The notes under the pieces: generated by a model
Databases searched by the model: none
Seen by the model: the letters and a program-made list of their open reading frames with translations, nothing else
What the model was told of the DNA's origin: nothing
Shown: positions 1-64,000 of the stretch, piece by piece
Layout of the letters: every line of letters begins with the position of its first letter
Position numbering within the stretch: position 1 is the first letter of the stretch
Assembly (NCBI GenBank): GCA_041821245.1
Contig: JBGUEP010000001.1
Span: forward strand, 78,854 to 142,853
Source: Prolixibacteraceae bacterium
Lineage (GTDB): Bacteria > Bacteroidota > Bacteroidia > Bacteroidales > Prolixibacteraceae
Length of the DNA stretch: 64,000 nt
Direction: 5' to 3'
Made by a program: the position numbers and the translations under genes

Positions 1-559
1 GGAGGACCTGATTGCTGATGCTTGCCGTTAAATGTAAATATGGTTGAATGATTTGCTCTTTGTTGTACAGCTGAATTTTTTTGACTCTTTTGTCCTTCGC
101 ATTTTTCACATCAACTGGAATTTCAAAAAGGCCTTCTACGGTATGCACAATAATTAAAGAAGATAGTTCAGAAATTTTTAGAATATTAATGGGATTATTG
201 GATGAACGATCGAAGGAAAATGTTTCAACCTGAAAGTTTTTTAAATTCATCCGGGCCAAATTCTTTTCAGTTGCTATCCATAAATGATCCTTGGAATCAA
301 TAAAGAGTTGTTTGATTTTTTTATCCGGAAGACTGTTTTCGTCGCCTAATATTGGTCGAAAGTTGGAAAATTCATAGGCATCATAAGATACTAAACCTGT
401 CCAGGTAGCCAGCCATATGCGTCCTTCTTTATCCTGGGCAATATGATTGATCTCACCGGAGCTTAAGCCATCGTTTGGTTGTAAATACCGAAATGAATTC
501 TCATTTGCAAAAAGCAATGTTTGTATGATCAGAAACGCAAGCAGAAACGCAGCTTTCAT
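1..559 (-). CDS. Partial CDS (N-terminal part; rest lies beyond the left window edge): signal peptide plus two-component-regulator propeller repeats, probably the N-terminus of a hybrid sensor kinase/response regulator
   Basis: Not in the ORF track because it runs off the window. Minus-strand ATG (CAT at 557-559). Hand translation gives MKAAFLLAFLIIQTLLFANENSFRYLQPNDGLSSGEINHIAQDKEGRIWLATWTGLVSYDAYEFSNFRP..., i.e. a signal peptide followed by the G-x-IWLAT / GL-x-YDGY-F propeller repeat signature. Confidence 0.45.
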   Translation of the reverse strand, partial: MKAAFLLAFLIIQTLLFANENSFRYLQPNDGLSSGEINHIAQDKEGRIWLATWTGLVSYDAYEFSNFRPILGDENSLPDKKIKQLFIDSKDHLWIATEKNLARMNLKNFQVETFSFDRSSNNPINILKISELSSLIIVHTVEGLFEIPVDVKNAKDKRVKKIQLYNKEQIIQPYLHLTASISNQVL

Positions 560-1085
560 AATGGTGCTATTTTTTACTAAATTATAGATTCCCAATATAA
601 TAATAAAGCAGTGATGAATACCACATTCCATGCAGGAATATGAGTTAGAAAGAGGATGAAAGTATTTTTTTGGCTTAAAAGTTGGTCAATTTCAGCTTGT
701 TGTATATGTACGAATTGTGTTAGTGAATTAAGGATAGATTTTAAATCTTTAGGTGAAAGAATAAATTTTGGTTAAGGAATATAATTTCTTCAATTTGTGG
801 ATATTTAAAGTGTGATTAGGATAGAACACCGGACCTTTTTTGTAGTGGAAGACTATTTAAGCTGAAATATGGGTGTGAAAAGCATGAAAGGGGGTTAACT
901 GTTACTGGCTGGGGGTGTAAATAAGGCACGAGCAATGATCAATGTAATATATGATTCACAAATGAGCGATATGTTGCATTATTGCACTTTAACTTTAATT
1001 GCAGTATCTTCAAATAATTTACAATTTTAAAGTTGAATTGTTTTTTGAAAATAATGACGAGAATATTAACATAAACTATGAAACT

Positions 1086-4000
1086 ATGAAAATTAAACTT
1101 TTACTGTTTATTTTACTGTTTACTTCAATTCTTCTTAATGCGCAATCGCCATATAAGAACTTGATTATAACAGAGATTCGGATTGATCGCCCGGATTTTG
1201 CCTACGTTGAATTGACCAACATGGGCAGCACAACCGTTGATTTGGCTCAATTTTCCGTTGGTAACGTTAACCCCTGGTCTTATGCTCCATGGGATACCAT
1301 TCCGGATCATACCTTTTCAACCACGATCAACGATTACATCAACTTACCATCAAAAATGTTAAGTCCGGGCGAATCATTTGTGATTGCCAACGTTAGTGAT
1401 TGGGTGAAAGAAATGGAACCAATCAATGATGAGAAGTATACGGCAAAAACAAAAAATGATACCTGGCGATTAGCCGATATGCAAATTCATGTGCCCGAGG
1501 CACCAAACCGGATGTTAATTCCTAATTATACAGGAACGGATAGTGTAACGGTTGGCTATAATACCCTGACCAGTTGGTTCGGATCAGCATGTATCTATGT
1601 ATGTCACCACTATACTGCAACAGACTCTGCTTTTGTTGATGCGGTGAATGGTATTTTTACAAATGAAGGACAACGTCCAGGCGGGCAATCGGCAAGTGAT
1701 GTTGCCGGAGTTCCGGATGGTACCGGTAATTCCATTTTAGTTCGTAAGCACACGGTAACCAATGGTACTTTAGATTGGGAACAAGCCCGTGGAGTAGACA
1801 TCACCGATTCAGAATGGTTACCAATTCCTATATTGGTTCCGGGAGGTTGGGAAGTTGGAAGAAAAGAATATTGGACTTTCGGCAATCACGGTGATTATAC
1901 GTTGAATGCAAGCTCAATAAAGTCTTCAAAAGTTCAGGTGGATTGGACAAAACTTAGCATGAAAGTGCAATGGGGTGTTCGCAATATCGATTCCATCATG
2001 AATGCATTTGATTATGTTCCCGGTATTGCCTGGAAATATACCATGTCTCCAAGTAAACTCGATTCAGCGTATACTTCAGTTCGTACTGGTGATTCTTTAA
2101 CGCTTTATGCTTGTGGTAATCAATTAACCATCATGAAATTTGGACTGGAACTACTTGCTCCAACTAATTCGGAAGCTCGTGTGATGCCAAAAAATGCCAA
2201 TGGAGGAGGTAACTGGTATACTCCTTATATTGTCACCAATCGTGCAGATGGTAAGGACACCATTCGTAATGTACCTTTTGCTACCCGTGTTGACTCATTG
2301 TTTAAGTACCTGGAAAAACCAGCTAAAGCCACCTGGAAAATACTTTATTCCGATAACGTGGAACGCCCCGACCTCATTAATGGTGATAAGCTGAAAATTA
2401 CAGCGGAGAATGGAACTTCAACAAAAGAATATTACATTAAGGTAACCAAATACAGACCAGGCCATAATGCCACTCTTGCCTCTATTACATGGCCTGATAT
2501 TCCGGAATATTATAAAGGCATTTTTGGATGGATGGGAGATACCATTCCAGCCTTTTCACCAACAAAATACAATTATAATCTGTCGGTGCCTTATGATGCC
2601 AATGGAATTCCTGCTCTAATTGCAAAAGCGCAGGATCCTGATACCAGAATTGAAGTGACCAGAGCCACCTCGCTCTATTCAACTGAAGAAGCAAAAACCA
2701 TGACTATATATACTGTTGCTGAAGATGATACTTCAGATGCAACCTATTATATCAGAATGGAAAAAGAAAAGGATTTAGTAAATGTTCAACCTTATTCAGC
2801 CGAACCATTCTTCTCTCAGTTTACATTCAGGGCAGACTGGCGGCAATCATTTATAGAAATCTGTAATCCGGGCAATCAACCACTTGACTTGAGTCATTAT
2901 TGTATTGTTCGTTCAAATAGCACAGATCCTTATCAAGCCATAACAACAGCTTCTACTGATGCGGACTGGGCCAATAGATTTAATCGCTATGTTCCCGGTT
3001 ATATTTGGCAAGATGAAGCCAATTGGCAGGTACAACCCGGTATACTTGAACAGGATTTTGCCGTTAACCCTATTGTTGAAGGCGGCGATGTGTTTGTATT
3101 GGCATGGGCCTTTGACAGATACAAGGATGTGGCAACTGCCTATCCCGAATTTGATCAAATAGATGTGAACTTCAAAAACGGATTTAATCCCTGGGGAATT
3201 GAATTTGCCGAAGAAGCTTCAGGATTGGCAAGTACTGCTGGTGTAATGGGTGGATGGTTAAATAGTGACTGGATCTTATATAAAATTGTGAATGATTCAG
3301 TTCTTGATGGCACTAAACCTTTAATTGATCCTTATGATATCGAAGTGATTGACGTTATTGGAAGATGCAACGGACAGGATCCTGGTTTAATGGTTGCCCC
3401 ATCGACTAATTTTAACCAAAATTCAGGACTTAAACGTTTGCCTCAGTATTATAAAGGAAATCCTGAACCGGCTGGCTCTTTTCTAGATACTTTGAATAAT
3501 AAGCCTTCGGAATGGTTATACACCAACGATACCTATTGGTCAACAAGAGGATACGGATGGCCACAGACCAATTCCATGAACAGCAGTGGTTTAGGATCAC
3601 ATGAAATGAAACCTATTACAGAGTTTATCTCAACCGTTGCTTCAGGTTCATATACCGTTAGCAAGGGCTATTCATTGAAAGAAACCATTGGTGGTGGAGT
3701 ACAAACAGGGATTACTGTAGACGAATTCATGCAAAGTATTATTGTTGCTGACGCAGCCCAAAAGTTAACTTTCATGCATGGAACTACTGAAATAAGTGGA
3801 AGTGACGTGTTGCTCAACGGTGATGTACTTACTGTGGTTTCTGCTAATGGTGAGAATACAACTAAATATACCATCAATGTAACTACTGCAGGTTTGAGTA
3901 ACAATGCCTTATTGACATCGACACTATATACCGTTAAGGTAAATGGTAATACAGGAACCGTCGAAGGTTTTGCAAAAGGAACCAAATTGAAAACAGTATT

Positions 4001-4964
4001 TGACGGTGTTAAGGCTCCAACTACAGCTTCCTTGTTTGGCATGTTTAAAGCCGATGGCTCGTACGCTTCATTTAAACAAATGAAATATGACTCGACGTAT
4101 GCCGATGTTATAGCAACTGATAAAATTTATTTCGAAGTTATTGCACAGGATGGGATTACAAAAATAGATTATCAGTTGAAACCAACAAGTGCTACAACTG
4201 ATGCTTATGTTCTTTCCGATGTTTATCAAATCGATCAGGATGCAGCAGTTATCGCACTTTTACTTGACGGTACTAACGTAAATGCTTTCTTCAAATATCT
4301 GATTCCAGCACCTGGGGCAACCATCCAATTGCAGAACAAAGCCGGTCAGGTAAGAGATTTTGGTACCATTTACAAAGACGATAAGCTAATTGTAACGGCA
4401 GCCGACGGAACCACTAAAAAGGTCTATACCTTAGAATTGTGGAGTCAATTTGCTCTTCGTTACGAGGCAATTATGGCTTCAGATGTGTACACGGTCAATC
4501 AACAAACCTTCAAAGTGACTGGTGTGATTAAAGGTACTACAGTTGCCCAATTCCTCGATAGCGTTATTTTCTCGCTTGGAGCCACTTATGAATTGAAAGA
4601 TAAAGCAGGTGTTGCTAAAACTTCAACAGTGTTAGTTGATGGCGACATGGTTGTAGTAACTTCTGAAAACGGTATTGTTGTTCGCAAGTATTCAATTGTA
4701 TTATTGAAAGTTTCAGTGAACGAAGTATTTAATGGCAACATTAAAGCTTATCCAAACCCAACAACAGGCATGATCAATATTGATGGTCTTGAAGATGGGA
4801 ATGTCATTCGTATTTTTAATGTGGTGGGTAATAATGTATTGACCATTACTGCAGGTTCGATGAAGGAAAAAGCTTCTTTACAAAATCAACCCAATGGTTT
4901 ATATGTGGTTGTGGTGAACGATGGCGCTCAGCAAATTGCACGCTTTAAAGTGATTAAAAAATAG
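1086..4964 (+). CDS. Large secreted T9SS cargo protein with two lamin-tail-domain-like segments and a C-terminal T9SS sorting domain
   Basis: ORF 999..4964. The in-frame ATG at 1086 begins a signal peptide (MKIKLLLFILLFTSILLNAQ). LTD-like segments are LIITEIRIDRPDFAYVELTNMGSTTVDL and SFIEICNPGNQPLDLSHYCIV. The C-terminus (KAYPNPTTGMINIDGL...GLYVVVVNDG...KVIKK) matches the Bacteroidota por-secretion C-terminal domain pattern. Confidence 0.6.
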   Translation: MKIKLLLFILLFTSILLNAQSPYKNLIITEIRIDRPDFAYVELTNMGSTTVDLAQFSVGNVNPWSYAPWDTIPDHTFSTTINDYINLPSKMLSPGESFVIANVSDWVKEMEPINDEKYTAKTKNDTWRLADMQIHVPEAPNRMLIPNYTGTDSVTVGYNTLTSWFGSACIYVCHHYTATDSAFVDAVNGIFTNEGQRPGGQSASDVAGVPDGTGNSILVRKHTVTNGTLDWEQARGVDITDSEWLPIPILVPGGWEVGRKEYWTFGNHGDYTLNASSIKSSKVQVDWTKLSMKVQWGVRNIDSIMNAFDYVPGIAWKYTMSPSKLDSAYTSVRTGDSLTLYACGNQLTIMKFGLELLAPTNSEARVMPKNANGGGNWYTPYIVTNRADGKDTIRNVPFATRVDSLFKYLEKPAKATWKILYSDNVERPDLINGDKLKITAENGTSTKEYYIKVTKYRPGHNATLASITWPDIPEYYKGIFGWMGDTIPAFSPTKYNYNLSVPYDANGIPALIAKAQDPDTRIEVTRATSLYSTEEAKTMTIYTVAEDDTSDATYYIRMEKEKDLVNVQPYSAEPFFSQFTFRADWRQSFIEICNPGNQPLDLSHYCIVRSNSTDPYQAITTASTDADWANRFNRYVPGYIWQDEANWQVQPGILEQDFAVNPIVEGGDVFVLAWAFDRYKDVATAYPEFDQIDVNFKNGFNPWGIEFAEEASGLASTAGVMGGWLNSDWILYKIVNDSVLDGTKPLIDPYDIEVIDVIGRCNGQDPGLMVAPSTNFNQNSGLKRLPQYYKGNPEPAGSFLDTLNNKPSEWLYTNDTYWSTRGYGWPQTNSMNSSGLGSHEMKPITEFISTVASGSYTVSKGYSLKETIGGGVQTGITVDEFMQSIIVADAAQKLTFMHGTTEISGSDVLLNGDVLTVVSANGENTTKYTINVTTAGLSNNALLTSTLYTVKVNGNTGTVEGFAKGTKLKTVFDGVKAPTTASLFGMFKADGSYASFKQMKYDSTYADVIATDKIYFEVIAQDGITKIDYQLKPTSATTDAYVLSDVYQIDQDAAVIALLLDGTNVNAFFKYLIPAPGATIQLQNKAGQVRDFGTIYKDDKLIVTAADGTTKKVYTLELWSQFALRYEAIMASDVYTVNQQTFKVTGVIKGTTVAQFLDSVIFSLGATYELKDKAGVAKTSTVLVDGDMVVVTSENGIVVRKYSIVLLKVSVNEVFNGNIKAYPNPTTGMINIDGLEDGNVIRIFNVVGNNVLTITAGSMKEKASLQNQPNGLYVVVVNDGAQQIARFKVIKK

Positions 4965-4990
4965 ACGTAACTAATTTATAACAATAAAAA

Positions 4991-5016
4991 AGGCTACCGG
5001 GAGGTAGCCTTTTTTA
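4991..5016. terminator. Bidirectional intrinsic terminator between convergent genes
   Basis: Perfect 8 bp stem (aggctacc / ggtagcct) with a GGGA loop. It is flanked by an A-run on the left and a T-run on the right (aaaaaaggctaccgggaggtagcctttttt) and lies between the stop of the 1321-aa gene (4964) and the stop of the minus-strand gene (5014). Confidence 0.6.
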
Positions 5017-5448
5017 TTTCTTAGAACTTGGATGTAAAATTTCTTTGTTGATAAAATACCCAAGCACTAATTCAACTGATCCGACTGCCAGGTAAAGTGG
5101 CTGAAACCAACTGGCATAACCCAGATAATACAGCTGAACGATCATCCAAATGATTAAGGCAGTACCAAAGATCATCCCTAAAACTCCAGTTTCCTTTTTA
5201 AATTTTAAACTGAAATACGACGCCACCAAATTACCCAATCCATTCACTGTGAATAAGAGAATTCCCGGTATTAGGTAAGTGGTGAAGGGAGTGTTATTCA
5301 AAATTTCAGCGCTCAGGCCCGAACTCGATCCGTCAGGTGTTAAAATCATGGGTAAACCACCCGCTAAGGCACCCATTCCAATAAAAATTTGCAGGTAACC
5401 CAAATATTGATATCGTTTTATGGACATAACTTTTCTATATTTCTTCAA
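5014..5448 (-). CDS. Hypothetical multi-pass membrane protein
   Basis: 144-aa ORF with several hydrophobic helices (LGYLQIFIGMGALAGGLPMIL, LIPGILLFTVNGLGNLVASYF, LGMIFGTALIIWMIVQLYYLGY). No family recognised. Confidence 0.45.
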   Translation of the reverse strand: MKKYRKVMSIKRYQYLGYLQIFIGMGALAGGLPMILTPDGSSSGLSAEILNNTPFTTYLIPGILLFTVNGLGNLVASYFSLKFKKETGVLGMIFGTALIIWMIVQLYYLGYASWFQPLYLAVGSVELVLGYFINKEILHPSSKK

Positions 5449-5677
5449 AGTTAATGATCCATTTTAATTTTGATAATATTCTTGACCATCTCGACGGAAG
5501 CCTTCTCTTTCCAGTGAGGAAAGCTTTGTGGTAATAGCGCTTCAACATCGGCCAGGCGGGGTTGAATGGCTTTGTCCATAAATATTGGAGGTTTAGGCAT
5601 TACAGATTGTTTTGAAGATTTTCATCTGTATGGTAATACTCCTAAATGTTAACACTAAGTCAACAGGTCGAAATTTT

Positions 5678-5920
5678 TTATTTTTTCAAATTCAGTGGTT
5701 CGGTATCGATGGTCTTTTTGGATTCGTCCATTTTTACACCGCATGTACCTAAGCCCACCATAGAGTAAATTGGGCAGCACCTTTTTAAGGAGGTCATCAC
5801 CAACATAAATGCCAGAAAAAGGAAAAACTTCGATTCAACAACTTGTGTGAAATATAAAATTCCCAGAAGTGCAGCTATACTTATCCGAATAATTCGATCA
5901 ATTTTTCCTACGTTATGCAT
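5678..5920 (-). CDS. DUF2892 (YgaP-like) small membrane protein
   Basis: ORF 5678..5944. The likely start is the internal Met (MHNVGKIDRIIRI..., CAT at 5918-5920). Two TM helices followed by a CCPIYSMVGLGTCG motif are characteristic of DUF2892. Confidence 0.55.
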   Translation of the reverse strand: MHNVGKIDRIIRISIAALLGILYFTQVVESKFFLFLAFMLVMTSLKRCCPIYSMVGLGTCGVKMDESKKTIDTEPLNLKK

Positions 5921-5999
5921 ATATGGTGGTTTAATGAAGCGCAAATGTATGCTTTGCTTTCATTACTTTTGGTGACTGTTATTACATACCAAATAAAAA

Positions 6000-7004
6000 A
6001 TGAAACGTTCAATTCCAATAGTAATGAAAGCCATCAGGCAAGACGAAGCCAATGGAACTCTATATATTGCTGAAGTTCCGGTCCCTCAACCTGCCAAAGG
6101 CGAGGTGCTGGTTAAAATGGCGGCATCACCATTAAATCCTTCGGATTTTAGTTTTCTTCGGGGAACCTATGTGCATTTGCCGAATTATCCGGTTATCCCC
6201 GGAATTGAGGGAAGTGGAACAGTGGTAGCATCAGGCGGTGGAATGCTGGCCAATTATAGAATGGGAAAGAGGGTGACCTGCTCGGCCAGCGAAAACCATG
6301 GAGGAACCTGGGCAGAGTATATGGTTACCTCTGCAATGCGGGTTATTCCCTTGAAAAAACAGCTCACTATGGAGCAGGGTTCGATGTTAATTGTAAATCC
6401 GATGACTGCCCTTGCTTTTATCAACATTGCCCAAAAAGGTCATCACAAGGCAATTGTGAATAATGCAGCAGCAAGTGTTCTGGGACAAATGATGGTGAAA
6501 CTTTGTCAGAAGGAAACTTTGCCTTTAATTAATATTGTTCGCCGGCAGGAACAAGTTGATTTGCTTACATCGATGGGTGCACAATATGTGCTCAATTCAT
6601 CGGACTTAAATTTCGAAATTCAATTGAAATCTTTGTCTGAGCAATTGAAGGCAACACTTTTTTTGGATGCAGTAACCGGCGAGCAAACACAGGTATTGCT
6701 TCGAGCAGCTCCTTTCGGCAGTAAAATTCTGATTTATTCCAATATGTCGGGCGATCAGATTCAGGTTGAGCCGCGTCTTTTAATTCAAGGAAATAAAAGT
6801 ATTGAAAGTTTTTATTTGGGAATTTGGGCATCAAAAAGAAGCATTTTTCAAACTTTAAAAGCTGCAGGGCAAGCTCAAAAATTGGTGAACAATGAATTGG
6901 TGAGTGGTATTCAAAAGCGTTTTGCTTTGGAAAATGCACAGGATGCTCTGGAATATTATTCTGAGCACATGACCGGTGGAAAAGTGCTGTTGAAAATGGA
7001 ATAA
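6000..7004 (+). CDS. Zinc-binding alcohol dehydrogenase / quinone oxidoreductase family protein (MDR superfamily)
   Basis: 334 aa. N-terminal GroES-like part (GEVLVKMAASPLNPSDFSFLRGTY) and a Rossmann region (AIVNNAAASVLGQMMVKL) are typical of NADPH:quinone reductase-like MDR enzymes. Confidence 0.7.
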   Translation: MKRSIPIVMKAIRQDEANGTLYIAEVPVPQPAKGEVLVKMAASPLNPSDFSFLRGTYVHLPNYPVIPGIEGSGTVVASGGGMLANYRMGKRVTCSASENHGGTWAEYMVTSAMRVIPLKKQLTMEQGSMLIVNPMTALAFINIAQKGHHKAIVNNAAASVLGQMMVKLCQKETLPLINIVRRQEQVDLLTSMGAQYVLNSSDLNFEIQLKSLSEQLKATLFLDAVTGEQTQVLLRAAPFGSKILIYSNMSGDQIQVEPRLLIQGNKSIESFYLGIWASKRSIFQTLKAAGQAQKLVNNELVSGIQKRFALENAQDALEYYSEHMTGGKVLLKME

Positions 7005-7011
7005 TTTAGCT

Positions 7012-7617
7012 TTAATTGTTCTGATTGAACAACTGGTTCCGAAGGTTTTTTAAAGTAATCCAAGGAGACTCTACTGCCACCATATTTGCAAACCAGCCAG
7101 GAATAAACCCACCCGGATCGGCATGAACCTGAAACTTGATTTGTGTTTTTTCATCCGCAATTGGAGTTAGTTCCCAGCGCCCGTCTGAAAATTCAATTCT
7201 GATAAAACCATCTGGCACTGGTTCATCAGCAGGATAGGTTTTAATGGTTATAATTACTTCTCCAGTGGCAGGATTTCGGAATAGCTGATTACAAAAGTAG
7301 GCTTCTCTATTTTTAATGATTGGGGGAGTATCCGTTGTTGTACGGTAAAATGTTTGATTATTTTCTTGTTTGATGAGTTCAATAGATGAAGTGCGATAGG
7401 TCCATTCCGGAAATCGGGCGATGTCGGTTAAAATTGAAATGATGGCATTGATTGAGGTATCCATGATCATTTCACCTTTAAATGCTTTGAGGGAATAACC
7501 TTCCACTTCTCTGGTAAATACAGTAATTCCATCACGTTCAAATTCTTTTTCCCAGTTTTGGCATAGTACAATGCTGGAAACGAAAAGAAGGCCTATAGTA
7601 AGATGGATACCTTTCAT
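7012..7617 (-). CDS. Secreted START/SRPBCC (Bet v1-like) lipid-binding domain protein
   Basis: ORF 7012..7680. The internal Met at 7617 begins a signal peptide (MKGIHLTIGLLFVSSIVLC). The remainder (FTREVEGYSLKAFKGEMIMDTSINAIISILTDIARFPEWTY...GGFIPGWFANMVAVESPW) resembles START-domain proteins. Confidence 0.45.
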   Translation of the reverse strand: MKGIHLTIGLLFVSSIVLCQNWEKEFERDGITVFTREVEGYSLKAFKGEMIMDTSINAIISILTDIARFPEWTYRTSSIELIKQENNQTFYRTTTDTPPIIKNREAYFCNQLFRNPATGEVIITIKTYPADEPVPDGFIRIEFSDGRWELTPIADEKTQIKFQVHADPGGFIPGWFANMVAVESPWITLKNLRNQLFNQNN

Positions 7618-7729
7618 TTGATTTATTTTGAATTTAAATGCTTCTATTCGTTTATTTGCAATAAGGTATTTATAGAGCAAGTTTTGAATGATATTTATGC
7701 TTGCACAACAGTACTCCGCTCAATATTTT

Positions 7730-8149
7730 TTATTTCCCGAGAACTATGTTGATCCGCATATCATACAATAGATCAAAAGAAATGTCGTCAAATTCTGGAG
7801 GAAAACTCATTTTTTCCTGATAGGAGAAGCCCCATGGTTCAAGCGGTCCAAACAACCATTTATCGAGTTTGTGATTGCCATTTACATCCTGATAAGCCCT
7901 GATGGCATACCTTCCGGCAGGAACATTCTTAAATTCGTAAGTCACCTGGGTTTTATCATAGTTCACCCAAAATTCAAGCGTATCGATTCCGCTAAATGGG
8001 ATGTTAAATATGGAATCGTTACAGAGGAATACATAAATTTTTCCTTTCGGGTTTGCGGCATTAATACGTCCTGCAACGTTATACGTTTCTTTTTGAGCCA
8101 TTCCCAATATCGATAAAAACAGTAAAACCGATGTAATTATATGTTTCAT
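7730..8149 (-). CDS. DUF2141 family secreted protein
   Basis: ORF 7730..8221. The internal Met (CAT 8147-8149) begins a signal peptide MKHIITSVLLFLSILGMAQ. YAIRAYQDVNGNHKLDKWLFGPLEPWGFS matches the DUF2141 signature (D-N-G-N-x-K-L-D...G-x-P-x-E-x-x-G-F-S). Confidence 0.55.
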   Translation of the reverse strand: MKHIITSVLLFLSILGMAQKETYNVAGRINAANPKGKIYVFLCNDSIFNIPFSGIDTLEFWVNYDKTQVTYEFKNVPAGRYAIRAYQDVNGNHKLDKWLFGPLEPWGFSYQEKMSFPPEFDDISFDLLYDMRINIVLGK

Positions 8150-8550
8150 TCGTGTCTCTAATTTAAGTTGCTGAATACCTGTTGGATCGAAAATATAATC
8201 ATTGAAGATTAATTTACCCACTCATGGAACTCGCAGAGTTTGTACATTTCCTTTTTTGGTATTTTCTGTCCTGCTCATTTCATTCCTAAGGTTTTTAAAA
8301 GTTATGGAATTCCAGCTGAATCTTCATTAATATTCAAATATAAGGATGATCGTTCAACTGACCATCAAAATTAGCAAAGAATCAACGCCGTTCTTCTTTT
8401 TCAAGGCATCTTATCGGCTGATAAAATGTGATTTGCTTTTTTTGAGCTTAAAGAATAAGGGGTAAAAATGCTCTATATTGTCAAAACTGTATAAATTTGA
8501 TCGATGGATGTCACACTTGAAAATGTAGATAAACCAATAATTATACAGCT

Positions 8551-9222
8551 ATGAAAACTCAACTTATTTTTTTTGTACTTTTTATTTCCATGTTAACTTC
8601 TTATGGCCAAACCCGTGTTGTATTCGGTGAAGTGAGTGTTTTTGAAAATATGCGACTTGGTAATATCCTTGTTGAAGCGAAACGTTCCGGTGCAAATGCC
8701 ATGTCTGACTCCCTTGGTCACTTTGGAATTGTATGTGAGAAAAATGATGTGCTGGTTTTTAAAGCGAAGGCATTTAAACCTAAAAAGGTAAAAATACGCC
8801 CTGAAACTGACAGTGTTTTTGTAGGCCTGAAGTTTAAAGATGTTCCTGAAGTTGTAGAAATAGCACTGGAAAGTGGATATATTACACCCAATAATGCAGC
8901 AGGAGCTAAGGCTCAAATGGAAAAGGAGGATGTTGATTTTTGTAAATACAACGATATCTACGAAGCCATTCAGGGGCGTGTGCCTGGTGTTAGGATAATG
9001 GCCAACAATGACATTCTTATTCGAGGAAATACTTCACTAAGTGGAAACAACCCTGCCTTATTGGTTGTGGATGGTAGAATTGTTTCAAGTTTTTCGGACA
9101 CTTCGCCATGCGATGTGAAAGCAATTAAATTTCTGAAGGGTGGCGCAGCATCAATTTATGGTAGCCGCGGAGCCGCAGGTGTAGTGGTTATTGAAACCAA
9201 AAAAGCTAGTGGAAATAACTAG
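8551..9222 (+). CDS. Short secreted protein with a carboxypeptidase-regulatory-like domain and a TonB-dependent-receptor plug-like C-terminus (truncated SusC-like N-terminal module)
   Basis: Signal peptide MKTQLIFFVLFISMLTSYGQ. The C-terminal KFLKGGAASIYGSRGAAGVVVIETKK is the plug-domain motif of TonB-dependent receptors. No beta-barrel follows, as the protein is only 223 aa. Confidence 0.5.
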   Translation: MKTQLIFFVLFISMLTSYGQTRVVFGEVSVFENMRLGNILVEAKRSGANAMSDSLGHFGIVCEKNDVLVFKAKAFKPKKVKIRPETDSVFVGLKFKDVPEVVEIALESGYITPNNAAGAKAQMEKEDVDFCKYNDIYEAIQGRVPGVRIMANNDILIRGNTSLSGNNPALLVVDGRIVSSFSDTSPCDVKAIKFLKGGAASIYGSRGAAGVVVIETKKASGNN

Positions 9223-9267
9223 CAGTTCCATCTATTTTACTAAATTGGTGACTTTGTAAGAAGTATT

Positions 9268-9645
9268 ATGAGCAAATTTTCATTACGTAAACGAATACAA
9301 AGTTTTCGATTCGCCTTTAGAGGAATTGGTCTTGTTCTGCGATATGAACACAACGCCTGGATTCATCTGTTCGCAACTATTGTGGTGATTGGTTTTGGCT
9401 TGTGGTTAAAGATTTCGCGTCCCGAATGGTTATTTCTCATTTTGTGCATAGGGATGGTTTTTATGGCCGAGGGTTTTAATACAGCCATCGAACATTTGTC
9501 GAATGCTGTTACACGAGAAGAAAACAGTTCAATCAAAAAAGCTAAAGATGTGGCTGCCGGAGCAGTATTAATGGCCGCCATTGTTTCTGCTTCAATTGGC
9601 CTACTAATATTTATTCCACATTTACTGCTGAAATTCAATGGCTAA
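9268..9645 (+). CDS. dgkA: Diacylglycerol kinase (prokaryotic DgkA family)
   Basis: 125 aa with three TM helices. SFRFAFRGIGLVLRYEHNAWIH...MVFMAEGFNTAIEHLSN...AKDVAAGAVLMAAIVS matches the DgkA family layout and conserved E/N/D positions. Confidence 0.8.
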   Translation: MSKFSLRKRIQSFRFAFRGIGLVLRYEHNAWIHLFATIVVIGFGLWLKISRPEWLFLILCIGMVFMAEGFNTAIEHLSNAVTREENSSIKKAKDVAAGAVLMAAIVSASIGLLIFIPHLLLKFNG

Positions 9646-9744
9646 GCTTTTATAAAATTAAAAACATGGATATTTTCTCAAGAGACCTTACATTAGTGTT
9701 GGTTTAAGAATCAGTCTTGAACCAATCAATTCGGTAAATAAAAC

Positions 9745-9791
9745 AATGGCAGTAATTTTAAGATTGCTGCCATTTGTTTTTGTACTCTTTT
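9745..9791. terminator. Intrinsic-terminator-like hairpin between the convergent dgkA and small ORF
   Basis: 12 bp stem (aatggcagtaat / attgctgccatt, one G-U wobble) with loop tttaag, followed by tgtttttgtactctttt. Confidence 0.4.
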
Positions 9792-10023
9792 AAACTTTTT
9801 GAAGCTTGTATTCTGCAATAATTTCTTCTACTGTTAGAACACTGTTAGGTAAAATGTTTCCCGGACAAACTCCTGTAGCCTTATGTACCAGATAACGTTT
9901 GCATGTGATATGATTCTCCGAGTCACAGAAAAAATGAATATAAGCTTTACTTGTTAAGGTTTTACCTTTTAAAATTCCATTGTAAATGGGACATTTTTCG
10001 TAATTTGGACACTTATTGCTCAT
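9790..10023 (-). CDS. Small cysteine-rich hypothetical protein (possible zinc-ribbon)
   Basis: 77 aa with Cys at CPNYEKCP...FFCDSENHITC...GVCPG. Sits in a sensible intergenic context, convergent with dgkA and divergent from the amidase. No family recognised. Confidence 0.35.
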   Translation of the reverse strand: MSNKCPNYEKCPIYNGILKGKTLTSKAYIHFFCDSENHITCKRYLVHKATGVCPGNILPNSVLTVEEIIAEYKLQKV

Positions 10024-10135
10024 AATGGTAAGGGTTTATTGGTTGCATACAATTTAGTGAAAACAGCGTATCTTTTTACTATTATGTTAGAAAATTTAAC
10101 AAATTTAATACATATAAAACTCTAGATATCAGTAT

Positions 10136-11752
10136 ATGAAACGCAGAAGTTTTTTTAAAACAGCCGCTCTTGGTAGCAGTATTGCAGTGATTTCGCCTTT
10201 GGCTGCCTGCTCTCCGGAGGAAAATCAGACCAATGTTATTTCCTTTGTTGATTTTGATTTAAATGAAATAACTGTTCTTCAGTTGCAGAAAATGATGAAG
10301 AACGAAGAGATCACTTCAGTTAAAATTGTTCAAAAATATTTGAAGCGAATAGCCGAAGTCGACCCGTATTTAAAGGCAATGATTGAAATAAATCCGGATG
10401 CAGAAACTATAGCTGCCCATATGGACGAAGAACGCAGAGCTGGAAAAGTGCGTGGCCCATTGCACGGAATCCCTATTGTGATTAAGGATAACATCGACTC
10501 AGGTGATAAAATGATGACTACAGCCGGATCAATGGCCTTGAATGGTTTTAAGGCGGAAAATGATGCTTTTATCGTTTCCAAACTTCGCGAAGCAGGGGCT
10601 GTTCTCTTAGGTAAAACAAATTTAAGCGAGTGGGCCAACATTCGTTCTACCAATTCAAGTAGTGGTTGGAGCGGGCGAGGTGGTCAGGTTCGCAATCCAT
10701 ATGTATTGGATCGAACTCCCTGCGGATCAAGTGCCGGAACGGGTGCAGCCATAGCTGCTAATTTATGTACCATCGGAATTGGTACCGAAACCGATGGGTC
10801 CATTGTTTGTCCTTCGGGGACCAACGGGATTGTAGGAATTAAACCTACATTGGGAAGTTGGTCACGTCACGGGATCATTCCTATATCTCATAGTCAGGAT
10901 ACCGCAGGACCAATGGCCCGAACCGTTGCCGACGCAGCAATTCTTCTGGGCGCACTTTCGGCACCTCACAATTACGACGAAGCCACCTTGGATTCCAATC
11001 GATTGAATATTACGGACTATACTCAGTTTTTGGATCCTGATGGGTTAAAAGGAAAGAGGATTGGCATTGCCCGTCAGCTTTTTGGATTTAATGCTCAGGT
11101 GGACGAACAGCTCAATAAGTCGCTGGAAATACTAAAAAAACAGGGAGCAGTGCTGGTCGATGATCTTGAATTTAAGGAGCGCAGCGAGTGGAACAATGCC
11201 GAATGGGAAGTGCTGTTATATGAACTCAAAGCCGACCTGAACAACTACCTGGCAGAGCATCCCAATGCACCGGTAAAAACACTCGAAGAAATTATTCAGT
11301 ATAACATTGAGCATGCCGACGTGGAGATGCCCTGGTTTGGACAGGAAATTTTTGTCGAGGCTCAGCAGAAAGGTGATTTGAACGAAGAAGAATACCTTAG
11401 TGCATTAAAAACTTCAAAAGAGTTGAGTCGGAATGCCATAAATAAAACCATGGATGAAAATCAACTTGATGCCATTATAGCTCCGACCAACGGTCCGGCA
11501 TGGACCATCGATTGGGTGAACGGGGATAATTATGGTGGTGGAAGTTCTGATTTTGCTGCCATTTCAGGTTATCCAAATATTACGGTGCCTGCCGGTTATG
11601 TGCATGAAATCCCCCTTGGTCTGTCCTTTTTCGGAAGGGCTTGGAGCGAACCGGTGCTCATTGAAATTGCTTATGCCTATGAACAAGCTTCTAAATTCAG
11701 AAAATCACCGAAGTTCATTTCGTCATTGCTTGCTTATACAGCTGATGAGTAA
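10136..11752 (+). CDS. Amidase (amidase-signature family), secreted/lipoprotein
   Basis: Tat/lipobox-like N-terminus (MKRRSFFKTAALGSSIAVISPLAACS). Amidase-signature region GKTNLSEW...PCGSSAGTGAAIAANLCTIGIGTETDGSIVCPS with the Ser-cisSer-Lys context. Confidence 0.8.
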   Translation: MKRRSFFKTAALGSSIAVISPLAACSPEENQTNVISFVDFDLNEITVLQLQKMMKNEEITSVKIVQKYLKRIAEVDPYLKAMIEINPDAETIAAHMDEERRAGKVRGPLHGIPIVIKDNIDSGDKMMTTAGSMALNGFKAENDAFIVSKLREAGAVLLGKTNLSEWANIRSTNSSSGWSGRGGQVRNPYVLDRTPCGSSAGTGAAIAANLCTIGIGTETDGSIVCPSGTNGIVGIKPTLGSWSRHGIIPISHSQDTAGPMARTVADAAILLGALSAPHNYDEATLDSNRLNITDYTQFLDPDGLKGKRIGIARQLFGFNAQVDEQLNKSLEILKKQGAVLVDDLEFKERSEWNNAEWEVLLYELKADLNNYLAEHPNAPVKTLEEIIQYNIEHADVEMPWFGQEIFVEAQQKGDLNEEEYLSALKTSKELSRNAINKTMDENQLDAIIAPTNGPAWTIDWVNGDNYGGGSSDFAAISGYPNITVPAGYVHEIPLGLSFFGRAWSEPVLIEIAYAYEQASKFRKSPKFISSLLAYTADE

Positions 11753-11899
11753 TAGCGAATAATATTTTTTAAGGCTATAATTTAAACTGCAAGATATGTT
11801 GGTTGAAGTTTTTTATTCGCAGTAGCTCGCTATTCCTTAAAAAAATGCCTTGTATATCAGGTTTTTATTTCAATCTGAATTCGAAAATTTAAATCGAAC

Positions 11900-12295
11900 T
11901 CAGCTTAGTAAGTGAAGGCCTTCGATATTTACTTTACTAAAGGCATTCCAGGTAAGCTCAGTGCAATAAATTTCATTGTTGTTGTGCTGAAAAACTTGAA
12001 AGCCATACTTTAAAAGTATTTCTGAAGACTTTGCAGAAATAAACAATTCATACCCCAATTCCCAGGCAAGCATGGTAGCTTGTTTGATGAATTGTTGTGC
12101 GACTATTTCTTCCTCAATATTGAGGTTCTGAAGAATCGCCACCTTGATTCCTTCAAAAGTATATCCTGCAAATTCAAGCTCATAGTTTGAAGACTCGTTT
12201 TGTAAAATGTATTTCGCTCCTTGATTTTTAAATTGAGACAAACTTTCTTCAACCATTATATTAATGTTGCCGTTATACAATGCTGCATTTTTCAT
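11900..12295 (-). CDS. Hypothetical protein
   Basis: 131-aa ORF in a gap between the amidase and the AraC-family gene. No recognisable motifs. Confidence 0.3.
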   Translation of the reverse strand: MKNAALYNGNINIMVEESLSQFKNQGAKYILQNESSNYELEFAGYTFEGIKVAILQNLNIEEEIVAQQFIKQATMLAWELGYELFISAKSSEILLKYGFQVFQHNNNEIYCTELTWNAFSKVNIEGLHLLS

Positions 12296-12418
12296 CTTCT
12301 GCTATGTTTAATTCGAGATCAAAGCTATGAGGAAGACACACGCGCGTCGTCCCACTTTTCGAAAGTGAGCCCAATACACGCAAAAATAGGTGTCAATTTA
12401 ATGAAACTGCCCGGAATG

Positions 12419-13573
12419 TTAGGCGTTTTTTCGAAATTCGCCGGGTGTTGTTCCTGTGTATTCCTTAAAAATTCGGTTAAACGAAGCTTTAGAGTTGAAC
12501 CCACATTCGTAAGCAATGGCTAAAATGGTGTAGTGTTGGTAGTGAGGTAAATTCGCAATTTCTTTGAAATAATTCACCCGATAACGGTTTACAAATTCGA
12601 AGAAATTCATTCCAAAATCGCGGTGGATCACCTTGGATAGTTGATGTGGTGGAATACTGGTTTCATTGGTCAAATCGTGAAGGCTTAAACTTTGATTCAG
12701 AAATAGCTTGCGGTCACTCATAATTGACTCCAACATTTTCCCTTCTTCTGATTTTTTTTGAGTGTTAAAGCTGTTGGCTTGACTTTCGATTACAAGGCTT
12801 TCCTTTTCTGCAGTTTCTAAAAATCCGTTTTCGTAGCTAAAAATAGTCCCCTGTTGCCAACCCCAATATCCTAAAAAAAAGATAAAAACGACCAGCAAGC
12901 TATAGAAAACGAAATCGCTTAGGTAAAGTGGTGTTCCGATAAAATAGAATACAATTGCCAAAGTTATCACAATTGCATAAATGATTGAAAAAGTAATGAG
13001 TAGCTTCCACAACCAATAAAGATCAATATTATCGCGGTAAGAGAATAGTTGCAGTACTTTACGTTTATGTTTTCTCAATTTGATAAAAGATAAACCCAGA
13101 TATATTTCAAGGCACGATAAGATTCCAATAAAAGCGCCCCAAATTTTCAATGGCATAGCTAAATTGGCTTGAAAAAGTTGGACTCTTTCTTTGTGGGTGA
13201 GTGAAATTAAAACCACAATAAAATATATGGTTAATATAAACGCAGGAAGGAAATTCCGAAAAATTCGTTTTCTTGGACATCTTTCGCCGGTAATTAAAAT
13301 AATGTAATTGAAAAGAAATATGGCGTGATAGGCCATGAGAATACTTTCATAACCGGCCAATCTGAGCGTTTTCGATTCATCCATTAAATAGAAAAATGGA
13401 ATAAAAAGTTGTGCTGAAAGTACCAGCAACCAAATGCCCAGCATAACATCGGCCCGTGAGCGTTTTGCTTTTTTGAAAATCAAAATGGAAAAGAAGACAG
13501 CGTTCACTGCTCCCAATAAATAGATAAATCTAAAAAACTGAGCGTATTCCATTTTTGTTAGTTTGACCTTCAA
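12419..13573 (-). CDS. Membrane-anchored AraC-family transcriptional regulator (multi-TM N-terminal domain plus C-terminal HTH)
   Basis: About 260 aa of hydrophobic helices, then an AraC HTH (LHDLTNETSIPPHQLSKVIHRDFGMNFFEFVNRYRVNYFKEI...GFNSKASFNRIFKEYTGTTPGEFRKN). Confidence 0.75.
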   Translation of the reverse strand: MKVKLTKMEYAQFFRFIYLLGAVNAVFFSILIFKKAKRSRADVMLGIWLLVLSAQLFIPFFYLMDESKTLRLAGYESILMAYHAIFLFNYIILITGERCPRKRIFRNFLPAFILTIYFIVVLISLTHKERVQLFQANLAMPLKIWGAFIGILSCLEIYLGLSFIKLRKHKRKVLQLFSYRDNIDLYWLWKLLITFSIIYAIVITLAIVFYFIGTPLYLSDFVFYSLLVVFIFFLGYWGWQQGTIFSYENGFLETAEKESLVIESQANSFNTQKKSEEGKMLESIMSDRKLFLNQSLSLHDLTNETSIPPHQLSKVIHRDFGMNFFEFVNRYRVNYFKEIANLPHYQHYTILAIAYECGFNSKASFNRIFKEYTGTTPGEFRKNA

Positions 13574-13649
13574 ATGTAATAGAAAACTTTTTTAAACGGG
13601 AAAAGTAAGGGTAAAACACTGAATAGGCATCTATATTGTAAAGTTGTAA

Positions 13650-16574
13650 ATGAATGCCCGAAATATTTTAGTTATTTTGGCACAACTAAACTTGAAAACC
13701 TGCGTATTGATGTTGCTTAAATTCACTACAAAATTCATTCTCCTGATGTTTGTTCTTGTTGGGATGCAAGAGCCATTATTGTCGCAAAATCCCGAAGAAT
13801 TTTCAAAAGTAATCTTTAGTCATAAAGCAGGATTTTATGACCAGGTTTTCTCTTTAACCTTGAGTACCCCCGACCAGAAATACGACATTCTTTATACCAT
13901 TGATGGAAGTAATCCTCAGAATTCTTCAACAGTAAAGAATGGGGGAAAGAGCACTTCGATAAATATCAATCCAACTTCTGGCACAGGCAGGCCTCGTACC
14001 CCTTGTTATTTGGTGCGGGCCTCACTGAAAAAACCGGGCGAAACCACATTGCTGCCAACGTCCCGAACTTTTATCTTTTTACCTGAAGTGGTGAATCAGA
14101 AAGCTCCGGGCGGTGGATGGCCCACAAGCAATGTAAATGGCCAGATTATCGACATGGAAATGGACGCTAAGGTGACCAATAGTAGCGCCTACCAATGGCA
14201 AATGGAAGATGCACTGAAGGCCATTCCATCCATTTCAATTGTTAGCGACATTGATGGCTTGTTTGGTTCGGCCAAAGGAATTTATGTGAATGCCGATCGT
14301 CATGGAGAAGAGTGGGAGCGCTTTTGTTCGGTGGAATTAATTGATCCGAAGCAAGAAAATGAATTTAATGTCAATGCAGGACTTCGTATTCGGGGAGGGT
14401 GGAGTCGTCACGATAATTATCCAAAGCATGCCTTTCGTTTGTTTTTTAATGCCAATTATGGCTATTCGAAATTGAATTTTCCCTTATTCGACGATGAAGG
14501 AGTTGATCAGTTCGACAAAATTGATTTGAGAACTGCAGAGAATTATGGATGGAACAACGGCCAAGATCACAACACTTTTGTTCGCGAAGTTTTTTCAAGA
14601 GATTCGCAACGCGATATGGGACAACCCTATACCCGCAGTCGTTACTATCATTTGTATCTGAATGGGATGTATTGGGGGCTTTATCAAACTCAGGAACGTT
14701 CCGAAGCACGTTATGCTGCTGATTATTTTGGAGGTAGCGACGAAGATTACGATGTAGTTAAAGTAAACACTGAAGATTTTAATTACCGTGTTGAAGCAAC
14801 AGACGGTAATCTGGATAGCTGGGAAACCGTCTGGAATTATTGCAAAACAGATTTAGGAAACGATAGATTTTATTTTGAGCTGGAAGGAAAAAATAGTAGT
14901 GGCAAAGTGGCACCCGGAAAACAGAAATGGGTCGACATTGACAACCTGATCGATTATATGATGACCATTTTTTATACCGGCAATTTCGATGCACCTACTA
15001 CCGCTTTTGGTGGGAATCAGGGACCAAATAATTTTTATGCCATCAATAAGCGCGATGATAAAACCAAATGTTTTGTATTCTTTGCCCACGATGCAGAACA
15101 CAGTATGATGATTGATCCCATATCGCCTGGAATTGGTATTCAGGAAAACAGGGTGGAAATTTCCAACATGAGGGTGAATGGTTTCTCTGCTTTTCATCCG
15201 CAATGGCTTCATGAAAAATTGACAGCGAATGTGGAATACCGTCAACGTTTTGCCGACAGAGCTTACATGCATTTGTTTAACGATGGGGTGTTTACTTCCG
15301 AAAATGCGGAAGCTCGTTTTGTAAAGCGGGCTAAAGAAATTGATGTGGCAATTATCGCCGAATCGGCACGCTGGGGCGATACTTTTCGGGACGTGGCGCA
15401 CACCCGTGACGACGATTGGTTGCCTGAAATAGATAACATGAAATATTACTTCTTTCCTTATCGAACCGACATTGTAATTGATCAGTTGATTGAAGCGAAC
15501 TTATTAACTTATCTCGTTCCTCCAAAATTTACGGTGGATGGAAAAACGTTGTTCACACGTAAAAAGCAGTTTGATAATACCACCAAAGTGGTGATTTCTT
15601 CAACAAATACAAAAGGTGATATTTACATGACTACCGATGGAACCGACCCTCGTGAAATAGGAGGAAAAGTAAGTTCTACTGCACATTTGGTTGAAAATGG
15701 GAAAGAGTTTAATTTAATTGAAACCGCCTGGTTTAAAACGAGGGTGAAAAATGGAAATGAATGGAGTCCCTTACGCGAAGTGAAATTTGTGCTGGGCTGG
15801 GAAAATTATTTTAATTTAACAGCTACAGAATTAAATTACCATCCGCTCGATTCTATCATTGGAGGCGATACGGTTTCGGAAAGTAAATTTGAATTTATTG
15901 AAATAAAAAATATTGGGTCGCATCCTGTAGAGCTCTCAAGGTTGAAATTTAATTCGGCCATTGAATTTCATTTTGGACCGAAAGAAATGCTTGCACCCGG
16001 AAAATTTTATGTTATTGCGGCTTCTTCAAAATGGTTTTTTGAACGTTATGGCAAGCTGCCTTCTGATGTCTACAAAAAATCATTTTCGAATTCGGGAGAA
16101 CTGGTCAGTATCATTTCGGACAATAACCGGGAGGTGATATCTTTTCAGTATTCCGATCAGCCGCCCTGGCCAAGTGAAGCCGATGGTGAGGGGGGATCGC
16201 TTACCTGCAAAAGTGTATATCCGCTGGATGATCCCAATAATGCCGATTATTGGAAAAATGCGACATTTGTTCATGGTTCTCCTTTTTACGACGATATGGG
16301 CTGGAAGTTGGATGTGGAAGAAGCAATAGATTTGGACCAGGTGGTGAAGGTATTTCCTAATCCAACGGCCGATTTCCTATTTGTGAAACTTACCGATGAA
16401 AAAGCACTATTACTGGAATTGTATACTATATCGGGTCGTTTGATTCATCAGCAACGTTTGTTTCAGGATACCATGTTCGATTTGAATGAACTAAACGTGA
16501 AACCTGGTTTATTATTGATAAAACTATCGGAAAATGGGAGTTCTATGGTAAAGAAGATAGTGTATCAACCATAA
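13650..16574 (+). CDS. CotH-family (spore-coat-protein-H-like atypical kinase fold) secreted protein with a lamin-tail domain and T9SS C-terminal sorting domain
   Basis: Possible start at ATG 13710 (MLLKFTTKFILLMFVLVG). CotH-like core (IYVNADRHGEEWERFCSVELID...GLRIRGGWSRHDNYPKHAFRLFFN...YHLYLNGMYWGLYQTQER). LTD (FEFIEIKNIGSHPVELSRLKF). C-terminal VFPNPTADFLFVKL...GLLLIKL sorting-domain pattern. Confidence 0.7.
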   Translation: MNARNILVILAQLNLKTCVLMLLKFTTKFILLMFVLVGMQEPLLSQNPEEFSKVIFSHKAGFYDQVFSLTLSTPDQKYDILYTIDGSNPQNSSTVKNGGKSTSININPTSGTGRPRTPCYLVRASLKKPGETTLLPTSRTFIFLPEVVNQKAPGGGWPTSNVNGQIIDMEMDAKVTNSSAYQWQMEDALKAIPSISIVSDIDGLFGSAKGIYVNADRHGEEWERFCSVELIDPKQENEFNVNAGLRIRGGWSRHDNYPKHAFRLFFNANYGYSKLNFPLFDDEGVDQFDKIDLRTAENYGWNNGQDHNTFVREVFSRDSQRDMGQPYTRSRYYHLYLNGMYWGLYQTQERSEARYAADYFGGSDEDYDVVKVNTEDFNYRVEATDGNLDSWETVWNYCKTDLGNDRFYFELEGKNSSGKVAPGKQKWVDIDNLIDYMMTIFYTGNFDAPTTAFGGNQGPNNFYAINKRDDKTKCFVFFAHDAEHSMMIDPISPGIGIQENRVEISNMRVNGFSAFHPQWLHEKLTANVEYRQRFADRAYMHLFNDGVFTSENAEARFVKRAKEIDVAIIAESARWGDTFRDVAHTRDDDWLPEIDNMKYYFFPYRTDIVIDQLIEANLLTYLVPPKFTVDGKTLFTRKKQFDNTTKVVISSTNTKGDIYMTTDGTDPREIGGKVSSTAHLVENGKEFNLIETAWFKTRVKNGNEWSPLREVKFVLGWENYFNLTATELNYHPLDSIIGGDTVSESKFEFIEIKNIGSHPVELSRLKFNSAIEFHFGPKEMLAPGKFYVIAASSKWFFERYGKLPSDVYKKSFSNSGELVSIISDNNREVISFQYSDQPPWPSEADGEGGSLTCKSVYPLDDPNNADYWKNATFVHGSPFYDDMGWKLDVEEAIDLDQVVKVFPNPTADFLFVKLTDEKALLLELYTISGRLIHQQRLFQDTMFDLNELNVKPGLLLIKLSENGSSMVKKIVYQP

Positions 16575-16579
16575 ATAAT

Positions 16580-17593
16580 TTACTTTAAACTTACATCGGA
16601 ATAATCGATCACTACATCGTGGTAACGTTCTGCAATGACATCCAAAATCCGAATTACGTCGTTGTAGCTTTCGGAACGAAGCAGTTCAATTCTGAGTTCC
16701 CTGAAGTTAGGTAGGGAAGGAAAGTATTTGGCAAAGTGACGACGCATTTCAAATATGGCCCGGGTAGTATCGTCTTTCCATTCCGCGGCTATATTAAGCT
16801 GATCTTTTACGTTTTGAATCACTTCAGGCACCGTAGGAGGAGGTAAAATTTCTCCGGTTTCAAAATAATGTTTGATCTCTTTAAAGATCCAGGGGCGACC
16901 AATTGCCCCACGGCCAATCATCAAAGCATCTACTCCGGTTTGTTCATAAAACTGTTTCGCCTTGAGGGGACCGTTAATGTCGCCGTTGCCAATTATAGGG
17001 ATGTGCATCCGGGGATTGTTTTTGACGTCACCAATTAAAGTCCAATCTGCTTCTCCTGTATAAAGTTGAGCACGGGTACGTCCATGAATAGCCAATGCTT
17101 TTATGCCAACATCTTGCAATCGTTCAGCAACATCAACAATTTGTTTGGAGTTTTCGTCCCAGCCCAATCGTGTTTTTGCCGTTACCGGAAGGTTGACTGC
17201 ATTTACGATTTGTCGGGTCATTTCCACCATGTTAGGTACATCGCGTAACATACCAGCCCCGGCTCCTTTTTTCACAATTTTTTTCATGGGGCAACCAAAG
17301 TTGATGTCGATAAAATCGGGTTGAAATTCTTCAGCAACCTTGGCCGCTTGCACCATCGATTCGATGTTATGTCCAAAAATTTGAATGGCCACCGGACGGT
17401 CAAAATCGAACAAGGTCATTTTTATCTTTGTTTTTTTCACATCGCGAATGAGTGCTTCGCTCGATACAAATTCGGTATACATAACATCGGCTCCGTACTT
17501 TTTGCACATGTACCGGAACGATTTGTAGGTTACGTCTTCCATGGGAGCCAGGAAGAGGGGCAGTTTGCCTAAATCAATGTTGCCTATTTGCAT
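16580..17593 (-). CDS. dusB: tRNA-dihydrouridine synthase (Dus family)
   Basis: LAPMEDVTYKSFRYMCKKYGADVMYTEFVSSEAL...PVAIQIFG...DINFGCP...HGRTR are classical Dus motifs. The likely start is the internal Met (CAT 17591-17593, MQIGNIDLGK). Confidence 0.85.
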   Translation of the reverse strand: MQIGNIDLGKLPLFLAPMEDVTYKSFRYMCKKYGADVMYTEFVSSEALIRDVKKTKIKMTLFDFDRPVAIQIFGHNIESMVQAAKVAEEFQPDFIDINFGCPMKKIVKKGAGAGMLRDVPNMVEMTRQIVNAVNLPVTAKTRLGWDENSKQIVDVAERLQDVGIKALAIHGRTRAQLYTGEADWTLIGDVKNNPRMHIPIIGNGDINGPLKAKQFYEQTGVDALMIGRGAIGRPWIFKEIKHYFETGEILPPPTVPEVIQNVKDQLNIAAEWKDDTTRAIFEMRRHFAKYFPSLPNFRELRIELLRSESYNDVIRILDVIAERYHDVVIDYSDVSLK

Positions 17594-17793
17594 GGCGCAA
17601 AAATAAGGAAAATTACGAAGTGCCAATACCTTCTTTTTAATGTGTGATCTTGATTAGAAAATGCCCTCTTTTTTAGGGAAATAGAAAATTTGGTAAGTGA
17701 ACGATATGTAATTATGTTGAACCAGCTATTCGTTCAACATGAAGTTTATGATATTATTATTTATATTTACACCAGATTTTAATAATCCCTAAA

Positions 17794-18726
17794 ATGAAAC
17801 CTAAGCAACCTAAAATGCACCTACTGCCATTGCTTGTATTTGGTAGTTTACTTCTATCCGGTTGTCTCAAACTAGTTACCGATGAGTTTCCTAAGATGGA
17901 ACCTATTCCCACTGTGAATGCCTATTTAAGAACCGGTGATACCTTAAAACTTCACCTGTCACTTGCAGGAACAATTGACACTTCTGAAATAAAAAATGTT
18001 AACAATGCTGACGTGCAGCTTTTGGTGAACGGAAATTTTATTGAGAAGATGGCATACCTGAGTGAAGGAAATTATACTTCCCATGTACTTATCGAATCTG
18101 GTAAAGAATACGAATGCATTATTACCATACCAGGACTCGACACGGTTCGTTGCAAACAATACATTCCGAAAGTGAGCCCCATTATCAATATTGAGCACAT
18201 CGATACTTCTGGATTTGATGAAGAGGGCCATCCGTATGCTGCTTTCGAGTTGACCTTTTCAAATGACCAGGATCTGGACAATTACTATGAATTGGTATTG
18301 TATAAATTGAGTTTAGATCGGGAAACCAATGCATACACCAGCTATTGGTCCAGTTGGATGATTCAGGTTGAAGATCCCGTGTTTTTGAATGAAGGGATTG
18401 AAAAACCTGTTTTTTCAGATGAGCTGATTTCCGATTCAACTTACACCATTCATTACAACTACTATCGTCATTTCAATACATGGAAATGCGGTGATAATGG
18501 TTGCACCGCTTACAGTCAGCCCGAAATCGTTGAACTCCGATCGGTAAGTGAAGCCTACTACCTGTACAAAAAACAACTCGATTTGTATGAACTGGGCCGG
18601 TATACAGGTTTTGAGGGTACACTGGCTACCTTCCCCTTGTATTCCAACATTGAAAATGGCTATGGAATATTTGCTGGTTATTCTTTTGCACAAACCGATA
18701 CAATAATTGCGAGCTATGTTGAATAA
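17794..18726 (+). CDS. DUF4249-like lipoprotein (partner of the downstream TonB-dependent receptor)
   Basis: Lipoprotein signal (MHLLPLLVFGSLLLSGC). The size and position immediately upstream of, and overlapping, a CarbopepD_reg-type TonB-dependent receptor match the DUF4249/TBDR pairs common in Bacteroidota. Confidence 0.45.
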   Translation: MKPKQPKMHLLPLLVFGSLLLSGCLKLVTDEFPKMEPIPTVNAYLRTGDTLKLHLSLAGTIDTSEIKNVNNADVQLLVNGNFIEKMAYLSEGNYTSHVLIESGKEYECIITIPGLDTVRCKQYIPKVSPIINIEHIDTSGFDEEGHPYAAFELTFSNDQDLDNYYELVLYKLSLDRETNAYTSYWSSWMIQVEDPVFLNEGIEKPVFSDELISDSTYTIHYNYYRHFNTWKCGDNGCTAYSQPEIVELRSVSEAYYLYKKQLDLYELGRYTGFEGTLATFPLYSNIENGYGIFAGYSFAQTDTIIASYVE

Positions 18727-21598
18727 AGCGATTCTACTTCTGTTTGTTGCCTGCCTGATTTCTTTTTCCGCGTTCGCAAAAATACACGTGGCTGGTTATG
18801 TTAAAGATGAATTGACGGGTGAAAAACTGATTGGTGCTTACGTAATTGAAACTGGCACATCCAATGGTACCAGTACCGATAATAACGGTTATTTCAGTTT
18901 GGTCCTGGCCGGAAATGAACTGCGTACATCTTTTATTGGCTATAAAACCAAATACATGCGAGTGGAACAGGACACACTTCTCATCATTAACCTGGAAAGT
19001 GGTCATGAGATTGAAACAATAACTGTTGAAGGGCAACGCTTTCAAAAGTTCAATGTGACGTCTTTAAATGCCAAGGAAATCATTTCGATTCCGGCCATAG
19101 GTGGGAAGCCCGACGTGATTAAAACCTTGCAATTACTTCCCGGTATTCAAACGCAAAGTGAAGGAACCAGTTTAATGAATGTCCGTGGAGGAAATCCTGG
19201 TGAAAATTTGTATTTGATCGACAATGTTCCCCTTATTTATATGAATCATTTGGGTGGTTTTACTTCTGTATTTAACCCCGATATGATCAATAGTATTGAA
19301 GTGTACAAAGGGGGATTCCCGGCAAGATATGGAGGAAAGCTTTCATCTGTGGTCGCCATTTCACAACGTGAAGGGAATAAGGATCGCATAAAAGGTTCCT
19401 TTGGCATTGGTGTTACCGATGTTTCCATAAGTTTGGAAGGCCCCATTAACGATAAAGTTAGTTTTATAGTGAATGGTCGTAAAACTTTAACGGATGGTTT
19501 GTTTCTTATCGCCAGTAATTTGGCCGATCAGGATTTTTTAGTTCGTTATGGATTTCACGATATCAATGCGAAAGTCACTTGGCGTCCCAATGTAAAAAAC
19601 TCAGTATCTTTTAACGTGTATCAGGGCGACGATTATTTGCACTACATGAATAAGTACAAGCTTCATAAAGAAGACGGTCGTAACGAGTTACAAAATATTT
19701 GGGGAAATTGGTTAGCATCAGCCCGCTGGAGCAGTACCCTTTCACCTAAATTGTTCGTGGATAATTCCGTCTCGTTTTGCCGTTATCGTTTAAAAATGAA
19801 CTGGGATTATAAAAACGAAAAAGACTCGGTCGATTTTCATCAGGAAAATATTTCATCGGTTCAGGACGTAAGGCTAAGTTCTGATTGGAAGTATAAAATG
19901 AATAAAGCCTGGTCGTTGAACTTTGGTCTTCAAAGCTCAAGTTTGAGGTACGTACCCAATAAATATTACCGAACATATGCCACTGCAATACAGGATTTTG
20001 AAATAATAAATACCAACGAAACAGCCCTGTATTTGAGCAATATAATCCTTCTATTCAATAAAATTGAGGCGAACATTGGTGGACGTTTTGTGGGATACAT
20101 CAATGCCGATTATTCTGATTTCTCCTTTGAACCTCGTTTTTCACTGAATGCACAAATCACAAAAAATCATGCCATTAACCTGTCGTATCAACGGGTAAAA
20201 CAGTATTCACACCTTATTTTCTCGGCCGCGAATATTCTGAATAACGAAGTCTGGGTGCCTGCAAGTGGCCGATTTAAGCCGTCGCAATCGAATCAATTCA
20301 GTGTAGGAATCAAAGGAAGTTTTAACAAGCAGATGTTTGAGCACGAAATAAGTGTGTATTATAAGGACATGCTCAACCTTTCGACTTACAAAGAAGGATA
20401 TCAGAATTTCCTGGGTGATGGTGGCTGGCGTTCAAAAATTGAAACTGACGGGAAGGGCGTTTCATACGGCGCCGAATTTTTACTGAAAAAGGTGGCAGGG
20501 GATTGGACTGGATTTGCTGCTTATACCTATTCAAAAACAACGCGCCAATTTCCGGGTATTAACCGGGGCATTGAGTTTCTATTCGACTACGATCGGCCGC
20601 ATGCAATTGCAGTTAATATCAATAAAAAACTAAACCACAAATGGGATTTTGGCATGAATTGGGTGTATCAGACCGGCTTGCCTTACACCCCTGTTTTGGG
20701 CCGACAGATGGCTTTGCAGGACAATGGCCTTGGTGAAGCGCTGATCTATGGTGAACGAAATAGTGGAAGAATTAATGATTATCACCGGCTGGATTTAGGA
20801 CTTACCTTACACTCTTATACCAAACGAGGCAGAAGCAGTGAGTGGGTGTTCTCCGTTTACAATGCTTACAACCGTAAAAATGCCTACAACTACCTGTACC
20901 TGTACAGTAAGGATGCTGATCGCGGCTACCGGAAGAGAAGTCCGGAAGAGTCATTAAAGTTGTATCAGCAAAGTATGTTCCCTATTCTACCAACTGTGGC
21001 TTACAAGGTGTATTTCGATAAAGAAATCAATCCACAACAAATGTTTTTCAAGAAGAATGCTAAGACAATTAAAAAAGAAGAAATAGCTAATTATACCCGA
21101 AAAGGTCGTTGGAATTTGAAGGTTGGAAGTACGTTTTCACCAGTTTTGAAAAGTAGCTATGGTCACATGTACAGCCTACAATACGACCCATTCAATAGGC
21201 TGAATGTTTCCTGCGGTATTTCCGAATATTTAGAAACCGGAGTATACTTGGGTCAGGAGAAGTATTTGGCAATGGTCCCGGCAAATGTGGATGGGCAATT
21301 TTTCGGTTCGAAAGAAAAGTCGTTGCATTACGGTGTGCTGTCCAATGTACATCTTGCACCCTTATTGCCGGTGGTGAATCATTTTATGGACATTTATGTA
21401 ACGGGTAGTCTGGGTGTACAGCGTTATAACCCTCCTTACGGCTATCAACCAAATGGAACACAGTTCAGGTATGGTTTAGCTTTGGGTACTTCGGTTTTCA
21501 TTACGAAACACATTGGAGCATTTGCCGAATATGGTATTCGAAAAGCAAGTTGGAGGAATATTGCCGAAGTGAACTATGGTTTAAACATTAGGTTTTAA
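18716..21598 (+). CDS. TonB-dependent receptor with N-terminal carboxypeptidase-regulatory-like domain
   Basis: The ORF track starts at TTG 18707; the in-frame ATG at 18716 gives a signal peptide MLNKAILLLFVACLISFSAFA. CarbopepD_reg (YVKDELTGEKLIGAYVIE...TDNNGYFSL), a plug region, and C-terminal beta-barrel strands ending in an aromatic residue (NYGLNIRF). Confidence 0.8.
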   Translation: MLNKAILLLFVACLISFSAFAKIHVAGYVKDELTGEKLIGAYVIETGTSNGTSTDNNGYFSLVLAGNELRTSFIGYKTKYMRVEQDTLLIINLESGHEIETITVEGQRFQKFNVTSLNAKEIISIPAIGGKPDVIKTLQLLPGIQTQSEGTSLMNVRGGNPGENLYLIDNVPLIYMNHLGGFTSVFNPDMINSIEVYKGGFPARYGGKLSSVVAISQREGNKDRIKGSFGIGVTDVSISLEGPINDKVSFIVNGRKTLTDGLFLIASNLADQDFLVRYGFHDINAKVTWRPNVKNSVSFNVYQGDDYLHYMNKYKLHKEDGRNELQNIWGNWLASARWSSTLSPKLFVDNSVSFCRYRLKMNWDYKNEKDSVDFHQENISSVQDVRLSSDWKYKMNKAWSLNFGLQSSSLRYVPNKYYRTYATAIQDFEIINTNETALYLSNIILLFNKIEANIGGRFVGYINADYSDFSFEPRFSLNAQITKNHAINLSYQRVKQYSHLIFSAANILNNEVWVPASGRFKPSQSNQFSVGIKGSFNKQMFEHEISVYYKDMLNLSTYKEGYQNFLGDGGWRSKIETDGKGVSYGAEFLLKKVAGDWTGFAAYTYSKTTRQFPGINRGIEFLFDYDRPHAIAVNINKKLNHKWDFGMNWVYQTGLPYTPVLGRQMALQDNGLGEALIYGERNSGRINDYHRLDLGLTLHSYTKRGRSSEWVFSVYNAYNRKNAYNYLYLYSKDADRGYRKRSPEESLKLYQQSMFPILPTVAYKVYFDKEINPQQMFFKKNAKTIKKEEIANYTRKGRWNLKVGSTFSPVLKSSYGHMYSLQYDPFNRLNVSCGISEYLETGVYLGQEKYLAMVPANVDGQFFGSKEKSLHYGVLSNVHLAPLLPVVNHFMDIYVTGSLGVQRYNPPYGYQPNGTQFRYGLALGTSVFITKHIGAFAEYGIRKASWRNIAEVNYGLNIRF

Positions 21599-21654
21599 TG
21601 GTGCGACCATCCATTATTTATAATAAACCACAATGGTGATGCAAAAATAGATTT

Positions 21655-22491
21655 TTATTTTATTGGAATAACCATTGAAATTCCAGCGCCTTTCGGAACA
21701 AAAGTTGGATAGAATTTTATCGATTTCTTTTCCCATTGTTTGCACAATAAAATTCCGGTAGCAGTTCCTACTGCAGCTCCCATAAAAACATCGCTGGCCC
21801 AGTGGCGATTGTCGTATATTCGCTGCATACCGCAAAGTGTGGCCAAACTATAGGATAAAATGGGTACCCAGGTGGTTTCCTTGTATCGATAGGCAAAAAC
21901 GGAAGCCACAGAAAAAGCGGTTGAGGTGTGGCCCGAAAAGAAGGAATTACCATGGAAAAATGGGCCGGTCCATTCATCCGGATGAGTAGTGCCCTCATCG
22001 TTGGGGCGATTACGTCCGGCAGTACTTTTTACAACTTGTGCAAGCATCCCTGTAAGCAAGTAACTTTCAGCAGCAATTAAGGAGGTTTCGACGGAATAAT
22101 TGTCCTTGTATACTATTCCTTTCAAAAGCAGAGCACCAGCGATTATTGCAGGGTAGGTATGTCCGAAAGGTTCCACATTTTTGAAAAAAACATCTTTTCC
22201 CGGACTATGTTGGGTATTGGCAAAGTTATAAACGGCCTGGTCACCAAAGAGGATGAGTGCGCCTGTGGCAGCACCAACTCCGCCTGCTATGGCCCAATCC
22301 TTTTTGTCCCATTTTATAGGGGAAATTACCAGTTCTTTTGTATCGTTGAGGCCATGTTGGAACACTTTTAGTAGCAGCAAAGAATCTCTTTCCTGTGCTT
22401 TTATGCTGTTGACAATGAAAAGAAGTGCAAGCAGAAAAAAAACTGACTGCTTCCATTTATCTATTTTCCATTTTTTAATTGTCATTCTCAT
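21655..22491 (-). CDS. PAP2-family phosphatase (phosphatidic acid phosphatase type 2 / haloperoxidase fold)
   Basis: PAP2 motifs KSTAGRNRP, SFFSGHTS and YDNRHWASDV (KxxxxxxRP / SGH / SRxxxxxHxxxD). Confidence 0.75.
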   Translation of the reverse strand: MRMTIKKWKIDKWKQSVFFLLALLFIVNSIKAQERDSLLLLKVFQHGLNDTKELVISPIKWDKKDWAIAGGVGAATGALILFGDQAVYNFANTQHSPGKDVFFKNVEPFGHTYPAIIAGALLLKGIVYKDNYSVETSLIAAESYLLTGMLAQVVKSTAGRNRPNDEGTTHPDEWTGPFFHGNSFFSGHTSTAFSVASVFAYRYKETTWVPILSYSLATLCGMQRIYDNRHWASDVFMGAAVGTATGILLCKQWEKKSIKFYPTFVPKGAGISMVIPIK

Positions 22492-23264
22492 TTATCAAAT
22501 CTTTTTGCTTCTTCCCAAATCACATTCATGTCGTCAAGGCTCATGTCGTGCAACGATTGTCCTTTCATCATGGTGTTTTCCTCCAGATAGTTAAACCGTT
22601 TTATAAATTTCAGATTGGTGCGTTCCAGTGCGGCTTCCGGGTCAACGTTATAGAGTCGTGCAGCGTTCACCATTGAAAAGAAAAGGTCGCCAAACTCTTT
22701 TTCCATATCAATTTGATTACCGGCTTTCATTTCGGTTTCCAATTCGGCCAATTCTTCTTTTACTTTGTCCCAAACCTGTTCTTTTTTTTCCCAGTCGAAA
22801 CCTACACCGCGCACTTTATCCTGAATTCGATGGGCTTTCACTATTGAAGGAAGCGATTGAGGAACACCTTCCAGCACACGTTTGTTTCGTCCTTTTTCTT
22901 TCAATTTTAAAGCTTCCCAATTTTCGAGAACATTGTTGGAATCGGTAACGGTGGCATCACCAAAAACATGGGGATGGCGGAAAATTAATTTTTCGCACAA
23001 TGAATCAATGACTTCGGCCATGCCGAATGCTTGTTTTTCTTCGGCAATTTTAGCGTAAAAGACAATGTGGAGCAGGAGATCTCCCAATTCTTTTTTTATT
23101 TCAGGGAGATCGTTGTTCAGAATGGCTTCTCCCAATTCGTAAGTTTCTTCAATGGTTAAATGGCGTAGACTTTCGAGTGTTTGTTCTCTGTCCCAGGGAC
23201 ATTTTACCCTAAGTTCGTCCATAATGTTGAGCAGGCGCTCGAACTGTTCCAGTTTTTTTTGCAT
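22488..23264 (-). CDS. mazG: Nucleoside triphosphate pyrophosphohydrolase MazG
   Basis: LRVKCPWDREQTLESLRHLTIEETYELGEAI plus a second EE-x-x-E repeat (KEELAELETEM) indicate a tandem MazG-domain architecture. Overlaps the PAP2 gene by 4 bp. Confidence 0.85.
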   Translation of the reverse strand: MQKKLEQFERLLNIMDELRVKCPWDREQTLESLRHLTIEETYELGEAILNNDLPEIKKELGDLLLHIVFYAKIAEEKQAFGMAEVIDSLCEKLIFRHPHVFGDATVTDSNNVLENWEALKLKEKGRNKRVLEGVPQSLPSIVKAHRIQDKVRGVGFDWEKKEQVWDKVKEELAELETEMKAGNQIDMEKEFGDLFFSMVNAARLYNVDPEAALERTNLKFIKRFNYLEENTMMKGQSLHDMSLDDMNVIWEEAKRFDK

Positions 23265-23334
23265 GATATCAGCTTATAACAAAAAAATCCTGTCAAAGTT
23301 GGACAGGACAGCTTTGTTGATGGTAGTATATAGT

Positions 23335-23949
23335 TTAAAACAGGCCATGTAATTCGGCATCGATGCGATCGATAATTTTGCTCAAATCTTCCATGTTGGT
23401 ATGAAAGCTTAAATCATCGACGTTCACGATTAAAAGTTTACTGTCCTTGTATCGACTCACCCACAATTCGTAGCGTTCGTTCAGCATTTTAAGGTAATCG
23501 AGACGAATTGATTCTTCATATTCCCGTCCACGAGCTTGTATTTGACTGACCAGTGTAGGGACCGATGCTCTCAAGTAAATCATTAAATCGGGTGGCTCAA
23601 TTAAATCGACCATTAAATTAAAAAGCGAACGGTAGTTTTCGAAATCACGGGTTGACATGAGTCTCATGTCGTGTAAATTGGGGGCAAATATTTCGGCATC
23701 TTCGTAAATGGTGCGATCCTGAATAACAGTTTGTCCTGATTTTCGAATGTCGACTACTTGTTTAAACCGACTGTTTAAAAAGAAGATCTGAAGATTAAAC
23801 GACCAGCGTTGCATGTCGTTGTAAAAATCATTCAGATATGGATTATCATCGACGATTTCATAATTGGGTATCCATCCATAGTGTTTTGAAAGCAAGGTGG
23901 TTAACGTGGTTTTACCAGCCCCAATATTTCCGGCTATAGCAATGTGCAT
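23335..23949 (-). CDS. Deoxynucleoside kinase (dCK/dGK family)
   Basis: P-loop IAIAGNIGAGKTT, followed by ERS-like and arginine-rich lid regions typical of deoxynucleoside kinases. Confidence 0.8.
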   Translation of the reverse strand: MHIAIAGNIGAGKTTLTTLLSKHYGWIPNYEIVDDNPYLNDFYNDMQRWSFNLQIFFLNSRFKQVVDIRKSGQTVIQDRTIYEDAEIFAPNLHDMRLMSTRDFENYRSLFNLMVDLIEPPDLMIYLRASVPTLVSQIQARGREYEESIRLDYLKMLNERYELWVSRYKDSKLLIVNVDDLSFHTNMEDLSKIIDRIDAELHGLF

Positions 23950-24074
23950 TTCAACTAAGTTTTTATAAAATTGGAGGTACTAAGGTAATAAATCAATGCT
24001 TTTTTGATTGCTTTTGTTTGTACTAAATTGAAATGAATGCAATTTAGTTCTGAAACACTTGCTGTACCAGCATT

Positions 24075-25595
24075 TTAGTCTGCTTCAATAATTTCAAGTA
24101 GTGAATCGAGGTATTCCCGGTCGTTGGCCAAACGAGGTATTTTATTTTGGCCTCCCACTTTCCCGCGTTTTTTCATCCATTTGTAAAAGGTGTCTTTTGG
24201 TGCATTCACCACTTCAAGATGTGTTAAAGCCATGTTTTTATATCGTTTGGCTTCATAATCAGAATTGAGCGACTGTAATTCTTTATCCAAAATTTGAGTG
24301 AAATTTTCCAGATTATCAGGTTCCTTTTCAAATTCAATAATCCACTGATGGCAACCCTTACTTTCGGCATTCATAAATACTGGTCCGGCCGAATATTCAC
24401 TGATAATTGCATTGGTTGCTTTGCACGCTACCTGTAATCCTTTATTGGCATTATCAATGATGAGTTCTTCACCAAAAGCATTAATGAAATGTTTGGTTCG
24501 GCCGGTAATTTTGAATTTGAACGGGTACTTTTTGGTGAACTTTACGGTATCACCAATCACATAGCGCCATAAACCACCATTGGTACTAATCACCATGGCG
24601 TAGTTAATGCCGGTTTCCACCTCGCTAAGCGGAATGGCTTTTTTGTCATCCTTCAAAAACTCATCCATGGCAATAAATTCGTAATAAATACCATTATCGA
24701 GCATAAGGAGCAGGTCGTCCTGATTCAAATCATTTTGAAGGCCAAAAAATCCTTCGGATGCATTGTAGGTATTCATGTAATGCATGTTTGGCGAAGGAAT
24801 CAGTTTTTCGTATTGTTCGCGATAGGGTTCGAAATTGATTCCACCATGCGCAAATACTTCGAGATTTGGCCATACTTCCAGCAAGTTTTCCTTACCAGTT
24901 ACCTCTAGTACTTTTTTAATCATTACTAAAAACCACGAAGGCACTCCTGAAAAGCTGGTAATATTTTCGTTAATGGTAGTTTGTATGATTTTATCAATCT
25001 TTTCCTCGAAGTCGGGAAGTAAGGCAATTTCTGAAGATGGGGCATTTAAGAACTTCGATAAATAGGGCAAGTTCTGCAACATAACGGCTGAAAGGTCACC
25101 CGTGCGCGTAGAAGTGCTTAAAGTGCTAACCTTATGACTTCCGCCAATGGTCAGGTTTTTACCTTTCAATATTTTGGTGTCAGGATTACTCTTAATGTAA
25201 TGGGCAAAAACATCAATCGAGGCTTTGTAGTGGCACTTGTGTAAAGATTCATCACTAACCGGGATGTATTTGCTTTTATCGTTGGTGGTCCCTGATGATT
25301 TGGCGAACCATTTTACTTTACCCGGCCAGAGTATATTTTTTTCACCGGCAATCATTCTTTCAATCCATGATTTTAAGACCTCGTAATCGGTTAGAGGAAC
25401 TTTACGCGCGAATTCAGCAGACGAATGTATATGCGAAAAATCATACTGAATTCCCCATTCGGTTTTCCTTGCTGCACGAATTAAATCTTTCAAGACCTGT
25501 TCTTGTTGTTCCACAGGATATTTACTGAAATATTCAAACTTCTTGTAGCGAAGGGTAAAAATTTTTTGAATGCTCTGATTAAACAATCGGATCAT
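24075..25595 (-). CDS. GH3-family (auxin-responsive-promoter family) adenylate-forming enzyme homologue
   Basis: 506 aa. N-terminal FTLRYKKFEYF...VLKDLIRAARKTEWG and the overall length match bacterial GH3 (acyl-acid amido synthetase-like) proteins common in Bacteroidota. Confidence 0.7.
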   Translation of the reverse strand: MIRLFNQSIQKIFTLRYKKFEYFSKYPVEQQEQVLKDLIRAARKTEWGIQYDFSHIHSSAEFARKVPLTDYEVLKSWIERMIAGEKNILWPGKVKWFAKSSGTTNDKSKYIPVSDESLHKCHYKASIDVFAHYIKSNPDTKILKGKNLTIGGSHKVSTLSTSTRTGDLSAVMLQNLPYLSKFLNAPSSEIALLPDFEEKIDKIIQTTINENITSFSGVPSWFLVMIKKVLEVTGKENLLEVWPNLEVFAHGGINFEPYREQYEKLIPSPNMHYMNTYNASEGFFGLQNDLNQDDLLLMLDNGIYYEFIAMDEFLKDDKKAIPLSEVETGINYAMVISTNGGLWRYVIGDTVKFTKKYPFKFKITGRTKHFINAFGEELIIDNANKGLQVACKATNAIISEYSAGPVFMNAESKGCHQWIIEFEKEPDNLENFTQILDKELQSLNSDYEAKRYKNMALTHLEVVNAPKDTFYKWMKKRGKVGGQNKIPRLANDREYLDSLLEIIEAD

Positions 25596-25811
25596 GCTCG
25601 GTTCTGGTTTTCAAAAGTGGTTTTCTAATCCTGAATATAACGTTTCGCTTTTATGGCCATCAACGTTCAACGCAAATCTAGCTATTTTTTCCTTCAGAAA
25701 ATTACTTTTAAGGATTATCAAAGTCAACGCAAAATAATAAAAAAAAACACTCAAAAGGTGTTCGTTCTAAGTTTAGCTTATATTTTTGTATTGAACTCAA
25801 CATCACTTGCT

Positions 25812-26327
25812 ATGAATTACATTGATTACATTATTGTTATACTTGTTGTTATCTCGGCCATTAAAGGGGCAACCAAGGGTTTAATCTATGAATTGGCTTC
25901 ATTACTGGCCTTAATTGGTGGGTTATGGGGAGCCATTAAATTTTCACATGCGACAAAAACATTTCTGATTGAACGATTGGATTTTAACAACAATTACATT
26001 CATATTATTGCTTTTGTGATCACTTTTGTGATCATTATTGTTTTGGTCCATTTAATCGCAAAAGCCATTGAAAAAGCTTTGGAATCGGTTTCACTTGGTG
26101 TGGCGAATCGTATTTTGGGTTTTGTATTCGCCGGATTTAAAACTTTATTTATACTTGGCATTCTGATGATTTTGGTTGAAAAAATTGATGAATCACTTCC
26201 TTTTATTCCTGAAAATGACGTTCAGGAGTCTAAATTTTATCAACCCATTAGAGCCATTACTGTAAGTACTTTCCCTTTGGTTCAGGGCCTTTTTGAAAGT
26301 GAAAAGAGAAAAAGAGAGAACAAATAG
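25812..26327 (+). CDS. cvpA: CvpA-family membrane protein (colicin V production protein homologue)
   Basis: ORF 25653..26327. The likely start at ATG 25812 (MNYIDYIIVILVVISAIKG...) gives the four-TM CvpA layout. Confidence 0.6.
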   Translation: MNYIDYIIVILVVISAIKGATKGLIYELASLLALIGGLWGAIKFSHATKTFLIERLDFNNNYIHIIAFVITFVIIIVLVHLIAKAIEKALESVSLGVANRILGFVFAGFKTLFILGILMILVEKIDESLPFIPENDVQESKFYQPIRAITVSTFPLVQGLFESEKRKRENK

Positions 26328-26648
26328 GATGATAAAATTTCTGAAGAATCGTAAAGCAGCAATGCTGTTCAGCCTTCAAAATAGTCGTATTTTTCAGGGA
26401 GATATTCTGCAAACAATCATGGCTGTTAACAATTGGCAAATTTTTCATTTTAACAACGTTATATAATTTTGTACTTTTGGCCGCTCTTGTAATTGTTTTC
26501 ATGTTTACTTTAGGTGCTTTTTTAGTTTGTCTAAAATGGCATAGGTAGGACGAAACAAACCAATTGATCGATATTTTGGAACAATTTTGTTCGCGGTTTT
26601 TTGGAAAGGAGCAGTTAAATAGTCAATGTTACATAGTAATATAGAAGA

Positions 26649-27941
26649 ATGAATTTTATTGAAGAATTGAAATGGAGGGGCATGATCCACGATGTGATGC
26701 CAGGTACCGAAGAGCAATTGGCCAAAGAAGTTACTACAGCTTATATAGGTTTTGACCCCACTGCAGATTCACTTCATGTGGGAAGTTTTGCCCAAATCAT
26801 GTTGTTAAAACGGTTTCAACTCGCTGGTCATAAGCCTTTGGCTTTAATTGGTGGAGCTACCGGAATGATTGGCGACCCATCGGGAAAATCACAGGAACGT
26901 AACTTGCTCACCGAGGATGGCTTAAATAAAAACCTGGAAGGCATTAAAAATCAATTGTCGAAATTCCTCGATTTTGATGCTAGTCAAGAAAACGGCGCCG
27001 AATTGGTGAACAATTACGATTGGATGAAAAATTATTCCTTTTTGGAATTCATTCGCGATATTGGGAAACATCTTACGGTGAATTACATGATGTCCAAGGA
27101 TTCGGTAAAAAAACGTTTGGGCAGTGAATCAAAAGCGGGTATGTCCTTCACTGAATTCTCCTACCAATTGGTGCAGGGATTCGACTTCTATTGGTTAAAT
27201 GTGAACAAAAACTGCAAATTGCAGATGGGTGGTTCCGACCAGTGGGGCAACATTACCACCGGTACTGAATTGATACGACGTAAAAATGGAGGCGATGCAT
27301 TTGCCTTAACCATTCCATTGATCACAAAAGCCGATGGCGGTAAATTCGGAAAAACCGAACAGGGAAATGTTTGGCTCGATCCGGAGCGTACTTCACCATA
27401 TGCCTTTTACCAGTTCTGGTTAAATACATCCGATGGCGATGCCGAACGTTACATTAAAGTATTCACTCTTTTAGGAAAGGAAGAAATTGAAACTTTAATT
27501 TCGAAACATCTGGAGGCGCCTCATCTTCGTTTACTTCAAAAATGTTTAGCTGAGGAGGTCACCGCTATGGTTCATTCAAAGGACGAGTTGGATGCTGCAA
27601 TTGAGGCTTCTCAAATTTTATTTGGAAACGGAACAGCCGATCAATTAAAAAAGCTCAACGAAAGAACATTCCTGGCAGTTTTTGAAGGCGTTCCTCAGTT
27701 TAAAATAGCAAAAGAAGAGCTGGAGGCAGGCATAAACATTATGGATTTGTTGGCCGAAAAAACGGCTGTTTTTCCTTCAAAAGGTGAATTGCGAAGAACC
27801 ATACAGGGTAATGGCTTGAGTTTAAATAAAGAAAAAGTGGGCGACATGAATTTAAGTGTAGATCAAAGCTTTTTAATTGGACAAAAGTACCTTTTGGTGC
27901 AAAAAGGAAAGAAGAACTATTTTTTAATTGTTGCTGAATAA
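26649..27941 (+). CDS. tyrS: Tyrosine--tRNA ligase
   Basis: Class I HIGH-type region ([15 protein letters not shown]), KMSKS-type KFGKTE, and a C-terminal S4-like domain ([17 protein letters not shown]). Confidence 0.95.
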
Positions 27942-27991
27942 TAATTTCATGTTTTAAACGTTGAACAGCTTAGACTAACGAAACGAAACTT

Positions 27992-28942
27992 ATGGATAAT
28001 TTTTTTGATAATAAGCGAATTCTAAATTCAATTTGGAAATGGAAGTTGCACATTGTAATTGTGATTTTCATCTCTATTGTGCTTTCTGCAATTATTTCGG
28101 GTCCCTATTTTATTGAACCTAAATATAAGTCGGTTACACGCATTTATCCGGTGAATATTTCCGAAGCCAGTAAGGAATCGGAAAGCGAACATTTACTGGA
28201 AAACCTTCAATCAACCGACATCAAATTCAGAGTGATTGATGCGTTTCATTTAGATGAAGTTTATAAAATAAGTAAGGACGAAAAGTTGTATCAAACGTAC
28301 ATGCTCGCCGAATATGATCTCAACATTAGCTATAAAAAGACAGAATTCGAAACGGTCGAAATTAAAGTACTCGATCCGGATCCCAAAAGGGCTTGTGTGA
28401 TTTGTGATTCGATTGTAGTTTATCTCAATCAATCCATTCAGGAGCAACGTGCTGTTAAGTATCGTGAATTTGCCGAAGTAAATAAAAAACGTTTAGATCA
28501 AAAAAGTAACGAAATTGATTCTCTATTTGAAAAAATTGAAGCCTTAAGAAAAGAAACCGGATTGATCGATTATTTTACTCAGGCCGAAACAGCTACAAGA
28601 GGTTTGATGGATGCTGCAGCCTATAAGGGGGACAAGAATCCTTCGAACGAAATGATTGGCAAACTGGTAAACAATGGTGGTATGTTACGAAAATATCAGG
28701 AGTTGTTGGAAAACTACGAAGTGGCTGCTGATACACTCAAATTACGTTACGATTACAACATGGCCATGGCTGATCAAAAACTATCATATTCAAAAGTGGT
28801 TGAACATCCCTTTGTTGCGGATAAAAAGTCATATCCAATCAGGTGGTTAATTGTATTTTTGGCGGCTGTTGCTGCAACCATTGTTTCATTCATAACCGTA
28901 TCGTTGATCGATTATATTCGTGAGGCTAAATCAACTTTATAA
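27992..28942 (+). CDS. Wzz-like polysaccharide chain-length determinant (PCP) candidate
   Basis: One N-terminal TM (HIVIVIFISIVLSAIISGPYF), a long coiled-coil-like periplasmic region, one C-terminal TM (WLIVFLAAVAATIVSFITV). Directly upstream of, and overlapping, an O-antigen ligase-family gene. Confidence 0.45.
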   Translation: MDNFFDNKRILNSIWKWKLHIVIVIFISIVLSAIISGPYFIEPKYKSVTRIYPVNISEASKESESEHLLENLQSTDIKFRVIDAFHLDEVYKISKDEKLYQTYMLAEYDLNISYKKTEFETVEIKVLDPDPKRACVICDSIVVYLNQSIQEQRAVKYREFAEVNKKRLDQKSNEIDSLFEKIEALRKETGLIDYFTQAETATRGLMDAAAYKGDKNPSNEMIGKLVNNGGMLRKYQELLENYEVAADTLKLRYDYNMAMADQKLSYSKVVEHPFVADKKSYPIRWLIVFLAAVAATIVSFITVSLIDYIREAKSTL

Positions 28943-30413
28943 AAACGTGCCTGAAAAGTCGATCAGAATTATTCTGTTCTACGGTTTTTCATTTGCATTT
29001 GTATTGCTCAATGCCTGGTTGCTTTTAAAAAAAGATACCATGCTGGGTGTGCTGATACCTGCAGTGCTTGTGATTTTGCTTACTGCAATTTTCGAGTATC
29101 AGAAATTGATTTGGCTCGTTGTTTTTCTAACTCCCTTATCGGTTCCCTTGCATGAGCTTTATTTCGGGCTTCCTGTTGACATGTTTATACCTACCGAACC
29201 CTTATTGTTTGGGATCCTGATTTTGTTTCTTTTTTCATTTTTCAGAGGTAAGCGCATCGATAAAAATATTACCAAACATCCGGTCTCAATAGTCATTTAT
29301 GTCTATTTGGGATGGATGATATTCACCACCTTTTTTAGTACTTTACCTCTTGTTTCAATTAAGTTTGTACTTACACGAATTTGGTATGTTTTAATTTTCT
29401 TTTTTCTAATGACCTACCTGTTCAAAGATCAAAAGAAAATAGAACAATTCGTTTGGTTATATACCATTGCTTTTGTTCCGGTAATTGGATACACCATAAC
29501 CCGACACATCATGTTTGGTTTATACGACGATCAGGTTGCACATTGGGTAATGTCTCCCTTTTTTAACGACCACACTTCGTATGGGGCTGTTCTGGCCATG
29601 TTTATTCCTTTTTTATTGGGTTTATCGTTGGCAAAATGGATGAAACCGAAGCAAAGAATTTGGTTGTGGGCATTATTGCTAATACTTGTTGTGGCCGAAC
29701 TATTGTCTTATACAAGGGCAGCTTGGCTCAGTTTGATCATTTCGTTCGGCGTTTGGGCAATTTTAAAGTTGAAGATTAAATTTAAAACACTCGCCATAAC
29801 GGTCGTATCCATCGTATTGGTTCTGCTTCTTTTTCAGAATCAGATTTTGCAAAAACTGGAGCAGAATTCGACTGATTCATCGGCTAATTTGACGGACCAT
29901 ATCACCTCAATGACGAACATATCCACCGATGCTTCAAATGTGGAAAGGATCAATCGCTGGCAATGTGCCCTTCAAATGTTTAAAGAAAAACCAGTGTTTG
30001 GATGGGGCCCTGGGACTTATGCTTTTAACTATGCTCCTTATCAACTGACGAGTCAACGTACCATCATTAGTACCAATTCAGGCGATGGGGGAAATGCTCA
30101 CAGTGAATATTTTGGATCGCTGGCTGAAGCGGGTTTGTTGGGAATGCTTAATTTTATTGTCTTGATTATTGTGGTGCTTTTTACCGGTGTGACGGCCTAT
30201 TCACGTACCAACGACAAACGGATTAAAACTATTTTAATGTCTGCAATAATGGGTTTGGTGACCTATTACATTCATAGTTTATTAAATAATTTTCTGGATA
30301 CCGATAAAGCTTCTGTACCATTCTGGGGGTTTACCGCCATGATTGTGGCCCTGGACATTTATACGCGCGGGGAGCAAAAGAAAACTCCGACTGAACAACA
30401 GACGGAGTTATAA
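28920..30413 (+). CDS. O-antigen ligase / polymerase family (Wzy_C domain) membrane protein
   Basis: About 12 TM helices with a large loop containing RINRWQCALQMFKEKPVFGWGPGTYAFNY, which is the O-antigen ligase domain signature. Confidence 0.65.
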   Translation: MRLNQLYKNVPEKSIRIILFYGFSFAFVLLNAWLLLKKDTMLGVLIPAVLVILLTAIFEYQKLIWLVVFLTPLSVPLHELYFGLPVDMFIPTEPLLFGILILFLFSFFRGKRIDKNITKHPVSIVIYVYLGWMIFTTFFSTLPLVSIKFVLTRIWYVLIFFFLMTYLFKDQKKIEQFVWLYTIAFVPVIGYTITRHIMFGLYDDQVAHWVMSPFFNDHTSYGAVLAMFIPFLLGLSLAKWMKPKQRIWLWALLLILVVAELLSYTRAAWLSLIISFGVWAILKLKIKFKTLAITVVSIVLVLLLFQNQILQKLEQNSTDSSANLTDHITSMTNISTDASNVERINRWQCALQMFKEKPVFGWGPGTYAFNYAPYQLTSQRTIISTNSGDGGNAHSEYFGSLAEAGLLGMLNFIVLIIVVLFTGVTAYSRTNDKRIKTILMSAIMGLVTYYIHSLLNNFLDTDKASVPFWGFTAMIVALDIYTRGEQKKTPTEQQTEL

Positions 30414-30436
30414 ATAAGTGGTTTTGTATTCTTTTA

Positions 30437-31162
30437 TTAATAGACCAAGGTTCCTATTTTACTTCCAGTAAGTACCTTTTTAAGATTTCCCGGGGTATCC
30501 ATGTCGAAAACAATGATTGGCATGTTATTTTCTTTGCACATGGTAGTAGCCGTGAGATCCATAATTTTTAATCCTAGCTGGTAGACTTCATCGTAGGTAA
30601 TTTTATCAAATTTTTTGGCATTTGGATTTTTTTCCGGATCATCGTCGTAGATACCATCAACACGAGTGCCTTTTAACATAACATCGGCACCAATCTCAAT
30701 GGCACGAAGTGCTGAGGCGGTATCGGTTGTGAAAAAAGGATTGCCTGTACCTGCGGCCATAATGGCCACTTCGCTTTGTTTAAAAGCATCGATCGCTTTT
30801 TGTTTGGAATACATTTCCCCAATGGGTTCCATATTAATGGCGGTGAATAAACGTGCAATGACGCCCTTTTTTTCTAATTCGGATTGAAGGGCAAGACTAT
30901 TAATTACTGTTGCCAACATTCCCATTTGATCGCCTTTTACACGGTCGAAACCCACAGTGGCACCACTTAATCCCCGAAAGATGTTTCCTCCTCCAATCAC
31001 AATTCCCACACGAATTCCTGCGTCAACTATTTCTTTAATTTGAATGGCGTAGCTATTAAGCTGTTTGCTGTCGAGGCCATATCCTTTATCGCCCATTAAT
31101 GACTCGCCTGAGAGTTTTAGCAATATTTTTTTGTACGGAGTAATCATTGATTTATTTTTCAA
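30437..31162 (-). CDS. pyrH: UMP kinase
   Basis: KILLKLSGESLMG...GIVIGGGNIFRG...AIEIGADVMLKGTRVDGIYDDDP is the canonical PyrH sequence pattern. Confidence 0.95.
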   Translation of the reverse strand: MKNKSMITPYKKILLKLSGESLMGDKGYGLDSKQLNSYAIQIKEIVDAGIRVGIVIGGGNIFRGLSGATVGFDRVKGDQMGMLATVINSLALQSELEKKGVIARLFTAINMEPIGEMYSKQKAIDAFKQSEVAIMAAGTGNPFFTTDTASALRAIEIGADVMLKGTRVDGIYDDDPEKNPNAKKFDKITYDEVYQLGLKIMDLTATTMCKENNMPIIVFDMDTPGNLKKVLTGSKIGTLVY

Positions 31163-31294
31163 GTTCTAGGTAAAGATAAAAAATTGAAGCGAATAAATTG
31201 TCTTTGTTAAAGTACTCCTTTCACTTTTTGAGTATTGTTTCAACGTGATTGAGGATAAAAAAAGGCTGTCGTAAATTTGACAGCCTTAATTGGT

Positions 31295-32707
31295 TTATTC
31301 TTTTTCTTCTTTTATTTCAACGGCATCTTGAGTTGTTTCCTGCTCCTTTTGTTTGCCTTTCAAATAGTCGGGCAGTTCCATTCCTGCCATTTTAAATAAG
31401 TCCTCCATTGGAGGAATTGCACCTAACATTCCGGAAAGGAAGTTGGCAGTAGCAGGTGATTTACCATCTTTTCCACTGCTCATGGTATCCCAAACGGTAA
31501 CCTTATCAATTTTAAGGTTTTTCACTGCCTCAACCTGTGTTCTTACCAGTTCTGGCAGTTTATCGGCAATCATCATCATTACCGCACTGTTTGGATCTTT
31601 CGTGGCGCCCACCAATTGTTTGAATCCTTCGGCTTGTTTACTCAAAATTTCATAAATACCTTTTCCTTCAGCTTCCATTTTCATAAAAATAGCATCGGCT
31701 TCACCCTTCGCATGACGGCGGGTTTGTTCTGCGATGGCTTCAGCAGCAATCTCGATTTTTTCTTTATCGATCATGGCTGGAATTACGATGTCGGCTTTTT
31801 GACTTGAGCGGTCTCTTTCAGCACGTGCGTCTTCAGCAAGACGTTCAGCAGCATAGGCTTCCTCCAAGGCTTTGGCCTGAGTTACTTTTTCAGCAGCTAC
31901 AGCTTTTCGTTCGGCTTCGGCTTCGCGCTCTCTACGTGTGGCATTCGAGTTGGCAATGGTAATTTTCGCTGTGTTTTCTCCTTCAACAGCAGTTGCATCG
32001 GCGCTAGCAACCTGAACCCGTTGATCCTGGTGCGCGTTGGCCTCTCCAATAGAACCATCGCGATTTTTTTCGGCAACAGTTTTTTTGGCATCGTTAATGG
32101 CTTTGGCGGCTGCTTCTTTTCCTAATGCTTCAATATAGCCCGATTCATCATTAATATCGGTTACGTTAACGTTGATGAGTTTTAAACCAATTTTTTTCAA
32201 TTCTTGCTCAACATTGCTCGATACAGCTGCTAAAAATTTGTCGCGGTTGCTATTGATTTCTTCAATGTCCATGGTGGCAACCACTAAACGTAATTGACCG
32301 AAAATAATGTCTTTGGCTAAATTACTGATGTCGGTCTGTGTTAAACCCAGCAGACGTTCCGCTGCATTGGTCATGATTCCAGGTTCAGTTGAAATACCAA
32401 CAGTAAACCGTGAAGGTACATCTACACGAATGTTCTGCTTACTCAAAGCATTGGTTAAATTGATTTCGATGGACAGAGGTGTTAAATCCAAAAAGGAATA
32501 ATCCTGAATGATTGGCCAAATAAAAGCCGCACCTCCGTGGATGCACTTGGCCGAAACCGATTCATTGTCGGAGCTATGTCCAACTTTGCCATATACTACT
32601 AAAATACGGTCCGAGGGACAACGTTTGTAACGGCGAAAAAAGGAAATAATTAGAATAAAAACGAAAACTACAGCTACTGCAATTATCATTACAATGTATT
32701 CACCCAT
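31295..32707 (-). CDS. Flotillin-like SPFH/band-7 domain protein
   Basis: N-terminal TM, SPFH domain, then an Ala/Glu-rich coiled coil (TRREREAEAERKAVAAEKVTQAKALEEAYAAERLAEDARAERD). Confidence 0.8.
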   Translation of the reverse strand: MGEYIVMIIAVAVVFVFILIISFFRRYKRCPSDRILVVYGKVGHSSDNESVSAKCIHGGAAFIWPIIQDYSFLDLTPLSIEINLTNALSKQNIRVDVPSRFTVGISTEPGIMTNAAERLLGLTQTDISNLAKDIIFGQLRLVVATMDIEEINSNRDKFLAAVSSNVEQELKKIGLKLINVNVTDINDESGYIEALGKEAAAKAINDAKKTVAEKNRDGSIGEANAHQDQRVQVASADATAVEGENTAKITIANSNATRREREAEAERKAVAAEKVTQAKALEEAYAAERLAEDARAERDRSSQKADIVIPAMIDKEKIEIAAEAIAEQTRRHAKGEADAIFMKMEAEGKGIYEILSKQAEGFKQLVGATKDPNSAVMMMIADKLPELVRTQVEAVKNLKIDKVTVWDTMSSGKDGKSPATANFLSGMLGAIPPMEDLFKMAGMELPDYLKGKQKEQETTQDAVEIKEEKE

Positions 32708-32735
32708 AAGTTTTTAAAATTTGAAGGTTTTTGAT

Positions 32736-33326
32736 TTATTGGCCACTGGCTTTTACCAGTAGAATGTTGTTGTTTATTATTTCGAGTACTTCAACAATGG
32801 CTCCTGTTGGTATAGCATCACCATCGGTCATGGCATCAAGAGTTTGGAATCCTTGCACTTTAATTTGCACCTGACCCATGCCTGCTCTTTTTCCGGGTAT
32901 AGGCAAATATACCGTACCTGTTTTTCCTTTGGCATTGTTTAATACCAGTGTGCCGTCCTCTGCCAGCTTACTCATGTAATACATGATGGTAGCCATGATC
33001 AACATCATCAATAAACCGGAAACGGTTGCGATGACTGATGAAATAAAAGGATGTAGATTGGCATGCAGAGTTAAAATGCCAACCCATCCAAAAATGGTAA
33101 AAAAGGCAATAAGGTTTTTTATGGAAAGGAACTGGAAATCGATTCCTCCATCGCCATCCACCGCCATGTCAGCATTTCCATCTGCTTCGCCACTTTCAAA
33201 ATCACCACCAAAAAAGGTGAGAATCATTTGAATAACAAAAAGAAGAGAAAAAGGAAGTGCTATACACCAAAATATTTTGAGTAGTGTATCCATGGATTCC
33301 CACCAGGTAGAAATATTCATGATCAT
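32736..33326 (-). CDS. NfeD-family (YqiJ-like) membrane protein, partner of the flotillin
   Basis: TM helices plus a C-terminal OB-fold beta-barrel (GKTGTVYLPIPGKRAGMGQVQIKVQG...GAIVEVLEIINNNILLVK). Immediately upstream of the flotillin gene, as in canonical nfeD-floT pairs. Confidence 0.65.
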   Translation of the reverse strand: MIMNISTWWESMDTLLKIFWCIALPFSLLFVIQMILTFFGGDFESGEADGNADMAVDGDGGIDFQFLSIKNLIAFFTIFGWVGILTLHANLHPFISSVIATVSGLLMMLIMATIMYYMSKLAEDGTLVLNNAKGKTGTVYLPIPGKRAGMGQVQIKVQGFQTLDAMTDGDAIPTGAIVEVLEIINNNILLVKASGQ

Positions 33327-33446
33327 AATTTCAAGGTTTAGTTCTATCTAAAAGTATAGATAAACATGCGAAAATTACAGTTGAAGCTTATGTTTTGTAA
33401 AACTTTTTTAAATAATTTGCCAATTCTACGTTTTTCACAAATGTAA

Positions 33447-33484
33447 AAACGGTTTCATGCGAGCTATTGTGCATGAAACCGTTT
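33447..33484. terminator. Hairpin downstream of the minus-strand PLD-family gene
   Basis: Perfect 14 bp stem (aaacggtttcatgc / gcatgaaaccgttt) with a 10-nt loop, about 25 bp after the stop of the gene ending at 33509. The minus-strand transcript would be followed by tttacatttgtgaaaaa. Confidence 0.4.
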
Positions 33485-33508
33485 GCATTTGGCAAAGCCA
33501 ATGTGGTT

Positions 33509-36040
33509 CTATTTTCGTATGAATTGATCGAAATACAAGTTTCCTGAATCATCTTTTATTTCCAGCAAATAGTTGCCTTTTTGCAAGCCAGATACATTCA
33601 CTGTTGATGAAGTGCTCTTTTGTATCAGTGCTCCGTTTAAACTATAAACAGTTAAACCTGAAATGTTGAAATCGGCTTTCACCTGAAGCATATTTTCAAC
33701 AGGGTTTGGATAGATGGTAATGTTGGTTTTTTTGTTTAATGATGTTATTCCATTTGACCCTACGGTTACATAAATGGTTGCAACTGCCGATAGTGAGACA
33801 TCGGTTTGATAGCTAATGCGATATTGAATACTATCTAATCCGGTGAAATCATTTTGAGCCTGATAGGCAATTACGTTGGGATTGGTGAACGGAATGTATG
33901 AACGTCCATTGACAGCTTCTTTTTCAATGGATAAATCAACACTTGATTGAATTTGGTCGTTGTCCAAAACATTGATGGTTACGGTGCCATTTTTTACAAC
34001 GGTAGCTTCGTCGTTTATTGCCATTGGCGCGTTGTCTATTTCAACAAAACTACCTTTATTGTCGGTAAAAATTTTGACAAATTGTTGATAGTAGATATTG
34101 GCAATGGTTTCGTCGTGAACGATCAAGGTGTTTTCATCATTCCGATCATTAGCCGAGGCGCTCCAGTTGTGGCTTCCGGTAATTAGGGTTGGATCGGAAG
34201 AGGGTAAATCCTGATCGATTACAGCATATTTGTGGTGCATGATTCCAGGAACAAATTCGTTGTATACATAGTGTTGAACTCCAATGGCTGCAATAATGGT
34301 TTCGTTAACCAAATCGGTGTTGTTGCCGGCTTGGTTAGTCAGGATATTTACGGCTACGCCTCTTTCTTTGGCATCTCTTATACTGTACGCCAGGTCGGAC
34401 CTGGTGATCAGCATAGTGGCAATGCTCAAATCATGATCGGCACCATTAAGGGCTTCAATCAATTTTTGGTTGGTTCCGTCCGAAGGACTAAAGTAACATT
34501 CAACGCGTTTTCCTCCAATAATAAATTCATGCGGAGTATTGTCCTGTTTGAATAGTCCGTAGCGAGCATTTGCCGCATCCGGAACGTCTGTTTTGGAACC
34601 CCACATTTCAATAAATTCCAATTCGTAGGCCAAGGCTAAACTTTGATCCTGCAGAATAATCACGTTATTGGGATCAGTATTGATCTGCCCGTCGGTAAAA
34701 TTGGTGGCACCGGTCCAAACAACAGGAACGTTGGGATTAGTAGAATGTGCGTCGAAAATCACAAATTTATTGTGCATGATGCCATCGCGGTTGTTGCTGT
34801 CCGGGCTTTTCAAATAAGGTACACCTGCAGCAAGATCGTCGATACCAAAATTGTTGGCCGTTCCGCAGCTAATAATTCGAACTTTTACTCCGCGTACAAA
34901 TGCCGCATTTAGGGCAGTGCTAATGTTGCTGATGTTATCGTTGTTGAAATTGTAAATGGTGAAATCGATGGATTCCTGAGCCCTGTTAATGTAGGCAATC
35001 AATGTATCGTCAATGGCTTTATTGAGGTAAATAGCATCAACTCCTTTAGAAACGGAATGGTCCACTTCGGTATTGAAATAGACCTTGATGTCGCCCGACG
35101 AATTCGATTGAGTGGCGTAGGCATTGATGTTTGATTTTGCTGAATCGATACCCGAAACAGTATATGACCTGGCAAAAATGATTGATCCTGCATTTAGCTT
35201 GCTTAGGTTCACAACATTCAGAAAGTCATCGCCATCGGCTGTAACTGTGCCGACAATTTTTTGGGTTAAGGCTTGATTTTCGTCTTCAAATCCATAGCTT
35301 ACTTCAGCATTTCCAGTGGTATTTGTTCTCCAGCTCAAAGTAAATCCTTCTTTTGTTAAATTTGAAATTGAAATGGGTGATGTAAAATGGATGCTACTTT
35401 CACGAATGAAATCAGCCATTGTGCGGGGCAACAATTGATAGCCGGTTTGGGTATCGTCTGCATTGTATGAAAACTGAGAACAGATGGTCACCAGATCGAT
35501 CATCCCTGACGGTACTATTTGTCCGATAATGCCATCAGAGTCTTTGTTAATTCTAATAACACCGGTTTCTCCATTGGCACTGAAGTTATAATTTTTATTT
35601 CCTTCGAAAACACTACCGGCATTGTCGAATACAACGTTTTTAATTTTAATGAGTTGAGCCTCGTATGCTTCGCCTACTTCACCAATGGTGACTACTTTGG
35701 CCTCATGCAATGGATTTCCACTGGAAATAACGCTTACCGAAGTGAGTGGTGAAATTTCCAAGAGGTTGTTGTAAACCACCAATTTGCCGGTAACAACGAT
35801 AGAGTCTCCGGGAACAACGGCCAACAAGTCGGTGTATCCATATACGGCCAGACCACCGGTTCCGTCTTGAAAATAGCGAATGCCACCCAGCTCCAGACCA
35901 TTGGTTACAATGCCACCAACCGTGATGGTTTGATTCACTTTTAATCGCGCTGTGGCGATGGTCTCCTGTGAAAAGGAATGAAATGACACTATTACAAGTA
36001 TGAATAGTGTAACAATTGAATTCTTCATAATTGATATCAT
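33509..36040 (-). CDS. Secreted phospholipase-D-superfamily enzyme with two HKD motifs (nuclease or phospholipase) and a T9SS C-terminal sorting domain
   Basis: HKD motifs GIMHNKFVIFD...GATNFTDGQ and GIMHHKYAVIDQD...TGSHNWSASAND. Signal peptide present. C-terminal ITIYPNPVENMLQV...GNYLLEI sorting-domain pattern. Confidence 0.7.
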   Translation of the reverse strand: MISIMKNSIVTLFILVIVSFHSFSQETIATARLKVNQTITVGGIVTNGLELGGIRYFQDGTGGLAVYGYTDLLAVVPGDSIVVTGKLVVYNNLLEISPLTSVSVISSGNPLHEAKVVTIGEVGEAYEAQLIKIKNVVFDNAGSVFEGNKNYNFSANGETGVIRINKDSDGIIGQIVPSGMIDLVTICSQFSYNADDTQTGYQLLPRTMADFIRESSIHFTSPISISNLTKEGFTLSWRTNTTGNAEVSYGFEDENQALTQKIVGTVTADGDDFLNVVNLSKLNAGSIIFARSYTVSGIDSAKSNINAYATQSNSSGDIKVYFNTEVDHSVSKGVDAIYLNKAIDDTLIAYINRAQESIDFTIYNFNNDNISNISTALNAAFVRGVKVRIISCGTANNFGIDDLAAGVPYLKSPDSNNRDGIMHNKFVIFDAHSTNPNVPVVWTGATNFTDGQINTDPNNVIILQDQSLALAYELEFIEMWGSKTDVPDAANARYGLFKQDNTPHEFIIGGKRVECYFSPSDGTNQKLIEALNGADHDLSIATMLITRSDLAYSIRDAKERGVAVNILTNQAGNNTDLVNETIIAAIGVQHYVYNEFVPGIMHHKYAVIDQDLPSSDPTLITGSHNWSASANDRNDENTLIVHDETIANIYYQQFVKIFTDNKGSFVEIDNAPMAINDEATVVKNGTVTINVLDNDQIQSSVDLSIEKEAVNGRSYIPFTNPNVIAYQAQNDFTGLDSIQYRISYQTDVSLSAVATIYVTVGSNGITSLNKKTNITIYPNPVENMLQVKADFNISGLTVYSLNGALIQKSTSSTVNVSGLQKGNYLLEIKDDSGNLYFDQFIRK

Positions 36041-36048
36041 CTGTTGTT

Positions 36049-38790
36049 TTAAAATCTAATTCCGATAGAAGTTGAAATGTTGCGTGGTGCTCCAAAAAAT
36101 ACCGTAGCCGATTTTGCATCGAAATCCTGATAGGGTAAGGCACTATATGAATCGTTGTTGACTGCATCCGAAATATATTCGGTATTCAAGGCATTTAACA
36201 CATTCACCCGCCAATTGAAATGCACCTTTTTCATCTTTTTGAATCTGAATTTATAGCCGGCATGCAAATCAACTAGTGTATAGGATGGCAATTTCCATGA
36301 ATCAACAGGATTTCCATCTTCATCGGTTGTTGATTCAGGTGAGAAATCGGCATAATAGCGATCAAAGTAAGTCATCCGTCCACTTAGGTAAAAGTCTTTA
36401 ATGGGTTCGTATCTCAAGGCAAGACCAAATTGTGTTTGTGCTGCATCGCCAACATGGATTCCTGTTGCATCAAAATCAATTTGATGTGTTGGTTGATGAG
36501 TGTCATCGTTATAAAATTGCAAACCTTGAATGGCTTTGTCCCATGTCCAATCTCCAACAGAAAGTAAACCTTGTAAATCCAGATTGTGCAAAATTTTATA
36601 GGCAAAATCAAATTCGATACCCATGTGCAAAGCATCCATTCCCGGCATGTCGGCAAAGGTTCTAATGTTGTTTTTTTCTAAGTCATCGGTATTAAAACCA
36701 ACATCGCCGGGTTTTAAAATATAAGTGGAGTAAACGCGGTTGGTCGGTTTATTTTGCCACTGGGTAAAATAGCCGTTTACATTGGCCGAAAAGCGCGATG
36801 AAGAGTAATGGTAGCCTAATTCAATGGCCTTTACTTTTTCGTTTTCTGTATCGCTGCTCAGTTCAGCGGTATATCCCAGGAAGAAGTATTTGAAATCGCG
36901 AGTTTTTGACAGATAACCCAGGTTGAAGAATACGTTTGAATGTTTGGAAATGTTAAAATTAGCTCCTGTTTTAAAAGTAAAACTAGGTGTAAAAACCCAG
37001 GGCGAATTTAAGTTCCCATAATAGTCTTCTTTTTTATATCCGGTATAAGCTGTACTGATATTGATGAAGGTGGAAATAAAGTCAGTGGTATATTCTGCCT
37101 GTCCAAACAGACCAGCCCATCGCACCAATCCTTTATCGTAAAAATAAACAGTGTCGCCAACATATCGCATTGCTTCCAGTGGAGTTTCAGTGTAATCGAT
37201 TCGACTATCGTTTTGATCAACCGCATAATCTCCGCCAAACAAATCTTTAATTGTTTGATAATGAGTTCCATTATAATACCTGGCGTCGACACCACCTGAA
37301 ATGGTTAGCATGTCGTTCACTTTATAGGTTCCTGTTCCCAAATAACCCACCCAGAAGTGATCGTTATTTGATCGCACTAAATAATTATCTGATTCATAAA
37401 GTGAATCACTATAATCATCGTTAATGGGTGGAATATATCCAAATGCTGTTTTGGTGGGTTTACTATTGGTATCGTATATTTTTTGCCAATTGATCTGGCC
37501 GTAATCGTCCCTTGTTGGATCACTCACCAATTGCGTTTCTTTGATACTTGAACGGGTTCCATCGCCCCCTCCTGTTCCGATTGACATGTAAAGAATGTTG
37601 GAAATGGAGAACTGATCACCAATGCTCCAAAAATCGCGGATACTAAATTGAGGTTTGTGATAAACATTAACTTTTTCATGAACAACTTCACGGGGAGCAT
37701 TTTCGTCATAGCGGTTGCGGTTTACGTATCCCCAATGTTGATTGTATCCAATACCTAAATTATTAATTGGTGTGAATTGCTCAACGCCTAATTCCTTTGC
37801 ATAGTCAGTGTCGTATTTGCCAATTGATCGTTTATACGACCGTTGTGAATGCTCCTGTGGAGCCCCCATGGCACTCATTGATGTGACGTGGTTTTTCCAA
37901 CGTTTGTCTATTTTAAGGTAATAGAAAAAACCTTCTGTGTACAATTGATCGACCCATCCTTTTCCATTCTTATAAGCGAAAGCACCGGTAATTCCCCATC
38001 CATGGTTCAACATTCCGGTGGTAAAACCAACGCTGGTTTGTACTTTACCATATTGATCAATGGATTGATCGATGTTGTTTTCCGCTTTACTTTCTACTCC
38101 TTTGGTAATGATATTTAGAGTGCCTCCCACTGAAGGCAGAGCCAATTTTGAAGCACTTAATCCACGTTGTACCTGAATGTTGCGGGTTACGCCGTCAAGA
38201 CCAAACCAATTGCTCCAGTATACCCAACCGTTTTCCATATCATTTACAGGAATTCCGTCGAGCATTACAGCTACATTTCTTTGGTTAAATCCACGAATGG
38301 TAATTCGGGCATCACCGTCTCCACCGCCCTGTGCTGTGGCATATACTCCCGGTGTTGAATTTAAAATCATGGGGATATCCTGTCCGGATAATTCTTCCTG
38401 AATTTTGGCTGGTAATATATTGGTAAAGGCAACAGGTGTTTCCCTGTTTTTGGCTATGTCTGATGTGATTAAAACCTCATCTATTAGTAGGTCTGGCGTT
38501 AGAGAGAAGTCCAGATAAAGGGTTTTTATGTCTACGATGATGGATTGTTCGATGGTTTTATACCCTACATAAGAGACCTGCAATTCATAAGTTCCTTTTT
38601 GAAGTTTAAAACTATAATTTCCATCCAGATCGGATACAGTGCCTATTGTGGTGCCTTTGACCAAAATGTTTGCTCCAATAAGGGTTTCACCGCTATTGAT
38701 ATCTTTAATCGTTCCGTTAATTAAGGTCTGTCCAAAAGCAAAATAGTGGAAGAAAACCATCAGGATGAATGATGTGATTTTAAGTCTCAT
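36049..38790 (-). CDS. TonB-dependent receptor with carboxypeptidase-regulatory-like N-terminal domain
   Basis: CarbopepD_reg (GTIKDINSGETLIGANILVKGTTIGTVSDLDGNYSF), a plug region, and a beta-barrel ending ...TSIGIRF. The start sits 8 bp past the end of the PLD-family gene, so the two are probably co-transcribed. Confidence 0.8.
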   Translation of the reverse strand: MRLKITSFILMVFFHYFAFGQTLINGTIKDINSGETLIGANILVKGTTIGTVSDLDGNYSFKLQKGTYELQVSYVGYKTIEQSIIVDIKTLYLDFSLTPDLLIDEVLITSDIAKNRETPVAFTNILPAKIQEELSGQDIPMILNSTPGVYATAQGGGDGDARITIRGFNQRNVAVMLDGIPVNDMENGWVYWSNWFGLDGVTRNIQVQRGLSASKLALPSVGGTLNIITKGVESKAENNIDQSIDQYGKVQTSVGFTTGMLNHGWGITGAFAYKNGKGWVDQLYTEGFFYYLKIDKRWKNHVTSMSAMGAPQEHSQRSYKRSIGKYDTDYAKELGVEQFTPINNLGIGYNQHWGYVNRNRYDENAPREVVHEKVNVYHKPQFSIRDFWSIGDQFSISNILYMSIGTGGGDGTRSSIKETQLVSDPTRDDYGQINWQKIYDTNSKPTKTAFGYIPPINDDYSDSLYESDNYLVRSNNDHFWVGYLGTGTYKVNDMLTISGGVDARYYNGTHYQTIKDLFGGDYAVDQNDSRIDYTETPLEAMRYVGDTVYFYDKGLVRWAGLFGQAEYTTDFISTFINISTAYTGYKKEDYYGNLNSPWVFTPSFTFKTGANFNISKHSNVFFNLGYLSKTRDFKYFFLGYTAELSSDTENEKVKAIELGYHYSSSRFSANVNGYFTQWQNKPTNRVYSTYILKPGDVGFNTDDLEKNNIRTFADMPGMDALHMGIEFDFAYKILHNLDLQGLLSVGDWTWDKAIQGLQFYNDDTHQPTHQIDFDATGIHVGDAAQTQFGLALRYEPIKDFYLSGRMTYFDRYYADFSPESTTDEDGNPVDSWKLPSYTLVDLHAGYKFRFKKMKKVHFNWRVNVLNALNTEYISDAVNNDSYSALPYQDFDAKSATVFFGAPRNISTSIGIRF

Positions 38791-38862
38791 TTTTTAGTTG
38801 TTACGGCATAAGACAAAAACAGGTACTCAGATGAGTACCTGTATAAAAATTATGTTGTTTTG

Positions 38863-39981
38863 TTATTGAATGGCAATACGAGTGATACGTCGCGCATTTT
38901 TATCGGTGGTTGTTTTAACCACATAAATACCTTTATTTAATGGAGGCAATTGAACTTGGACACGATGATCGGCCTGGAAATTTTGAATGAAAACCTGTTC
39001 TCCTCTTAAATTAAACAGCGTTACCTGATGAATTAATTCGCTTGTTGATGTAATGGTAAAAGATTGTTTCACCAGTGTTGGGAAAATATTTATACCTTGA
39101 TCTATAAGGTTTTCAACTGCATTTCCGCCATTGGTTTCTGCAACACAAGCATGTTTGCCTAAATCATTCCAAATATCTTTGTAACTACGGTAAGTGTATG
39201 GTTCTCCTGTAAGTTCATCAACACCTTGCAGGGCAACTGAAACGGTATCCCATTCTGCACTCACATTAAATTGTGCGGGATTTTCTTTAACGCCGTCAAC
39301 GACATCGTATTTTCTACGTAAAGTATGGTCTTGTGTCCAGGCCAACCAATAAGGTCCGTAGGCTGCCGCTTTGGTATCGTCGGTAGATTTAATGATGTAA
39401 TCGGTAATGGTATGTTTGTATTCCACTTCACCAATTTTGTAGGTGATAATGGTATCGGTAAAAGGTGCCCACCCGGCTTCTGCTTTAATTTTAGAACCCA
39501 GACCAATGTTGCCGATCAGGTCAACGGGCAAAGCATCGGCTGCATCACCTGTTTCGCTTTTCAATAAAGCAATGGCATCATTTCCATTCATATAGGTTGC
39601 AGCCGGATAAGGATTATCCATTTGCGTGGCCAGTGCTTGCAATGCAGCGTCAGGTGCAGGTGAAGATTCGGTTGACGTTGTTTGCCCGTTTACCAAAACA
39701 AAAGTTTTATAGGGTTCCAATGTGCCGGTAAGTTGAACAATACCACCGGTTGAATAATCGGTACTCCCATTGCTAAAACGAGCAACATAATATTTCGTCA
39801 TATCGATGGTCTGATTGGTTGGATTATATATTTCAACAGCTTTGTTGTTTCCTGTGCCTTCAACATATTCTGAGAAAAACAAATCGGTTTGGGCTAGTGC
39901 TCCAAAGGACAAGAGCAAGCCGGCTAAAAAGGGTAAAAATTTAATCATATAATTCGCAATTTTAATTAGTAAAGATCTCAA
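38863..39981 (-). CDS. Secreted lamin-tail-domain protein with T9SS C-terminal sorting domain
   Basis: Signal peptide. LTD (DLFFSEYVEGTGNNKAVEIYNPTNQTIDMTKYYVARFSNGS). C-terminal VTLFNLRGEQVFIQNF...GIYVVKTTT. Confidence 0.6.
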   Translation of the reverse strand: MRSLLIKIANYMIKFLPFLAGLLLSFGALAQTDLFFSEYVEGTGNNKAVEIYNPTNQTIDMTKYYVARFSNGSTDYSTGGIVQLTGTLEPYKTFVLVNGQTTSTESSPAPDAALQALATQMDNPYPAATYMNGNDAIALLKSETGDAADALPVDLIGNIGLGSKIKAEAGWAPFTDTIITYKIGEVEYKHTITDYIIKSTDDTKAAAYGPYWLAWTQDHTLRRKYDVVDGVKENPAQFNVSAEWDTVSVALQGVDELTGEPYTYRSYKDIWNDLGKHACVAETNGGNAVENLIDQGINIFPTLVKQSFTITSTSELIHQVTLFNLRGEQVFIQNFQADHRVQVQLPPLNKGIYVVKTTTDKNARRITRIAIQ

Positions 39982-40168
39982 ATTTATAACAAATCTTTGA
40001 ATACTTTACTGTTATTCCTCATCAATAAGCATCATTAAACTAAACAATAAAGATAAATTGAGGAGAATTTAATACAAGGGCGAATACTTATTAAGCCTTT
40101 TTATCAAAGTTTTAATGAATTTGTGATTTGAAAAGCTGAACTTTGGATAAATCAAAACTCTTAAAAAA

Positions 40169-40753
40169 ATGAGAAGTTTAATGATGAATTGTATATTCTT
40201 ATTTATCACGACACTAGCTTTAGCGCAGGAAAAGACCGATACCTTAGATCTTTACTCTGTGCCTCCAAAAGCTAATATTAGCCAATTTTTATTCGACAAC
40301 AGTTTTGAAATAGAATATCCTTTAAGTAGTCCGTTTATGGTTAACCAGCAAATGCTTTATCAACTATTTAATTACGACGGTCAGAATAGTAATGGATATG
40401 AATACGTTATTTATCCATTTAATGTTTTTTATTCGTTTTCAAAAAATGGATATACCTTCTGGCAAAACAATAATCCTTTAGTTATGGGATTCTCATACCA
40501 TTTAAACAGGGCGATGGGTTGGAAAAAGTTAGATATTTTTATGGACGGCCAAGGTGGAATGTACAATGAATACAAGGTGGAAGATGAAGTGTTTGTCCCT
40601 ACCGACAAGAAAAAATTCGACTGGAATGCAGGAGTAGGAGTGGGCTACAAAGTTTCAAAAGGGAATACCATCTTTATTAAAAGCTCGGTCTCTTTCCAGA
40701 ATATATCTCCCGTTGGTAATAGAAGTTTTGGTGGAGTGAACATGAAATTTTAA
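40169..40753 (+). CDS. Hypothetical secreted protein; intact member of a tandem paralogue pair
   Basis: Signal peptide MRSLMMNCIFLFITTLALAQ. The C-terminus ...SFGGVNMKF ends in an aromatic residue, as in outer-membrane beta-barrels. The downstream frameshifted copy is homologous at both ends. Confidence 0.45.
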   Translation: MRSLMMNCIFLFITTLALAQEKTDTLDLYSVPPKANISQFLFDNSFEIEYPLSSPFMVNQQMLYQLFNYDGQNSNGYEYVIYPFNVFYSFSKNGYTFWQNNNPLVMGFSYHLNRAMGWKKLDIFMDGQGGMYNEYKVEDEVFVPTDKKKFDWNAGVGVGYKVSKGNTIFIKSSVSFQNISPVGNRSFGGVNMKF

Positions 40754-40883
40754 TTTTTCGCCATGCGCGATGCAATGAATATGAGTTTTTAGCAAGCTGT
40801 GTTTTAATTTATTTTACCAAATATTCTGGTTTCTTCACATAAATAATATTGAACTTTAAGGGTGTTATTTATCTCCAACCCTT

Positions 40884-41304
40884 ATGATAAAAATTTACCT
40901 TTTCGTCTGCTTTTCATTTATTTTTTTTAAGCTCGCTTTTTCTCAGGAAAAACCTGATACCCTCAGTGTTCTATCGCATCATTCCGAATTCGTAATCGAT
41001 CGGTTGAATTTCGATAATGCTTTTTTCAACGAATTCTATCCACTATCTGGTAACCTAAATCTTAAAAACAGAATGAATAGTATTGTTTTCACAGAACTTA
41101 AGAATGTTTCAAAAAATCAATCTTTCAGCTATTGAACAAGAAATGAACCCCAACGGACAACAAATGCTTATGTGGGATGCAGGCCTGGGAGTGAGTTATG
41201 AAATTGTGCCTAATGTTTATCTGTTTATGCAAACACGTTCTGTTTTTGCAGGAAAGAAATATCTGGGACAATCGAATGAAGGTGGGGTAAAAATGAAATT
41301 TTGA
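40884..41304 (+). pseudogene. Frameshifted and shortened paralogue of 40169..40753
   Basis: Two overlapping ORFs in different frames (40884..41135 and 41083..41304). The first shares the N-terminus with the upstream gene (SQEKPDTLSVLS vs AQEKTDTLDLYS) and the second shares its C-terminus (WDAGLGVSYEI...GGVKMKF vs WNAGVGVGYKV...GGVNMKF). The frame switch coincides with an A6 run at 41101..41106. Confidence 0.45.
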
Positions 41305-41415
41305 TGTAGCAATTACAATGAGCATTTATTAAAGATGGAAATCTCTTTATATTATCAGCAATTTATAAGGATGGTTTTTTTAAATTTGCGCCCAATCATT
41401 TAAGAAGGAGGAAAG

Positions 41416-42411
41416 ATGGTGTCCAATTTTACAACTATAGCTTTGCAGTTGGATCGTGATGGTTTTCTGGATGAAAATATCCCGAAAGGAATAAACCTGG
41501 TCGAGGAAATAGCTCGTTTGAAGAAAGAGAAAAATGCAGTAATTCTTGGCCATTATTACATCGATGCCGAATTACAGGATATTTCTGATTTTGTGGGCGA
41601 TAGTCTGGCTTTAGCACAGGAAGCAGCTCGTACCGAAGCCGATATTATCGTGTTTGTGGGGGTCCATTTTATGGCCGAAACAGCCAAGATAATTAATCCT
41701 TCGAAGAAAGTTCTGCTTCCCGATTTAAAGGCTGGTTGTTCATTGGCTGAATCTGCTCCTATTGACGAGTTTCGAATTTTTAAGGCGAAATATCCCGATC
41801 ATAAGGTAATTAGTTACATCAATTGTACAGCCGATTTAAAAACAGAAACGGATATTGTTTGTACTTCATCGAATGCCGTAAAAATAGTCAACAGTTTTCC
41901 TCAGAATGAAAAACTTATTTTCGGCCCCGATAAAAATTTAGGCAATTACATTAACTCTTTAACCGGGCGCAACATGGTGTTGTGGAACGGAGCCTGCATG
42001 GTGCATGAGCAGTATTCTGTTGAAAAGATTGTTGACCTGATGAATGCGCATGCCGATGCCGAAACCATTGCTCATCCCGAGTGTGAAACACCGGTATTGT
42101 TACTATCAAAGTACATTGGTTCAACGGCAGCTTTGTTAAGTTATGTTCAGGAAAGTAAAACTCAGAAATTTATTGTGGCTACCGAAAGTGGAATTCTCCA
42201 CCAGATGAAAAAAGTTTGTCCTGAGAAAATCTTTATCCCAGCTCCTTCAAACGACTCCACCTGTGCCTGCAACGACTGTTCGTACATGAAGTTGAATTCC
42301 ATACGCAAGTTATATCTGTGTTTAAAAAACGAATTGCCTGAAGTTGCTTTAAGTGCTGATGTAATTGAAAAAGCCCGAAAGCCTATTGAGCGAATGTTGG
42401 CGCTTTCGTAA
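41416..42411 (+). CDS. nadA: Quinolinate synthase A
   Basis: AVILGHYYIDAELQDISDFVGDSLALAQ...IVFVGVHFMAETAKIINP...CSLAE and a C-terminal cysteine triad region (CACNDCSYMK) typical of NadA. Confidence 0.9.
   Translation: MVSNFTTIALQLDRDGFLDENIPKGINLVEEIARLKKEKNAVILGHYYIDAELQDISDFVGDSLALAQEAARTEADIIVFVGVHFMAETAKIINPSKKVLLPDLKAGCSLAESAPIDEFRIFKAKYPDHKVISYINCTADLKTETDIVCTSSNAVKIVNSFPQNEKLIFGPDKNLGNYINSLTGRNMVLWNGACMVHEQYSVEKIVDLMNAHADAETIAHPECETPVLLLSKYIGSTAALLSYVQESKTQKFIVATESGILHQMKKVCPEKIFIPAPSNDSTCACNDCSYMKLNSIRKLYLCLKNELPEVALSADVIEKARKPIERMLALS
42323..42411 (+). repeat. Direct repeat copy 1: native 3' end of nadA
   Basis: ttaaaaaacgaattgcctgaagttgctttaagtgctgatgtaattgaaaaagcccgaaagcctattgagcgaatgttggcgctttcgtaa recurs at 45217..45306 with 3 mismatches. 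Confidence 0.85.
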
Positions 42412-42460
42412 TCGAGCAAGGTTATAAGTAATTGACAAAACTTAAACTATTATTCCGTTG

Positions 42461-44926
42461 TTAATGAACTATTATTTTTCCTGATACAATTGACTGGTTT
42501 TCAAATTCGACCTTATAAAACAATAGTTTACTCGTTGTTTTTAGTTCCGAACGGTTAACTTGTATGCGGCTGTTTCCTGAAATGTAATAATCAGTGTGCC
42601 CGTAAATTTTTTGCCCTGTTACAGTTGAAATGCTTATGTTGATGTTTTGATCCACTTCAGAATAAAACTGGATGTAAAACTGATCAATTGCAGGATTGGG
42701 GTATACTTTAACCAAATTATCCATCGTAAAGCTTTCAGTTGAAGTACTATTCAATACCGTCACCTTCACTTTATTTGAATCGGTCAATTTCCCATCGTTA
42801 ACGGTTAGTTTAAAGGTGAACGTGCTATCAGTATCAACTTCCGGAGCCATGAACTGTATCTCAGCATTGAATGGATCATTAATGGGTACGCCTTCCGGAC
42901 CTTCCCATTTATACGTTAATTCATCTCCATCTGGATCGTCACCAGTCCCCGTTAATGTTACGAGGGTATTCTCTTTTACTGAAAAATCGCTGCCTGCATG
43001 AGCCGTTGGTGCATTATTATACTCAAAGGCGGGAACAATTTGTTCAAATTGCTCATCCAGCCATTCCATACGTTGCAATACCCAATTTCGCAAGAACTCA
43101 ACATGTTCTTCATAGGTGCCATTACTAAAAACATTGGGCCACACATAGGAGTTTAAAATATTCCACTGATTAAAATTACGATTAGCCGGAACCATCAAAT
43201 CGTTGTAACATGAATCGATAAATGTATTTATTGAATGGTTACTTAATGCTGCCTGACGCAGATCTTCCCAGCGGTATTTTAAGGTGGTTTGCCAGTAAGG
43301 ATCTTCTTTAAATTTATCCCACCAAAATGGAATTTCATTTCCCTGATCGCCTGCGCCAATTCCATCAGCAGCCCAGCCTACAGTATTGCCTCCCTGATAG
43401 AAATTGGCATTTCCAAAGCAAAGGTTGTAATCCCAAAATGGAGTCATAGTTAATTTGCCGCCATTACTGTCTTTATCTTTATGAAAGAAAACACTAACTC
43501 TGTATCCGTCAATATCGCGACTGATTTCAGTGATAAAGAAGTAATCAATGAATGATTCAACATCGATATAGTTTCGATATCCCAATTCCGGATCTATAAA
43601 ATTATTACCATGTAAAGCATCTTCAAAACTGAAAATGTAGTTTTTGATATATTCTCTTTGTTGAACGTTTAATTCATCATACTTCGGATCAATATAAGAG
43701 AATGTCATCTGATAAGTTCCGGTTCTTCCAGGGTAAGGTGAATTAAAACTACCTTCTTGTTGCCGATCGATACTCATAATATAACCACCTGTAAGTTCAT
43801 CACCTTCTATATCTTCTTCTTTTAAGGTCGCAATATCAACTCGGTTTTGATCAATTTTGATTTTCTCAACAAACAGATAAACTCCTCGGTATTCGCTGTT
43901 GATAACCACCTCGACAAATTGCGTTCGTGGATGCCACCCACTCATATTGTTTCCAAAATAATAGGCCAGCGCGTTGCGCATCAGTGATTTGTCAGCATAT
44001 GGACCATGTAGTACCCAGTCGTTCTCTGCAGGCATTCCAAAAAGTGAAACATTGTTATTCGACTCATCTTCATTTCTGGTTTCAACTGTATAGCTTTTCT
44101 TAGGATACGTCTGGGCTGTATTCCCCCTAATTTCTATCCCAATAAACCCGTCATAGGCTAATGAGTCGTTTTTGTCAACATTAAAATAATTTATCTTGTT
44201 TTCATTGTCAACAACTTTCATTTTAGCCATTATCTTGGGCTCGTCAGGAATGGATTTACCTTCAGTATCAATTACAATAATTGGCAAAGAAGAATATTCA
44301 ATTTCCACGGGTTCCTGAAACCAATTGGGTATTTCATTGAATTCAATTGTTGTTCCTTCAATTTGAGCATTTAAGAACACTCTTCCCGATAGATCAGAAG
44401 AATTGCTTGAAATGTTAATTATCTGAACAGCAAGGATGTTGTTGCCCTCAACTAAAAGTGTTGGATCAATTCCAATACGTTCCGGGTTTCCACCACTGTA
44501 CATTATTGCTTCGTGATCGGCAGATACAGAAGGAGTTAATCCTACCTCTCCGGCAGCTAAATTCAATGAGCGTGCAACTTCATCTCCATTTAAGTACGCC
44601 ACAAATGCATCGTCGTAGTCAATATCCAGCAACAAACTCATTATGTTTACCCCACTTCGGATATTAAATGTTTTGCGCATGTATACCGAAGATGTTCCTA
44701 CAGGTACAGTGGTATTGTCGTCTTCGTCGGCATACCCAAAGCCACCAGGTCCCTGGAGCCAATTGTTATCATCAAAGGATATTGAGACCCAATCAGAAGA
44801 AGGTGCTTCGGTTGGTACAAAGTAGGTCCAGGTATTATCTTCAAGAATAATACTTTCCCAATGTGATTGTGCCCATAATTGGTTTGAAAATAGAAATAGA
44901 AGCAGGATGATATTATACTTTTTCAT
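42461..44926 (-). CDS. CotH-family secreted protein with a PKD-like domain and T9SS C-terminal sorting domain; sole gene inside the nadA-3'-repeat-bracketed insert
   Basis: Signal peptide MKKYNIILLLFLFSNQLWAQ. CotH-like core (SYTVETRNEDESNNNVSLFGMPAENDWVLHGPYADKSLMRNALAYYF...EYRGVYLFVEKIKID). PKD-like segment (APTAHAGSDFSVKENTLVTLTGTGDDPDGDELTYKWEGPEG). C-terminal VYPNPAIDQFYIQF...KIIVH. Confidence 0.7.
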   Translation of the reverse strand: MKKYNIILLLFLFSNQLWAQSHWESIILEDNTWTYFVPTEAPSSDWVSISFDDNNWLQGPGGFGYADEDDNTTVPVGTSSVYMRKTFNIRSGVNIMSLLLDIDYDDAFVAYLNGDEVARSLNLAAGEVGLTPSVSADHEAIMYSGGNPERIGIDPTLLVEGNNILAVQIINISSNSSDLSGRVFLNAQIEGTTIEFNEIPNWFQEPVEIEYSSLPIIVIDTEGKSIPDEPKIMAKMKVVDNENKINYFNVDKNDSLAYDGFIGIEIRGNTAQTYPKKSYTVETRNEDESNNNVSLFGMPAENDWVLHGPYADKSLMRNALAYYFGNNMSGWHPRTQFVEVVINSEYRGVYLFVEKIKIDQNRVDIATLKEEDIEGDELTGGYIMSIDRQQEGSFNSPYPGRTGTYQMTFSYIDPKYDELNVQQREYIKNYIFSFEDALHGNNFIDPELGYRNYIDVESFIDYFFITEISRDIDGYRVSVFFHKDKDSNGGKLTMTPFWDYNLCFGNANFYQGGNTVGWAADGIGAGDQGNEIPFWWDKFKEDPYWQTTLKYRWEDLRQAALSNHSINTFIDSCYNDLMVPANRNFNQWNILNSYVWPNVFSNGTYEEHVEFLRNWVLQRMEWLDEQFEQIVPAFEYNNAPTAHAGSDFSVKENTLVTLTGTGDDPDGDELTYKWEGPEGVPINDPFNAEIQFMAPEVDTDSTFTFKLTVNDGKLTDSNKVKVTVLNSTSTESFTMDNLVKVYPNPAIDQFYIQFYSEVDQNINISISTVTGQKIYGHTDYYISGNSRIQVNRSELKTTSKLLFYKVEFENQSIVSGKIIVH

Positions 44927-45216
44927 AATCGGAATATTGTAATTTGGCTGCCGTTTAATTAAAAAGCACTAAATGTAATGTAAAAAAGGCACAACTCGTT
45001 TTTAATGATAAACGAATAGAATTCAAAGAAGATAGAAAGCTGATCGTTTCGCTAGCTGTTTTGAATACATCCTGTTTTTATCGCTGGGACTTAAAAATCA
45101 AATATTTCAGCAAGGTATTTCTGCTCCTCAATTACTAAAATTGTTTTTACAATCATGTGTTTGTGTGTTGGGCTTACTAATTTGACCGAGTCAATTGTTT
45201 TAGCTATATCTCCGCC

Positions 45217-45306
45217 TTAAAAAACGAATTGCCTGAAGTTGCTTTAAGTGATGATGTAATTGAAAAAGCCCGAAAGCCCATTGAACGAATGTTGGCGCTT
45301 TCGTAA
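45217..45306 (+). repeat. Direct repeat copy 2: displaced duplicate of the nadA 3' end, in frame and ending in the same TAA
   Basis: About 90 bp identical to 42323..42411 except for 3 substitutions. Two are synonymous in the nadA frame (ccc/cct Pro, gaa/gag Glu) and one changes Ala to Asp. Confidence 0.85.
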
Positions 45307-45323
45307 GGTATTCAATCGATAAA

Positions 45324-46046
45324 CTAAAAAGTATCCGTTAAATCAGCAATTTTAAAAAGTTTTTGCGTATCTAAAACTATAATTTTTCGCCCTTTTTTTT
45401 CAATTAAATTTTCCTTTTCAAATGTGCTTAAGATGCGAACAAGGGTTTCAACCGCAATCCCAACAATGTTTGCAAAGTCTTCGCGGGTAAGCACAATTTG
45501 AATCTCATTGTCGTCATTTCTGTTTTGTCTGAAGTTTTCGTTGAGGATGAGTAGCGTAAGTGCCACCCTTTCTCTTACACTTTTTGTGGTAAAGGTAGCG
45601 ATGAAGTTAACCATTACTCCAAATTCATGACTTAGCTTTTTAGTCAGCAGGTTGGATAGTTCTTCGTGTTTATCCAACAATCGATCTAGTTTATCTTTTG
45701 AAACAAAACCGATCAATGAATCGGTAATTGCGGCGGCCGAATCCTGATATTTTTCTTCTCCCAGAAATGCTGCGTATCCAATCATCTCACCTTCGTTACA
45801 CAAATAAATTATTTGTTCCTTTCCTCCATTGAGACTTTTAAATTTTTTTACCTTTCCCTTCTTCACAAAATAAATGCCTAGTGGGTATGCCCCTTCTGTG
45901 AAAATATTTTGCCCCCGCTTAAATTGCTTGGCGATCATCTGGTTTTTGAAATCTAGCTGAACATTTTCAGGTAAGCTTTCAAAATCAAATTCCCGTTTCA
46001 GGTTAAATCGTTCCTTTATTTTATTTAAAAGACTATCCATATTCAA
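45324..46046 (-). CDS. Crp/Fnr-family transcriptional regulator (cNMP-binding domain plus C-terminal HTH)
   Basis: cNMP-binding beta-roll (IFTEGAYPLGIYFVKKGKVKKFKSLNGGKEQIIYLCNEGEMIGY) and HTH (LTREDFANIVGIAVETLVRILSTFEKENLIEKKGRKIIV). No N-terminal Cys cluster, so it is not an FNR-type O2 sensor. Confidence 0.8.
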   Translation of the reverse strand: MNMDSLLNKIKERFNLKREFDFESLPENVQLDFKNQMIAKQFKRGQNIFTEGAYPLGIYFVKKGKVKKFKSLNGGKEQIIYLCNEGEMIGYAAFLGEEKYQDSAAAITDSLIGFVSKDKLDRLLDKHEELSNLLTKKLSHEFGVMVNFIATFTTKSVRERVALTLLILNENFRQNRNDDNEIQIVLTREDFANIVGIAVETLVRILSTFEKENLIEKKGRKIIVLDTQKLFKIADLTDTF

Positions 46047-46072
46047 AATTCATGTTCAAAAATAGTCAAATA

Positions 46073-46086
46073 TTGATTTCAATCAA
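46073..46086. promoter_or_regulatory. Perfect FNR/CRP-family-type palindrome TTGAT-N4-ATCAA in the divergent intergenic region
   Basis: ttgatttcaatcaa at 46073..46086. It lies about 27 bp upstream of the Crp/Fnr-family gene start (46046, minus strand) and about 430 bp upstream of the Ehr-like operon. Confidence 0.4.
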
Positions 46087-46516
46087 CTTTATTCCTGATT
46101 TAGATCAAGATTACGATTTCCAAATGAATTACTTTTGTCAATAATTAAGATTATATTTTTTGAATTATTTTATGTCATTTCCGTGTTGTCATTGTTAACT
46201 GTTTTGTTTCTGGTGTTGGGGATTATAGGAATTTTATTTGTTTAGGTAAAGAACAGAGCATTGGTTTCCATTACTGTTGTAACAACAAATGTAATAATTC
46301 CACATAATACATAGATATTTAGGTTGGTAAGTGTTGTTCCGACCATTCGGATACTTCACTATTTGAAATTCTTTTGATAAGAAAATTGCCATCTGAAATT
46401 ACACAAATCTAAGTGCCAGGTCACAATTCGATGATGCCATCAAGGATAAGCAGATTCATTGTTTGGTATGTACTGACACTGAATTAGGTTTAATTATTTA
46501 TGAACTAAAAAAGAGA

Positions 46517-48532
46517 ATGGAAAAACATATTGTTGAAATATTAAATTTGTTGGCCATCTTGTCTTTGGCAATTTTCCCATTTTTGAAGGCACGAAAATTA
46601 GCTTTTACGGCACTTGTTTCAATTATCGTTCAAGTTCTTTTATCGTTCGTTCTGGTTTATCAGGTTTTTACCAATGGAAGCGTCGAATACAGCTATAGCG
46701 GGTCGTTAATCACAGGAAGTATTTCGGTGAAAATTGATTATTTGTCGGCATGGTTCATTCTGGTTATCGTGTTTACCTATTTCACAGGTGCCTGGTATGG
46801 AATACACTACATGAAAAAATACCGTGAACAAACAAGCAACCTAATTTTACATGCCATTGCTTACATATTCGTTTTTATAGGCTTGATTGATATTTGCATT
46901 GTGCAAAACAGCATTGTGTTTCTGGTTGTTTGGGAAATTATGGCTTTTAGTTCATTTATCGTGATCGTTTTTGAACACTATAACAAAGAAACCTTAAAGG
47001 CGGGATTAAATTTTTTGATTCAGTCGCACATCTCCATTCTGTTTTTAACCATCGCATTTATTTGGGCCAAAGTAAAAACAGGTTCTTTTGATTTTTCAGC
47101 CATTTCGGTTTATACCGCACTTCATCCACGCATGGGTTTAGGTTTGTTCGCCTTGTTTTTTATCGGATTTGCAATAAAAGCAGGATTCGTACCTTTTCAT
47201 ACCTGGCTACCCCATGCACACCCTGTTGCTCCTGCCCATATTTCAGGTGTAATGTCGGGAGTGATTATTAAAATCGGAATTTTTGGAATTTTACGAATGC
47301 TCACAATAATCAACGCCAATTATACCATCATTGGAGTTTGCATCCTGATCATTTCAATAGTTACTGGTTTATACGGGGTAATGATGGCCATTGTGCAAAA
47401 TAACCTGAAACGTTTGCTAGCCTATAGTAGTATCGAAAACATTGGGATTATTGGTTTGGGAATTGGGTTGGGTTGTCTCGGAAAAGCATCGAATCATCAA
47501 TGGCTGGTGATTGCCGGATTTGGAGGGGCATTGCTGCACACACTCAACCATTCACTTTTTAAATCGTTACTTTTTTATATTGCCGGAAATGTTTATCAGG
47601 CTACCCACACCTTGAATATTGATTCGTTGGGCGGGTTGCTGAAGAAAATACCACGCACTGCATACCTGTTTCTTATCGGATCGTTGGCTATTTGCGGCTT
47701 TCCGCCTTTCAATGGATTTGTGTCGGAGTTCTATATTTACAATGGATTTTTCAAAGGCCTTCAATCGAACCAGTCGATGTTTAACCTTGCCATGCTTTTT
47801 TCCATTTTTGCCTTGGTGCTTATTGGTGGATTGGCATTAATCACCTTTACCAAAGCTTTTGGTATTGTTTTTTTAGGCAAAAGCCGCGAACCTTTGCATG
47901 TTGATGAAACATTCGATAATCAGGCTGTGGTTTTCCCATTCTATCTCATTGCCTTGGCCATGTTGCTTGTGGGTTTATTTCCGATTCTGTTTTCGTCATC
48001 GCTATTAAAAACAAGTTCTCTTTTTTTCAATACAAGTGATTCATATTCTTTTGTATATCTTGACAAAATGGTAGGTGATATTTCTTCGATTGGATTTTAT
48101 TCAATCGGTTTTATATTGCTGGCGGCTACTTTTTTCGTTTTACGAAAGATGATCACCAGCAAACGACCTTCGCAAACTTATGAAACCTGGGGTTGTGGTT
48201 ATGTTGCCCCAATCCAAAAGGCACAATATTCAGGGAGATCATACACTCGAACTTATAGCCGTCTGTTTGCTCCTATAGTATATGAAGGGAAAGATTTTAA
48301 ACGAATTAAAAAGACAAGTCTTTATCCGAATCATCGTAAATTCTCGACTTACTACGCCGACTTTTGGGAACAATACCTTGTACTTCCGCCTACACGATGG
48401 GTCTCTTTTATTTTGGATAAGTTTCAATTTATTCAAAATGGAAATGTTCAGTCGTATGTGATTTATGGTTTAGCTTTTATTCTTGTGATTGTGATCGTTT
48501 CGATGTTAAGTTCAATTAATCTGGGAGTTTAA
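46517..48532 (+). CDS. Complex-I NuoL / hydrogenase-4 HyfB-like antiporter-type membrane subunit (copy 1)
   Basis: ORF 46463..48532. Start placed at ATG 46517 (MEKHIVEILNLLAIL...) by alignment with the start of paralogue copy 2. WLPHAHPVAPAHISGVMSGVIIKIGIFGILR matches the NuoL/ND5 consensus region ([31 protein letters not shown]). Confidence 0.8.
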   Translation: MEKHIVEILNLLAILSLAIFPFLKARKLAFTALVSIIVQVLLSFVLVYQVFTNGSVEYSYSGSLITGSISVKIDYLSAWFILVIVFTYFTGAWYGIHYMKKYREQTSNLILHAIAYIFVFIGLIDICIVQNSIVFLVVWEIMAFSSFIVIVFEHYNKETLKAGLNFLIQSHISILFLTIAFIWAKVKTGSFDFSAISVYTALHPRMGLGLFALFFIGFAIKAGFVPFHTWLPHAHPVAPAHISGVMSGVIIKIGIFGILRMLTIINANYTIIGVCILIISIVTGLYGVMMAIVQNNLKRLLAYSSIENIGIIGLGIGLGCLGKASNHQWLVIAGFGGALLHTLNHSLFKSLLFYIAGNVYQATHTLNIDSLGGLLKKIPRTAYLFLIGSLAICGFPPFNGFVSEFYIYNGFFKGLQSNQSMFNLAMLFSIFALVLIGGLALITFTKAFGIVFLGKSREPLHVDETFDNQAVVFPFYLIALAMLLVGLFPILFSSSLLKTSSLFFNTSDSYSFVYLDKMVGDISSIGFYSIGFILLAATFFVLRKMITSKRPSQTYETWGCGYVAPIQKAQYSGRSYTRTYSRLFAPIVYEGKDFKRIKKTSLYPNHRKFSTYYADFWEQYLVLPPTRWVSFILDKFQFIQNGNVQSYVIYGLAFILVIVIVSMLSSINLGV

Positions 48533-48535
48533 GTT

Positions 48536-50566
48536 ATGGGAAAAAACCTGATTGAAATAATTAACCTGCTCGCAATCATCACCATTGTGATTTTACCTTT
48601 TTTAAGTACAAAAAAAATGGGCATTGTCACGCTCACGGTAATTTCAGTTCAAGTTGTTTTGGCTTTTGTGGTTGCGTTTTTGGCTTTTTCAGACGGGTTT
48701 ATTTCATTCACATACAAGGGTTCGCTGGCTACCGGCGAAATTCCTATCCGCATTGACTATTTATCGGCATGGTTTATCGGTATTATCAGTTTCACTTTTT
48801 TTACCGGGGCATGGTATGGTTTTCAGTATATGAAAATGTATCGTGATCAACACTCCAATTTAGTTTTACATGCAACTGCATTTATTCTGGCATACACCGC
48901 GCTAATCGACATTTGCATCGTTCAAAATGCTATCGTCTTTTTAGTGATGTGGGAAATAATGACCATTAGTTCGTTTATAACCATCATTTTTGAACACTAT
49001 AAAAAAGAGACCTTAAAGGCTGGGATCAATTTTTTCATTCAATCGCATGTGGCCATTCTTTTTCTCACCATCGCCTTTATTTGGGTGAAAGTAAAAACCG
49101 GATCATTCGACTTTGCAGAAATATCAAAGCTCACAGCCATGCATCCTGCAATGGGAATCGGATTGTTTGTCTTTTTCTTTATTGGATTTGCCATCAAAGC
49201 CGGATTTGTTCCTTTTCATACCTGGCTCCCATTGGCCCACCCGGTAGCACCTGCCCATATCTCAGGAATCATGTCGGGCGTTATCATAAAAATTGGCATT
49301 TTTGGCATTCTGCGTATGATTGTTTTGATCAAAACCGATTACATGACCATTGGTTACTTCATTTTAATTGTTTCGGTAATTACCGGAGTGTACGGGGTTT
49401 CGCTGGCCATTATTCAACACAATCTGAAACGTTTACTAGCCTACCACAGCATCGAAAATATAGGGATCATTGGCATTGGCATTGGTCTGGGATGTCTGGG
49501 CATTGGGATGGAAAATCAGTTATTGCTTATGGCTGGATTTGGCGGGGCGCTGCTACACACCTTGAACCACTCACTTTTTAAATCGCTGTTGTTTTATAGT
49601 GCCGGAAATGTTTATCAGGCAACTCACACCTTAAATATTGAATCGTTGGGAGGACTAATCAAAAAGATTCCACAATCGACCTATCTGTTTTTGATTGGAG
49701 CTTTGGCCATTTGTGGTTTGCCTCCTTTTAATGGTTTTGTTTCCGAATTTCTGATTTACAATGGCTTGTTCAAAGGATTGTTGTCGAATCATTTTATGTT
49801 TATACTGGTGATGCTTTTTTCCATTTTAGCCATGGTTTTAATCGGAGGCCTTGCCCTTATTTGTTTTACCAAGGCTTTTGGAATAGTGTTTTTAGGCAAA
49901 GCCCGAAAAGAATTGCCATCGGATAAAATCATTGAAAAACCCTTACAAGTTGGCTCCTTATACTTAATTGCTTATGCGATAACCGTGATTGGGGTATTGC
50001 CGATTTTATTCACTTCGCCCCTAAGTAAAGCAGCACATCTTTTTCAAAAAAATCCAGACCTGTTTCTTGCTGATGGTCTCACCCAAAACCTAACTATTTT
50101 GACTCTTATCGGTTTGTATTCTTTGGGCTTTGTGGCACTTACAGTACTGGCTTTGTATATCCGACGATTGATTATAAAACGCCGATCGGTTTTAACTGAC
50201 GCTACCTGGGGTTGTGCCTATGTGGGTGATGGAAAAAATATGCAGTACACCGCTTCATCTTTCATCCGTACTTTCAGGAAACTGGCTGAGCCGCTGTTTT
50301 TAATTAAAAAAACAAAAACAGTGGCAACCGGCCTTTACCCAACAACCATAAAACAAAGCACACACCCCTACGACAGATTGGAGTCGGCTTTGATTGACAA
50401 ACCAATTTATTTTTTCAGAAAGGTGTTGAACCGCTTTGTTTTTTTGCAGAATGGTAACATTCAAGCCTACATTCTTTACGGATTTATTTTTATTTCAACG
50501 GCCATAATTTTGCCAATACTAATTTCTAAGTTCATGGTATTTATTCACTTCTTAAATCAATTGTAA
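48536..50566 (+). CDS. Complex-I NuoL / HyfB-like antiporter-type membrane subunit (copy 2, tandem paralogue)
   Basis: Roughly 70 percent identical to copy 1 along its full length (e.g. YLSAWFIGIISFTFFTGAWYGFQYMKMYRDQHSNLVLHA vs YLSAWFILVIVFTYFTGAWYGIHYMKKYREQTSNLILHA). Starts 3 bp after copy 1 ends. Confidence 0.8.
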   Translation: MGKNLIEIINLLAIITIVILPFLSTKKMGIVTLTVISVQVVLAFVVAFLAFSDGFISFTYKGSLATGEIPIRIDYLSAWFIGIISFTFFTGAWYGFQYMKMYRDQHSNLVLHATAFILAYTALIDICIVQNAIVFLVMWEIMTISSFITIIFEHYKKETLKAGINFFIQSHVAILFLTIAFIWVKVKTGSFDFAEISKLTAMHPAMGIGLFVFFFIGFAIKAGFVPFHTWLPLAHPVAPAHISGIMSGVIIKIGIFGILRMIVLIKTDYMTIGYFILIVSVITGVYGVSLAIIQHNLKRLLAYHSIENIGIIGIGIGLGCLGIGMENQLLLMAGFGGALLHTLNHSLFKSLLFYSAGNVYQATHTLNIESLGGLIKKIPQSTYLFLIGALAICGLPPFNGFVSEFLIYNGLFKGLLSNHFMFILVMLFSILAMVLIGGLALICFTKAFGIVFLGKARKELPSDKIIEKPLQVGSLYLIAYAITVIGVLPILFTSPLSKAAHLFQKNPDLFLADGLTQNLTILTLIGLYSLGFVALTVLALYIRRLIIKRRSVLTDATWGCAYVGDGKNMQYTASSFIRTFRKLAEPLFLIKKTKTVATGLYPTTIKQSTHPYDRLESALIDKPIYFFRKVLNRFVFLQNGNIQAYILYGFIFISTAIILPILISKFMVFIHFLNQL

Positions 50567-50567
50567 T

Positions 50568-51473
50568 ATGCTTAGCTTTTTACTCATCATATTGTCGAGC
50601 TTTGTTTTTATGGGCATTGTTGTTCGCACCAAAAGCTTGTCATCGGGACGAAAAGGACCAGGTATATTTCAACCTATGAAAGATATTTTCAGACTTTGGA
50701 AAAAAGGATCGGTAATCAGCACCACAACAAGCCTGATCTTTCAAATTGCCCCAACCATTTATTTTGCTTCTATTGTAATGGCCATTTTAATGATCCCTCA
50801 TGGAAAATTACCGGGAATTATTTCATTCGACGGCGATTTTGTAATGTTTGCCTATGTACTTGCCATTGGGAAATTTATGATGATTGTTTCGGCACTCGAT
50901 ACGGGAAGCAGCTTTGAAGGGATGGGAGCGAGCCGCGAGGCACTTTTCTCCATGTTGGTTGAACCTGCGTTTTTTATCATCATGGGATCGTTTGCGCTTT
51001 TCACCGGCCATACTTCATTTTACGAGATATTCAGTACGCTCAATTACGGACCTTACATTTCGTACCTGATTGGCGGCCTGGCCACTTTTGTGATCATACT
51101 AATTGCCATGGTCGAAAATAGCCGAATGCCCGTTGACGATCCGAAGACCCACCTGGAGCTTACCATGGTTCACGAAGTAATGATTTTGGACAATAGCGGT
51201 TTCGATTTGGGTTTGATCATGTATGCCACTCCCCTAAAATTTGCCATGTATGGCGCACTGATCTCAAACTTTTTTATTGGCGAAATCCCAATTCTGATAT
51301 CGATTCCAATGTTTTTCGGGATTCAATTTGTAATTGCTGTTTTCGTTGGCTTACTTGAATCGTTTATGGCACGGTTCAGGATGAACCACAACCCTCAGTT
51401 TATATTTATTCTAACTTCGGTATCGCTGCTTATCTTTTTCGGAGTGTTACTGGTATTGGGTAAATTCATTTAA
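50568..51473 (+). CDS. NuoH / HycD / HyfC-like membrane subunit
   Basis: IVVRTKSLSSGRKGPGIFQPMKDIFRLWKKGSV matches the NuoH N-terminal ERK...R.GPN..G..G.LQP.AD..K consensus. Eight predicted TM helices. Confidence 0.8.
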   Translation: MLSFLLIILSSFVFMGIVVRTKSLSSGRKGPGIFQPMKDIFRLWKKGSVISTTTSLIFQIAPTIYFASIVMAILMIPHGKLPGIISFDGDFVMFAYVLAIGKFMMIVSALDTGSSFEGMGASREALFSMLVEPAFFIIMGSFALFTGHTSFYEIFSTLNYGPYISYLIGGLATFVIILIAMVENSRMPVDDPKTHLELTMVHEVMILDNSGFDLGLIMYATPLKFAMYGALISNFFIGEIPILISIPMFFGIQFVIAVFVGLLESFMARFRMNHNPQFIFILTSVSLLIFFGVLLVLGKFI

Positions 51474-51484
51474 ATTATACGACT

Positions 51485-52114
51485 ATGACTGATATCTTGC
51501 TGATAACATTTACCATAACGCTACTCTTTATGAGTATTGCCAACCGGATTTATACCTACCTGAATATTCTGATTTTTCAGGGGATAATCCTTTTTGGCGC
51601 CACCTATCTTTCATTGACCGAAATTAACACGGCCAATCTGATATTCATCATGATTGAAACCATTGTGGTAAAAGCCATTGCTGTGCCCATGTTTATGAAA
51701 TACATCATTAAACGAAATAAAATCACCAGAGAAACAGAACCCTTTCTGCCCAACTTCATTTCGTTGATTATTGTAACCGCGATCATCATCATTACAATTA
51801 TTTTATCAAGTGCTGTTAGCGATGTAAATCTCGATAAGACTTATTTTGTTGTCGCTTTATCGAACCTTTTTACGGGTTTGTATTTAATTGTTTCACGTAA
51901 AAAAATCATTGTCCATGTTATCGGATATCTGGTTATTGAAAATGGAGTTTTTGTATTGGCACTTGCCGTTGGTAACGAAATGCCGATGCTGGTAAACATG
52001 GGAATTATGCTCGATATTTTTGCCAGTGTGTTAATTCTTGGGATCTTCTTCAATAAAATTGGCGATTATTTGAATAACCCTGATGTAACTCTTCTAAGCA
52101 ATCTAAAAGATTAA
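51485..52114 (+). CDS. HyfE-like (NuoK-related) small membrane subunit
   Basis: 209 aa, all hydrophobic helices. The C-terminal GYLVIENGVFVLALAVGNEMPMLVNMGIMLDIFASVLILGIF resembles the NuoK/HyfE conserved E-N-G region. Confidence 0.5.
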   Translation: MTDILLITFTITLLFMSIANRIYTYLNILIFQGIILFGATYLSLTEINTANLIFIMIETIVVKAIAVPMFMKYIIKRNKITRETEPFLPNFISLIIVTAIIIITIILSSAVSDVNLDKTYFVVALSNLFTGLYLIVSRKKIIVHVIGYLVIENGVFVLALAVGNEMPMLVNMGIMLDIFASVLILGIFFNKIGDYLNNPDVTLLSNLKD

Positions 52115-52118
52115 TAAT

Positions 52119-53543
52119 ATGATTGGTATTTTTTTAATAGGAACAATTGTCATTTCGGCCTGGCTGTTTTTTAACAAAAACAGAATTGTCAACTACTCTT
52201 TACTTGTGGGCTATACGATTCTACTTTGGGCATTGGGATTTTACGAGTACAATCATATTAACCTCATCGAACTTAGATTCTTTAAACCTGATGCTTTAGG
52301 AATTTTACTTCTTTTTGCCATGTGTATTGTTAGCATTCCCGCCTTTTACCATGGTTACAGGTATATTGTTACGCACGATGAAACGCCTCACACCCGAGGA
52401 TTGTTCTTTGCCGCGATGGTATTGTTGATGTCGGCCTGCAGTATGGCATACCTGTCAAACCACATTGCAGTTACCTGGATTTTTGTTGAAATTACAACAC
52501 TTAGTGCATCGGCACTAATCTACCATCACCGCAACATTAGGGCACTCGAAGGAGTTTGGAAATATGTTTTTATTTGTGCGCTCAGTATCACTTTTATCTA
52601 CATTGGCATTCTGTTTTTGAGTTTATCGATGAAACAAGCGGGTATCGAAGGCATGTCGTTCGATTCAATTCTTCAAAATGTGGAAAAGCTTGATTTGTTT
52701 TGGTTGAAACTCGCCTTCCTTTTCATTTTCACCGGATTTACAGCAAAAATTGGTTTGGTACCCATGTATACTGCGGGTGTCGATGCCAAGGATAAAGCCC
52801 CGGCTCCGGCAGGTGCATTGCTCTCAAGTGTTTTAATGAACATGGGATTTGTGGGTATTTACAGGGTGTATGCAATTCTTACCCACACTGAGTTACAACA
52901 TTGGGCATCAGTTATTATGATTATATCTGGCCTGTTATCAGTATTCGTAGCAACGGTTTACATGACCCATATCAAAAACATCAAACGCATGTTCGCCTAT
53001 TCGAGCATCGAACACATGGGATTAGTGATGTTGGGCCTAGCCGTTGGTGGAATTGGTGTTTATGCCGCCATTTTACATCTCATTCTTCATACTTTTGTAA
53101 AATCCAGTTTATTTTTTCAATACAATCAAATTTTTCTGGTTTATAAAAGCAAAAGCATCTACGATTCAGGTCATTACTTTAAATACAACAAGATTGGTGC
53201 TATTGTAATCTTGTTGGCCTTTATTTCGGCCACGGCTATGCCTCCATCAGGTTTGTTCGTCTCCGAATTTTTAATTTTTCAGGCCCTGTTCGAAGCTCAT
53301 TACATTGTTATTCTAATTGCACTTTTAATCCTATTGACCATGATTATCTGGGGATTTGGAACAAATATTTTCAAATTACTTTTTACGCCTCCATTGAAAC
53401 TAGATGAAACCACTATTCCTAAGATAAATCCTTGGAATTCGTTCTCTCAATTTGCATTGTTGGCATTGTCGGTTTATTTAGCCTATAGCCCGCCACCAGT
53501 ATTTGTGCAACTGATTCAGGATGCTGTAACCCTTGTTCAATAA
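52119..53543 (+). CDS. NuoN/NuoM / HyfF-like antiporter-type membrane subunit
   Basis: 474 aa with about 14 TM helices and a proton-pumping-subunit core (FTAKIGLVPMYTAGVDAKDKAPAPAGALLSSVLMNMGFVGIYR). Confidence 0.7.
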   Translation: MIGIFLIGTIVISAWLFFNKNRIVNYSLLVGYTILLWALGFYEYNHINLIELRFFKPDALGILLLFAMCIVSIPAFYHGYRYIVTHDETPHTRGLFFAAMVLLMSACSMAYLSNHIAVTWIFVEITTLSASALIYHHRNIRALEGVWKYVFICALSITFIYIGILFLSLSMKQAGIEGMSFDSILQNVEKLDLFWLKLAFLFIFTGFTAKIGLVPMYTAGVDAKDKAPAPAGALLSSVLMNMGFVGIYRVYAILTHTELQHWASVIMIISGLLSVFVATVYMTHIKNIKRMFAYSSIEHMGLVMLGLAVGGIGVYAAILHLILHTFVKSSLFFQYNQIFLVYKSKSIYDSGHYFKYNKIGAIVILLAFISATAMPPSGLFVSEFLIFQALFEAHYIVILIALLILLTMIIWGFGTNIFKLLFTPPLKLDETTIPKINPWNSFSQFALLALSVYLAYSPPPVFVQLIQDAVTLVQ

Positions 53544-53549
53544 AACGAT

Positions 53550-55052
53550 ATGAATACCATAAAACTACATAACAATCAGACGGTTAATTTGAAGGACATT
53601 CCCGAACTGAACTATCAAGAGTTCATGAATACGAACCTTGAATTACTGGCTAATAATCCCGAAAGGCATTGTGTTAACTATTTTGGTGTTGACGATGAAA
53701 ACTGCCTGACACTCTACTGTTGTATTGCCGACGATGCAACGCACGAAATTTATGTTTCATGTTCTGTTTTGAAAGGAAAAACTGAATACCCATCGTTTTC
53801 GGCTCAGAATCATAATTTTGAAAAGTTTGAAAGGGAAATCCACGAAAACTTTGGAATTGCATATACCGATCATCCCTGGTTAAAACCTTTCAGGTACAGC
53901 CACAATCGATTCGATTCAGGAAAAACCATTCGCAACTATCCGTTTTATGGGGTTGAAAGTGATGAATTGCATGAAGTAGGTGTTGGTCCGATTCATGCAG
54001 GGATTATCGAACCCGGGCATTTCCGTTTTATTTGTAACGGAGAACAAATCATGCACCTCGAAATTCAACTGGGCTATCAGCACCGGGGCATTGAACAACT
54101 GTTTCTGCAAAAAACAAAAATATTAGAGCGCGCTACACTTGCCGAAAATATAACAGGTGATACCACGGTTGGACATTCTACCGCGTTCGCAAATCTTTGG
54201 GAAAGCTTGAGTGATTACACAGCCGATCCTTCCTTGCAATTTTCGCGTACCCTTGCTCTCGAATTGGAACGTATTGCCATACATACCGGAGATATGGCAG
54301 GTGTATGTGCCGACATTGCTTACCAATTGGGCAACTCGGTTTATGGGCGCTTGCGAACCCCAATCGTTAACTTTTTCCAGGAATGGGGAGGCAATCGTTT
54401 GGCCAAAGGCTTAATCAGGCCCGGCAAAATAAACTACCCCTTTTCACCCGAATTAGGAAATCGGCTCATTGAAATTTTTAAAGCTTACGAGCCCGACTTT
54501 AACGAAATGACCCATAAGTTCTTTTCCCTTCCCAGCGCTTTGTCGCGTATGGAAAGGACAGGAATTGTAACTTACGACGAGGCACTTGAAATCGGTGCTG
54601 TGGGCATGGCTGCCCGTGCAAGTGGATTAAACAGAGATATTAGATCATCCCATCCGCACAATTTATACAATCAGACAATTACTCATGAACCCGAAATTAA
54701 ACATCATGGTGATGTGTATTCCAGGGTGCGGATTAGAAGGGAAGAAATTGTACAGTCTGTTTCCTATTGTAAAAAGCTGATAGAATCTATCCCTGAATTT
54801 GATTCGCCCAAAAATATTCCATTTAAACCTGGCAGTGACAAATTCACTATTGCATTGGTTGAAGGCTGGCGAGGCGAAATTTGTCATTGTGCCATTACCG
54901 ATGCTGAAGGAAAGTTGAAAATCTATAAAATTAAAGATCCATCGCATCACAATTGGATGGCTTTAGCTCAATCGGTAAGGAACAACGAAATTTCTGATTT
55001 CCCAATCTGTAACAAGAGTTTTAACCTATCATACAGTGGTCACGATTTATAA
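53550..55052 (+). CDS. NuoC-NuoD fusion / HycE-like large subunit homologue lacking all four Ni-Fe-binding cysteines
   Basis: N-terminal NuoC-like part (FEREIHENFGIAYTDHPWLKP), then the NuoD/[NiFe]-large-subunit core (GVGPIHAGIIEPGHFRF...GYQHRGIEQ). The N-terminal RxCGxCxxxH site reads ITGDTTVGHSTAF (both Cys replaced by Thr). The C-terminal DPCxxCxxH site reads DPSHHNWMA (Cys replaced by Ser and Asn). Confidence 0.8.
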   Translation: MNTIKLHNNQTVNLKDIPELNYQEFMNTNLELLANNPERHCVNYFGVDDENCLTLYCCIADDATHEIYVSCSVLKGKTEYPSFSAQNHNFEKFEREIHENFGIAYTDHPWLKPFRYSHNRFDSGKTIRNYPFYGVESDELHEVGVGPIHAGIIEPGHFRFICNGEQIMHLEIQLGYQHRGIEQLFLQKTKILERATLAENITGDTTVGHSTAFANLWESLSDYTADPSLQFSRTLALELERIAIHTGDMAGVCADIAYQLGNSVYGRLRTPIVNFFQEWGGNRLAKGLIRPGKINYPFSPELGNRLIEIFKAYEPDFNEMTHKFFSLPSALSRMERTGIVTYDEALEIGAVGMAARASGLNRDIRSSHPHNLYNQTITHEPEIKHHGDVYSRVRIRREEIVQSVSYCKKLIESIPEFDSPKNIPFKPGSDKFTIALVEGWRGEICHCAITDAEGKLKIYKIKDPSHHNWMALAQSVRNNEISDFPICNKSFNLSYSGHDL

Positions 55053-55067
55053 AAAAGGAAGATTGAA

Positions 55068-55829
55068 ATGTTAGATAATCTAAAAATATTATGGCATCAG
55101 GGGAAACAGTTTATTCCAGATGTTACCACCGCAAAAGTACCAGGCATCTTTAGAGGACGACCAATCATAACTAAAAATCAAGTGAATGAAGAGCTGCTGG
55201 TTGACTTATGTCCAACAAAAGCCATTTCAAGAAACCCATTGTGCATCGATTTGGGCAAGTGCACTTTTTGCGGCGAATGTGCGGTGCAATTTCCAGATAA
55301 GATTTCATTTACCAAGGATTATAAATTATCAACAAATATAAGGGAACGCTTAATAATTCATGAAGTTGAAGATGCGCCAATTATGGTTGATCCAACGCTT
55401 GTTCGAAAAGAAATTCATCGTTTGTTTGGACGTTCGCTTAAGTTGAGGCAGGTTTCAGCAGGTGGCGATAACAGTACTGAATGGGAATTGAACGCATCGA
55501 ATAATGTTCAGTTCGACATAAGCCGCTTTGGGATCGATTTTGTAGCCTCGCCTCGCCATGCCGATGGAGTTGTAATTACAGGCCCCATTACCTCAAACAT
55601 GGCCGAGTCCCTCGAACGATGCTACCATGCCATTCCCGAGCCTAAAATCATCATCCTTGCCGGTACTGATGCCATCAGCGGAGGTATTTTTGCCGACAGC
55701 CCGGCAATCGACCGGAGCTTTTTAACGAAATACCCAATCGACTTATATATTGCAGGTAACCCTGTTCATCCTTTAACATTTATCAATGGTGTATTAAATT
55801 TAACACGAACCAAATCTACCAGAAGATGA
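55068..55829 (+). CDS. Fusion of a ferredoxin-like (NuoI/HycF-related) domain with a NuoB / hydrogenase-small-subunit-like domain that lacks all four N2-cluster cysteines
   Basis: N-terminal DLCPTKAI...CIDLGKCTFCGECAVQFP has one possible 4Fe-4S site. The C-terminal part aligns to NuoB (SPRHADGVVITGPIT...EPKIIILAGTDAISGGIF...LYIAGNPVHP vs SPRQADLMVVAGT...EPKWVISMGACANSGG...VYIPGCPPRPE). The cluster cysteines are replaced: CC to N/S, C to T, C to N. Confidence 0.7.
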   Translation: MLDNLKILWHQGKQFIPDVTTAKVPGIFRGRPIITKNQVNEELLVDLCPTKAISRNPLCIDLGKCTFCGECAVQFPDKISFTKDYKLSTNIRERLIIHEVEDAPIMVDPTLVRKEIHRLFGRSLKLRQVSAGGDNSTEWELNASNNVQFDISRFGIDFVASPRHADGVVITGPITSNMAESLERCYHAIPEPKIIILAGTDAISGGIFADSPAIDRSFLTKYPIDLYIAGNPVHPLTFINGVLNLTRTKSTRR

Positions 55830-56245
55830 AGAATTTACGATTTGCTTTTGCCATAGGAGATGATAATCTAATTGCTGAAACGAAATTTAGTGATGCTTCT
55901 ATGATCCGAATTTACGAGTATCTTTTTACTGAAAAATGTTTGAATTTTATTTCAGAAGAGATAAATCCTGTTTTTGAAATAAAAGATCATGATGAAAAAG
56001 TCAGCATTTTGATTGATTTCCTCAGCAGCAATAATATTGATTTGCTTGTCGCAAAAAAATATGGAATAATGATAGAAGTTGAAAATAAATATTTTGTTCC
56101 AATAGTTGTTTCAAATTCATCACCCCAAAGAGTGGTCGAATTAATCACAAAACAAATCAACTGGCTTTATGATGAACTTGAATTAGAAAAAAAAGAACAC
56201 ATGATTATTCGAATTGACAAAGGTGTTTTTAAGTATAAATTATAA
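55826..56245 (+). CDS. Small hypothetical protein, possibly a NifX/NifB-like (Nitro_FeMo-Co family) cofactor-binding fold; translationally coupled to the preceding gene
   Basis: The ATGA start/stop overlap with 55068..55829 indicates coupling. MKNLRFAFAIGDDNLIAETKFSDASMIRIYEY resembles the MKIAIP..DG..S.HFG.A..F.IYE start of NifX-like proteins. The similarity is weak. Confidence 0.3.
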   Translation: MKNLRFAFAIGDDNLIAETKFSDASMIRIYEYLFTEKCLNFISEEINPVFEIKDHDEKVSILIDFLSSNNIDLLVAKKYGIMIEVENKYFVPIVVSNSSPQRVVELITKQINWLYDELELEKKEHMIIRIDKGVFKYKL

Positions 56246-56248
56246 GAA

Positions 56249-57238
56249 ATGAATAAAATAAATGCTGCAATTACAGGAATCGAATCCTACTTGCCCGAGT
56301 ATATTTTAACCAACGAAGAATTAAGCCAAATGGTTGATACCTCTGATGAGTGGATCATGCAACGAGTTGGAATTAAGGAAAGACGGATTCTTAAGGGCGA
56401 TGGTTTGGCCACCTCGGATATGGGTGCCGCGGCGACTAAAAAATTATTGGCTAAAACGGGTACAAAACCAGAAGAAATTGATTTTGTAATAGTGGCAACA
56501 GCAACGCCCGACATGTCTTTCCCTTCTACTGCTTGTCTCATAGCTGAAAAATCAGGTATAAAAAACTCCTGGGGCTTTGATTTGAGTGCAGCTTGTTCCA
56601 GTTTTTTGTTTGCACTTGAAACTGCCAGTCATTTTATTGAATCAGGAAAATATAAAAAAATTCTGTTGGTTGCTGCCGATAAAATGTCATCGATTACAGA
56701 TTATACAAATAGAAATACTTGCGTTTTGTTTGGCGATGCAGCTGTAGCTATGCTAATTGAACCTACAACGGAAGAAGTTGGCGTAATGGATTCCCTCTTG
56801 CAAATTGATGGTATTGGGAAAGACTTCCTTTATATGAAAGCGGGAGGATCATTGAAACCTGCTTCCCATGAAACGGTTGATGCAAAAGAGCATTTTATGT
56901 ATCAGGATGGAAAAGCCGTATTTAAAGTGGCTGTATCTAAAATGTCTGATGTTTCGGTAGAAATAATGAGGCGAAATGAATTAAAGCCTGAAGACCTGGC
57001 CTGGTTTATTCCTCATCAGGCAAATTTAAGGATCATTGACGCTGTTGGTCGTCGTATGGGCATGACTGCAGATAAAGTGATGATAAACATTGAAAAATAT
57101 GGAAATACAACCAATGCTACAATTCCATTATGCCTTTGGGAACTTGAGCATAAATTAAAGAAAGGTGATAATCTAATTTTATCTGCTTTTGGAGGAGGAT
57201 ATACGTGGGGATCGATCTATTTGAAATGGGCTTATTAA
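56249..57238 (+). CDS. fabH: 3-oxoacyl-ACP synthase III (KAS III)
   Basis: Cys-His-Asn triad context: [27 protein letters not shown]. Starts 4 bp after the previous gene. Confidence 0.9.
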
Positions 57239-57267
57239 TTAAGAAAAGATCTTTAAAAACAAACGAT

Positions 57268-58521
57268 ATGAAACTAAAAAGAGTTGTTATTACAGGATTA
57301 GGAGCTTTAACTCCCATTGGAAATAATGTTAATGATTTCTGGAAGAATCTTATTCAGGGTAAAAGTGGTATTGCCGAGATTACAAAATTTGATGCCTCTC
57401 CTTTTAAAACAAAATTTGCCGGAGAATTAAAAGGCTTCGATCCTTTGCTATTTATGGAAAAAGCACAAGCCCGCAAGATGGACTCCTATTCACAATATGC
57501 CGTTGCGGTTGTTGATGAATGCATCAAAGATTCAAATATTGATTTAAAAAATACCGATCTCAGCAAAGTTGGTGTAATATGGGGTACTGGTATTGGTGGC
57601 ATCGAAACTTTCGAAAAGGAGATTATTGAATATGGAGCAAATTTAGATTCCCCTCGTTTCAGTCCTTTTTTTGCTACTAAAATGATTTCGAATATGGCTG
57701 CCGGTAATATTTCAATTCATTATGGTTTTCGTGGAGTCAGTTATGTTACTGCATCAGCCTGTGCTTCAAGCAACAATGCAATTATCAATGCATATAATAA
57801 TATACAACTAGGTAAAGCTAATGTTATTTTTGCCGGAGGTTCTGAAGCAAGCATTACCCCTGCTGGAATTGGAGGGTTTAGTTCGATGAAAGCAATTTCG
57901 CAACGCAACGAATCCCCCGAAACAGCTTCTCGTCCCTTTGATGTTTCACGCGATGGTTTTGTATTGGCTGAAGGTGCCGGTGTAATTATGCTTGAGGAAC
58001 TGGAGCACGCTAAAAACAGGGGAGCAAAAATATATGGCGAAATTGCAGGTGGCGGCTGTGCTTCTGATGCCTACCATATTGCTGCACCTCATCCCGAAGG
58101 CATTGGTGCCGTGGCGGCAATGACCGAAGCCATTAACGAAGCCGGTTTGTTGCCCGAAGATGTCGACTATGTAAGTACGCACGGCACGGCTACTCCTATT
58201 GGCGACTTAAGCGAATGTAAAGCTATCGTAACCGTTTTCGAAAACTCGCTCGATAAATTACACATTAGTGCAACAAAATCAATGACCGGACACTTATTGG
58301 GTGCTGCCGGGGCAATTGAAGCAATTGCTTGTATAAAATCCATAAACACTGGAATCGTACCTCCAACCAGCAATCTCAATGAAATTGATCCTGCCATTGA
58401 TAAACGAATTAACTTAACGCCAAATGTAGCAGTAACGAAAACGGTGAATGTGGCTTTAAACAACACATTTGGTTTTGGTGGACATATTTTTGTTTCGCTT
58501 TTTAAGAAATACAAAGAATAG
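57268..58521 (+). CDS. fabF: 3-oxoacyl-ACP synthase II (KAS II)
   Basis: ORF 57205..58521. The likely start is ATG 57268 (MKLKRVVITGLGALTPIGN). Cys-His-His triad: SACASS, VSTHGTATPIGD, SMTGHLLGAAG. Confidence 0.9.
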   Translation: MKLKRVVITGLGALTPIGNNVNDFWKNLIQGKSGIAEITKFDASPFKTKFAGELKGFDPLLFMEKAQARKMDSYSQYAVAVVDECIKDSNIDLKNTDLSKVGVIWGTGIGGIETFEKEIIEYGANLDSPRFSPFFATKMISNMAAGNISIHYGFRGVSYVTASACASSNNAIINAYNNIQLGKANVIFAGGSEASITPAGIGGFSSMKAISQRNESPETASRPFDVSRDGFVLAEGAGVIMLEELEHAKNRGAKIYGEIAGGGCASDAYHIAAPHPEGIGAVAAMTEAINEAGLLPEDVDYVSTHGTATPIGDLSECKAIVTVFENSLDKLHISATKSMTGHLLGAAGAIEAIACIKSINTGIVPPTSNLNEIDPAIDKRINLTPNVAVTKTVNVALNNTFGFGGHIFVSLFKKYKE

Positions 58522-58572
58522 GTTTGTCCATAGGAATACGAAATCTTTTTTTGATGGGATTCGACCTGTAGA

Positions 58573-59286
58573 TTACAGGTTTAAATAGAATGCTTTTACA
58601 AATTGAATAAAACCGGAAGTGTAAGTATGGCGGGTTTCAGTTTCTATTATCAATTCATCTTCTTTAAGGTTTAATGATTCAAATTGAAATTTAATTAATA
58701 CTCTTTTTACCGGTTTTAATGGATTCGGTTTAACCTGTGTGATGCGTGAAGGGTAAAGCTTGAATTTCGAGGCAATTGTAATCATTTCAATTTTAGCTTC
58801 AATGGGCAAAATCACACAAAACCTGCCTGTATGTTTTAACAATTTTGCAACTCCATCAATCAATTCCTCGAAACTGAGGGTGTCGGTATGCCTTGCAAGT
58901 GACTTTTCCATTTGCTTCGATTTTAATGAATTAGAAAAGAAGGGGGGATTCGAAACAATACAATCGTAGAGCTTCGCAGTTTGACCAACATATTCCTGAA
59001 TGGAACAATGAACTACGGTCATGCGTTCGGCCCAGGGAGATTGATTGAAATTAAATCCGGCATCTTTGATGGCGCCTTCTTCAATATCAATGGCATCGAT
59101 TTGAGCATTTGAGCGTTGAGCCAGCATCAATGCGATTACACCGGTGCCCGTTCCTATATCCAGAATGGTCGTAGCTTTTTCTGCTTCGGCCCATGCACCA
59201 AGCAATACACCGTCGGTACCTACGCGCATGGCTGCATGGTTTTGCACGACTCTGAACTGCTTAAACTGAAAATAATTATTGGACAT
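58573..59286 (-). CDS. tRNA (adenine37-N6)-methyltransferase TrmN6/YfiC-like
   Basis: FQFKQFRVVQNHAAMRVGTDGVLLGAWA, a SAM-binding DIGTGTGVIALMLAQR, and IVSNPPFF (the NPPF/Y N6-adenine methyltransferase motif). Confidence 0.7.
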   Translation of the reverse strand: MSNNYFQFKQFRVVQNHAAMRVGTDGVLLGAWAEAEKATTILDIGTGTGVIALMLAQRSNAQIDAIDIEEGAIKDAGFNFNQSPWAERMTVVHCSIQEYVGQTAKLYDCIVSNPPFFSNSLKSKQMEKSLARHTDTLSFEELIDGVAKLLKHTGRFCVILPIEAKIEMITIASKFKLYPSRITQVKPNPLKPVKRVLIKFQFESLNLKEDELIIETETRHTYTSGFIQFVKAFYLNL

Positions 59287-59357
59287 ATTTAGTCAATGGT
59301 CAAAAGTCATTGGTCATTTGTTTTTCTCAGAAATGATCAATTCACAAAAATAGCAAT

Positions 59358-60137
59358 TTACAAATCGTGATTGACTCCCAATCCAAACAAGGCAAAATCG
59401 TATTTCACAGGGTCGTTGGGATCAAGTTCGGATAGTTGGGCCGTAAGCTCTTCCACAGCTTGCCAATCGTTTTGAGTTCGATGGAGTAGCCCCAGTTTTC
59501 TTGAAATGTTGCCGGTATGTAAATCCAGTGGAAGCATCAGTGCAGAGGAAGGAATTTCGTTCCAAATGCCGAAATCTACTCCTCTTCCATCGTTTCGAAC
59601 CATCCAGCGAAGGTACATGCAAAGTCGTTTCCCACTTGATTTTTTCAACACATTAGCCACATGTTTTTCGGTTCGGGTTTCGTGTTCTAGGCTGAAAAAA
59701 ACCGTTCTGAAATTTTGAAGCGATGATTTTAAGCTAAGGTCTTTTTGATAGCCTTCAGCAAATACCTTTTCCAAACCTCCATAGTGCCGGTAAATGTTTT
59801 GTAATGCTTTGAGAAAATAAATCAAATCGGTTCCGTTAAAGGTGCGATGCACGAAGTTGGCAAAGGCCTTCAAATCGGAAGGACTGGCATTTAAAATAAA
59901 TTCATGGGGGAAATAGCCCATTCCCTTCATCAGTTTTTCTGCATTCGTGATGATGGATTTGCGCATGCCCCACGCAATAGTGGCTGTTAAAAAACCCGCA
60001 ATTTCAATGTCTTCCTTTCGATCGAATAGATGAGGTATGGAGATGGGATCGTTGGGAATAAACCCGGGCACATTGTATTTATCGTAACTCTGATCTAAAA
60101 AATCTTTCCACTCTTGTGGGTTCAGTTTATCCGTCAT
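59358..60137 (-). CDS. Conserved hypothetical protein (TIGR02757/DUF2400-like)
   Basis: 259 aa. FIPNDPISIPHLFDRKEDIEIAGFLTATIAWGMRKSII is reminiscent of this Bacteroidota-conserved family. Low certainty. Confidence 0.4.
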   Translation of the reverse strand: MTDKLNPQEWKDFLDQSYDKYNVPGFIPNDPISIPHLFDRKEDIEIAGFLTATIAWGMRKSIITNAEKLMKGMGYFPHEFILNASPSDLKAFANFVHRTFNGTDLIYFLKALQNIYRHYGGLEKVFAEGYQKDLSLKSSLQNFRTVFFSLEHETRTEKHVANVLKKSSGKRLCMYLRWMVRNDGRGVDFGIWNEIPSSALMLPLDLHTGNISRKLGLLHRTQNDWQAVEELTAQLSELDPNDPVKYDFALFGLGVNHDL

Positions 60138-60832
60138 TGGTCAATTTTGAACAGGCACTTTTTAAGCAGTTTCCGTGCAATTGGTCTGCCATGGCCTGGA
60201 AGAAAAATAGTACATCCGGTATCGTACAATTTTTCCCATTGCTCAGAAAGCCGATGGGGCTGGTCAGCAAAAGGTGGAAAAACCGAACCGGGAATAACAC
60301 CGAACAGCGTGTCACCAACAATTGCATATTGGTGATTCACCTGAATGCTGATTGAATCAGAGGAATGACCCGGTGTTGGAAACAATTCCAGACTTGTTGA
60401 ACCTAGTTTCAAAATTGTTTCGGCATCGATGTATTCATTTGCCGAAAAGGGTTCAAATGAAATACCCTGCTCGCCAAGTCGGTTGGCCAATTCAATAAGC
60501 TTTCTATAATATGCGGTGGTTCCTTTTGGAAGAGGAGAAAATCCATCTGAAATCTGCCTTTTGGCATTTTTACTCACAATAATTGATGCTTTAAATTCCT
60601 TTTGGATATAAGCTGCATTTTGGCAATGATCGAAATGGGTATGGGTAAGAATTAGAAAATCGATTTGAACGATGCCCAGTTTCTTTAAATTTCTGGTCAA
60701 CTTGGTTCTTACATTTTTTTTACCGGTATCTATTAAAACCGATTTAGATCCGGATTGCAGCAGATAGGCATTGCTGCGTCCTGATAATACTTGTATAAGT
60801 TTAGACTCTTTGTCGATGATCCATTTTTTCAT
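60134..60832 (-). CDS. MBL-fold metallo-hydrolase
   Basis: HxHxDH motif (ILTHTHFDHCQN) plus downstream His/Asp ligands (PTPGHSSDSIS, LPGHG). Overlaps the previous gene by 4 bp. Confidence 0.75.
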   Translation of the reverse strand: MKKWIIDKESKLIQVLSGRSNAYLLQSGSKSVLIDTGKKNVRTKLTRNLKKLGIVQIDFLILTHTHFDHCQNAAYIQKEFKASIIVSKNAKRQISDGFSPLPKGTTAYYRKLIELANRLGEQGISFEPFSANEYIDAETILKLGSTSLELFPTPGHSSDSISIQVNHQYAIVGDTLFGVIPGSVFPPFADQPHRLSEQWEKLYDTGCTIFLPGHGRPIARKLLKKCLFKIDQ

Positions 60833-60962
60833 ACGTAAATAATTTGCTTTTTTAATTGTCGTATGGAACTTATATATCTAATTTTGGCTTAGGCCGATTT
60901 TTAATTCATTTGTGTTTGTGATTGCCTCTAAGCAAATTCATTTCATAATGAATTATTTTTTA

Positions 60963-61613
60963 CTATAAAATCACACCATCTTTAATTTCCAAAATTTCAT
61001 CACTCATTTTTGCAAATTCCCGATCGTGGGTTACTATAATTAAGGTTACTCCAAATTTGTCGCGAAGGGAGAAAAACAAGTCGTGCATTTCGTCCTGATT
61101 TTTACTATCGAGGTTTCCGGTAGGTTCATCGGCAAAAATTACCGAAGGATTGTTAATCAGTGCTCGTGCAACAGCAACACGTTGTTTTTCACCACCCGAT
61201 AGTTCATTGGGTTTGTGAGTCAGCCGATCGCCAAGGCCTAGAAAGGTAAGCAATTCCTCTGCTCTTTTTTCTACCTCTGCTTTTGATTTGTTGGCAATAA
61301 ATCCGGGAAGGCAAACATTTTCGAGCGCAGTAAATTCAGGCAAAAGATGATGAAATTGAAAAACAAAGCCAATGGTTTGGTTACGGAAAGCTGCCAATTC
61401 CTTTTCGTTCAGCTTTAAGGGATTTTTACCATCAATGGTAAGCTTTCCGGAATCGGGTTGGCTGAGTGTACCTAAAATTTGCAATAAGGTTGTTTTACCT
61501 GCCCCACTGGCACCTACTATGGAAACAACTTTTCCCTTGGCAATTTCCAGATCAATGTTTTTTAGTACCTGAAGTGATCCGAAGGATTTTGTGATGTTTT
61601 TGGCGGTTATCAA
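60963..61613 (-). CDS. ABC transporter ATP-binding protein (LolD/MacB-ATPase-like)
   Basis: Walker [12 protein letters not shown], signature [15 protein letters not shown], Walker [13 protein letters not shown]. Confidence 0.85.
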
Positions 61614-61617
61614 AAGT

Positions 61618-62625
61618 TTAACTTTTAAAAATGAGAATTATGTAACTAACGTACAAAAGTACAAAAATGCTGCCTTGTATCCTCGAAATTTTTCCTTGGG
61701 TTACAGCCCGGTATCGGCTGGCAAACGAAGTCCCATTATTCCTGAATAAAAACCCAAGGGGCATCATCGATAAGAGTAAAAGCAGATAGAAGATCATCAT
61801 AAAAGTGAGGTCTATGCTGAATTCACTAAATTTTAAGGGAATTGATCGATAGCCGGCAGTAATACCAATTACAGCAAAAACATTAAAAATATTTGATCCG
61901 ATGATGTTCCCTACAGAGATATCGGATTCCTTTCGAAAGGCAGCAATAATGGAGGTGGTCAATTCCGGGATACTGGTTCCAAAGGCTACAACAGTAATGG
62001 AAATAATTCGTTCGCTGATCCCCATGTTCAATGCCAAACCAGAGGCGCCATTCACCAGAAATTTGGAGCCAAAAGCCAAGCCGGCCGATGCAATAATTAC
62101 CATCAGGACATAAAAGCCAATTTTATGTTCGTTTTTAGGTTTAGGAATTTTGATGTGTATCGGAAATTTATTGGCGCTTCTTATAGAGCTGATAATGAAA
62201 AGAATGAGTAAGGCAAATAAAGCAACTCCTTCAATTTGATCAATCAAATTGTTTGACATGAAAGCGAAAAGTAAGCCTCCCGAAAGGAACATGATTGGCC
62301 AGCTGCGTTTAATGGTTTGTTGGTTTACCGGCATGGGTAAAATTATAACGGTAAGGCCAAGAACCAGGGCAATGTTGGCAATGTTCGATCCAATTACATT
62401 CCCCAGAGCAATTTCGGGGTGACCGGTAAGCGCTGCATCGAAACTCACCATAAGTTCAGGTGCCGAGGTTCCAAATGCTACAACGGTAAGCCCAATCACA
62501 AGGGATGAAATTTTGAAATGATTGGCTATGGACACACTTCCCCGGACCAGAAATTCGCCACCTACAACAAGAAATAGTATGCCTAACAGAAGTTGGCCAA
62601 TGTTGATTATGAAAGCCTGATCCAT
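61618..62625 (-). CDS. Na+/Ca2+ exchanger (CaCA) family membrane protein (YrbG-like)
   Basis: Two alpha-repeat regions ([17 protein letters not shown]...[13 protein letters not shown] and [17 protein letters not shown]...[12 protein letters not shown]). Confidence 0.8.
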
Positions 62626-62888
62626 TAAGCGTTTAGGTTTTTATCGATGTTACCTTTTATATCACGGGCGTCACTTTCCAGTTTTTTATTCACTTCGTTA
62701 AGGTCCTTTTTAACATCGGATGTGGCATCGTTAAATTCGCGCTGAATTTCATTGGTCGCCTTCCGGAATTCCCGAACTCCTTTTCCCATCATTTTTGCAA
62801 TTTCAGGTATCGATTTGGCACCAAAAAATATCAGCGCCAGCGCCAATACCATAATAATTTCCTGACCACTAATAAAAAGTATCATCAT
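62625..62888 (-). CDS. tatA: Twin-arginine translocase TatA/TatE-family subunit
   Basis: ORF 62625..63095. The plausible start is an internal Met (CAT 62886-62888). It gives an N-terminal TM plus amphipathic helix (IIMVLALALIFFGAKSIPEIAKMMGKGVREFRKATNEIQ), matching the TatA LLFG.K.LPELGR.LGKGIREFKKA consensus. Confidence 0.65.
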   Translation of the reverse strand: MMILFISGQEIIMVLALALIFFGAKSIPEIAKMMGKGVREFRKATNEIQREFNDATSDVKKDLNEVNKKLESDARDIKGNIDKNLNA

Positions 62889-63039
62889 AAATGTGTGTTT
62901 TTTGCCAGGTGCAAATTTAGATGAAAACATTCGATTTATATAATTTGAAGGATTGATTGTTTCAGGGAAAAAAAATAGACTATTTCTTCCCGTCATTTTT
63001 GTAAATTTGAGCACAGTAAAACTAAACCAAATAAATACT

Positions 63040-64000
63040 ATGAAAAACTTGAAAAGCCAGCTACTATTGGCATTTTTGTTTCTGCTATTTGTCAATGCAA
63101 AGGCCGGGGACTACCATGTCCGCTTTGCATTTATGGGCAATAGTATCACCATTGGATCAGGTCTTGGCAATGCCCCCGTTGAATGTTATCCGTCACAAAT
63201 TCAACTTTTACTGAATCAGAAATATGGCGATACCTGTCTGGTGGAAAATTTTGCTGTTTCAGGCAGAACCATGTTAAAAAAAGGAGATTTCCCACTTTGG
63301 AACGAACCGCAATTTCAACAAAGTTTAGATTATGCCCCCGATATTGTTTTTATAATGCTGGGTACAAATGATACCAAACCCTACAATTGGGACGACTACG
63401 GTGATGAATTTATAGCCGATTATCAGTCGATGATTGATACCTTTAAGGTTCGAAATCCACGTTGTAAATTTATTCTGGCCTATCCTCCGCCTGCATTTGC
63501 TGTGAATTACGACATTCGTAATACCGTTATTGTGGATGGTGTATTGCCTGCTCTTGATTCTTTACTATTAATGAATGAAGCAGAATCTATTGATTTTTAC
63601 CACCCATTGCTCGATAGTGCATACCTTTTTCCGGATGCAATTCATCCAAATGCTGCCGGAGCAAAAGTATTGGCACAAATGGCATTCAATAAGATTGTGG
63701 AGACTGATATCGTGCATCAGGTGGAAAGCGGTTATACGTATGTAACCGGAATTAGTTCGAGTAGTGCAATTATTGCACAAAACGGTGAAGTAACCATTTC
63801 GTGGACCAGCCGTAGTGCCGATTCGGTATACTTCAACGGTGAATTGGTCGATGTGGAAGGGAGCACAGTTTTTATTGTTGCTGAAAATACCACTTTTACT
63901 GTTCGGGCTGTTGGGTCTAAAAACAGCGATGAAAAGACCTTTTTCCAGGAAACGTATGTTCCTGAACTCGTGAAATTGAAGGCAGAACGTAAGCCCTTGA
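63040..64000 (+). CDS. Partial CDS (C-terminus beyond window): secreted SGNH/GDSL-family hydrolase
   Basis: Not in the ORF track (no stop before the window end). ATG 63040. Hand translation: MKNLKSQLLLAFLFLLFVNAKAGDYHVRFAFMGNSITIGSG...FIMLGTNDTKPY...FPDAIHPNAAGAKVLAQ. This shows the SGNH blocks I (GNSIT), III (GTND) and V (DAIHPN). Confidence 0.6.
   Translation, partial: MKNLKSQLLLAFLFLLFVNAKAGDYHVRFAFMGNSITIGSGLGNAPVECYPSQIQLLLNQKYGDTCLVENFAVSGRTMLKKGDFPLWNEPQFQQSLDYAPDIVFIMLGTNDTKPYNWDDYGDEFIADYQSMIDTFKVRNPRCKFILAYPPPAFAVNYDIRNTVIVDGVLPALDSLLLMNEAESIDFYHPLLDSAYLFPDAIHPNAAGAKVLAQMAFNKIVETDIVHQVESGYTYVTGISSSSAIIAQNGEVTISWTSRSADSVYFNGELVDVEGSTVFIVAENTTFTVRAVGSKNSDEKTFFQETYVPELVKLKAERKPL

Follow-up and report, generated by a model that had tools for sequence, protein, structure and literature searches.

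A conserved Ehr-type relative of complex I in Bacteroidota predicted to have lost its proximal iron-sulfur cluster

Overview

The analyzed window (the whole stretch of Prolixibacteraceae DNA, 64 kb) contains an operon of seven genes, ehrA1-A2-B-C-D-L-S, predicted to encode an energy-converting-hydrogenase-related (Ehr) complex, a Hyf/Mbh-type relative of complex I. Judged from its cofactor ligands, the peripheral arm of this complex no longer holds the NiFe site or either of two FeS clusters, the proximal [4Fe-4S] and the distal ferredoxin one, and a single four-cysteine cluster is left. Residue conservation indicates that the former proximal site in the small subunit EhrS has been rebuilt as D134/x137/D201/N231 under strong purifying selection, and has not decayed. 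Ion movement in the Bacteroidota type of Ehr thus probably does not depend on ordinary electron transfer; the relay is lost and the ion- and proton-channel residues are intact, which makes a translocator of this kind the most economical reading. All coordinates below refer to the window and, unless stated otherwise, to its plus strand.

Identification of the ehr operon

The identity of all seven ehr genes is supported by Pfam and NCBIfam matches, and all seven ORFs are intact in the window. Their order agrees with the order ehrABCDLS given in two published studies (PMC6688271; PMC7894505). In the literature, Ehr is defined by a large subunit akin to that of group 4 hydrogenases but without the NiFe cysteines (PMC6349859; PMC10284858; PMC4378227), and NuoI-NuoB and NuoC-NuoD fusions are described for many Ehr (PMC6349859, Supplementary Note 4). 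The present operon has this gene set and order, a large subunit devoid of NiFe cysteines, and both fusions. It shares with other Ehr the two NuoL/HyfB-like EhrA subunits, the NuoH-like EhrB, the HyfE-like EhrC, the HyfF-like EhrD, and the fused EhrL and EhrS. Ehr complexes were reportedly first named in Geobacter sulfurreducens, in work by Coppi and, in 2013, by Marreiros et al.

Fused small subunit EhrS

The last gene of the operon, ehrS (55068..55829), has an ATG start and encodes a protein of 253 amino acids, in which a NuoI/HycF remnant is fused to a NuoB/HycG-like small subunit. Matches to NuoI models at residues 58-98 are followed by the NuoB/MbhJ-like domain, placed at residues 116-247 (55413..55808) by alignments with a codon check. 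Within this domain, residues 138-244 match the Pfam family PF01058 (Oxidored_q6; E=2.6e-19, 69.6 bits with a cutoff of 27) over model positions 5-127/128. A phmmer comparison with the PDB returned MbhJ (6cfw_J, 1.9e-21), HycG (7z0s_G, 3.6e-18) and many NDUFS7/NuoB chains, and an AF2 model of EhrS (pLDDT 85) was aligned by Foldseek to 6cfw_J with a target-normalised TM score of 0.82 and an rmsd of 1.9 Å over 129 columns. The earlier note had proposed a NuoB-like C-terminal domain, and the Pfam match, the PDB alignments and the structural match of the model agree with this proposal. The curated NuoB models of NCBIfam all score far under their cutoffs (e.g. 84 vs 116 bits). We assign EhrS to the hydrogenase type (HyfH+HyfI-like) and not to the Nuo type.

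EhrS contains six cysteines in total (48, 59, 65, 68, 71, and 185). Four of them form the single predicted [4Fe-4S] site (55209..55280), namely C48 from the CP of motif 1 and C65-x2-C68-x2-C71 from motif 2. None of the 120 close relatives departs from C48 with its proline, C65, C68 and C71, and nearly all members of the family keep these residues; C59 is not conserved in the close relatives, and F75 occupies the fourth cysteine position of motif 2. Residues 1-47 contain no cysteine, and therefore the other ferredoxin cluster cannot form; of the two CxxCxxCxxxCP motifs that bind two clusters in ferredoxin-type subunits (NuoI/HycF/HyfH), EhrS keeps C48-P and C65xxC68xxC71xxxF75-P, enough for one cluster, and its Fer4 Pfam match falls under the cutoff. 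The earlier suggestion of at most one FeS site, in the ferredoxin-like segment, is hence correct, and the site can be specified as C48/C65/C68/C71.

A census of clusters in 120 full-length EhrS relatives found all three clusters in 27 proteins, the motif-2 and proximal clusters in 22, and the motif-2 cluster alone in 60, while the motif-2 cluster was almost never lost. From this census and the N6b ligands of Thermus Nqo9, which we take to be C63, C98, C101 and C104, we infer that EhrS retains the medial, N6b-like cluster. That a [4Fe-4S] cluster with its full set of ligands is kept universally may point to a residual redox function. The complex might still be a redox enzyme, in which ferredoxin or flavodoxin reduces this cluster and the electrons move on to a non-cysteinyl metal centre, or to a cofactor or substrate, at D134/D201/N231 and then to the EhrL site. 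The presence of the four-cysteine cluster in nearly all family members is what such an enzyme would call for, yet we consider this reading unlikely in view of the properties of the former cluster site, of EhrL and of the gene neighborhood.

Former proximal cluster site

In the alignment to the CxxC...C...C ligands of MbhJ and HycG, the proximal (N2-equivalent) [4Fe-4S] ligand positions of EhrS are D134 (55467-55469), T137 (55476-55478), D201 (55668-55670) and N231 (55758-55760), each checked at the codon level. The earlier note was right that every cluster cysteine is replaced, but it had read the replacements as N, S, T and N; in particular, the third position is D201 and not T200. This correction matters because the two aspartates are the informative feature. 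The NuoB-type CC positions are presumably taken by S136 and T137, according to a manual register (and not a tool alignment) with the Thermus Nqo6 sequence.

All 121 EhrS sequences (the window protein and 120 close relatives with 76-100% identity) have D134, D201 and N231, so that neither chance nor a sequencing artefact can account for the Cys-less state. Position 137 is a cysteine in 117 of the 121 sequences and a threonine in the window protein and one of the 120 close relatives; the position varies freely among C, A, S, V, G, T, H, and I. At least two acidic residues are found in 24 of the 25 distinct Cys-less ligand patterns, and ligand positions 1 and 3 are both D/E in 21 of them.

A hard metal, be it Fe, Mn, Ca or Na, could be held by D134, D201 and N231 together. 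The invariance of these three residues, and the convergence of independent lineages on the same ones, are as expected of a metal-binding site and so agree with the redox-enzyme reading, but the free variation at position 137 does not, and the pattern D-[IV]-[ED]-A of the Alistipes subclade leaves only two possible ligands. To our knowledge, there is also no precedent for a [4Fe-4S] cluster with only carboxylate and amide ligands.

Large subunit EhrL

EhrL (53550..55052) is a NuoC+NuoD/HycE-like large subunit, as supported by Pfam matches (PF00329 and PF00346), phmmer matches to HycE, MbhL and Nqo4, and a codon check. Its NiFe ligand positions are T202, T205, S494 and G497, so that neither the L1 motif (RxCGxCxxxH) nor the L2 motif (DPCxxCxxH/R) is present, and the four NiFe cysteines are absent from EhrL in all 73 related loci. 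Of the characteristics of group 4 [NiFe] hydrogenases, the operon thus has the Hyf-like membrane subunits and the hydrogenase-type beta1-beta2 loop (GPIHAGIIEPGHFRF in EhrL, aligned to GPLHVTSDEPGHFRL in HycE) but not the NiFe motifs. EhrL likewise lacks the residues that form the quinone site in complex I (H38 is replaced by I153 and Y87 by G203 in the alignment to Nqo4, Thermus numbering), which is a further argument against a redox enzyme. EhrL does keep H149 and E154 in the beta1-beta2 loop and the canopy residue R441.

K286 of EhrL aligns to H170 of Nqo4, which adjoins the N2 redox-Bohr residue His169. Among the Cys-less operons, 43 of 45 encode Lys at this position; among those with all four proximal cysteines (CCCC), 27 of 29 encode Arg. 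We considered and rejected K286 as a newly gained charge that offsets the new aspartates; since cluster-containing Ehr already has an Arg here, the basic residue is ancestral.

The Cys-less and CCCC clades have the same EhrL pocket motifs, and their equal conservation in the two is a point in favor of the redox-enzyme reading. The residues that replace the NiFe ligands, together with their neighbors, are conserved far above the EhrL average in all Ehr clades, and the strong conservation of polar motifs where NiFe used to bind (GD in L1 and the C-terminal NKSxxLSYxGxDL) could mark a catalytic site instead of a simple coupling element. A non-redox catalytic complex is conceivable on these grounds, in which the polar pocket would run a proton-coupled reaction tied to ion translocation, such as the vectorial interconversion of CO2 and bicarbonate for which cyanobacterial NDH-1MS/CupA and DabAB are precedents. 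The proton-delivery residues H149, E154 and R441 fit this scheme, as does a gene for malic enzyme, a CO2-releasing decarboxylase, inserted between ehrL and ehrS in Labilibaculum, although this insertion is confined to one lineage. No carbonic-anhydrase-like metal triad or domain was identified, and the scheme is speculation without a candidate substrate; we rate it as improbable.

Membrane subunits

Two antiporter-like subunits of the HyfB/NuoL type, 59% identical to each other, are encoded at the start of the operon. EhrA1 (46463..48532) matches PF00361 and the NCBIfam model 'hydrogenase 4 subunit B' (464 bits); its likelier start is the ATG at 46517, from which the N-terminus parallels that of EhrA2. 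EhrA2 (48536..50566) has phmmer matches to HycC (7z0s_C) and MbhH (6cfw_H), and its PDB matches include MrpA and MrpD. When mapped onto the residues named in PMC9474812, EhrA2 has the full charged set, E140, K221, H235, S243, K252, H341, H345, K349 and E404, with all codons checked.

EhrB (50568..51473) is a NuoH/HycD-like membrane anchor, as indicated by PF00146 and by its alignment to HycD (7z0s_D). It retains the E-channel as Y96, K102, E124, E132, E183, E197 and E203, set against Y102, R108, E130, E138, E189, E203 and E206 of HycD (PMC9474812); the first four of these residues were checked at the codon level and the last three were taken from the protein sequence. The HyfE-like membrane subunit EhrC (51485..52114) matches the NCBIfam model 'hydrogenase 4 membrane subunit' (3e-17) and, weakly, PF00420, and EhrD (52119..53543) is a HyfF/NuoN-like antiporter-like subunit with matches to PF00361 and the HyfF models of NCBIfam. 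Overall, the best NCBIfam matches of the membrane subunits are the HyfB, HyfE and HyfF models.

Genomic context and regulation

A gene for a Crp/Fnr-family regulator (45324..46046, minus strand), with cNMP-binding and HTH_Crp_2 domains found by Pfam, is divergent from the operon and lacks the FNR-type N-terminal cysteine cluster in its product. An equivalent divergent gene precedes ehrA1 in two related loci (L003 and L082). The crp-ehrA1 intergenic region contains two FNR/CRP-type boxes (46073..46108), the perfect TTGATTTCAATCAA and CTGATTTAGATCAA, the former being the sole perfect TTGAT-N4-ATCAA in the 64 kb window. Perfect boxes were also found 5' of ehrA1 in L082 (identical in sequence) and L001 (TTGATTCAAATCAA), and the L003 locus holds one as well (presence in the locus only). 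The scan for terminators and promoters gave counts at or below shuffle expectation and is uninformative on the operon end, and an Rfam scan of the window identified no RNA families.

Downstream, a 139-aa ORF (55826..56245) overlaps the ehrS stop by 4 bp and is not part of the conserved unit. It is missing from all 82 related loci and has no Pfam or NCBIfam match (Pfam at E<=10 gave noise only). This ORF, FabH/FabF and malic enzyme were rejected as components of the complex, as they are lineage-specific. Clustering of all flanking ORFs in the 82 loci revealed no partner genes (such as FDH, NuoEF or carbonic anhydrase) beyond the ehr genes themselves and no conserved gene for a redox donor or acceptor adjoining the operon, which weighs against a redox enzyme and, with no conserved partner enzyme, against the catalytic reading. 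MrpE/F/G-like ORFs were not seen in the operon by ORF list and Pfam.

Distribution and conservation

The operon is present in about 50 Bacteroidota species-level genomes. The order ehrA(A)BCDLS recurs in the related loci that span the upstream region, and a few related loci have ehrS without adjoining ehr genes. In a neighbor-joining tree of EhrS and EhrL, the Bacteroidota Cys-less clade, which has the ligand pattern D-x-D/E-N/A and includes gut Alistipes, is monophyletic. Cluster loss occurred separately in an Isosphaeraceae (Planctomycetota) genome (L074, pattern D-S-D-N), and a third Cys-less lineage (L083) has the pattern D-V-D-S. The mean identity of EhrS is 63.8%, vs 47.9-61.3% for the other Ehr subunits, and in 21 of 29 related operons EhrS ranks first among the subunits in conservation.

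The Cys-less proximal site is a conserved variant of Ehr, real and selected. A hydrogenase operon that has decayed and no longer functions, or an error of sequencing or assembly, could account for the loss of all classical cofactor ligands except those of one cluster, but the seven ORFs are intact, the same residues are kept in more than 120 relatives with 76-90% identity, the operon recurs across the Bacteroidota genomes, EhrS leads the subunits in conservation, and the transport residues persist. We find this explanation hardly credible and reject an artefact or pseudogene in view of the conservation across relatives. The earlier note had also offered a scaffold as an alternative to an ion translocator; a scaffold or relic is disfavored by the top rank of EhrS in conservation and by a former cluster site rebuilt with invariant residues, whereas the ion translocator stands, as far as sequence can tell.

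Comparison with related complexes

The EhrL signature motifs are common to the Bacteroidota clade and to the cluster-containing Ehr of other phyla. The latter, including Melainabacteria, Myxococcota, Acidobacteriota, Ignavibacteria and the other examined phyla, keep the four proximal-cluster cysteines and often both ferredoxin clusters, whereas the Bacteroidota clade has one cluster in total. Because such cluster-containing relatives exist, the ancestral function was probably redox-linked.

Formate hydrogenlyase of E. coli (FHL-1/FHL-2, with HycG+HycF and HyfI+HyfH as small and ferredoxin subunits; 7Z0S) resembles the complex in that HycG is the top Foldseek match of the EhrS model, and in the CxxC...C...C spacing, the SPRHAD motif, the HycE-like loop GPxHxxxxEPGHFR and the HycD-like E-channel. 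FHL has NiFe, the proximal cluster G1 and two HycF clusters within 14 Å of each other (PMC9474812), and three of these four centres are missing in Bacteroidota Ehr. Furthermore, HycF and HycG are separate proteins in FHL, and an input module of the HycB/FdhF type is not encoded near ehr. The membrane-bound hydrogenase (MBH) of Pyrococcus furiosus (6CFW) provides the closest solved small subunit, MbhJ, and an antiporter-like subunit, MbhH, resembling that of Ehr. However, MBH contains NiFe and three clusters and works as a hydrogenase driven by ferredoxin, and no counterparts of its Mrp-type subunits MbhA-G were identified among the seven ehr genes.

The Q-module of complex I comprises NuoB/NDUFS7 with cluster N2, NuoI/NDUFS8 with N6a/N6b, and NuoD/NDUFS2. 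Ehr has in common with it the folds, the way the junction is built, the motifs SPR(H/Q)AD, GG and P-x-x-P, and the alignment of K286 beside the redox-Bohr His of Nqo4, but it lacks the tandem CC, N2, the quinone-site residues His38 and Tyr87, NuoA/J, and NuoEFG. The Mrp antiporters serve as a working analogy and not as a family assignment: what Ehr would share with them is a redox-independent exchange of ions through NuoL/M/N-like subunits with the same Lys/Glu/His chains. The operon encodes EhrB and an EhrL/EhrS arm, whereas both a NuoH-like subunit and a peripheral arm are missing from Mrp, and MrpB/E/F/G have no identified counterpart among the seven ehr genes. Searches of the literature found no Ehr structure (cryo-EM).

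Proposed mechanism

We put at about even chances an ion translocator that resembles complex I but has an interrupted electron relay, in which a carboxylate pair stands in for the cluster charge and the one cluster left has a structural or regulatory part. The medial N6b-like cluster would lie too far from the EhrL pocket for electron delivery, a distance suggested by homology and by the N6b ligands of Nqo9, and so the former active site would not be wired for electrons. The carboxylate pair may mimic the charge of roughly -2 of the lost [Fe4S4(Cys)4], opposite the conserved basic residue of EhrL (K286 here, Arg in cluster-containing Ehr), and this stand-in would keep the EhrS-EhrL-EhrB junction folded and electrostatically competent. 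The proton-handling chain would run through H149/E154 and the canopy R441 of EhrL, the E-channel of EhrB, and the Lys/Glu/His residues of the antiporter-like subunits. As these elements are conserved and the relay is lost, an Mrp-like, redox-independent translocation of ions or protons appears most likely; an existing gradient would drive it, or protonation or ligand binding at the EhrS-EhrL-EhrB junction would gate it. The remaining cluster of EhrS would then be a structural element or a redox sensor.

Conclusions

The Ehr family and its NuoI-NuoB fusion were known, and the description of a cluster-less clade appears to be new with respect to the portions of the Ehr literature searched, in which no such clade was found described; Marreiros 2013 and Coppi 2005 lay outside this search. 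Relatives of EhrS now carry the annotation 'NADH:ubiquinone oxidoreductase' or 'Ni,Fe-hydrogenase III small subunit', and neither annotation appears to be supported, because NiFe, N2 and the quinone-site residues are absent. Tentatively, the Bacteroidota-type Ehr, and perhaps all Ehr, may be a 'redox-free complex I' that combines the junction, the E-channel and three antiporter-like subunits with no electron-transfer chain, N2 being replaced by an Asp/Asp(/Asn) centre that faces the EhrL Lys/Arg and whose protonation or cation binding would drive or gate translocation.

The clade represents a natural experiment, as a large and conserved group of bacteria, including abundant human-gut Alistipes, dispenses with both the proximal and the distal FeS clusters. 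Since the antiporter modules, the E-channel and the EhrL pocket have all come through this loss unharmed, the conserved function of the junction would seem to need no electron wire to the former active site, and the repeated exchange of N2 ligands for two carboxylates in independent lineages suggests charge mimicry at the coupling junction.

Organization of the ehr operon and family assignment

The ehrS gene (55068-55829, plus strand; 253 aa, ATG start) begins 15 bp past the preceding gene and closes a run of seven tightly packed plus-strand genes. The other six encode two HyfB/NuoL-like antiporter-like proteins, EhrA1 (46463/46517-48532) and EhrA2 (48536-50566), the NuoH/HycD-like EhrB (50568-51473), the HyfE-like EhrC (51485-52114), the HyfF/NuoN-like EhrD (52119-53543), and the NuoC+NuoD/HycE-like large subunit EhrL (53550-55052). 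EhrA1 has two possible starts, the listed TTG at 46463 and an ATG at 46517 that gives an N-terminus parallel to that of EhrA2. The two proteins are tandem duplicates (46463-50566; 59% identity), and a single ehrA is visible in many more distant operons, some of these loci being cut upstream.

The gene set and order equal those of the published ehrABCDLS operons of energy-converting (Ech-) hydrogenase-related complexes (PMC7894505, PMC6688271), whose defining feature is a large subunit that resembles those of group 4 hydrogenases but has no NiFe cysteines (PMC6349859, PMC10284858, PMC4378227). All structural traits of Ehr that were open to checking are present in the window operon, and on this basis we assign its complex to the Ehr family. 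It is not a [NiFe] hydrogenase, since the L1 and L2 cysteines are absent from EhrL, and not complex I, which has the CC/N2 motif, the quinone-site His and Tyr and NuoEFG/A/J, whereas the window Ehr has none of these. The presence of a NuoH-like subunit and a peripheral arm also sets it apart from Mrp antiporters; the likeness to Mrp that we hypothesize concerns the working mode, not membership. Neither the family nor the NuoI-NuoB fusion is new, as PMC6349859 (Supplementary Note 4) reports this fusion, along with NuoC-NuoD, in Ehr.

Loss of the proximal cluster from EhrS

The C-terminal half of EhrS is a genuine small-subunit domain. Pfam Oxidored_q6 matches residues 138-244 (69.6 bits; model positions 5-127 of 128), phmmer retrieves P. 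furiosus MbhJ (1.9e-21), E. coli HycG (3.6e-18) and dozens of NDUFS7/NuoB chains, and the AlphaFold2 model (pLDDT 85, pTM 0.84) superposes on MbhJ with a TM of 0.82 and an rmsd of 1.9 A. The NuoB-like character proposed in the earlier note is thereby confirmed. Its second proposal, that the cluster ligands are replaced by N, S, T and N, was right in that none is a cysteine, but the residue list was wrong and overlooked two aspartates. Residue-by-residue alignments with verified codons place the C-x2-C...C...C ligands of MbhJ and HycG at D134, T137, D201 and N231. In the tandem CC register of NuoB, set by Thermus Nqo6, the first two positions would be S136 and T137. The aspartates D134 and D201 are the informative feature of the site.

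The remaining iron-sulfur site

EhrS contains six cysteines (48, 59, 65, 68, 71 and 185). In the 2x[4Fe-4S] ferredoxin fold, the CP of motif 1 pairs with the first three cysteines of motif 2, and EhrS has one such canonical site, formed by C48-P and C65-x2-C68-x2-C71. A second ferredoxin cluster site cannot exist, because EhrS has no cysteine N-terminal to residue 48 and a phenylalanine (F75) stands in place of the last cysteine of motif 2. The NCBIfam NuoI models match residues 58-98, the counterpart of the second NuoI motif. Among 120 full-length relatives surveyed, three clusters are present in 27, the motif-2 and proximal clusters in 22, the motif-2 cluster alone in 60, and both ferredoxin clusters with no proximal one in six; almost none is without the motif-2 cluster. 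As a two-cluster wire needs the retained ferredoxin cluster to adjoin the proximal site, we regard the medial, N6b-like cluster as the most likely survivor, in agreement with the Thermus cluster assignment.

The large subunit

No CxxC-type motif is present in EhrL, so that the EhrS site is the only recognizable FeS site of the whole soluble arm, as had been anticipated. The HycE NiFe cysteines align with T202, T205, S494 and G497 of EhrL, and these positions are non-canonical in all 73 loci from which EhrL was recovered. The quinone-site His38 and Tyr87 of Thermus Nqo4 align with I153 and G203. The motifs VGPxHAGxIEPGxFRFxCxGE, ExWRGE and DPSxxNW, a GD in the former L1 motif, and a C-terminal NKSxxLSYxGxDL in place of DPCxxC are common to the operons whose EhrS retains four cysteines at residues 134, 137, 201 and 231 (CCCC) and to those without an intact set (Cys-less). 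By these alignments, the peripheral arm has one cluster and no recognizable catalytic metal site. A non-redox catalytic site in EhrL, for example for vectorial CO2/HCO3- chemistry, seems quite improbable to us. C162 of EhrL (54033-54035), within FRFxCxGE, is kept in all Ehr clades and is Val in HycE, while C445 (54882-54884), within WRGExCH, is conserved in the Cys-less clade only.

Distribution and conservation of the Cys-less state

The closest 120 EhrS relatives (76-90% identity) come from Prolixibacteraceae, Labilibaculum, Mariniphaga, Mangrovibacterium and other Bacteroidales. D134, D201, N231 and C48, C65, C68 and C71 are present in 120/120, which removes the concern that the Cys-less state is a sequencing artefact. 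At position 137, 117 of 121 sequences have Cys, and Thr occurs in the window protein and one of the 120 relatives. That the site is a dead relic or an artefact is refuted by this conservation, and we give the idea practically no credence.

Scanning a single genome for each species, we obtained 80 related loci, with the order ehrA(A)BCDLS in those spanning the upstream region and, in a few, ehrS without neighboring ehr genes. The pattern D-x-D-N (x = C, A, S, V, G, T, H) occurs in about 50 Bacteroidota genomes, including Bacteroidales, Flavobacteriales, Saprospiraceae and Roseivirgaceae; an Alistipes/Rikenellaceae subgroup has D-[IV]-[ED]-A. C-C-C-C is retained in Melainabacteria/Gastranaerophilales, Ignavibacteria, Myxococcota, Acidobacteriota, Planctomycetota, Spirochaetota and a few Bacteroidota. 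In a midpoint-rooted neighbor-joining tree of EhrS and EhrL, the Cys-less Bacteroidota form one clade, with the window sister to Labilibaculum. The D-S-D-N sequence of an Isosphaeraceae genome (L074) nests among CCCC sequences and represents a separate, independent loss that arrived at identical residues; this protein has lost the proximal cluster and kept both ferredoxin clusters. A search of 1.84 billion cluster representatives gave further Cys-less groups (DIDD, DVDS, DDDS, DEDS, ECED, DSSD, DAAD, SEGD, NEGD). One of these, D-V-D-S, is found at locus L083 (GCA_964616005.1, 4958-12720), a further independent case of a cluster-less small subunit. Its operon has the differing order DUF190(PII-like)-B-C-D-L-S-A, with a Usp gene after it, and its EhrL is more divergent.

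Some Bacteroidota genomes with the CCCC type (L060, L064, L067, L069) group with Ignavibacteria, Aminicenantes and Spirochaetota, apart from the Cys-less Bacteroidota clade, which points to lateral transfer, or else to two ancient types of Ehr within the phylum. Stand-alone ehrS-like genes (L022, 6066-6815; L026, 9974-10729; L032, 3709-4392) are 60-62% identical to that of the window and carry D-A-D-N or D-C-D-N. No other ehr genes lie in the 3.7-10 kb covered upstream (3.7 kb in L032) or in the sequence downstream, and in L022 and L026 the neighbors are the housekeeping genes pyrD, lepA, metG, L25 and prs. Either the operon is split in these genomes, or an EhrS-like protein also works outside the complex.

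With a mean identity to the window of 63.8%, EhrS is the most conserved subunit (EhrB 61.3%, EhrL 56.4%, EhrC 54.5%, EhrD 50.9%, EhrA2 47.9%). It ranks first in 21 of 29 loci and is under strong selection. In the Ehr literature searched by titles, abstracts and term look-ups, we found no description of a whole clade losing the proximal and distal clusters, of recurrent Asp/Asp replacement, or of a cluster-less small subunit as the best-conserved component.

Acidic replacements at the former cluster site

At least two acidic residues are found in 24 of the 25 distinct Cys-less ligand patterns; positions 1 and 3 are each D or E in 21/25, and position 2 is unconstrained. An [Fe4S4(Cys)4] center has a net charge of about -2. 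We infer that the two carboxylates may mimic the charge and packing of the lost cluster and so preserve the junction. Position 286 of EhrL aligns with H170 of Nqo4, adjoining His169, the redox-Bohr group of N2. This histidine is likewise mentioned in the structure paper on FHL (PMC9474812). Of the Cys-less operons, 43 of 45 encode Lys at position 286, whereas 27 of 29 CCCC operons encode Arg, so the basic character of this position, which faces the site, is ancestral. A complex that is still a redox enzyme, with a non-cysteinyl metal or another cofactor in the D/D/N pocket, is in our judgment unlikely.

Regulation and gene neighborhood

A Crp/Fnr-family regulator without an FNR-type Cys cluster is encoded divergently upstream of the operon (45324-46046, minus strand). 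Between it and ehrA1 lies the sole perfect FNR/CRP-type box of the 64 kb window, TTGATTTCAATCAA (46073-46086), with a second, one-mismatch box 22 bp downstream (46095-46108). An identical perfect box precedes ehrA1 in L082, and TTGATTCAAATCAA, also perfect, precedes it in Labilibaculum antarcticum (L001). These boxes beside ehrA1 suggest control of the operon by the divergent regulator. A perfect box also occurs somewhere in the sequence of locus L003.

Directly after ehrS, and sharing 4 bp with it at the stop codon, comes a 139-aa ORF (55826-56245, plus strand) that stops 3 bp short of fabH. No Pfam or NCBIfam family matches it, and none of the related loci examined has a counterpart. FabH and FabF (56249-58521) follow downstream of the operon with no detectable terminators. 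In L. antarcticum (8733-9995, 10771-12207), ehrS is followed by a FabH remnant and FabF, and an inserted gene for a 420-aa malic enzyme separates it from ehrL. Such links occur in this lineage only; they are perhaps a hint that the operon is expressed together with functions in lipogenesis, NADPH supply or CO2 metabolism. In the flanks of related loci, no conserved neighbor was found beyond the ehr genes, save the divergent regulator in close relatives.

Proton-handling residues and proposed mechanism

Proton-handling residues were taken from the FHL structure paper (PMC9474812) and mapped on the Ehr subunits by alignment. HycE H188/E193 correspond to EhrL H149/E154, and R478 is kept as R441. 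HycD Y102, R108, E130, E138, E189, E203 and E206 correspond to EhrB Y96, K102, E124, E132, E183, E197 and E203, and HycC E135, H222, K239, H328, H332, K336 and E391 to EhrA2 E140, H235, K252, H341, H345, K349 and E404. EhrA2 additionally carries the canonical TM7 Lys (K221), which HycC lacks. In these alignments, the complex-I-like membrane and junction apparatus is complete and well conserved.

The surviving EhrS cluster would be separated from the former active site by about two cluster spacings, leaving no electron relay to that site. The D134/D201(/N231) center opposite K286 of EhrL would then maintain the electrostatics of the coupling junction. Judged from sequence, we see about an even chance that all of this holds together, with the complex acting as a redox-independent ion or proton translocator, either Mrp-like or gated, in which the remaining cluster may have a structural or redox-sensing role.

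Follow-up and report, generated by a model that had tools for sequence, protein, structure and literature searches.

A NifX-like gene and a fabH-fabF pair at the 3' end of an Ehr-type operon in a Prolixibacteraceae bacterium: a clade-restricted linkage

The usual housekeeping loci of fabF and fabH in Bacteroidota are acpP-fabF-rnc and rpmF-plsX-fabH. Ehr complexes are widespread, and to our knowledge no function or partner enzyme has been established for them; any conserved neighbor of an Ehr operon would therefore be a rare clue. HydDB places Ehr among the non-hydrogenase homologues of hydrogenases (PMC5037454). The complex encoded in the stretch of DNA analyzed here (the window, 64 kb from a Prolixibacteraceae bacterium) agrees with the description of Ehr in PMC6349859 and PMC7304191. 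In the window the Ehr genes are followed by a gene for a 139-residue protein, here called X139, and by paralogues of fabH and fabF. A search of the literature on an Ehr-fab linkage, on gene islands with DUF134 and PF02579, and on fabH/fabF paralogues of Bacteroidetes returned nothing relevant.

The first-pass annotation had described the upstream genes as a complex-I-like machine poor in redox cofactors, and the comparison with known structures and families bears this out. The set of Ehr membrane subunits is present (three PF00361 proteins, one PF00146 protein and a HyfE-like NF008556 protein), as is the NuoB-like small subunit (PF01058). When aligned to HycE (7z0s_E), the large subunit is seen to have lost all four NiFe cysteines, CGIC being replaced by TGDT and DPCYSC by NLSYSG. 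The cysteines of the N2/proximal cluster are gone from the NuoB-like domain of the small subunit. The N-terminal part of this subunit contains a ferredoxin-like stretch, in which C48, C65, C68 and C71 are invariant in 24 orthologues. The true start of the first HyfB-like subunit is probably the ATG at 46517, the homologues of these subunits being 666-669 residues long. The divergent Crp-family regulator (Table 1) has no N-terminal cysteine cluster of the Fnr type, and its orthologues (61-80 % identity) occupy the same divergent position in four other loci (L003, L005, L011 and L013). Downstream of fabF lie genes for a methyltransferase, a DUF2400 protein, an MBL-fold protein, an ABC ATPase and a Na/Ca exchanger.

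Table 1. Features of the Ehr operon and its flanks; positions are those of the window
Feature	Position	Strand	Basis
Crp-family regulator, divergent from Ehr operon	45324..46046	-	cNMP-binding and HTH_Crp_2 Pfam matches
HyfB/Mrp-antiporter-like membrane subunit, first of tandem	46463-48532	+	PF00361; NF005086 (hydrogenase-4 subunit B), below cut-off
HyfB/Mrp-antiporter-like membrane subunit, second of tandem	48536-50566	+	PF00361; NF005086 (hydrogenase-4 subunit B), below cut-off
NuoH-like membrane subunit	50568-51473	+	among PF00146/NF008556/PF00361 matches for 50568..53543
HyfE-like membrane subunit	51485-52114	+	NF008556
HyfF/NuoN-like membrane subunit	52119-53543	+	among PF00146/NF008556/PF00361 matches for 50568..53543
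Ehr large subunit, NuoC-NuoD/HycE-like, 500 aa	53550..55052	+	PF00346 and PF00329
Ehr small subunit, NuoB-like domain	55068..55829	+	PF01058
X139 (139-aa ORF), divergent NifX/MTH1175-like	55826..56245	+	profile family, fold, dN/dS
fabH paralogue, KAS III, 329 aa	56249..57238	+	TIGR00747; PDB 8vd9, E 4e-80
fabF paralogue, KAS II, 417 aa	57268..58521	+	TIGR03150; PDB 1j3n, E 3e-122
8-bp hairpin ACCUGUAG-AUU-ACAGGU, between convergent fabF and methyltransferase genes	58563..58579	no strand

The open reading frames lie where they had been placed at first pass. The ATG of X139 is contained in AGATGAAG, which gives the 4-nt ATGA overlap with the small-subunit gene, and the ATG of fabH follows the TAA stop of X139 by 3 nt. 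The start of fabF had been put inside or adjacent to the end of fabH, and it is adjacent. The mechanically called frame begins within fabH, at GTG 57205, which is not the true start; ATG 57268 (MKLKRVVITG) yields a FabF of 417 residues, matches the NCBI call and agrees with the homologues, all of which have 414-419 residues. The spacer between fabH and fabF is therefore 29 nt long. The earlier proposal of a single transcript, which had been made from the gene spacing, fits this layout.

X139 itself has no direct match in Pfam or NCBIfam, PF02579 being absent even at E <= 10, so that its earlier description as a NifX/NifB-like protein holds only at the level of profiles and fold. A word-indexed search finds only three close relatives, and an exhaustive profile search was needed to place the protein. 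The profile built from X139 and its close relatives recovers 70 representatives of a family of about 140 residues, and 46 of the 58 aligned members of this subfamily match PF02579 (best E 6.4e-11). A profile search of the PDB with X139 gives weak matches to MTH1175, TM1816 and NifX (E 0.018-0.056). The AlphaFold model from the 58-sequence alignment has a pLDDT of 93.3; a model from three sequences alone was useless (pLDDT 38). The top Foldseek matches of the model in the PDB are 2re2, 9ian_F (NifX), 1o13, 1t3v, 2kla and 1eo1, with E values of 1.6e-5 to 2e-2 and TM scores of 0.55-0.64 over about 110 residues. The dN/dS of X139 against a relative of 86 % identity is 0.18 (0.13 for the small subunit), which indicates purifying selection and thus a real gene.

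The histidine of the HFG[DE]A motif and the HG...KG loop of the subfamily are presumed to bind a ligand, and the loss of this histidine and of the HG loop is shared by X139 with P0125-P0128. One of these, P0125 (42 % identity to X139), is encoded immediately behind the small subunit of Ehr in a MAG of the Salinivirgaceae (L171). Typical members of the family are found elsewhere: all 80 that were sampled lie in PF02579/ParA-Fer4/DUF134/CGGC/ARMT1 islands, and none of the 80 is linked to Ehr or fab genes, the sample having been drawn from a motif-rich subset of the alignment that holds only HFG-containing members and leaves out the subclade of X139. X139 is best read as a fast-evolving member of this NifX/MTH1175-like subfamily that has become associated with the Ehr clade of the window, where it probably serves as a small accessory or chaperone-like partner of the complex.

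The identification of the next two genes as KAS III and KAS II is upheld. FabH scores 374.3 bits with TIGR00747 (cut-off 292.1) and 409.5 bits with NF006829 (cut-off 249), and FabF scores 548.8 bits with TIGR03150 (equivalog cut-off 493.75). Cys116, His256 and Asn286 of FabH are intact and align with C112, H244 and N274 of the E. coli enzyme; in FabF, Cys165, His305, His342 and the gating Phe403 are intact and align with their E. coli counterparts. As had been noted, no acpP, plsX or other fab gene lies nearby: tblastn with E. coli PlsX, FabD, FabG, AcpP and RpmF finds nothing in the whole window. The same is true of the neighborhoods of seven related FabF genes (64-78 % identity), none of which has acpP, plsX, fabD or fabG beside it. 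One of them (P0204) stands in a fabH-fabF pair on its own, two (L006 and L088) lie within islands of NifX, DUF134 and Fe-S genes, three (L007, L169 and L170) form TetR-fabF units, and the seventh (L002) lies behind Ehr. The window genes would then belong to a widespread Bacteroidota group, never found beside acpP, whose neighborhood has often changed. Judged by their sequences, they are catalytically intact accessory copies, and the housekeeping fabH and fabF, in the canonical plsX-fabH and acpP-fabF arrangements, presumably lie elsewhere in this genome. A flexirubin, aryl-polyene or polyketide cluster was considered and rejected, there being no ACP, reductase, dehydratase or further KS genes.

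The small subunit is the end of most Ehr operons. Neither an X139 homologue nor fabH or fabF occurs downstream of Ehr in any of 80 Ehr loci from GTDB species representatives, 70 of which reach at least 1.5 kb beyond the small subunit. Hidden genes of the X139 family were found in other Ehr loci neither by HMM nor by tblastn, which detects members down to 28 % identity. The linkage is confined to one small Ehr clade (neighbor-joining bootstrap 98/100), which unites the window with its sister lineage (L003/L004), Labilibaculum antarcticum (L002) and the Salinivirgaceae MAG (L171). Within this clade the arrangement differs from member to member. The Salinivirgaceae MAG carries only the X139 homologue behind the small subunit, fabH and fabF being absent. 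L. antarcticum has an intact fabF and a fabH stump of 61 codons fused to the end of the small-subunit gene; the sequence immediately beyond the stop of the small subunit aligns with residues 269-329 of the window FabH at 66 %. In the sister lineage all three genes are missing. A search for remnants of the three genes in the gaps after the small subunit found none in L003, L004 or L171, and the one in L002 is the only case. In L001, fabH carries a 2-nt deletion. Absence of the linkage from close relatives, which the first-pass annotation had counted as evidence against its significance, is thus largely what is observed. Recent acquisition of the region by transfer from elsewhere was considered and rejected, its GC content (0.37) being within the range of the window (0.35-0.43).

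These observations suggest, with somewhat better than even confidence, that the three genes are a lineage-specific addition to the 3' end of the Ehr operon, acquired in one ancestral accretion, co-transcribed, and eroding since. The arrangement would have arisen once, in the ancestor of the small Ehr clade, and would then have been lost piece by piece. Placed behind Ehr, fabH and fabF may provide extra condensing-enzyme capacity, for both initiation and elongation of acyl chains, which is co-expressed with a large membrane complex. On this view ion translocation and acyl synthesis have no direct mechanistic link. As the linkage is restricted to one clade and is eroding there, the fabH-fabF neighbor is no clue to Ehr in general.

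Most likely, X139, fabH and fabF share the promoter of the Ehr genes and with it the control by the divergent Crp-family regulator. A terminator would not fit between 55829 and 56249; terminator prediction gives none up to the end of fabF except one weak intragenic match, and no Rfam element occurs between 45 and 60 kb. The hairpin beyond fabF could be a bidirectional terminator, its fold z-score of -1.0 giving this no statistical support. Promoters may also lie within the coding sequences, and fabH-fabF might form a transcription unit of its own, with a promoter within X139 or the small-subunit gene, so that only X139 would belong to the Ehr operon. The Salinivirgaceae MAG, in which the X139 homologue follows Ehr without fab genes, the solitary fabH-fabF pair of P0204, a sigma-70-like match at 56214-56243 and a TAnnTTTG match at 55685 are all consistent with such a unit. 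However, scans for sigma-70 and Bacteroidetes-type motifs give both kinds of match at chance frequency, X139 and fabH are a mere 3 nt apart, which allows no untranslated leader, and in Labilibaculum the small-subunit gene is immediately followed by the fabH stump and fabF. A separate unit is therefore unlikely.

The suggestion that ion-motive force is coupled to acyl synthesis is not borne out by a linkage that is absent from 80 of 80 Ehr loci, confined to one clade and eroding there. In a broader form, Ehr might work together with a lipogenic set consisting of X139, KAS III and KAS II, with malic enzyme added in the sister lineages; the complex could, for example, draw on ion-motive force to make low-potential reductant or NADPH available to the synthesis of a specialised acyl product, or it could require lipid remodelling. 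The tight packing of the operon speaks for such a module, as does the occurrence of the linkage or its parts in three families within one Ehr clade. Malic enzyme is a classic supplier of NADPH and pyruvate. In L002 and L171 its gene (84 % identity between the two) has entered the operon between the large-subunit and small-subunit genes, a hint of a lipogenic theme that would not be expected from accretion by chance alone. A gene resembling acyl-ACP thioesterase adjoins fabF in L002, and a fragment of one lies near fabF in L006. On the other side, none of the 80 other Ehr loci has any of these genes, and the components disappeared independently of one another (Labilibaculum lost fabH, Salinivirgaceae lost fabH-fabF, and L003/L004 lost all of them). 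No ACP, reductase, dehydratase or acyltransferase gene stands beside the pair, and the same type of FabF and FabH functions in unrelated neighborhoods. Every instance belongs to a single clade, which limits the accretion events to two at most, and a functional module is quite unlikely.

Two families retain fabF behind Ehr and two retain X139 or its homologue, which counts against a pure addition; the linkage could bring a selective benefit. One Bacteroidales Ehr clade has recruited, in succession, malic enzyme (within the operon), a histidine-less NifX-like protein, KAS III and KAS II; there is, in our estimate, only a slim chance that its complex-I-like machine is functionally tied to lipogenesis. 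If so, Ehr might be a source or a sink of reductant (ferredoxin or NAD(P)H) in fatty-acid synthesis, or might depend on a dedicated acyl product or lipid environment, and X139 would be a clade-specific accessory subunit. The analysis gives two leads: the small divergent NifX-like protein behind the Ehr small subunit in two families, and malic enzyme within the operon of sister lineages.

It is distinctly improbable that the window fabH and fabF are the sole housekeeping copies of the organism, standing behind Ehr by chance in a linkage of gene order only: they pass the equivalog and subfamily cut-offs, look catalytically normal, and FabF is 64-69 % identical to the FabFs of other Bacteroidota orders, a level typical of housekeeping enzymes, but the orthologous fabH is a stump in the cultured L. 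antarcticum, so that the species can do without this copy and must have another KAS III, no FabF relative examined adjoins acpP, and three are TetR-regulated singletons, as is typical of conditionally expressed paralogues.

A side result is a Bacteroidota FabF/FabH family outside the acpP and plsX loci, often with a TetR regulator or in Fe-S/NifX-like islands, which bears on how fatty-acid synthesis is annotated in these organisms. The window copies resemble the FabH and FabF of type II synthesis (37 % and 44 % identity to the E. coli enzymes), with the Cys-His-Asn and Cys-His-His residues conserved. They differ in gene order, being part of neither a plsX-fabH-fabD-fabG-acpP-fabF nor an acpP-fabF arrangement, and FabH, when compared with FabHA of B. 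subtilis, has an insertion of about 13 residues (around residues 198-210).

X139 has the same alpha/beta fold as NifX, NafY, the C-terminal domain of NifB, MTH1175 and TM1816 (PF02579, Nitro_FeMo-Co), and its sequence relatives match PF02579. No nitrogenase context is seen here. With its subfamily it shares a C-terminal helix and hairpin of about 30 residues that set it apart from the PF02579 family; it departs from the subfamily in having K for H in the HFG[DE]A motif (KFSDA), in lacking the HG(S)xxKG loop, and in having AKKYG instead of SxQFGKN. The PF02579/DUF134/ParA-Fer4 NTPase/CGGC/ARMT1-like islands of anaerobic Bacteroidota are the home of typical subfamily members and also house two close fabH...fabF relatives (L006 and L088). 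In L. antarcticum an island of this kind lies immediately next to the Ehr-fabF locus, whereas the window has no other island genes next to X139-fabH-fabF.

Among the closest described systems is Ehr itself, with which the window complex shares Mrp-antiporter-like, NuoH-like, NuoCD-like and NuoB-like subunits and a large subunit without Ni/Fe-binding cysteines. The Bacteroidales type found here differs in its two tandem HyfB-like subunits, and in a small subunit that is without the NuoB cluster cysteines but has a four-cysteine, ferredoxin-like N-terminal stretch. No gene for a partner oxidoreductase (FDH, for instance) lies near the operon, whose tail in the clade of the window carries X139, fabH and fabF.

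The Ehr operon (energy-converting hydrogenase-related, complex-I-like) ends in a tail of three genes: that of X139, a 139-aa protein, followed by fabH and fabF. With the Ehr genes they make up an array of ten plus-strand genes, head to tail, between about 46.5 and 58.5 kb of the window (see table). The small-subunit and X139 genes overlap in an ATGA at 55826-55829, and 3 nt separate the X139 stop from the fabH ATG (56249); both junctions are as the first-pass annotation had described them. It had also placed the fabF start inside or adjacent to fabH. The mechanical ORF does open at a GTG inside fabH, but the ATG at 57268 is the better start, giving a 417-aa protein, as in the NCBI annotation, whose length agrees with all homologues; the spacer is thus 29 nt. 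Because the genes are so tightly packed, co-transcription of the tail with Ehr is likely. Promoter-motif scans gave counts no better than chance. A Crp-family regulator gene lies upstream of the operon in divergent orientation, and a number of further Ehr loci have one in the equivalent position. The listed start of the first Ehr gene is TTG 46463 (689 aa), but as its orthologues are 666-669 aa long, ATG 46517 (MEKHIVEIL...) is more likely its start.

Features of the window and of compared loci (L-numbers) in other genomes
Feature	Locus	Position	Strand	Remarks
Truncated SusC gene or pseudogene (may be)	window	8551-9222		223-aa ORF, aligned only to first ~200 positions of 981-position SusC/RagA model
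CotH-kinase-domain protein	window	42461-44926	-	821 aa; PKD/Ig domains, T9SS C-terminal sorting domain; just upstream of Crp regulator gene
Two HyfB/Mrp-like subunits	window		+	first in array; Ehr membrane part
NuoH-, HyfE- and HyfF-like subunits	window		+	after HyfB/Mrp-like pair
NuoCD/HycE-like large subunit	window		+	500 aa; after HyfF-like
NuoB-like small subunit	window	55068-55829	+	253 aa
X139	window	55826-56245	+	139 aa; NCBI product ACERKD_00530
fabH	window	56249-57238	+	
fabF	window	57268-58521	+	last in array
Malic enzyme	L002	8733-9995		420 aa
Malic enzyme	L171	7918-9180		420 aa
DMT_6 gene	L171	7486-7854		beside malic enzyme insertion
Acyl-ACP-thioesterase/4HBT-like gene	L002	12408-12824	-	convergent to Ehr-linked fabF
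57-residue fragment	L006	12717-12887		60 % identical to L002 thioesterase-like gene; near fabF relative
fabH/fabF relatives	L006; L088	7164-11245; 6511-9257		70-76 % identity; split by PNPOx-like, DUF1847 or KduI genes; islands with FeoAB, Fer4, DUF4405, radical SAM, DUF169, PF02579, DUF134

The linkage was followed through 80 Ehr loci, sampled from more than 593 that matched in a scan of one genome per GTDB species; each came with flanks of up to 10 kb. None of the 80 carries X139, fabH or fabF downstream of Ehr, and in most the small subunit is the last operon gene; at least 1.5 kb beyond it was covered in 70. The search sees members of the X family (the ~140-aa NifX-like subfamily of X139) at 28 % identity, and by HMM none was found in these 80 loci. 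Among the loci examined, the synteny of Ehr, fabH and fabF that was to be sought in related genomes is confined to exceptions in a single clade of the large- plus small-subunit tree (NJ bootstrap 98/100). Within this clade, the full tail is present in the window, which derives from a Prolixibacteraceae MAG, and in its 86 % relative (L001). A Salinivirgaceae MAG (L171) has a 42 % X139 homologue followed by rubrerythrin, and no fab genes. Labilibaculum antarcticum (L002) has a stump corresponding to FabH residues 269-329 (66 % identity) and then an intact fabF (74 %), X and most of fabH evidently having been lost by deletion. In two loci sister to the window (L003, L004), X139, fabH and fabF are all absent, without remnants. 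In L001, 2 nt are missing from an A-rich run of fabH at ~2838-2842 (~window 56650), leaving two ORFs of 134 and 199 aa; this may be a real frameshift or a Logan assembly error. Most simply, the tail would have accreted once, in the clade ancestor, and then been lost in independent events.

Of the three tail genes X139 is of most interest, as in two families it stands behind the small-subunit gene of Ehr. It matches nothing in Pfam or NCBIfam, so the suggested HMM search gave no direct hit; 46 of 58 aligned X-family members, however, match PF02579 (Nitro_FeMo-Co). A word-indexed database yielded only three close relatives, and an exhaustive search with a profile of X139 and its close relatives recovered about 70 representative ~140-aa proteins. 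With the 58-member family alignment as input, the AlphaFold model is confident (pLDDT 93.3), and its best PDB matches are the structures of TA1041m, NifX, TM1816, MJ0327 and MTH1175. The first-pass label "NifX/NifB-like" is therefore correct at the level of superfamily and fold. One subclade unites X139 with P0125-P0128, its nearest relatives (35-43 % identity), of which P0127 (MDZ7607696.1) is from Cyclobacteriaceae. In this subclade the hallmark HFG[DE]A histidine of the subfamily has been lost, and so have its HG...KG loop and SxQFGKN motif. The X139 gene is under purifying selection (dN/dS 0.18 against the 86 % relative), and X139 may be a clade-specific accessory protein.

FabH and FabF both score above the curated NCBIfam cut-offs, find authentic FabH and FabF as best PDB matches, and have the same catalytic residues as their E. 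coli counterparts. The first pass had noted no acpP, plsX or other fab genes nearby; nothing resembling AcpP, PlsX, FabD, FabG or L32 is encoded in the 64 kb. Among the closest FabF homologues (64-78 % identity), one context is a bare fabH-fabF pair and others hold fabH...fabF inside islands with many PF02579, DUF134, Fer4 and radical-SAM genes; acpP adjoins none in the contexts examined. Further homologues, from three different lineages, are each paired with a TetR gene in a two-gene TetR-fabF unit. Given these varied contexts, never next to acpP, the two enzymes behave as an accessory, often relocated paralogue family. We infer that canonical fabH and fabF copies are present elsewhere in the window genome. 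The TetR-fabF units (L007, L169, L170; gene at 10001 or 6001 each; FabF 65-69 % identity), from Mangrovibacterium, another Bacteroidales genome and a Cyclobacteriaceae MAG, look like a regulated accessory KAS II widespread in Bacteroidota.

A possible source of the tail is suggested by the surroundings of its relatives. Eighty typical X-family members, from metagenomes, lie in islands with other PF02579 proteins, ParA/CbiA-Fer4 NTPases, DUF134, FeS_assembly_P, CGGC, ARMT1-like, radical-SAM and MFS genes, and none has Ehr or fab genes nearby. Two close fabH...fabF relatives occupy like islands, and in L. antarcticum such an island adjoins the Ehr-fabF locus. From these three observations it is plausible that the tail is a relocated fragment of a PF02579/DUF134-type island, which would have been placed behind Ehr. 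In the metagenomic loci (L089-L168, e.g. L130, L146, L150, L152) the NifX-like members are often tandem duplicates or triplicates, adjoining MFS transporter, radical-SAM, ARMT1-like and archaeal-type ThrRS-editing-domain (PF08915) genes.

If co-transcribed, the tail would add condensing-enzyme genes to the Ehr transcript, and extra condensing-enzyme capacity would be co-regulated with a large membrane complex. The first-pass annotation had offered, as an alternative to simple co-regulation, a possible coupling of ion-motive force to the synthesis of a specialised acyl product. A malic enzyme between the large- and small-subunit genes of L. antarcticum and the Salinivirgaceae MAG does lend the clade operon a faintly lipogenic flavour. 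However, the tail is rare, decays piecemeal, and comes without any ACP, reductase, dehydratase or acyltransferase gene, which argues against both a mechanistic coupling and a dedicated pathway; that Ehr and the tail are a true functional module is quite improbable. The two malic enzymes are 84 % identical; neither the window nor any of the 80 other Ehr loci has one.

Conservation of the Ehr small subunit is high, with thousands of Bacteroidota proteins at 65-90 % identity. The subunit has an N-terminal four-cysteine stretch (C48, C65, C68, C71) invariant in 24 orthologues, and the NuoB-type cluster cysteines are missing; the window protein has Thr at position 137, which is Cys in at least 90 % of orthologues. 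In the large subunit, alignment to E. coli HycE shows all four NiFe cysteines substituted. Their loss is the literature criterion for Ehr (PMC6349859, PMC7304191, PMC5037454), and on this comparison of residues the Ehr label is justified for the window operon.
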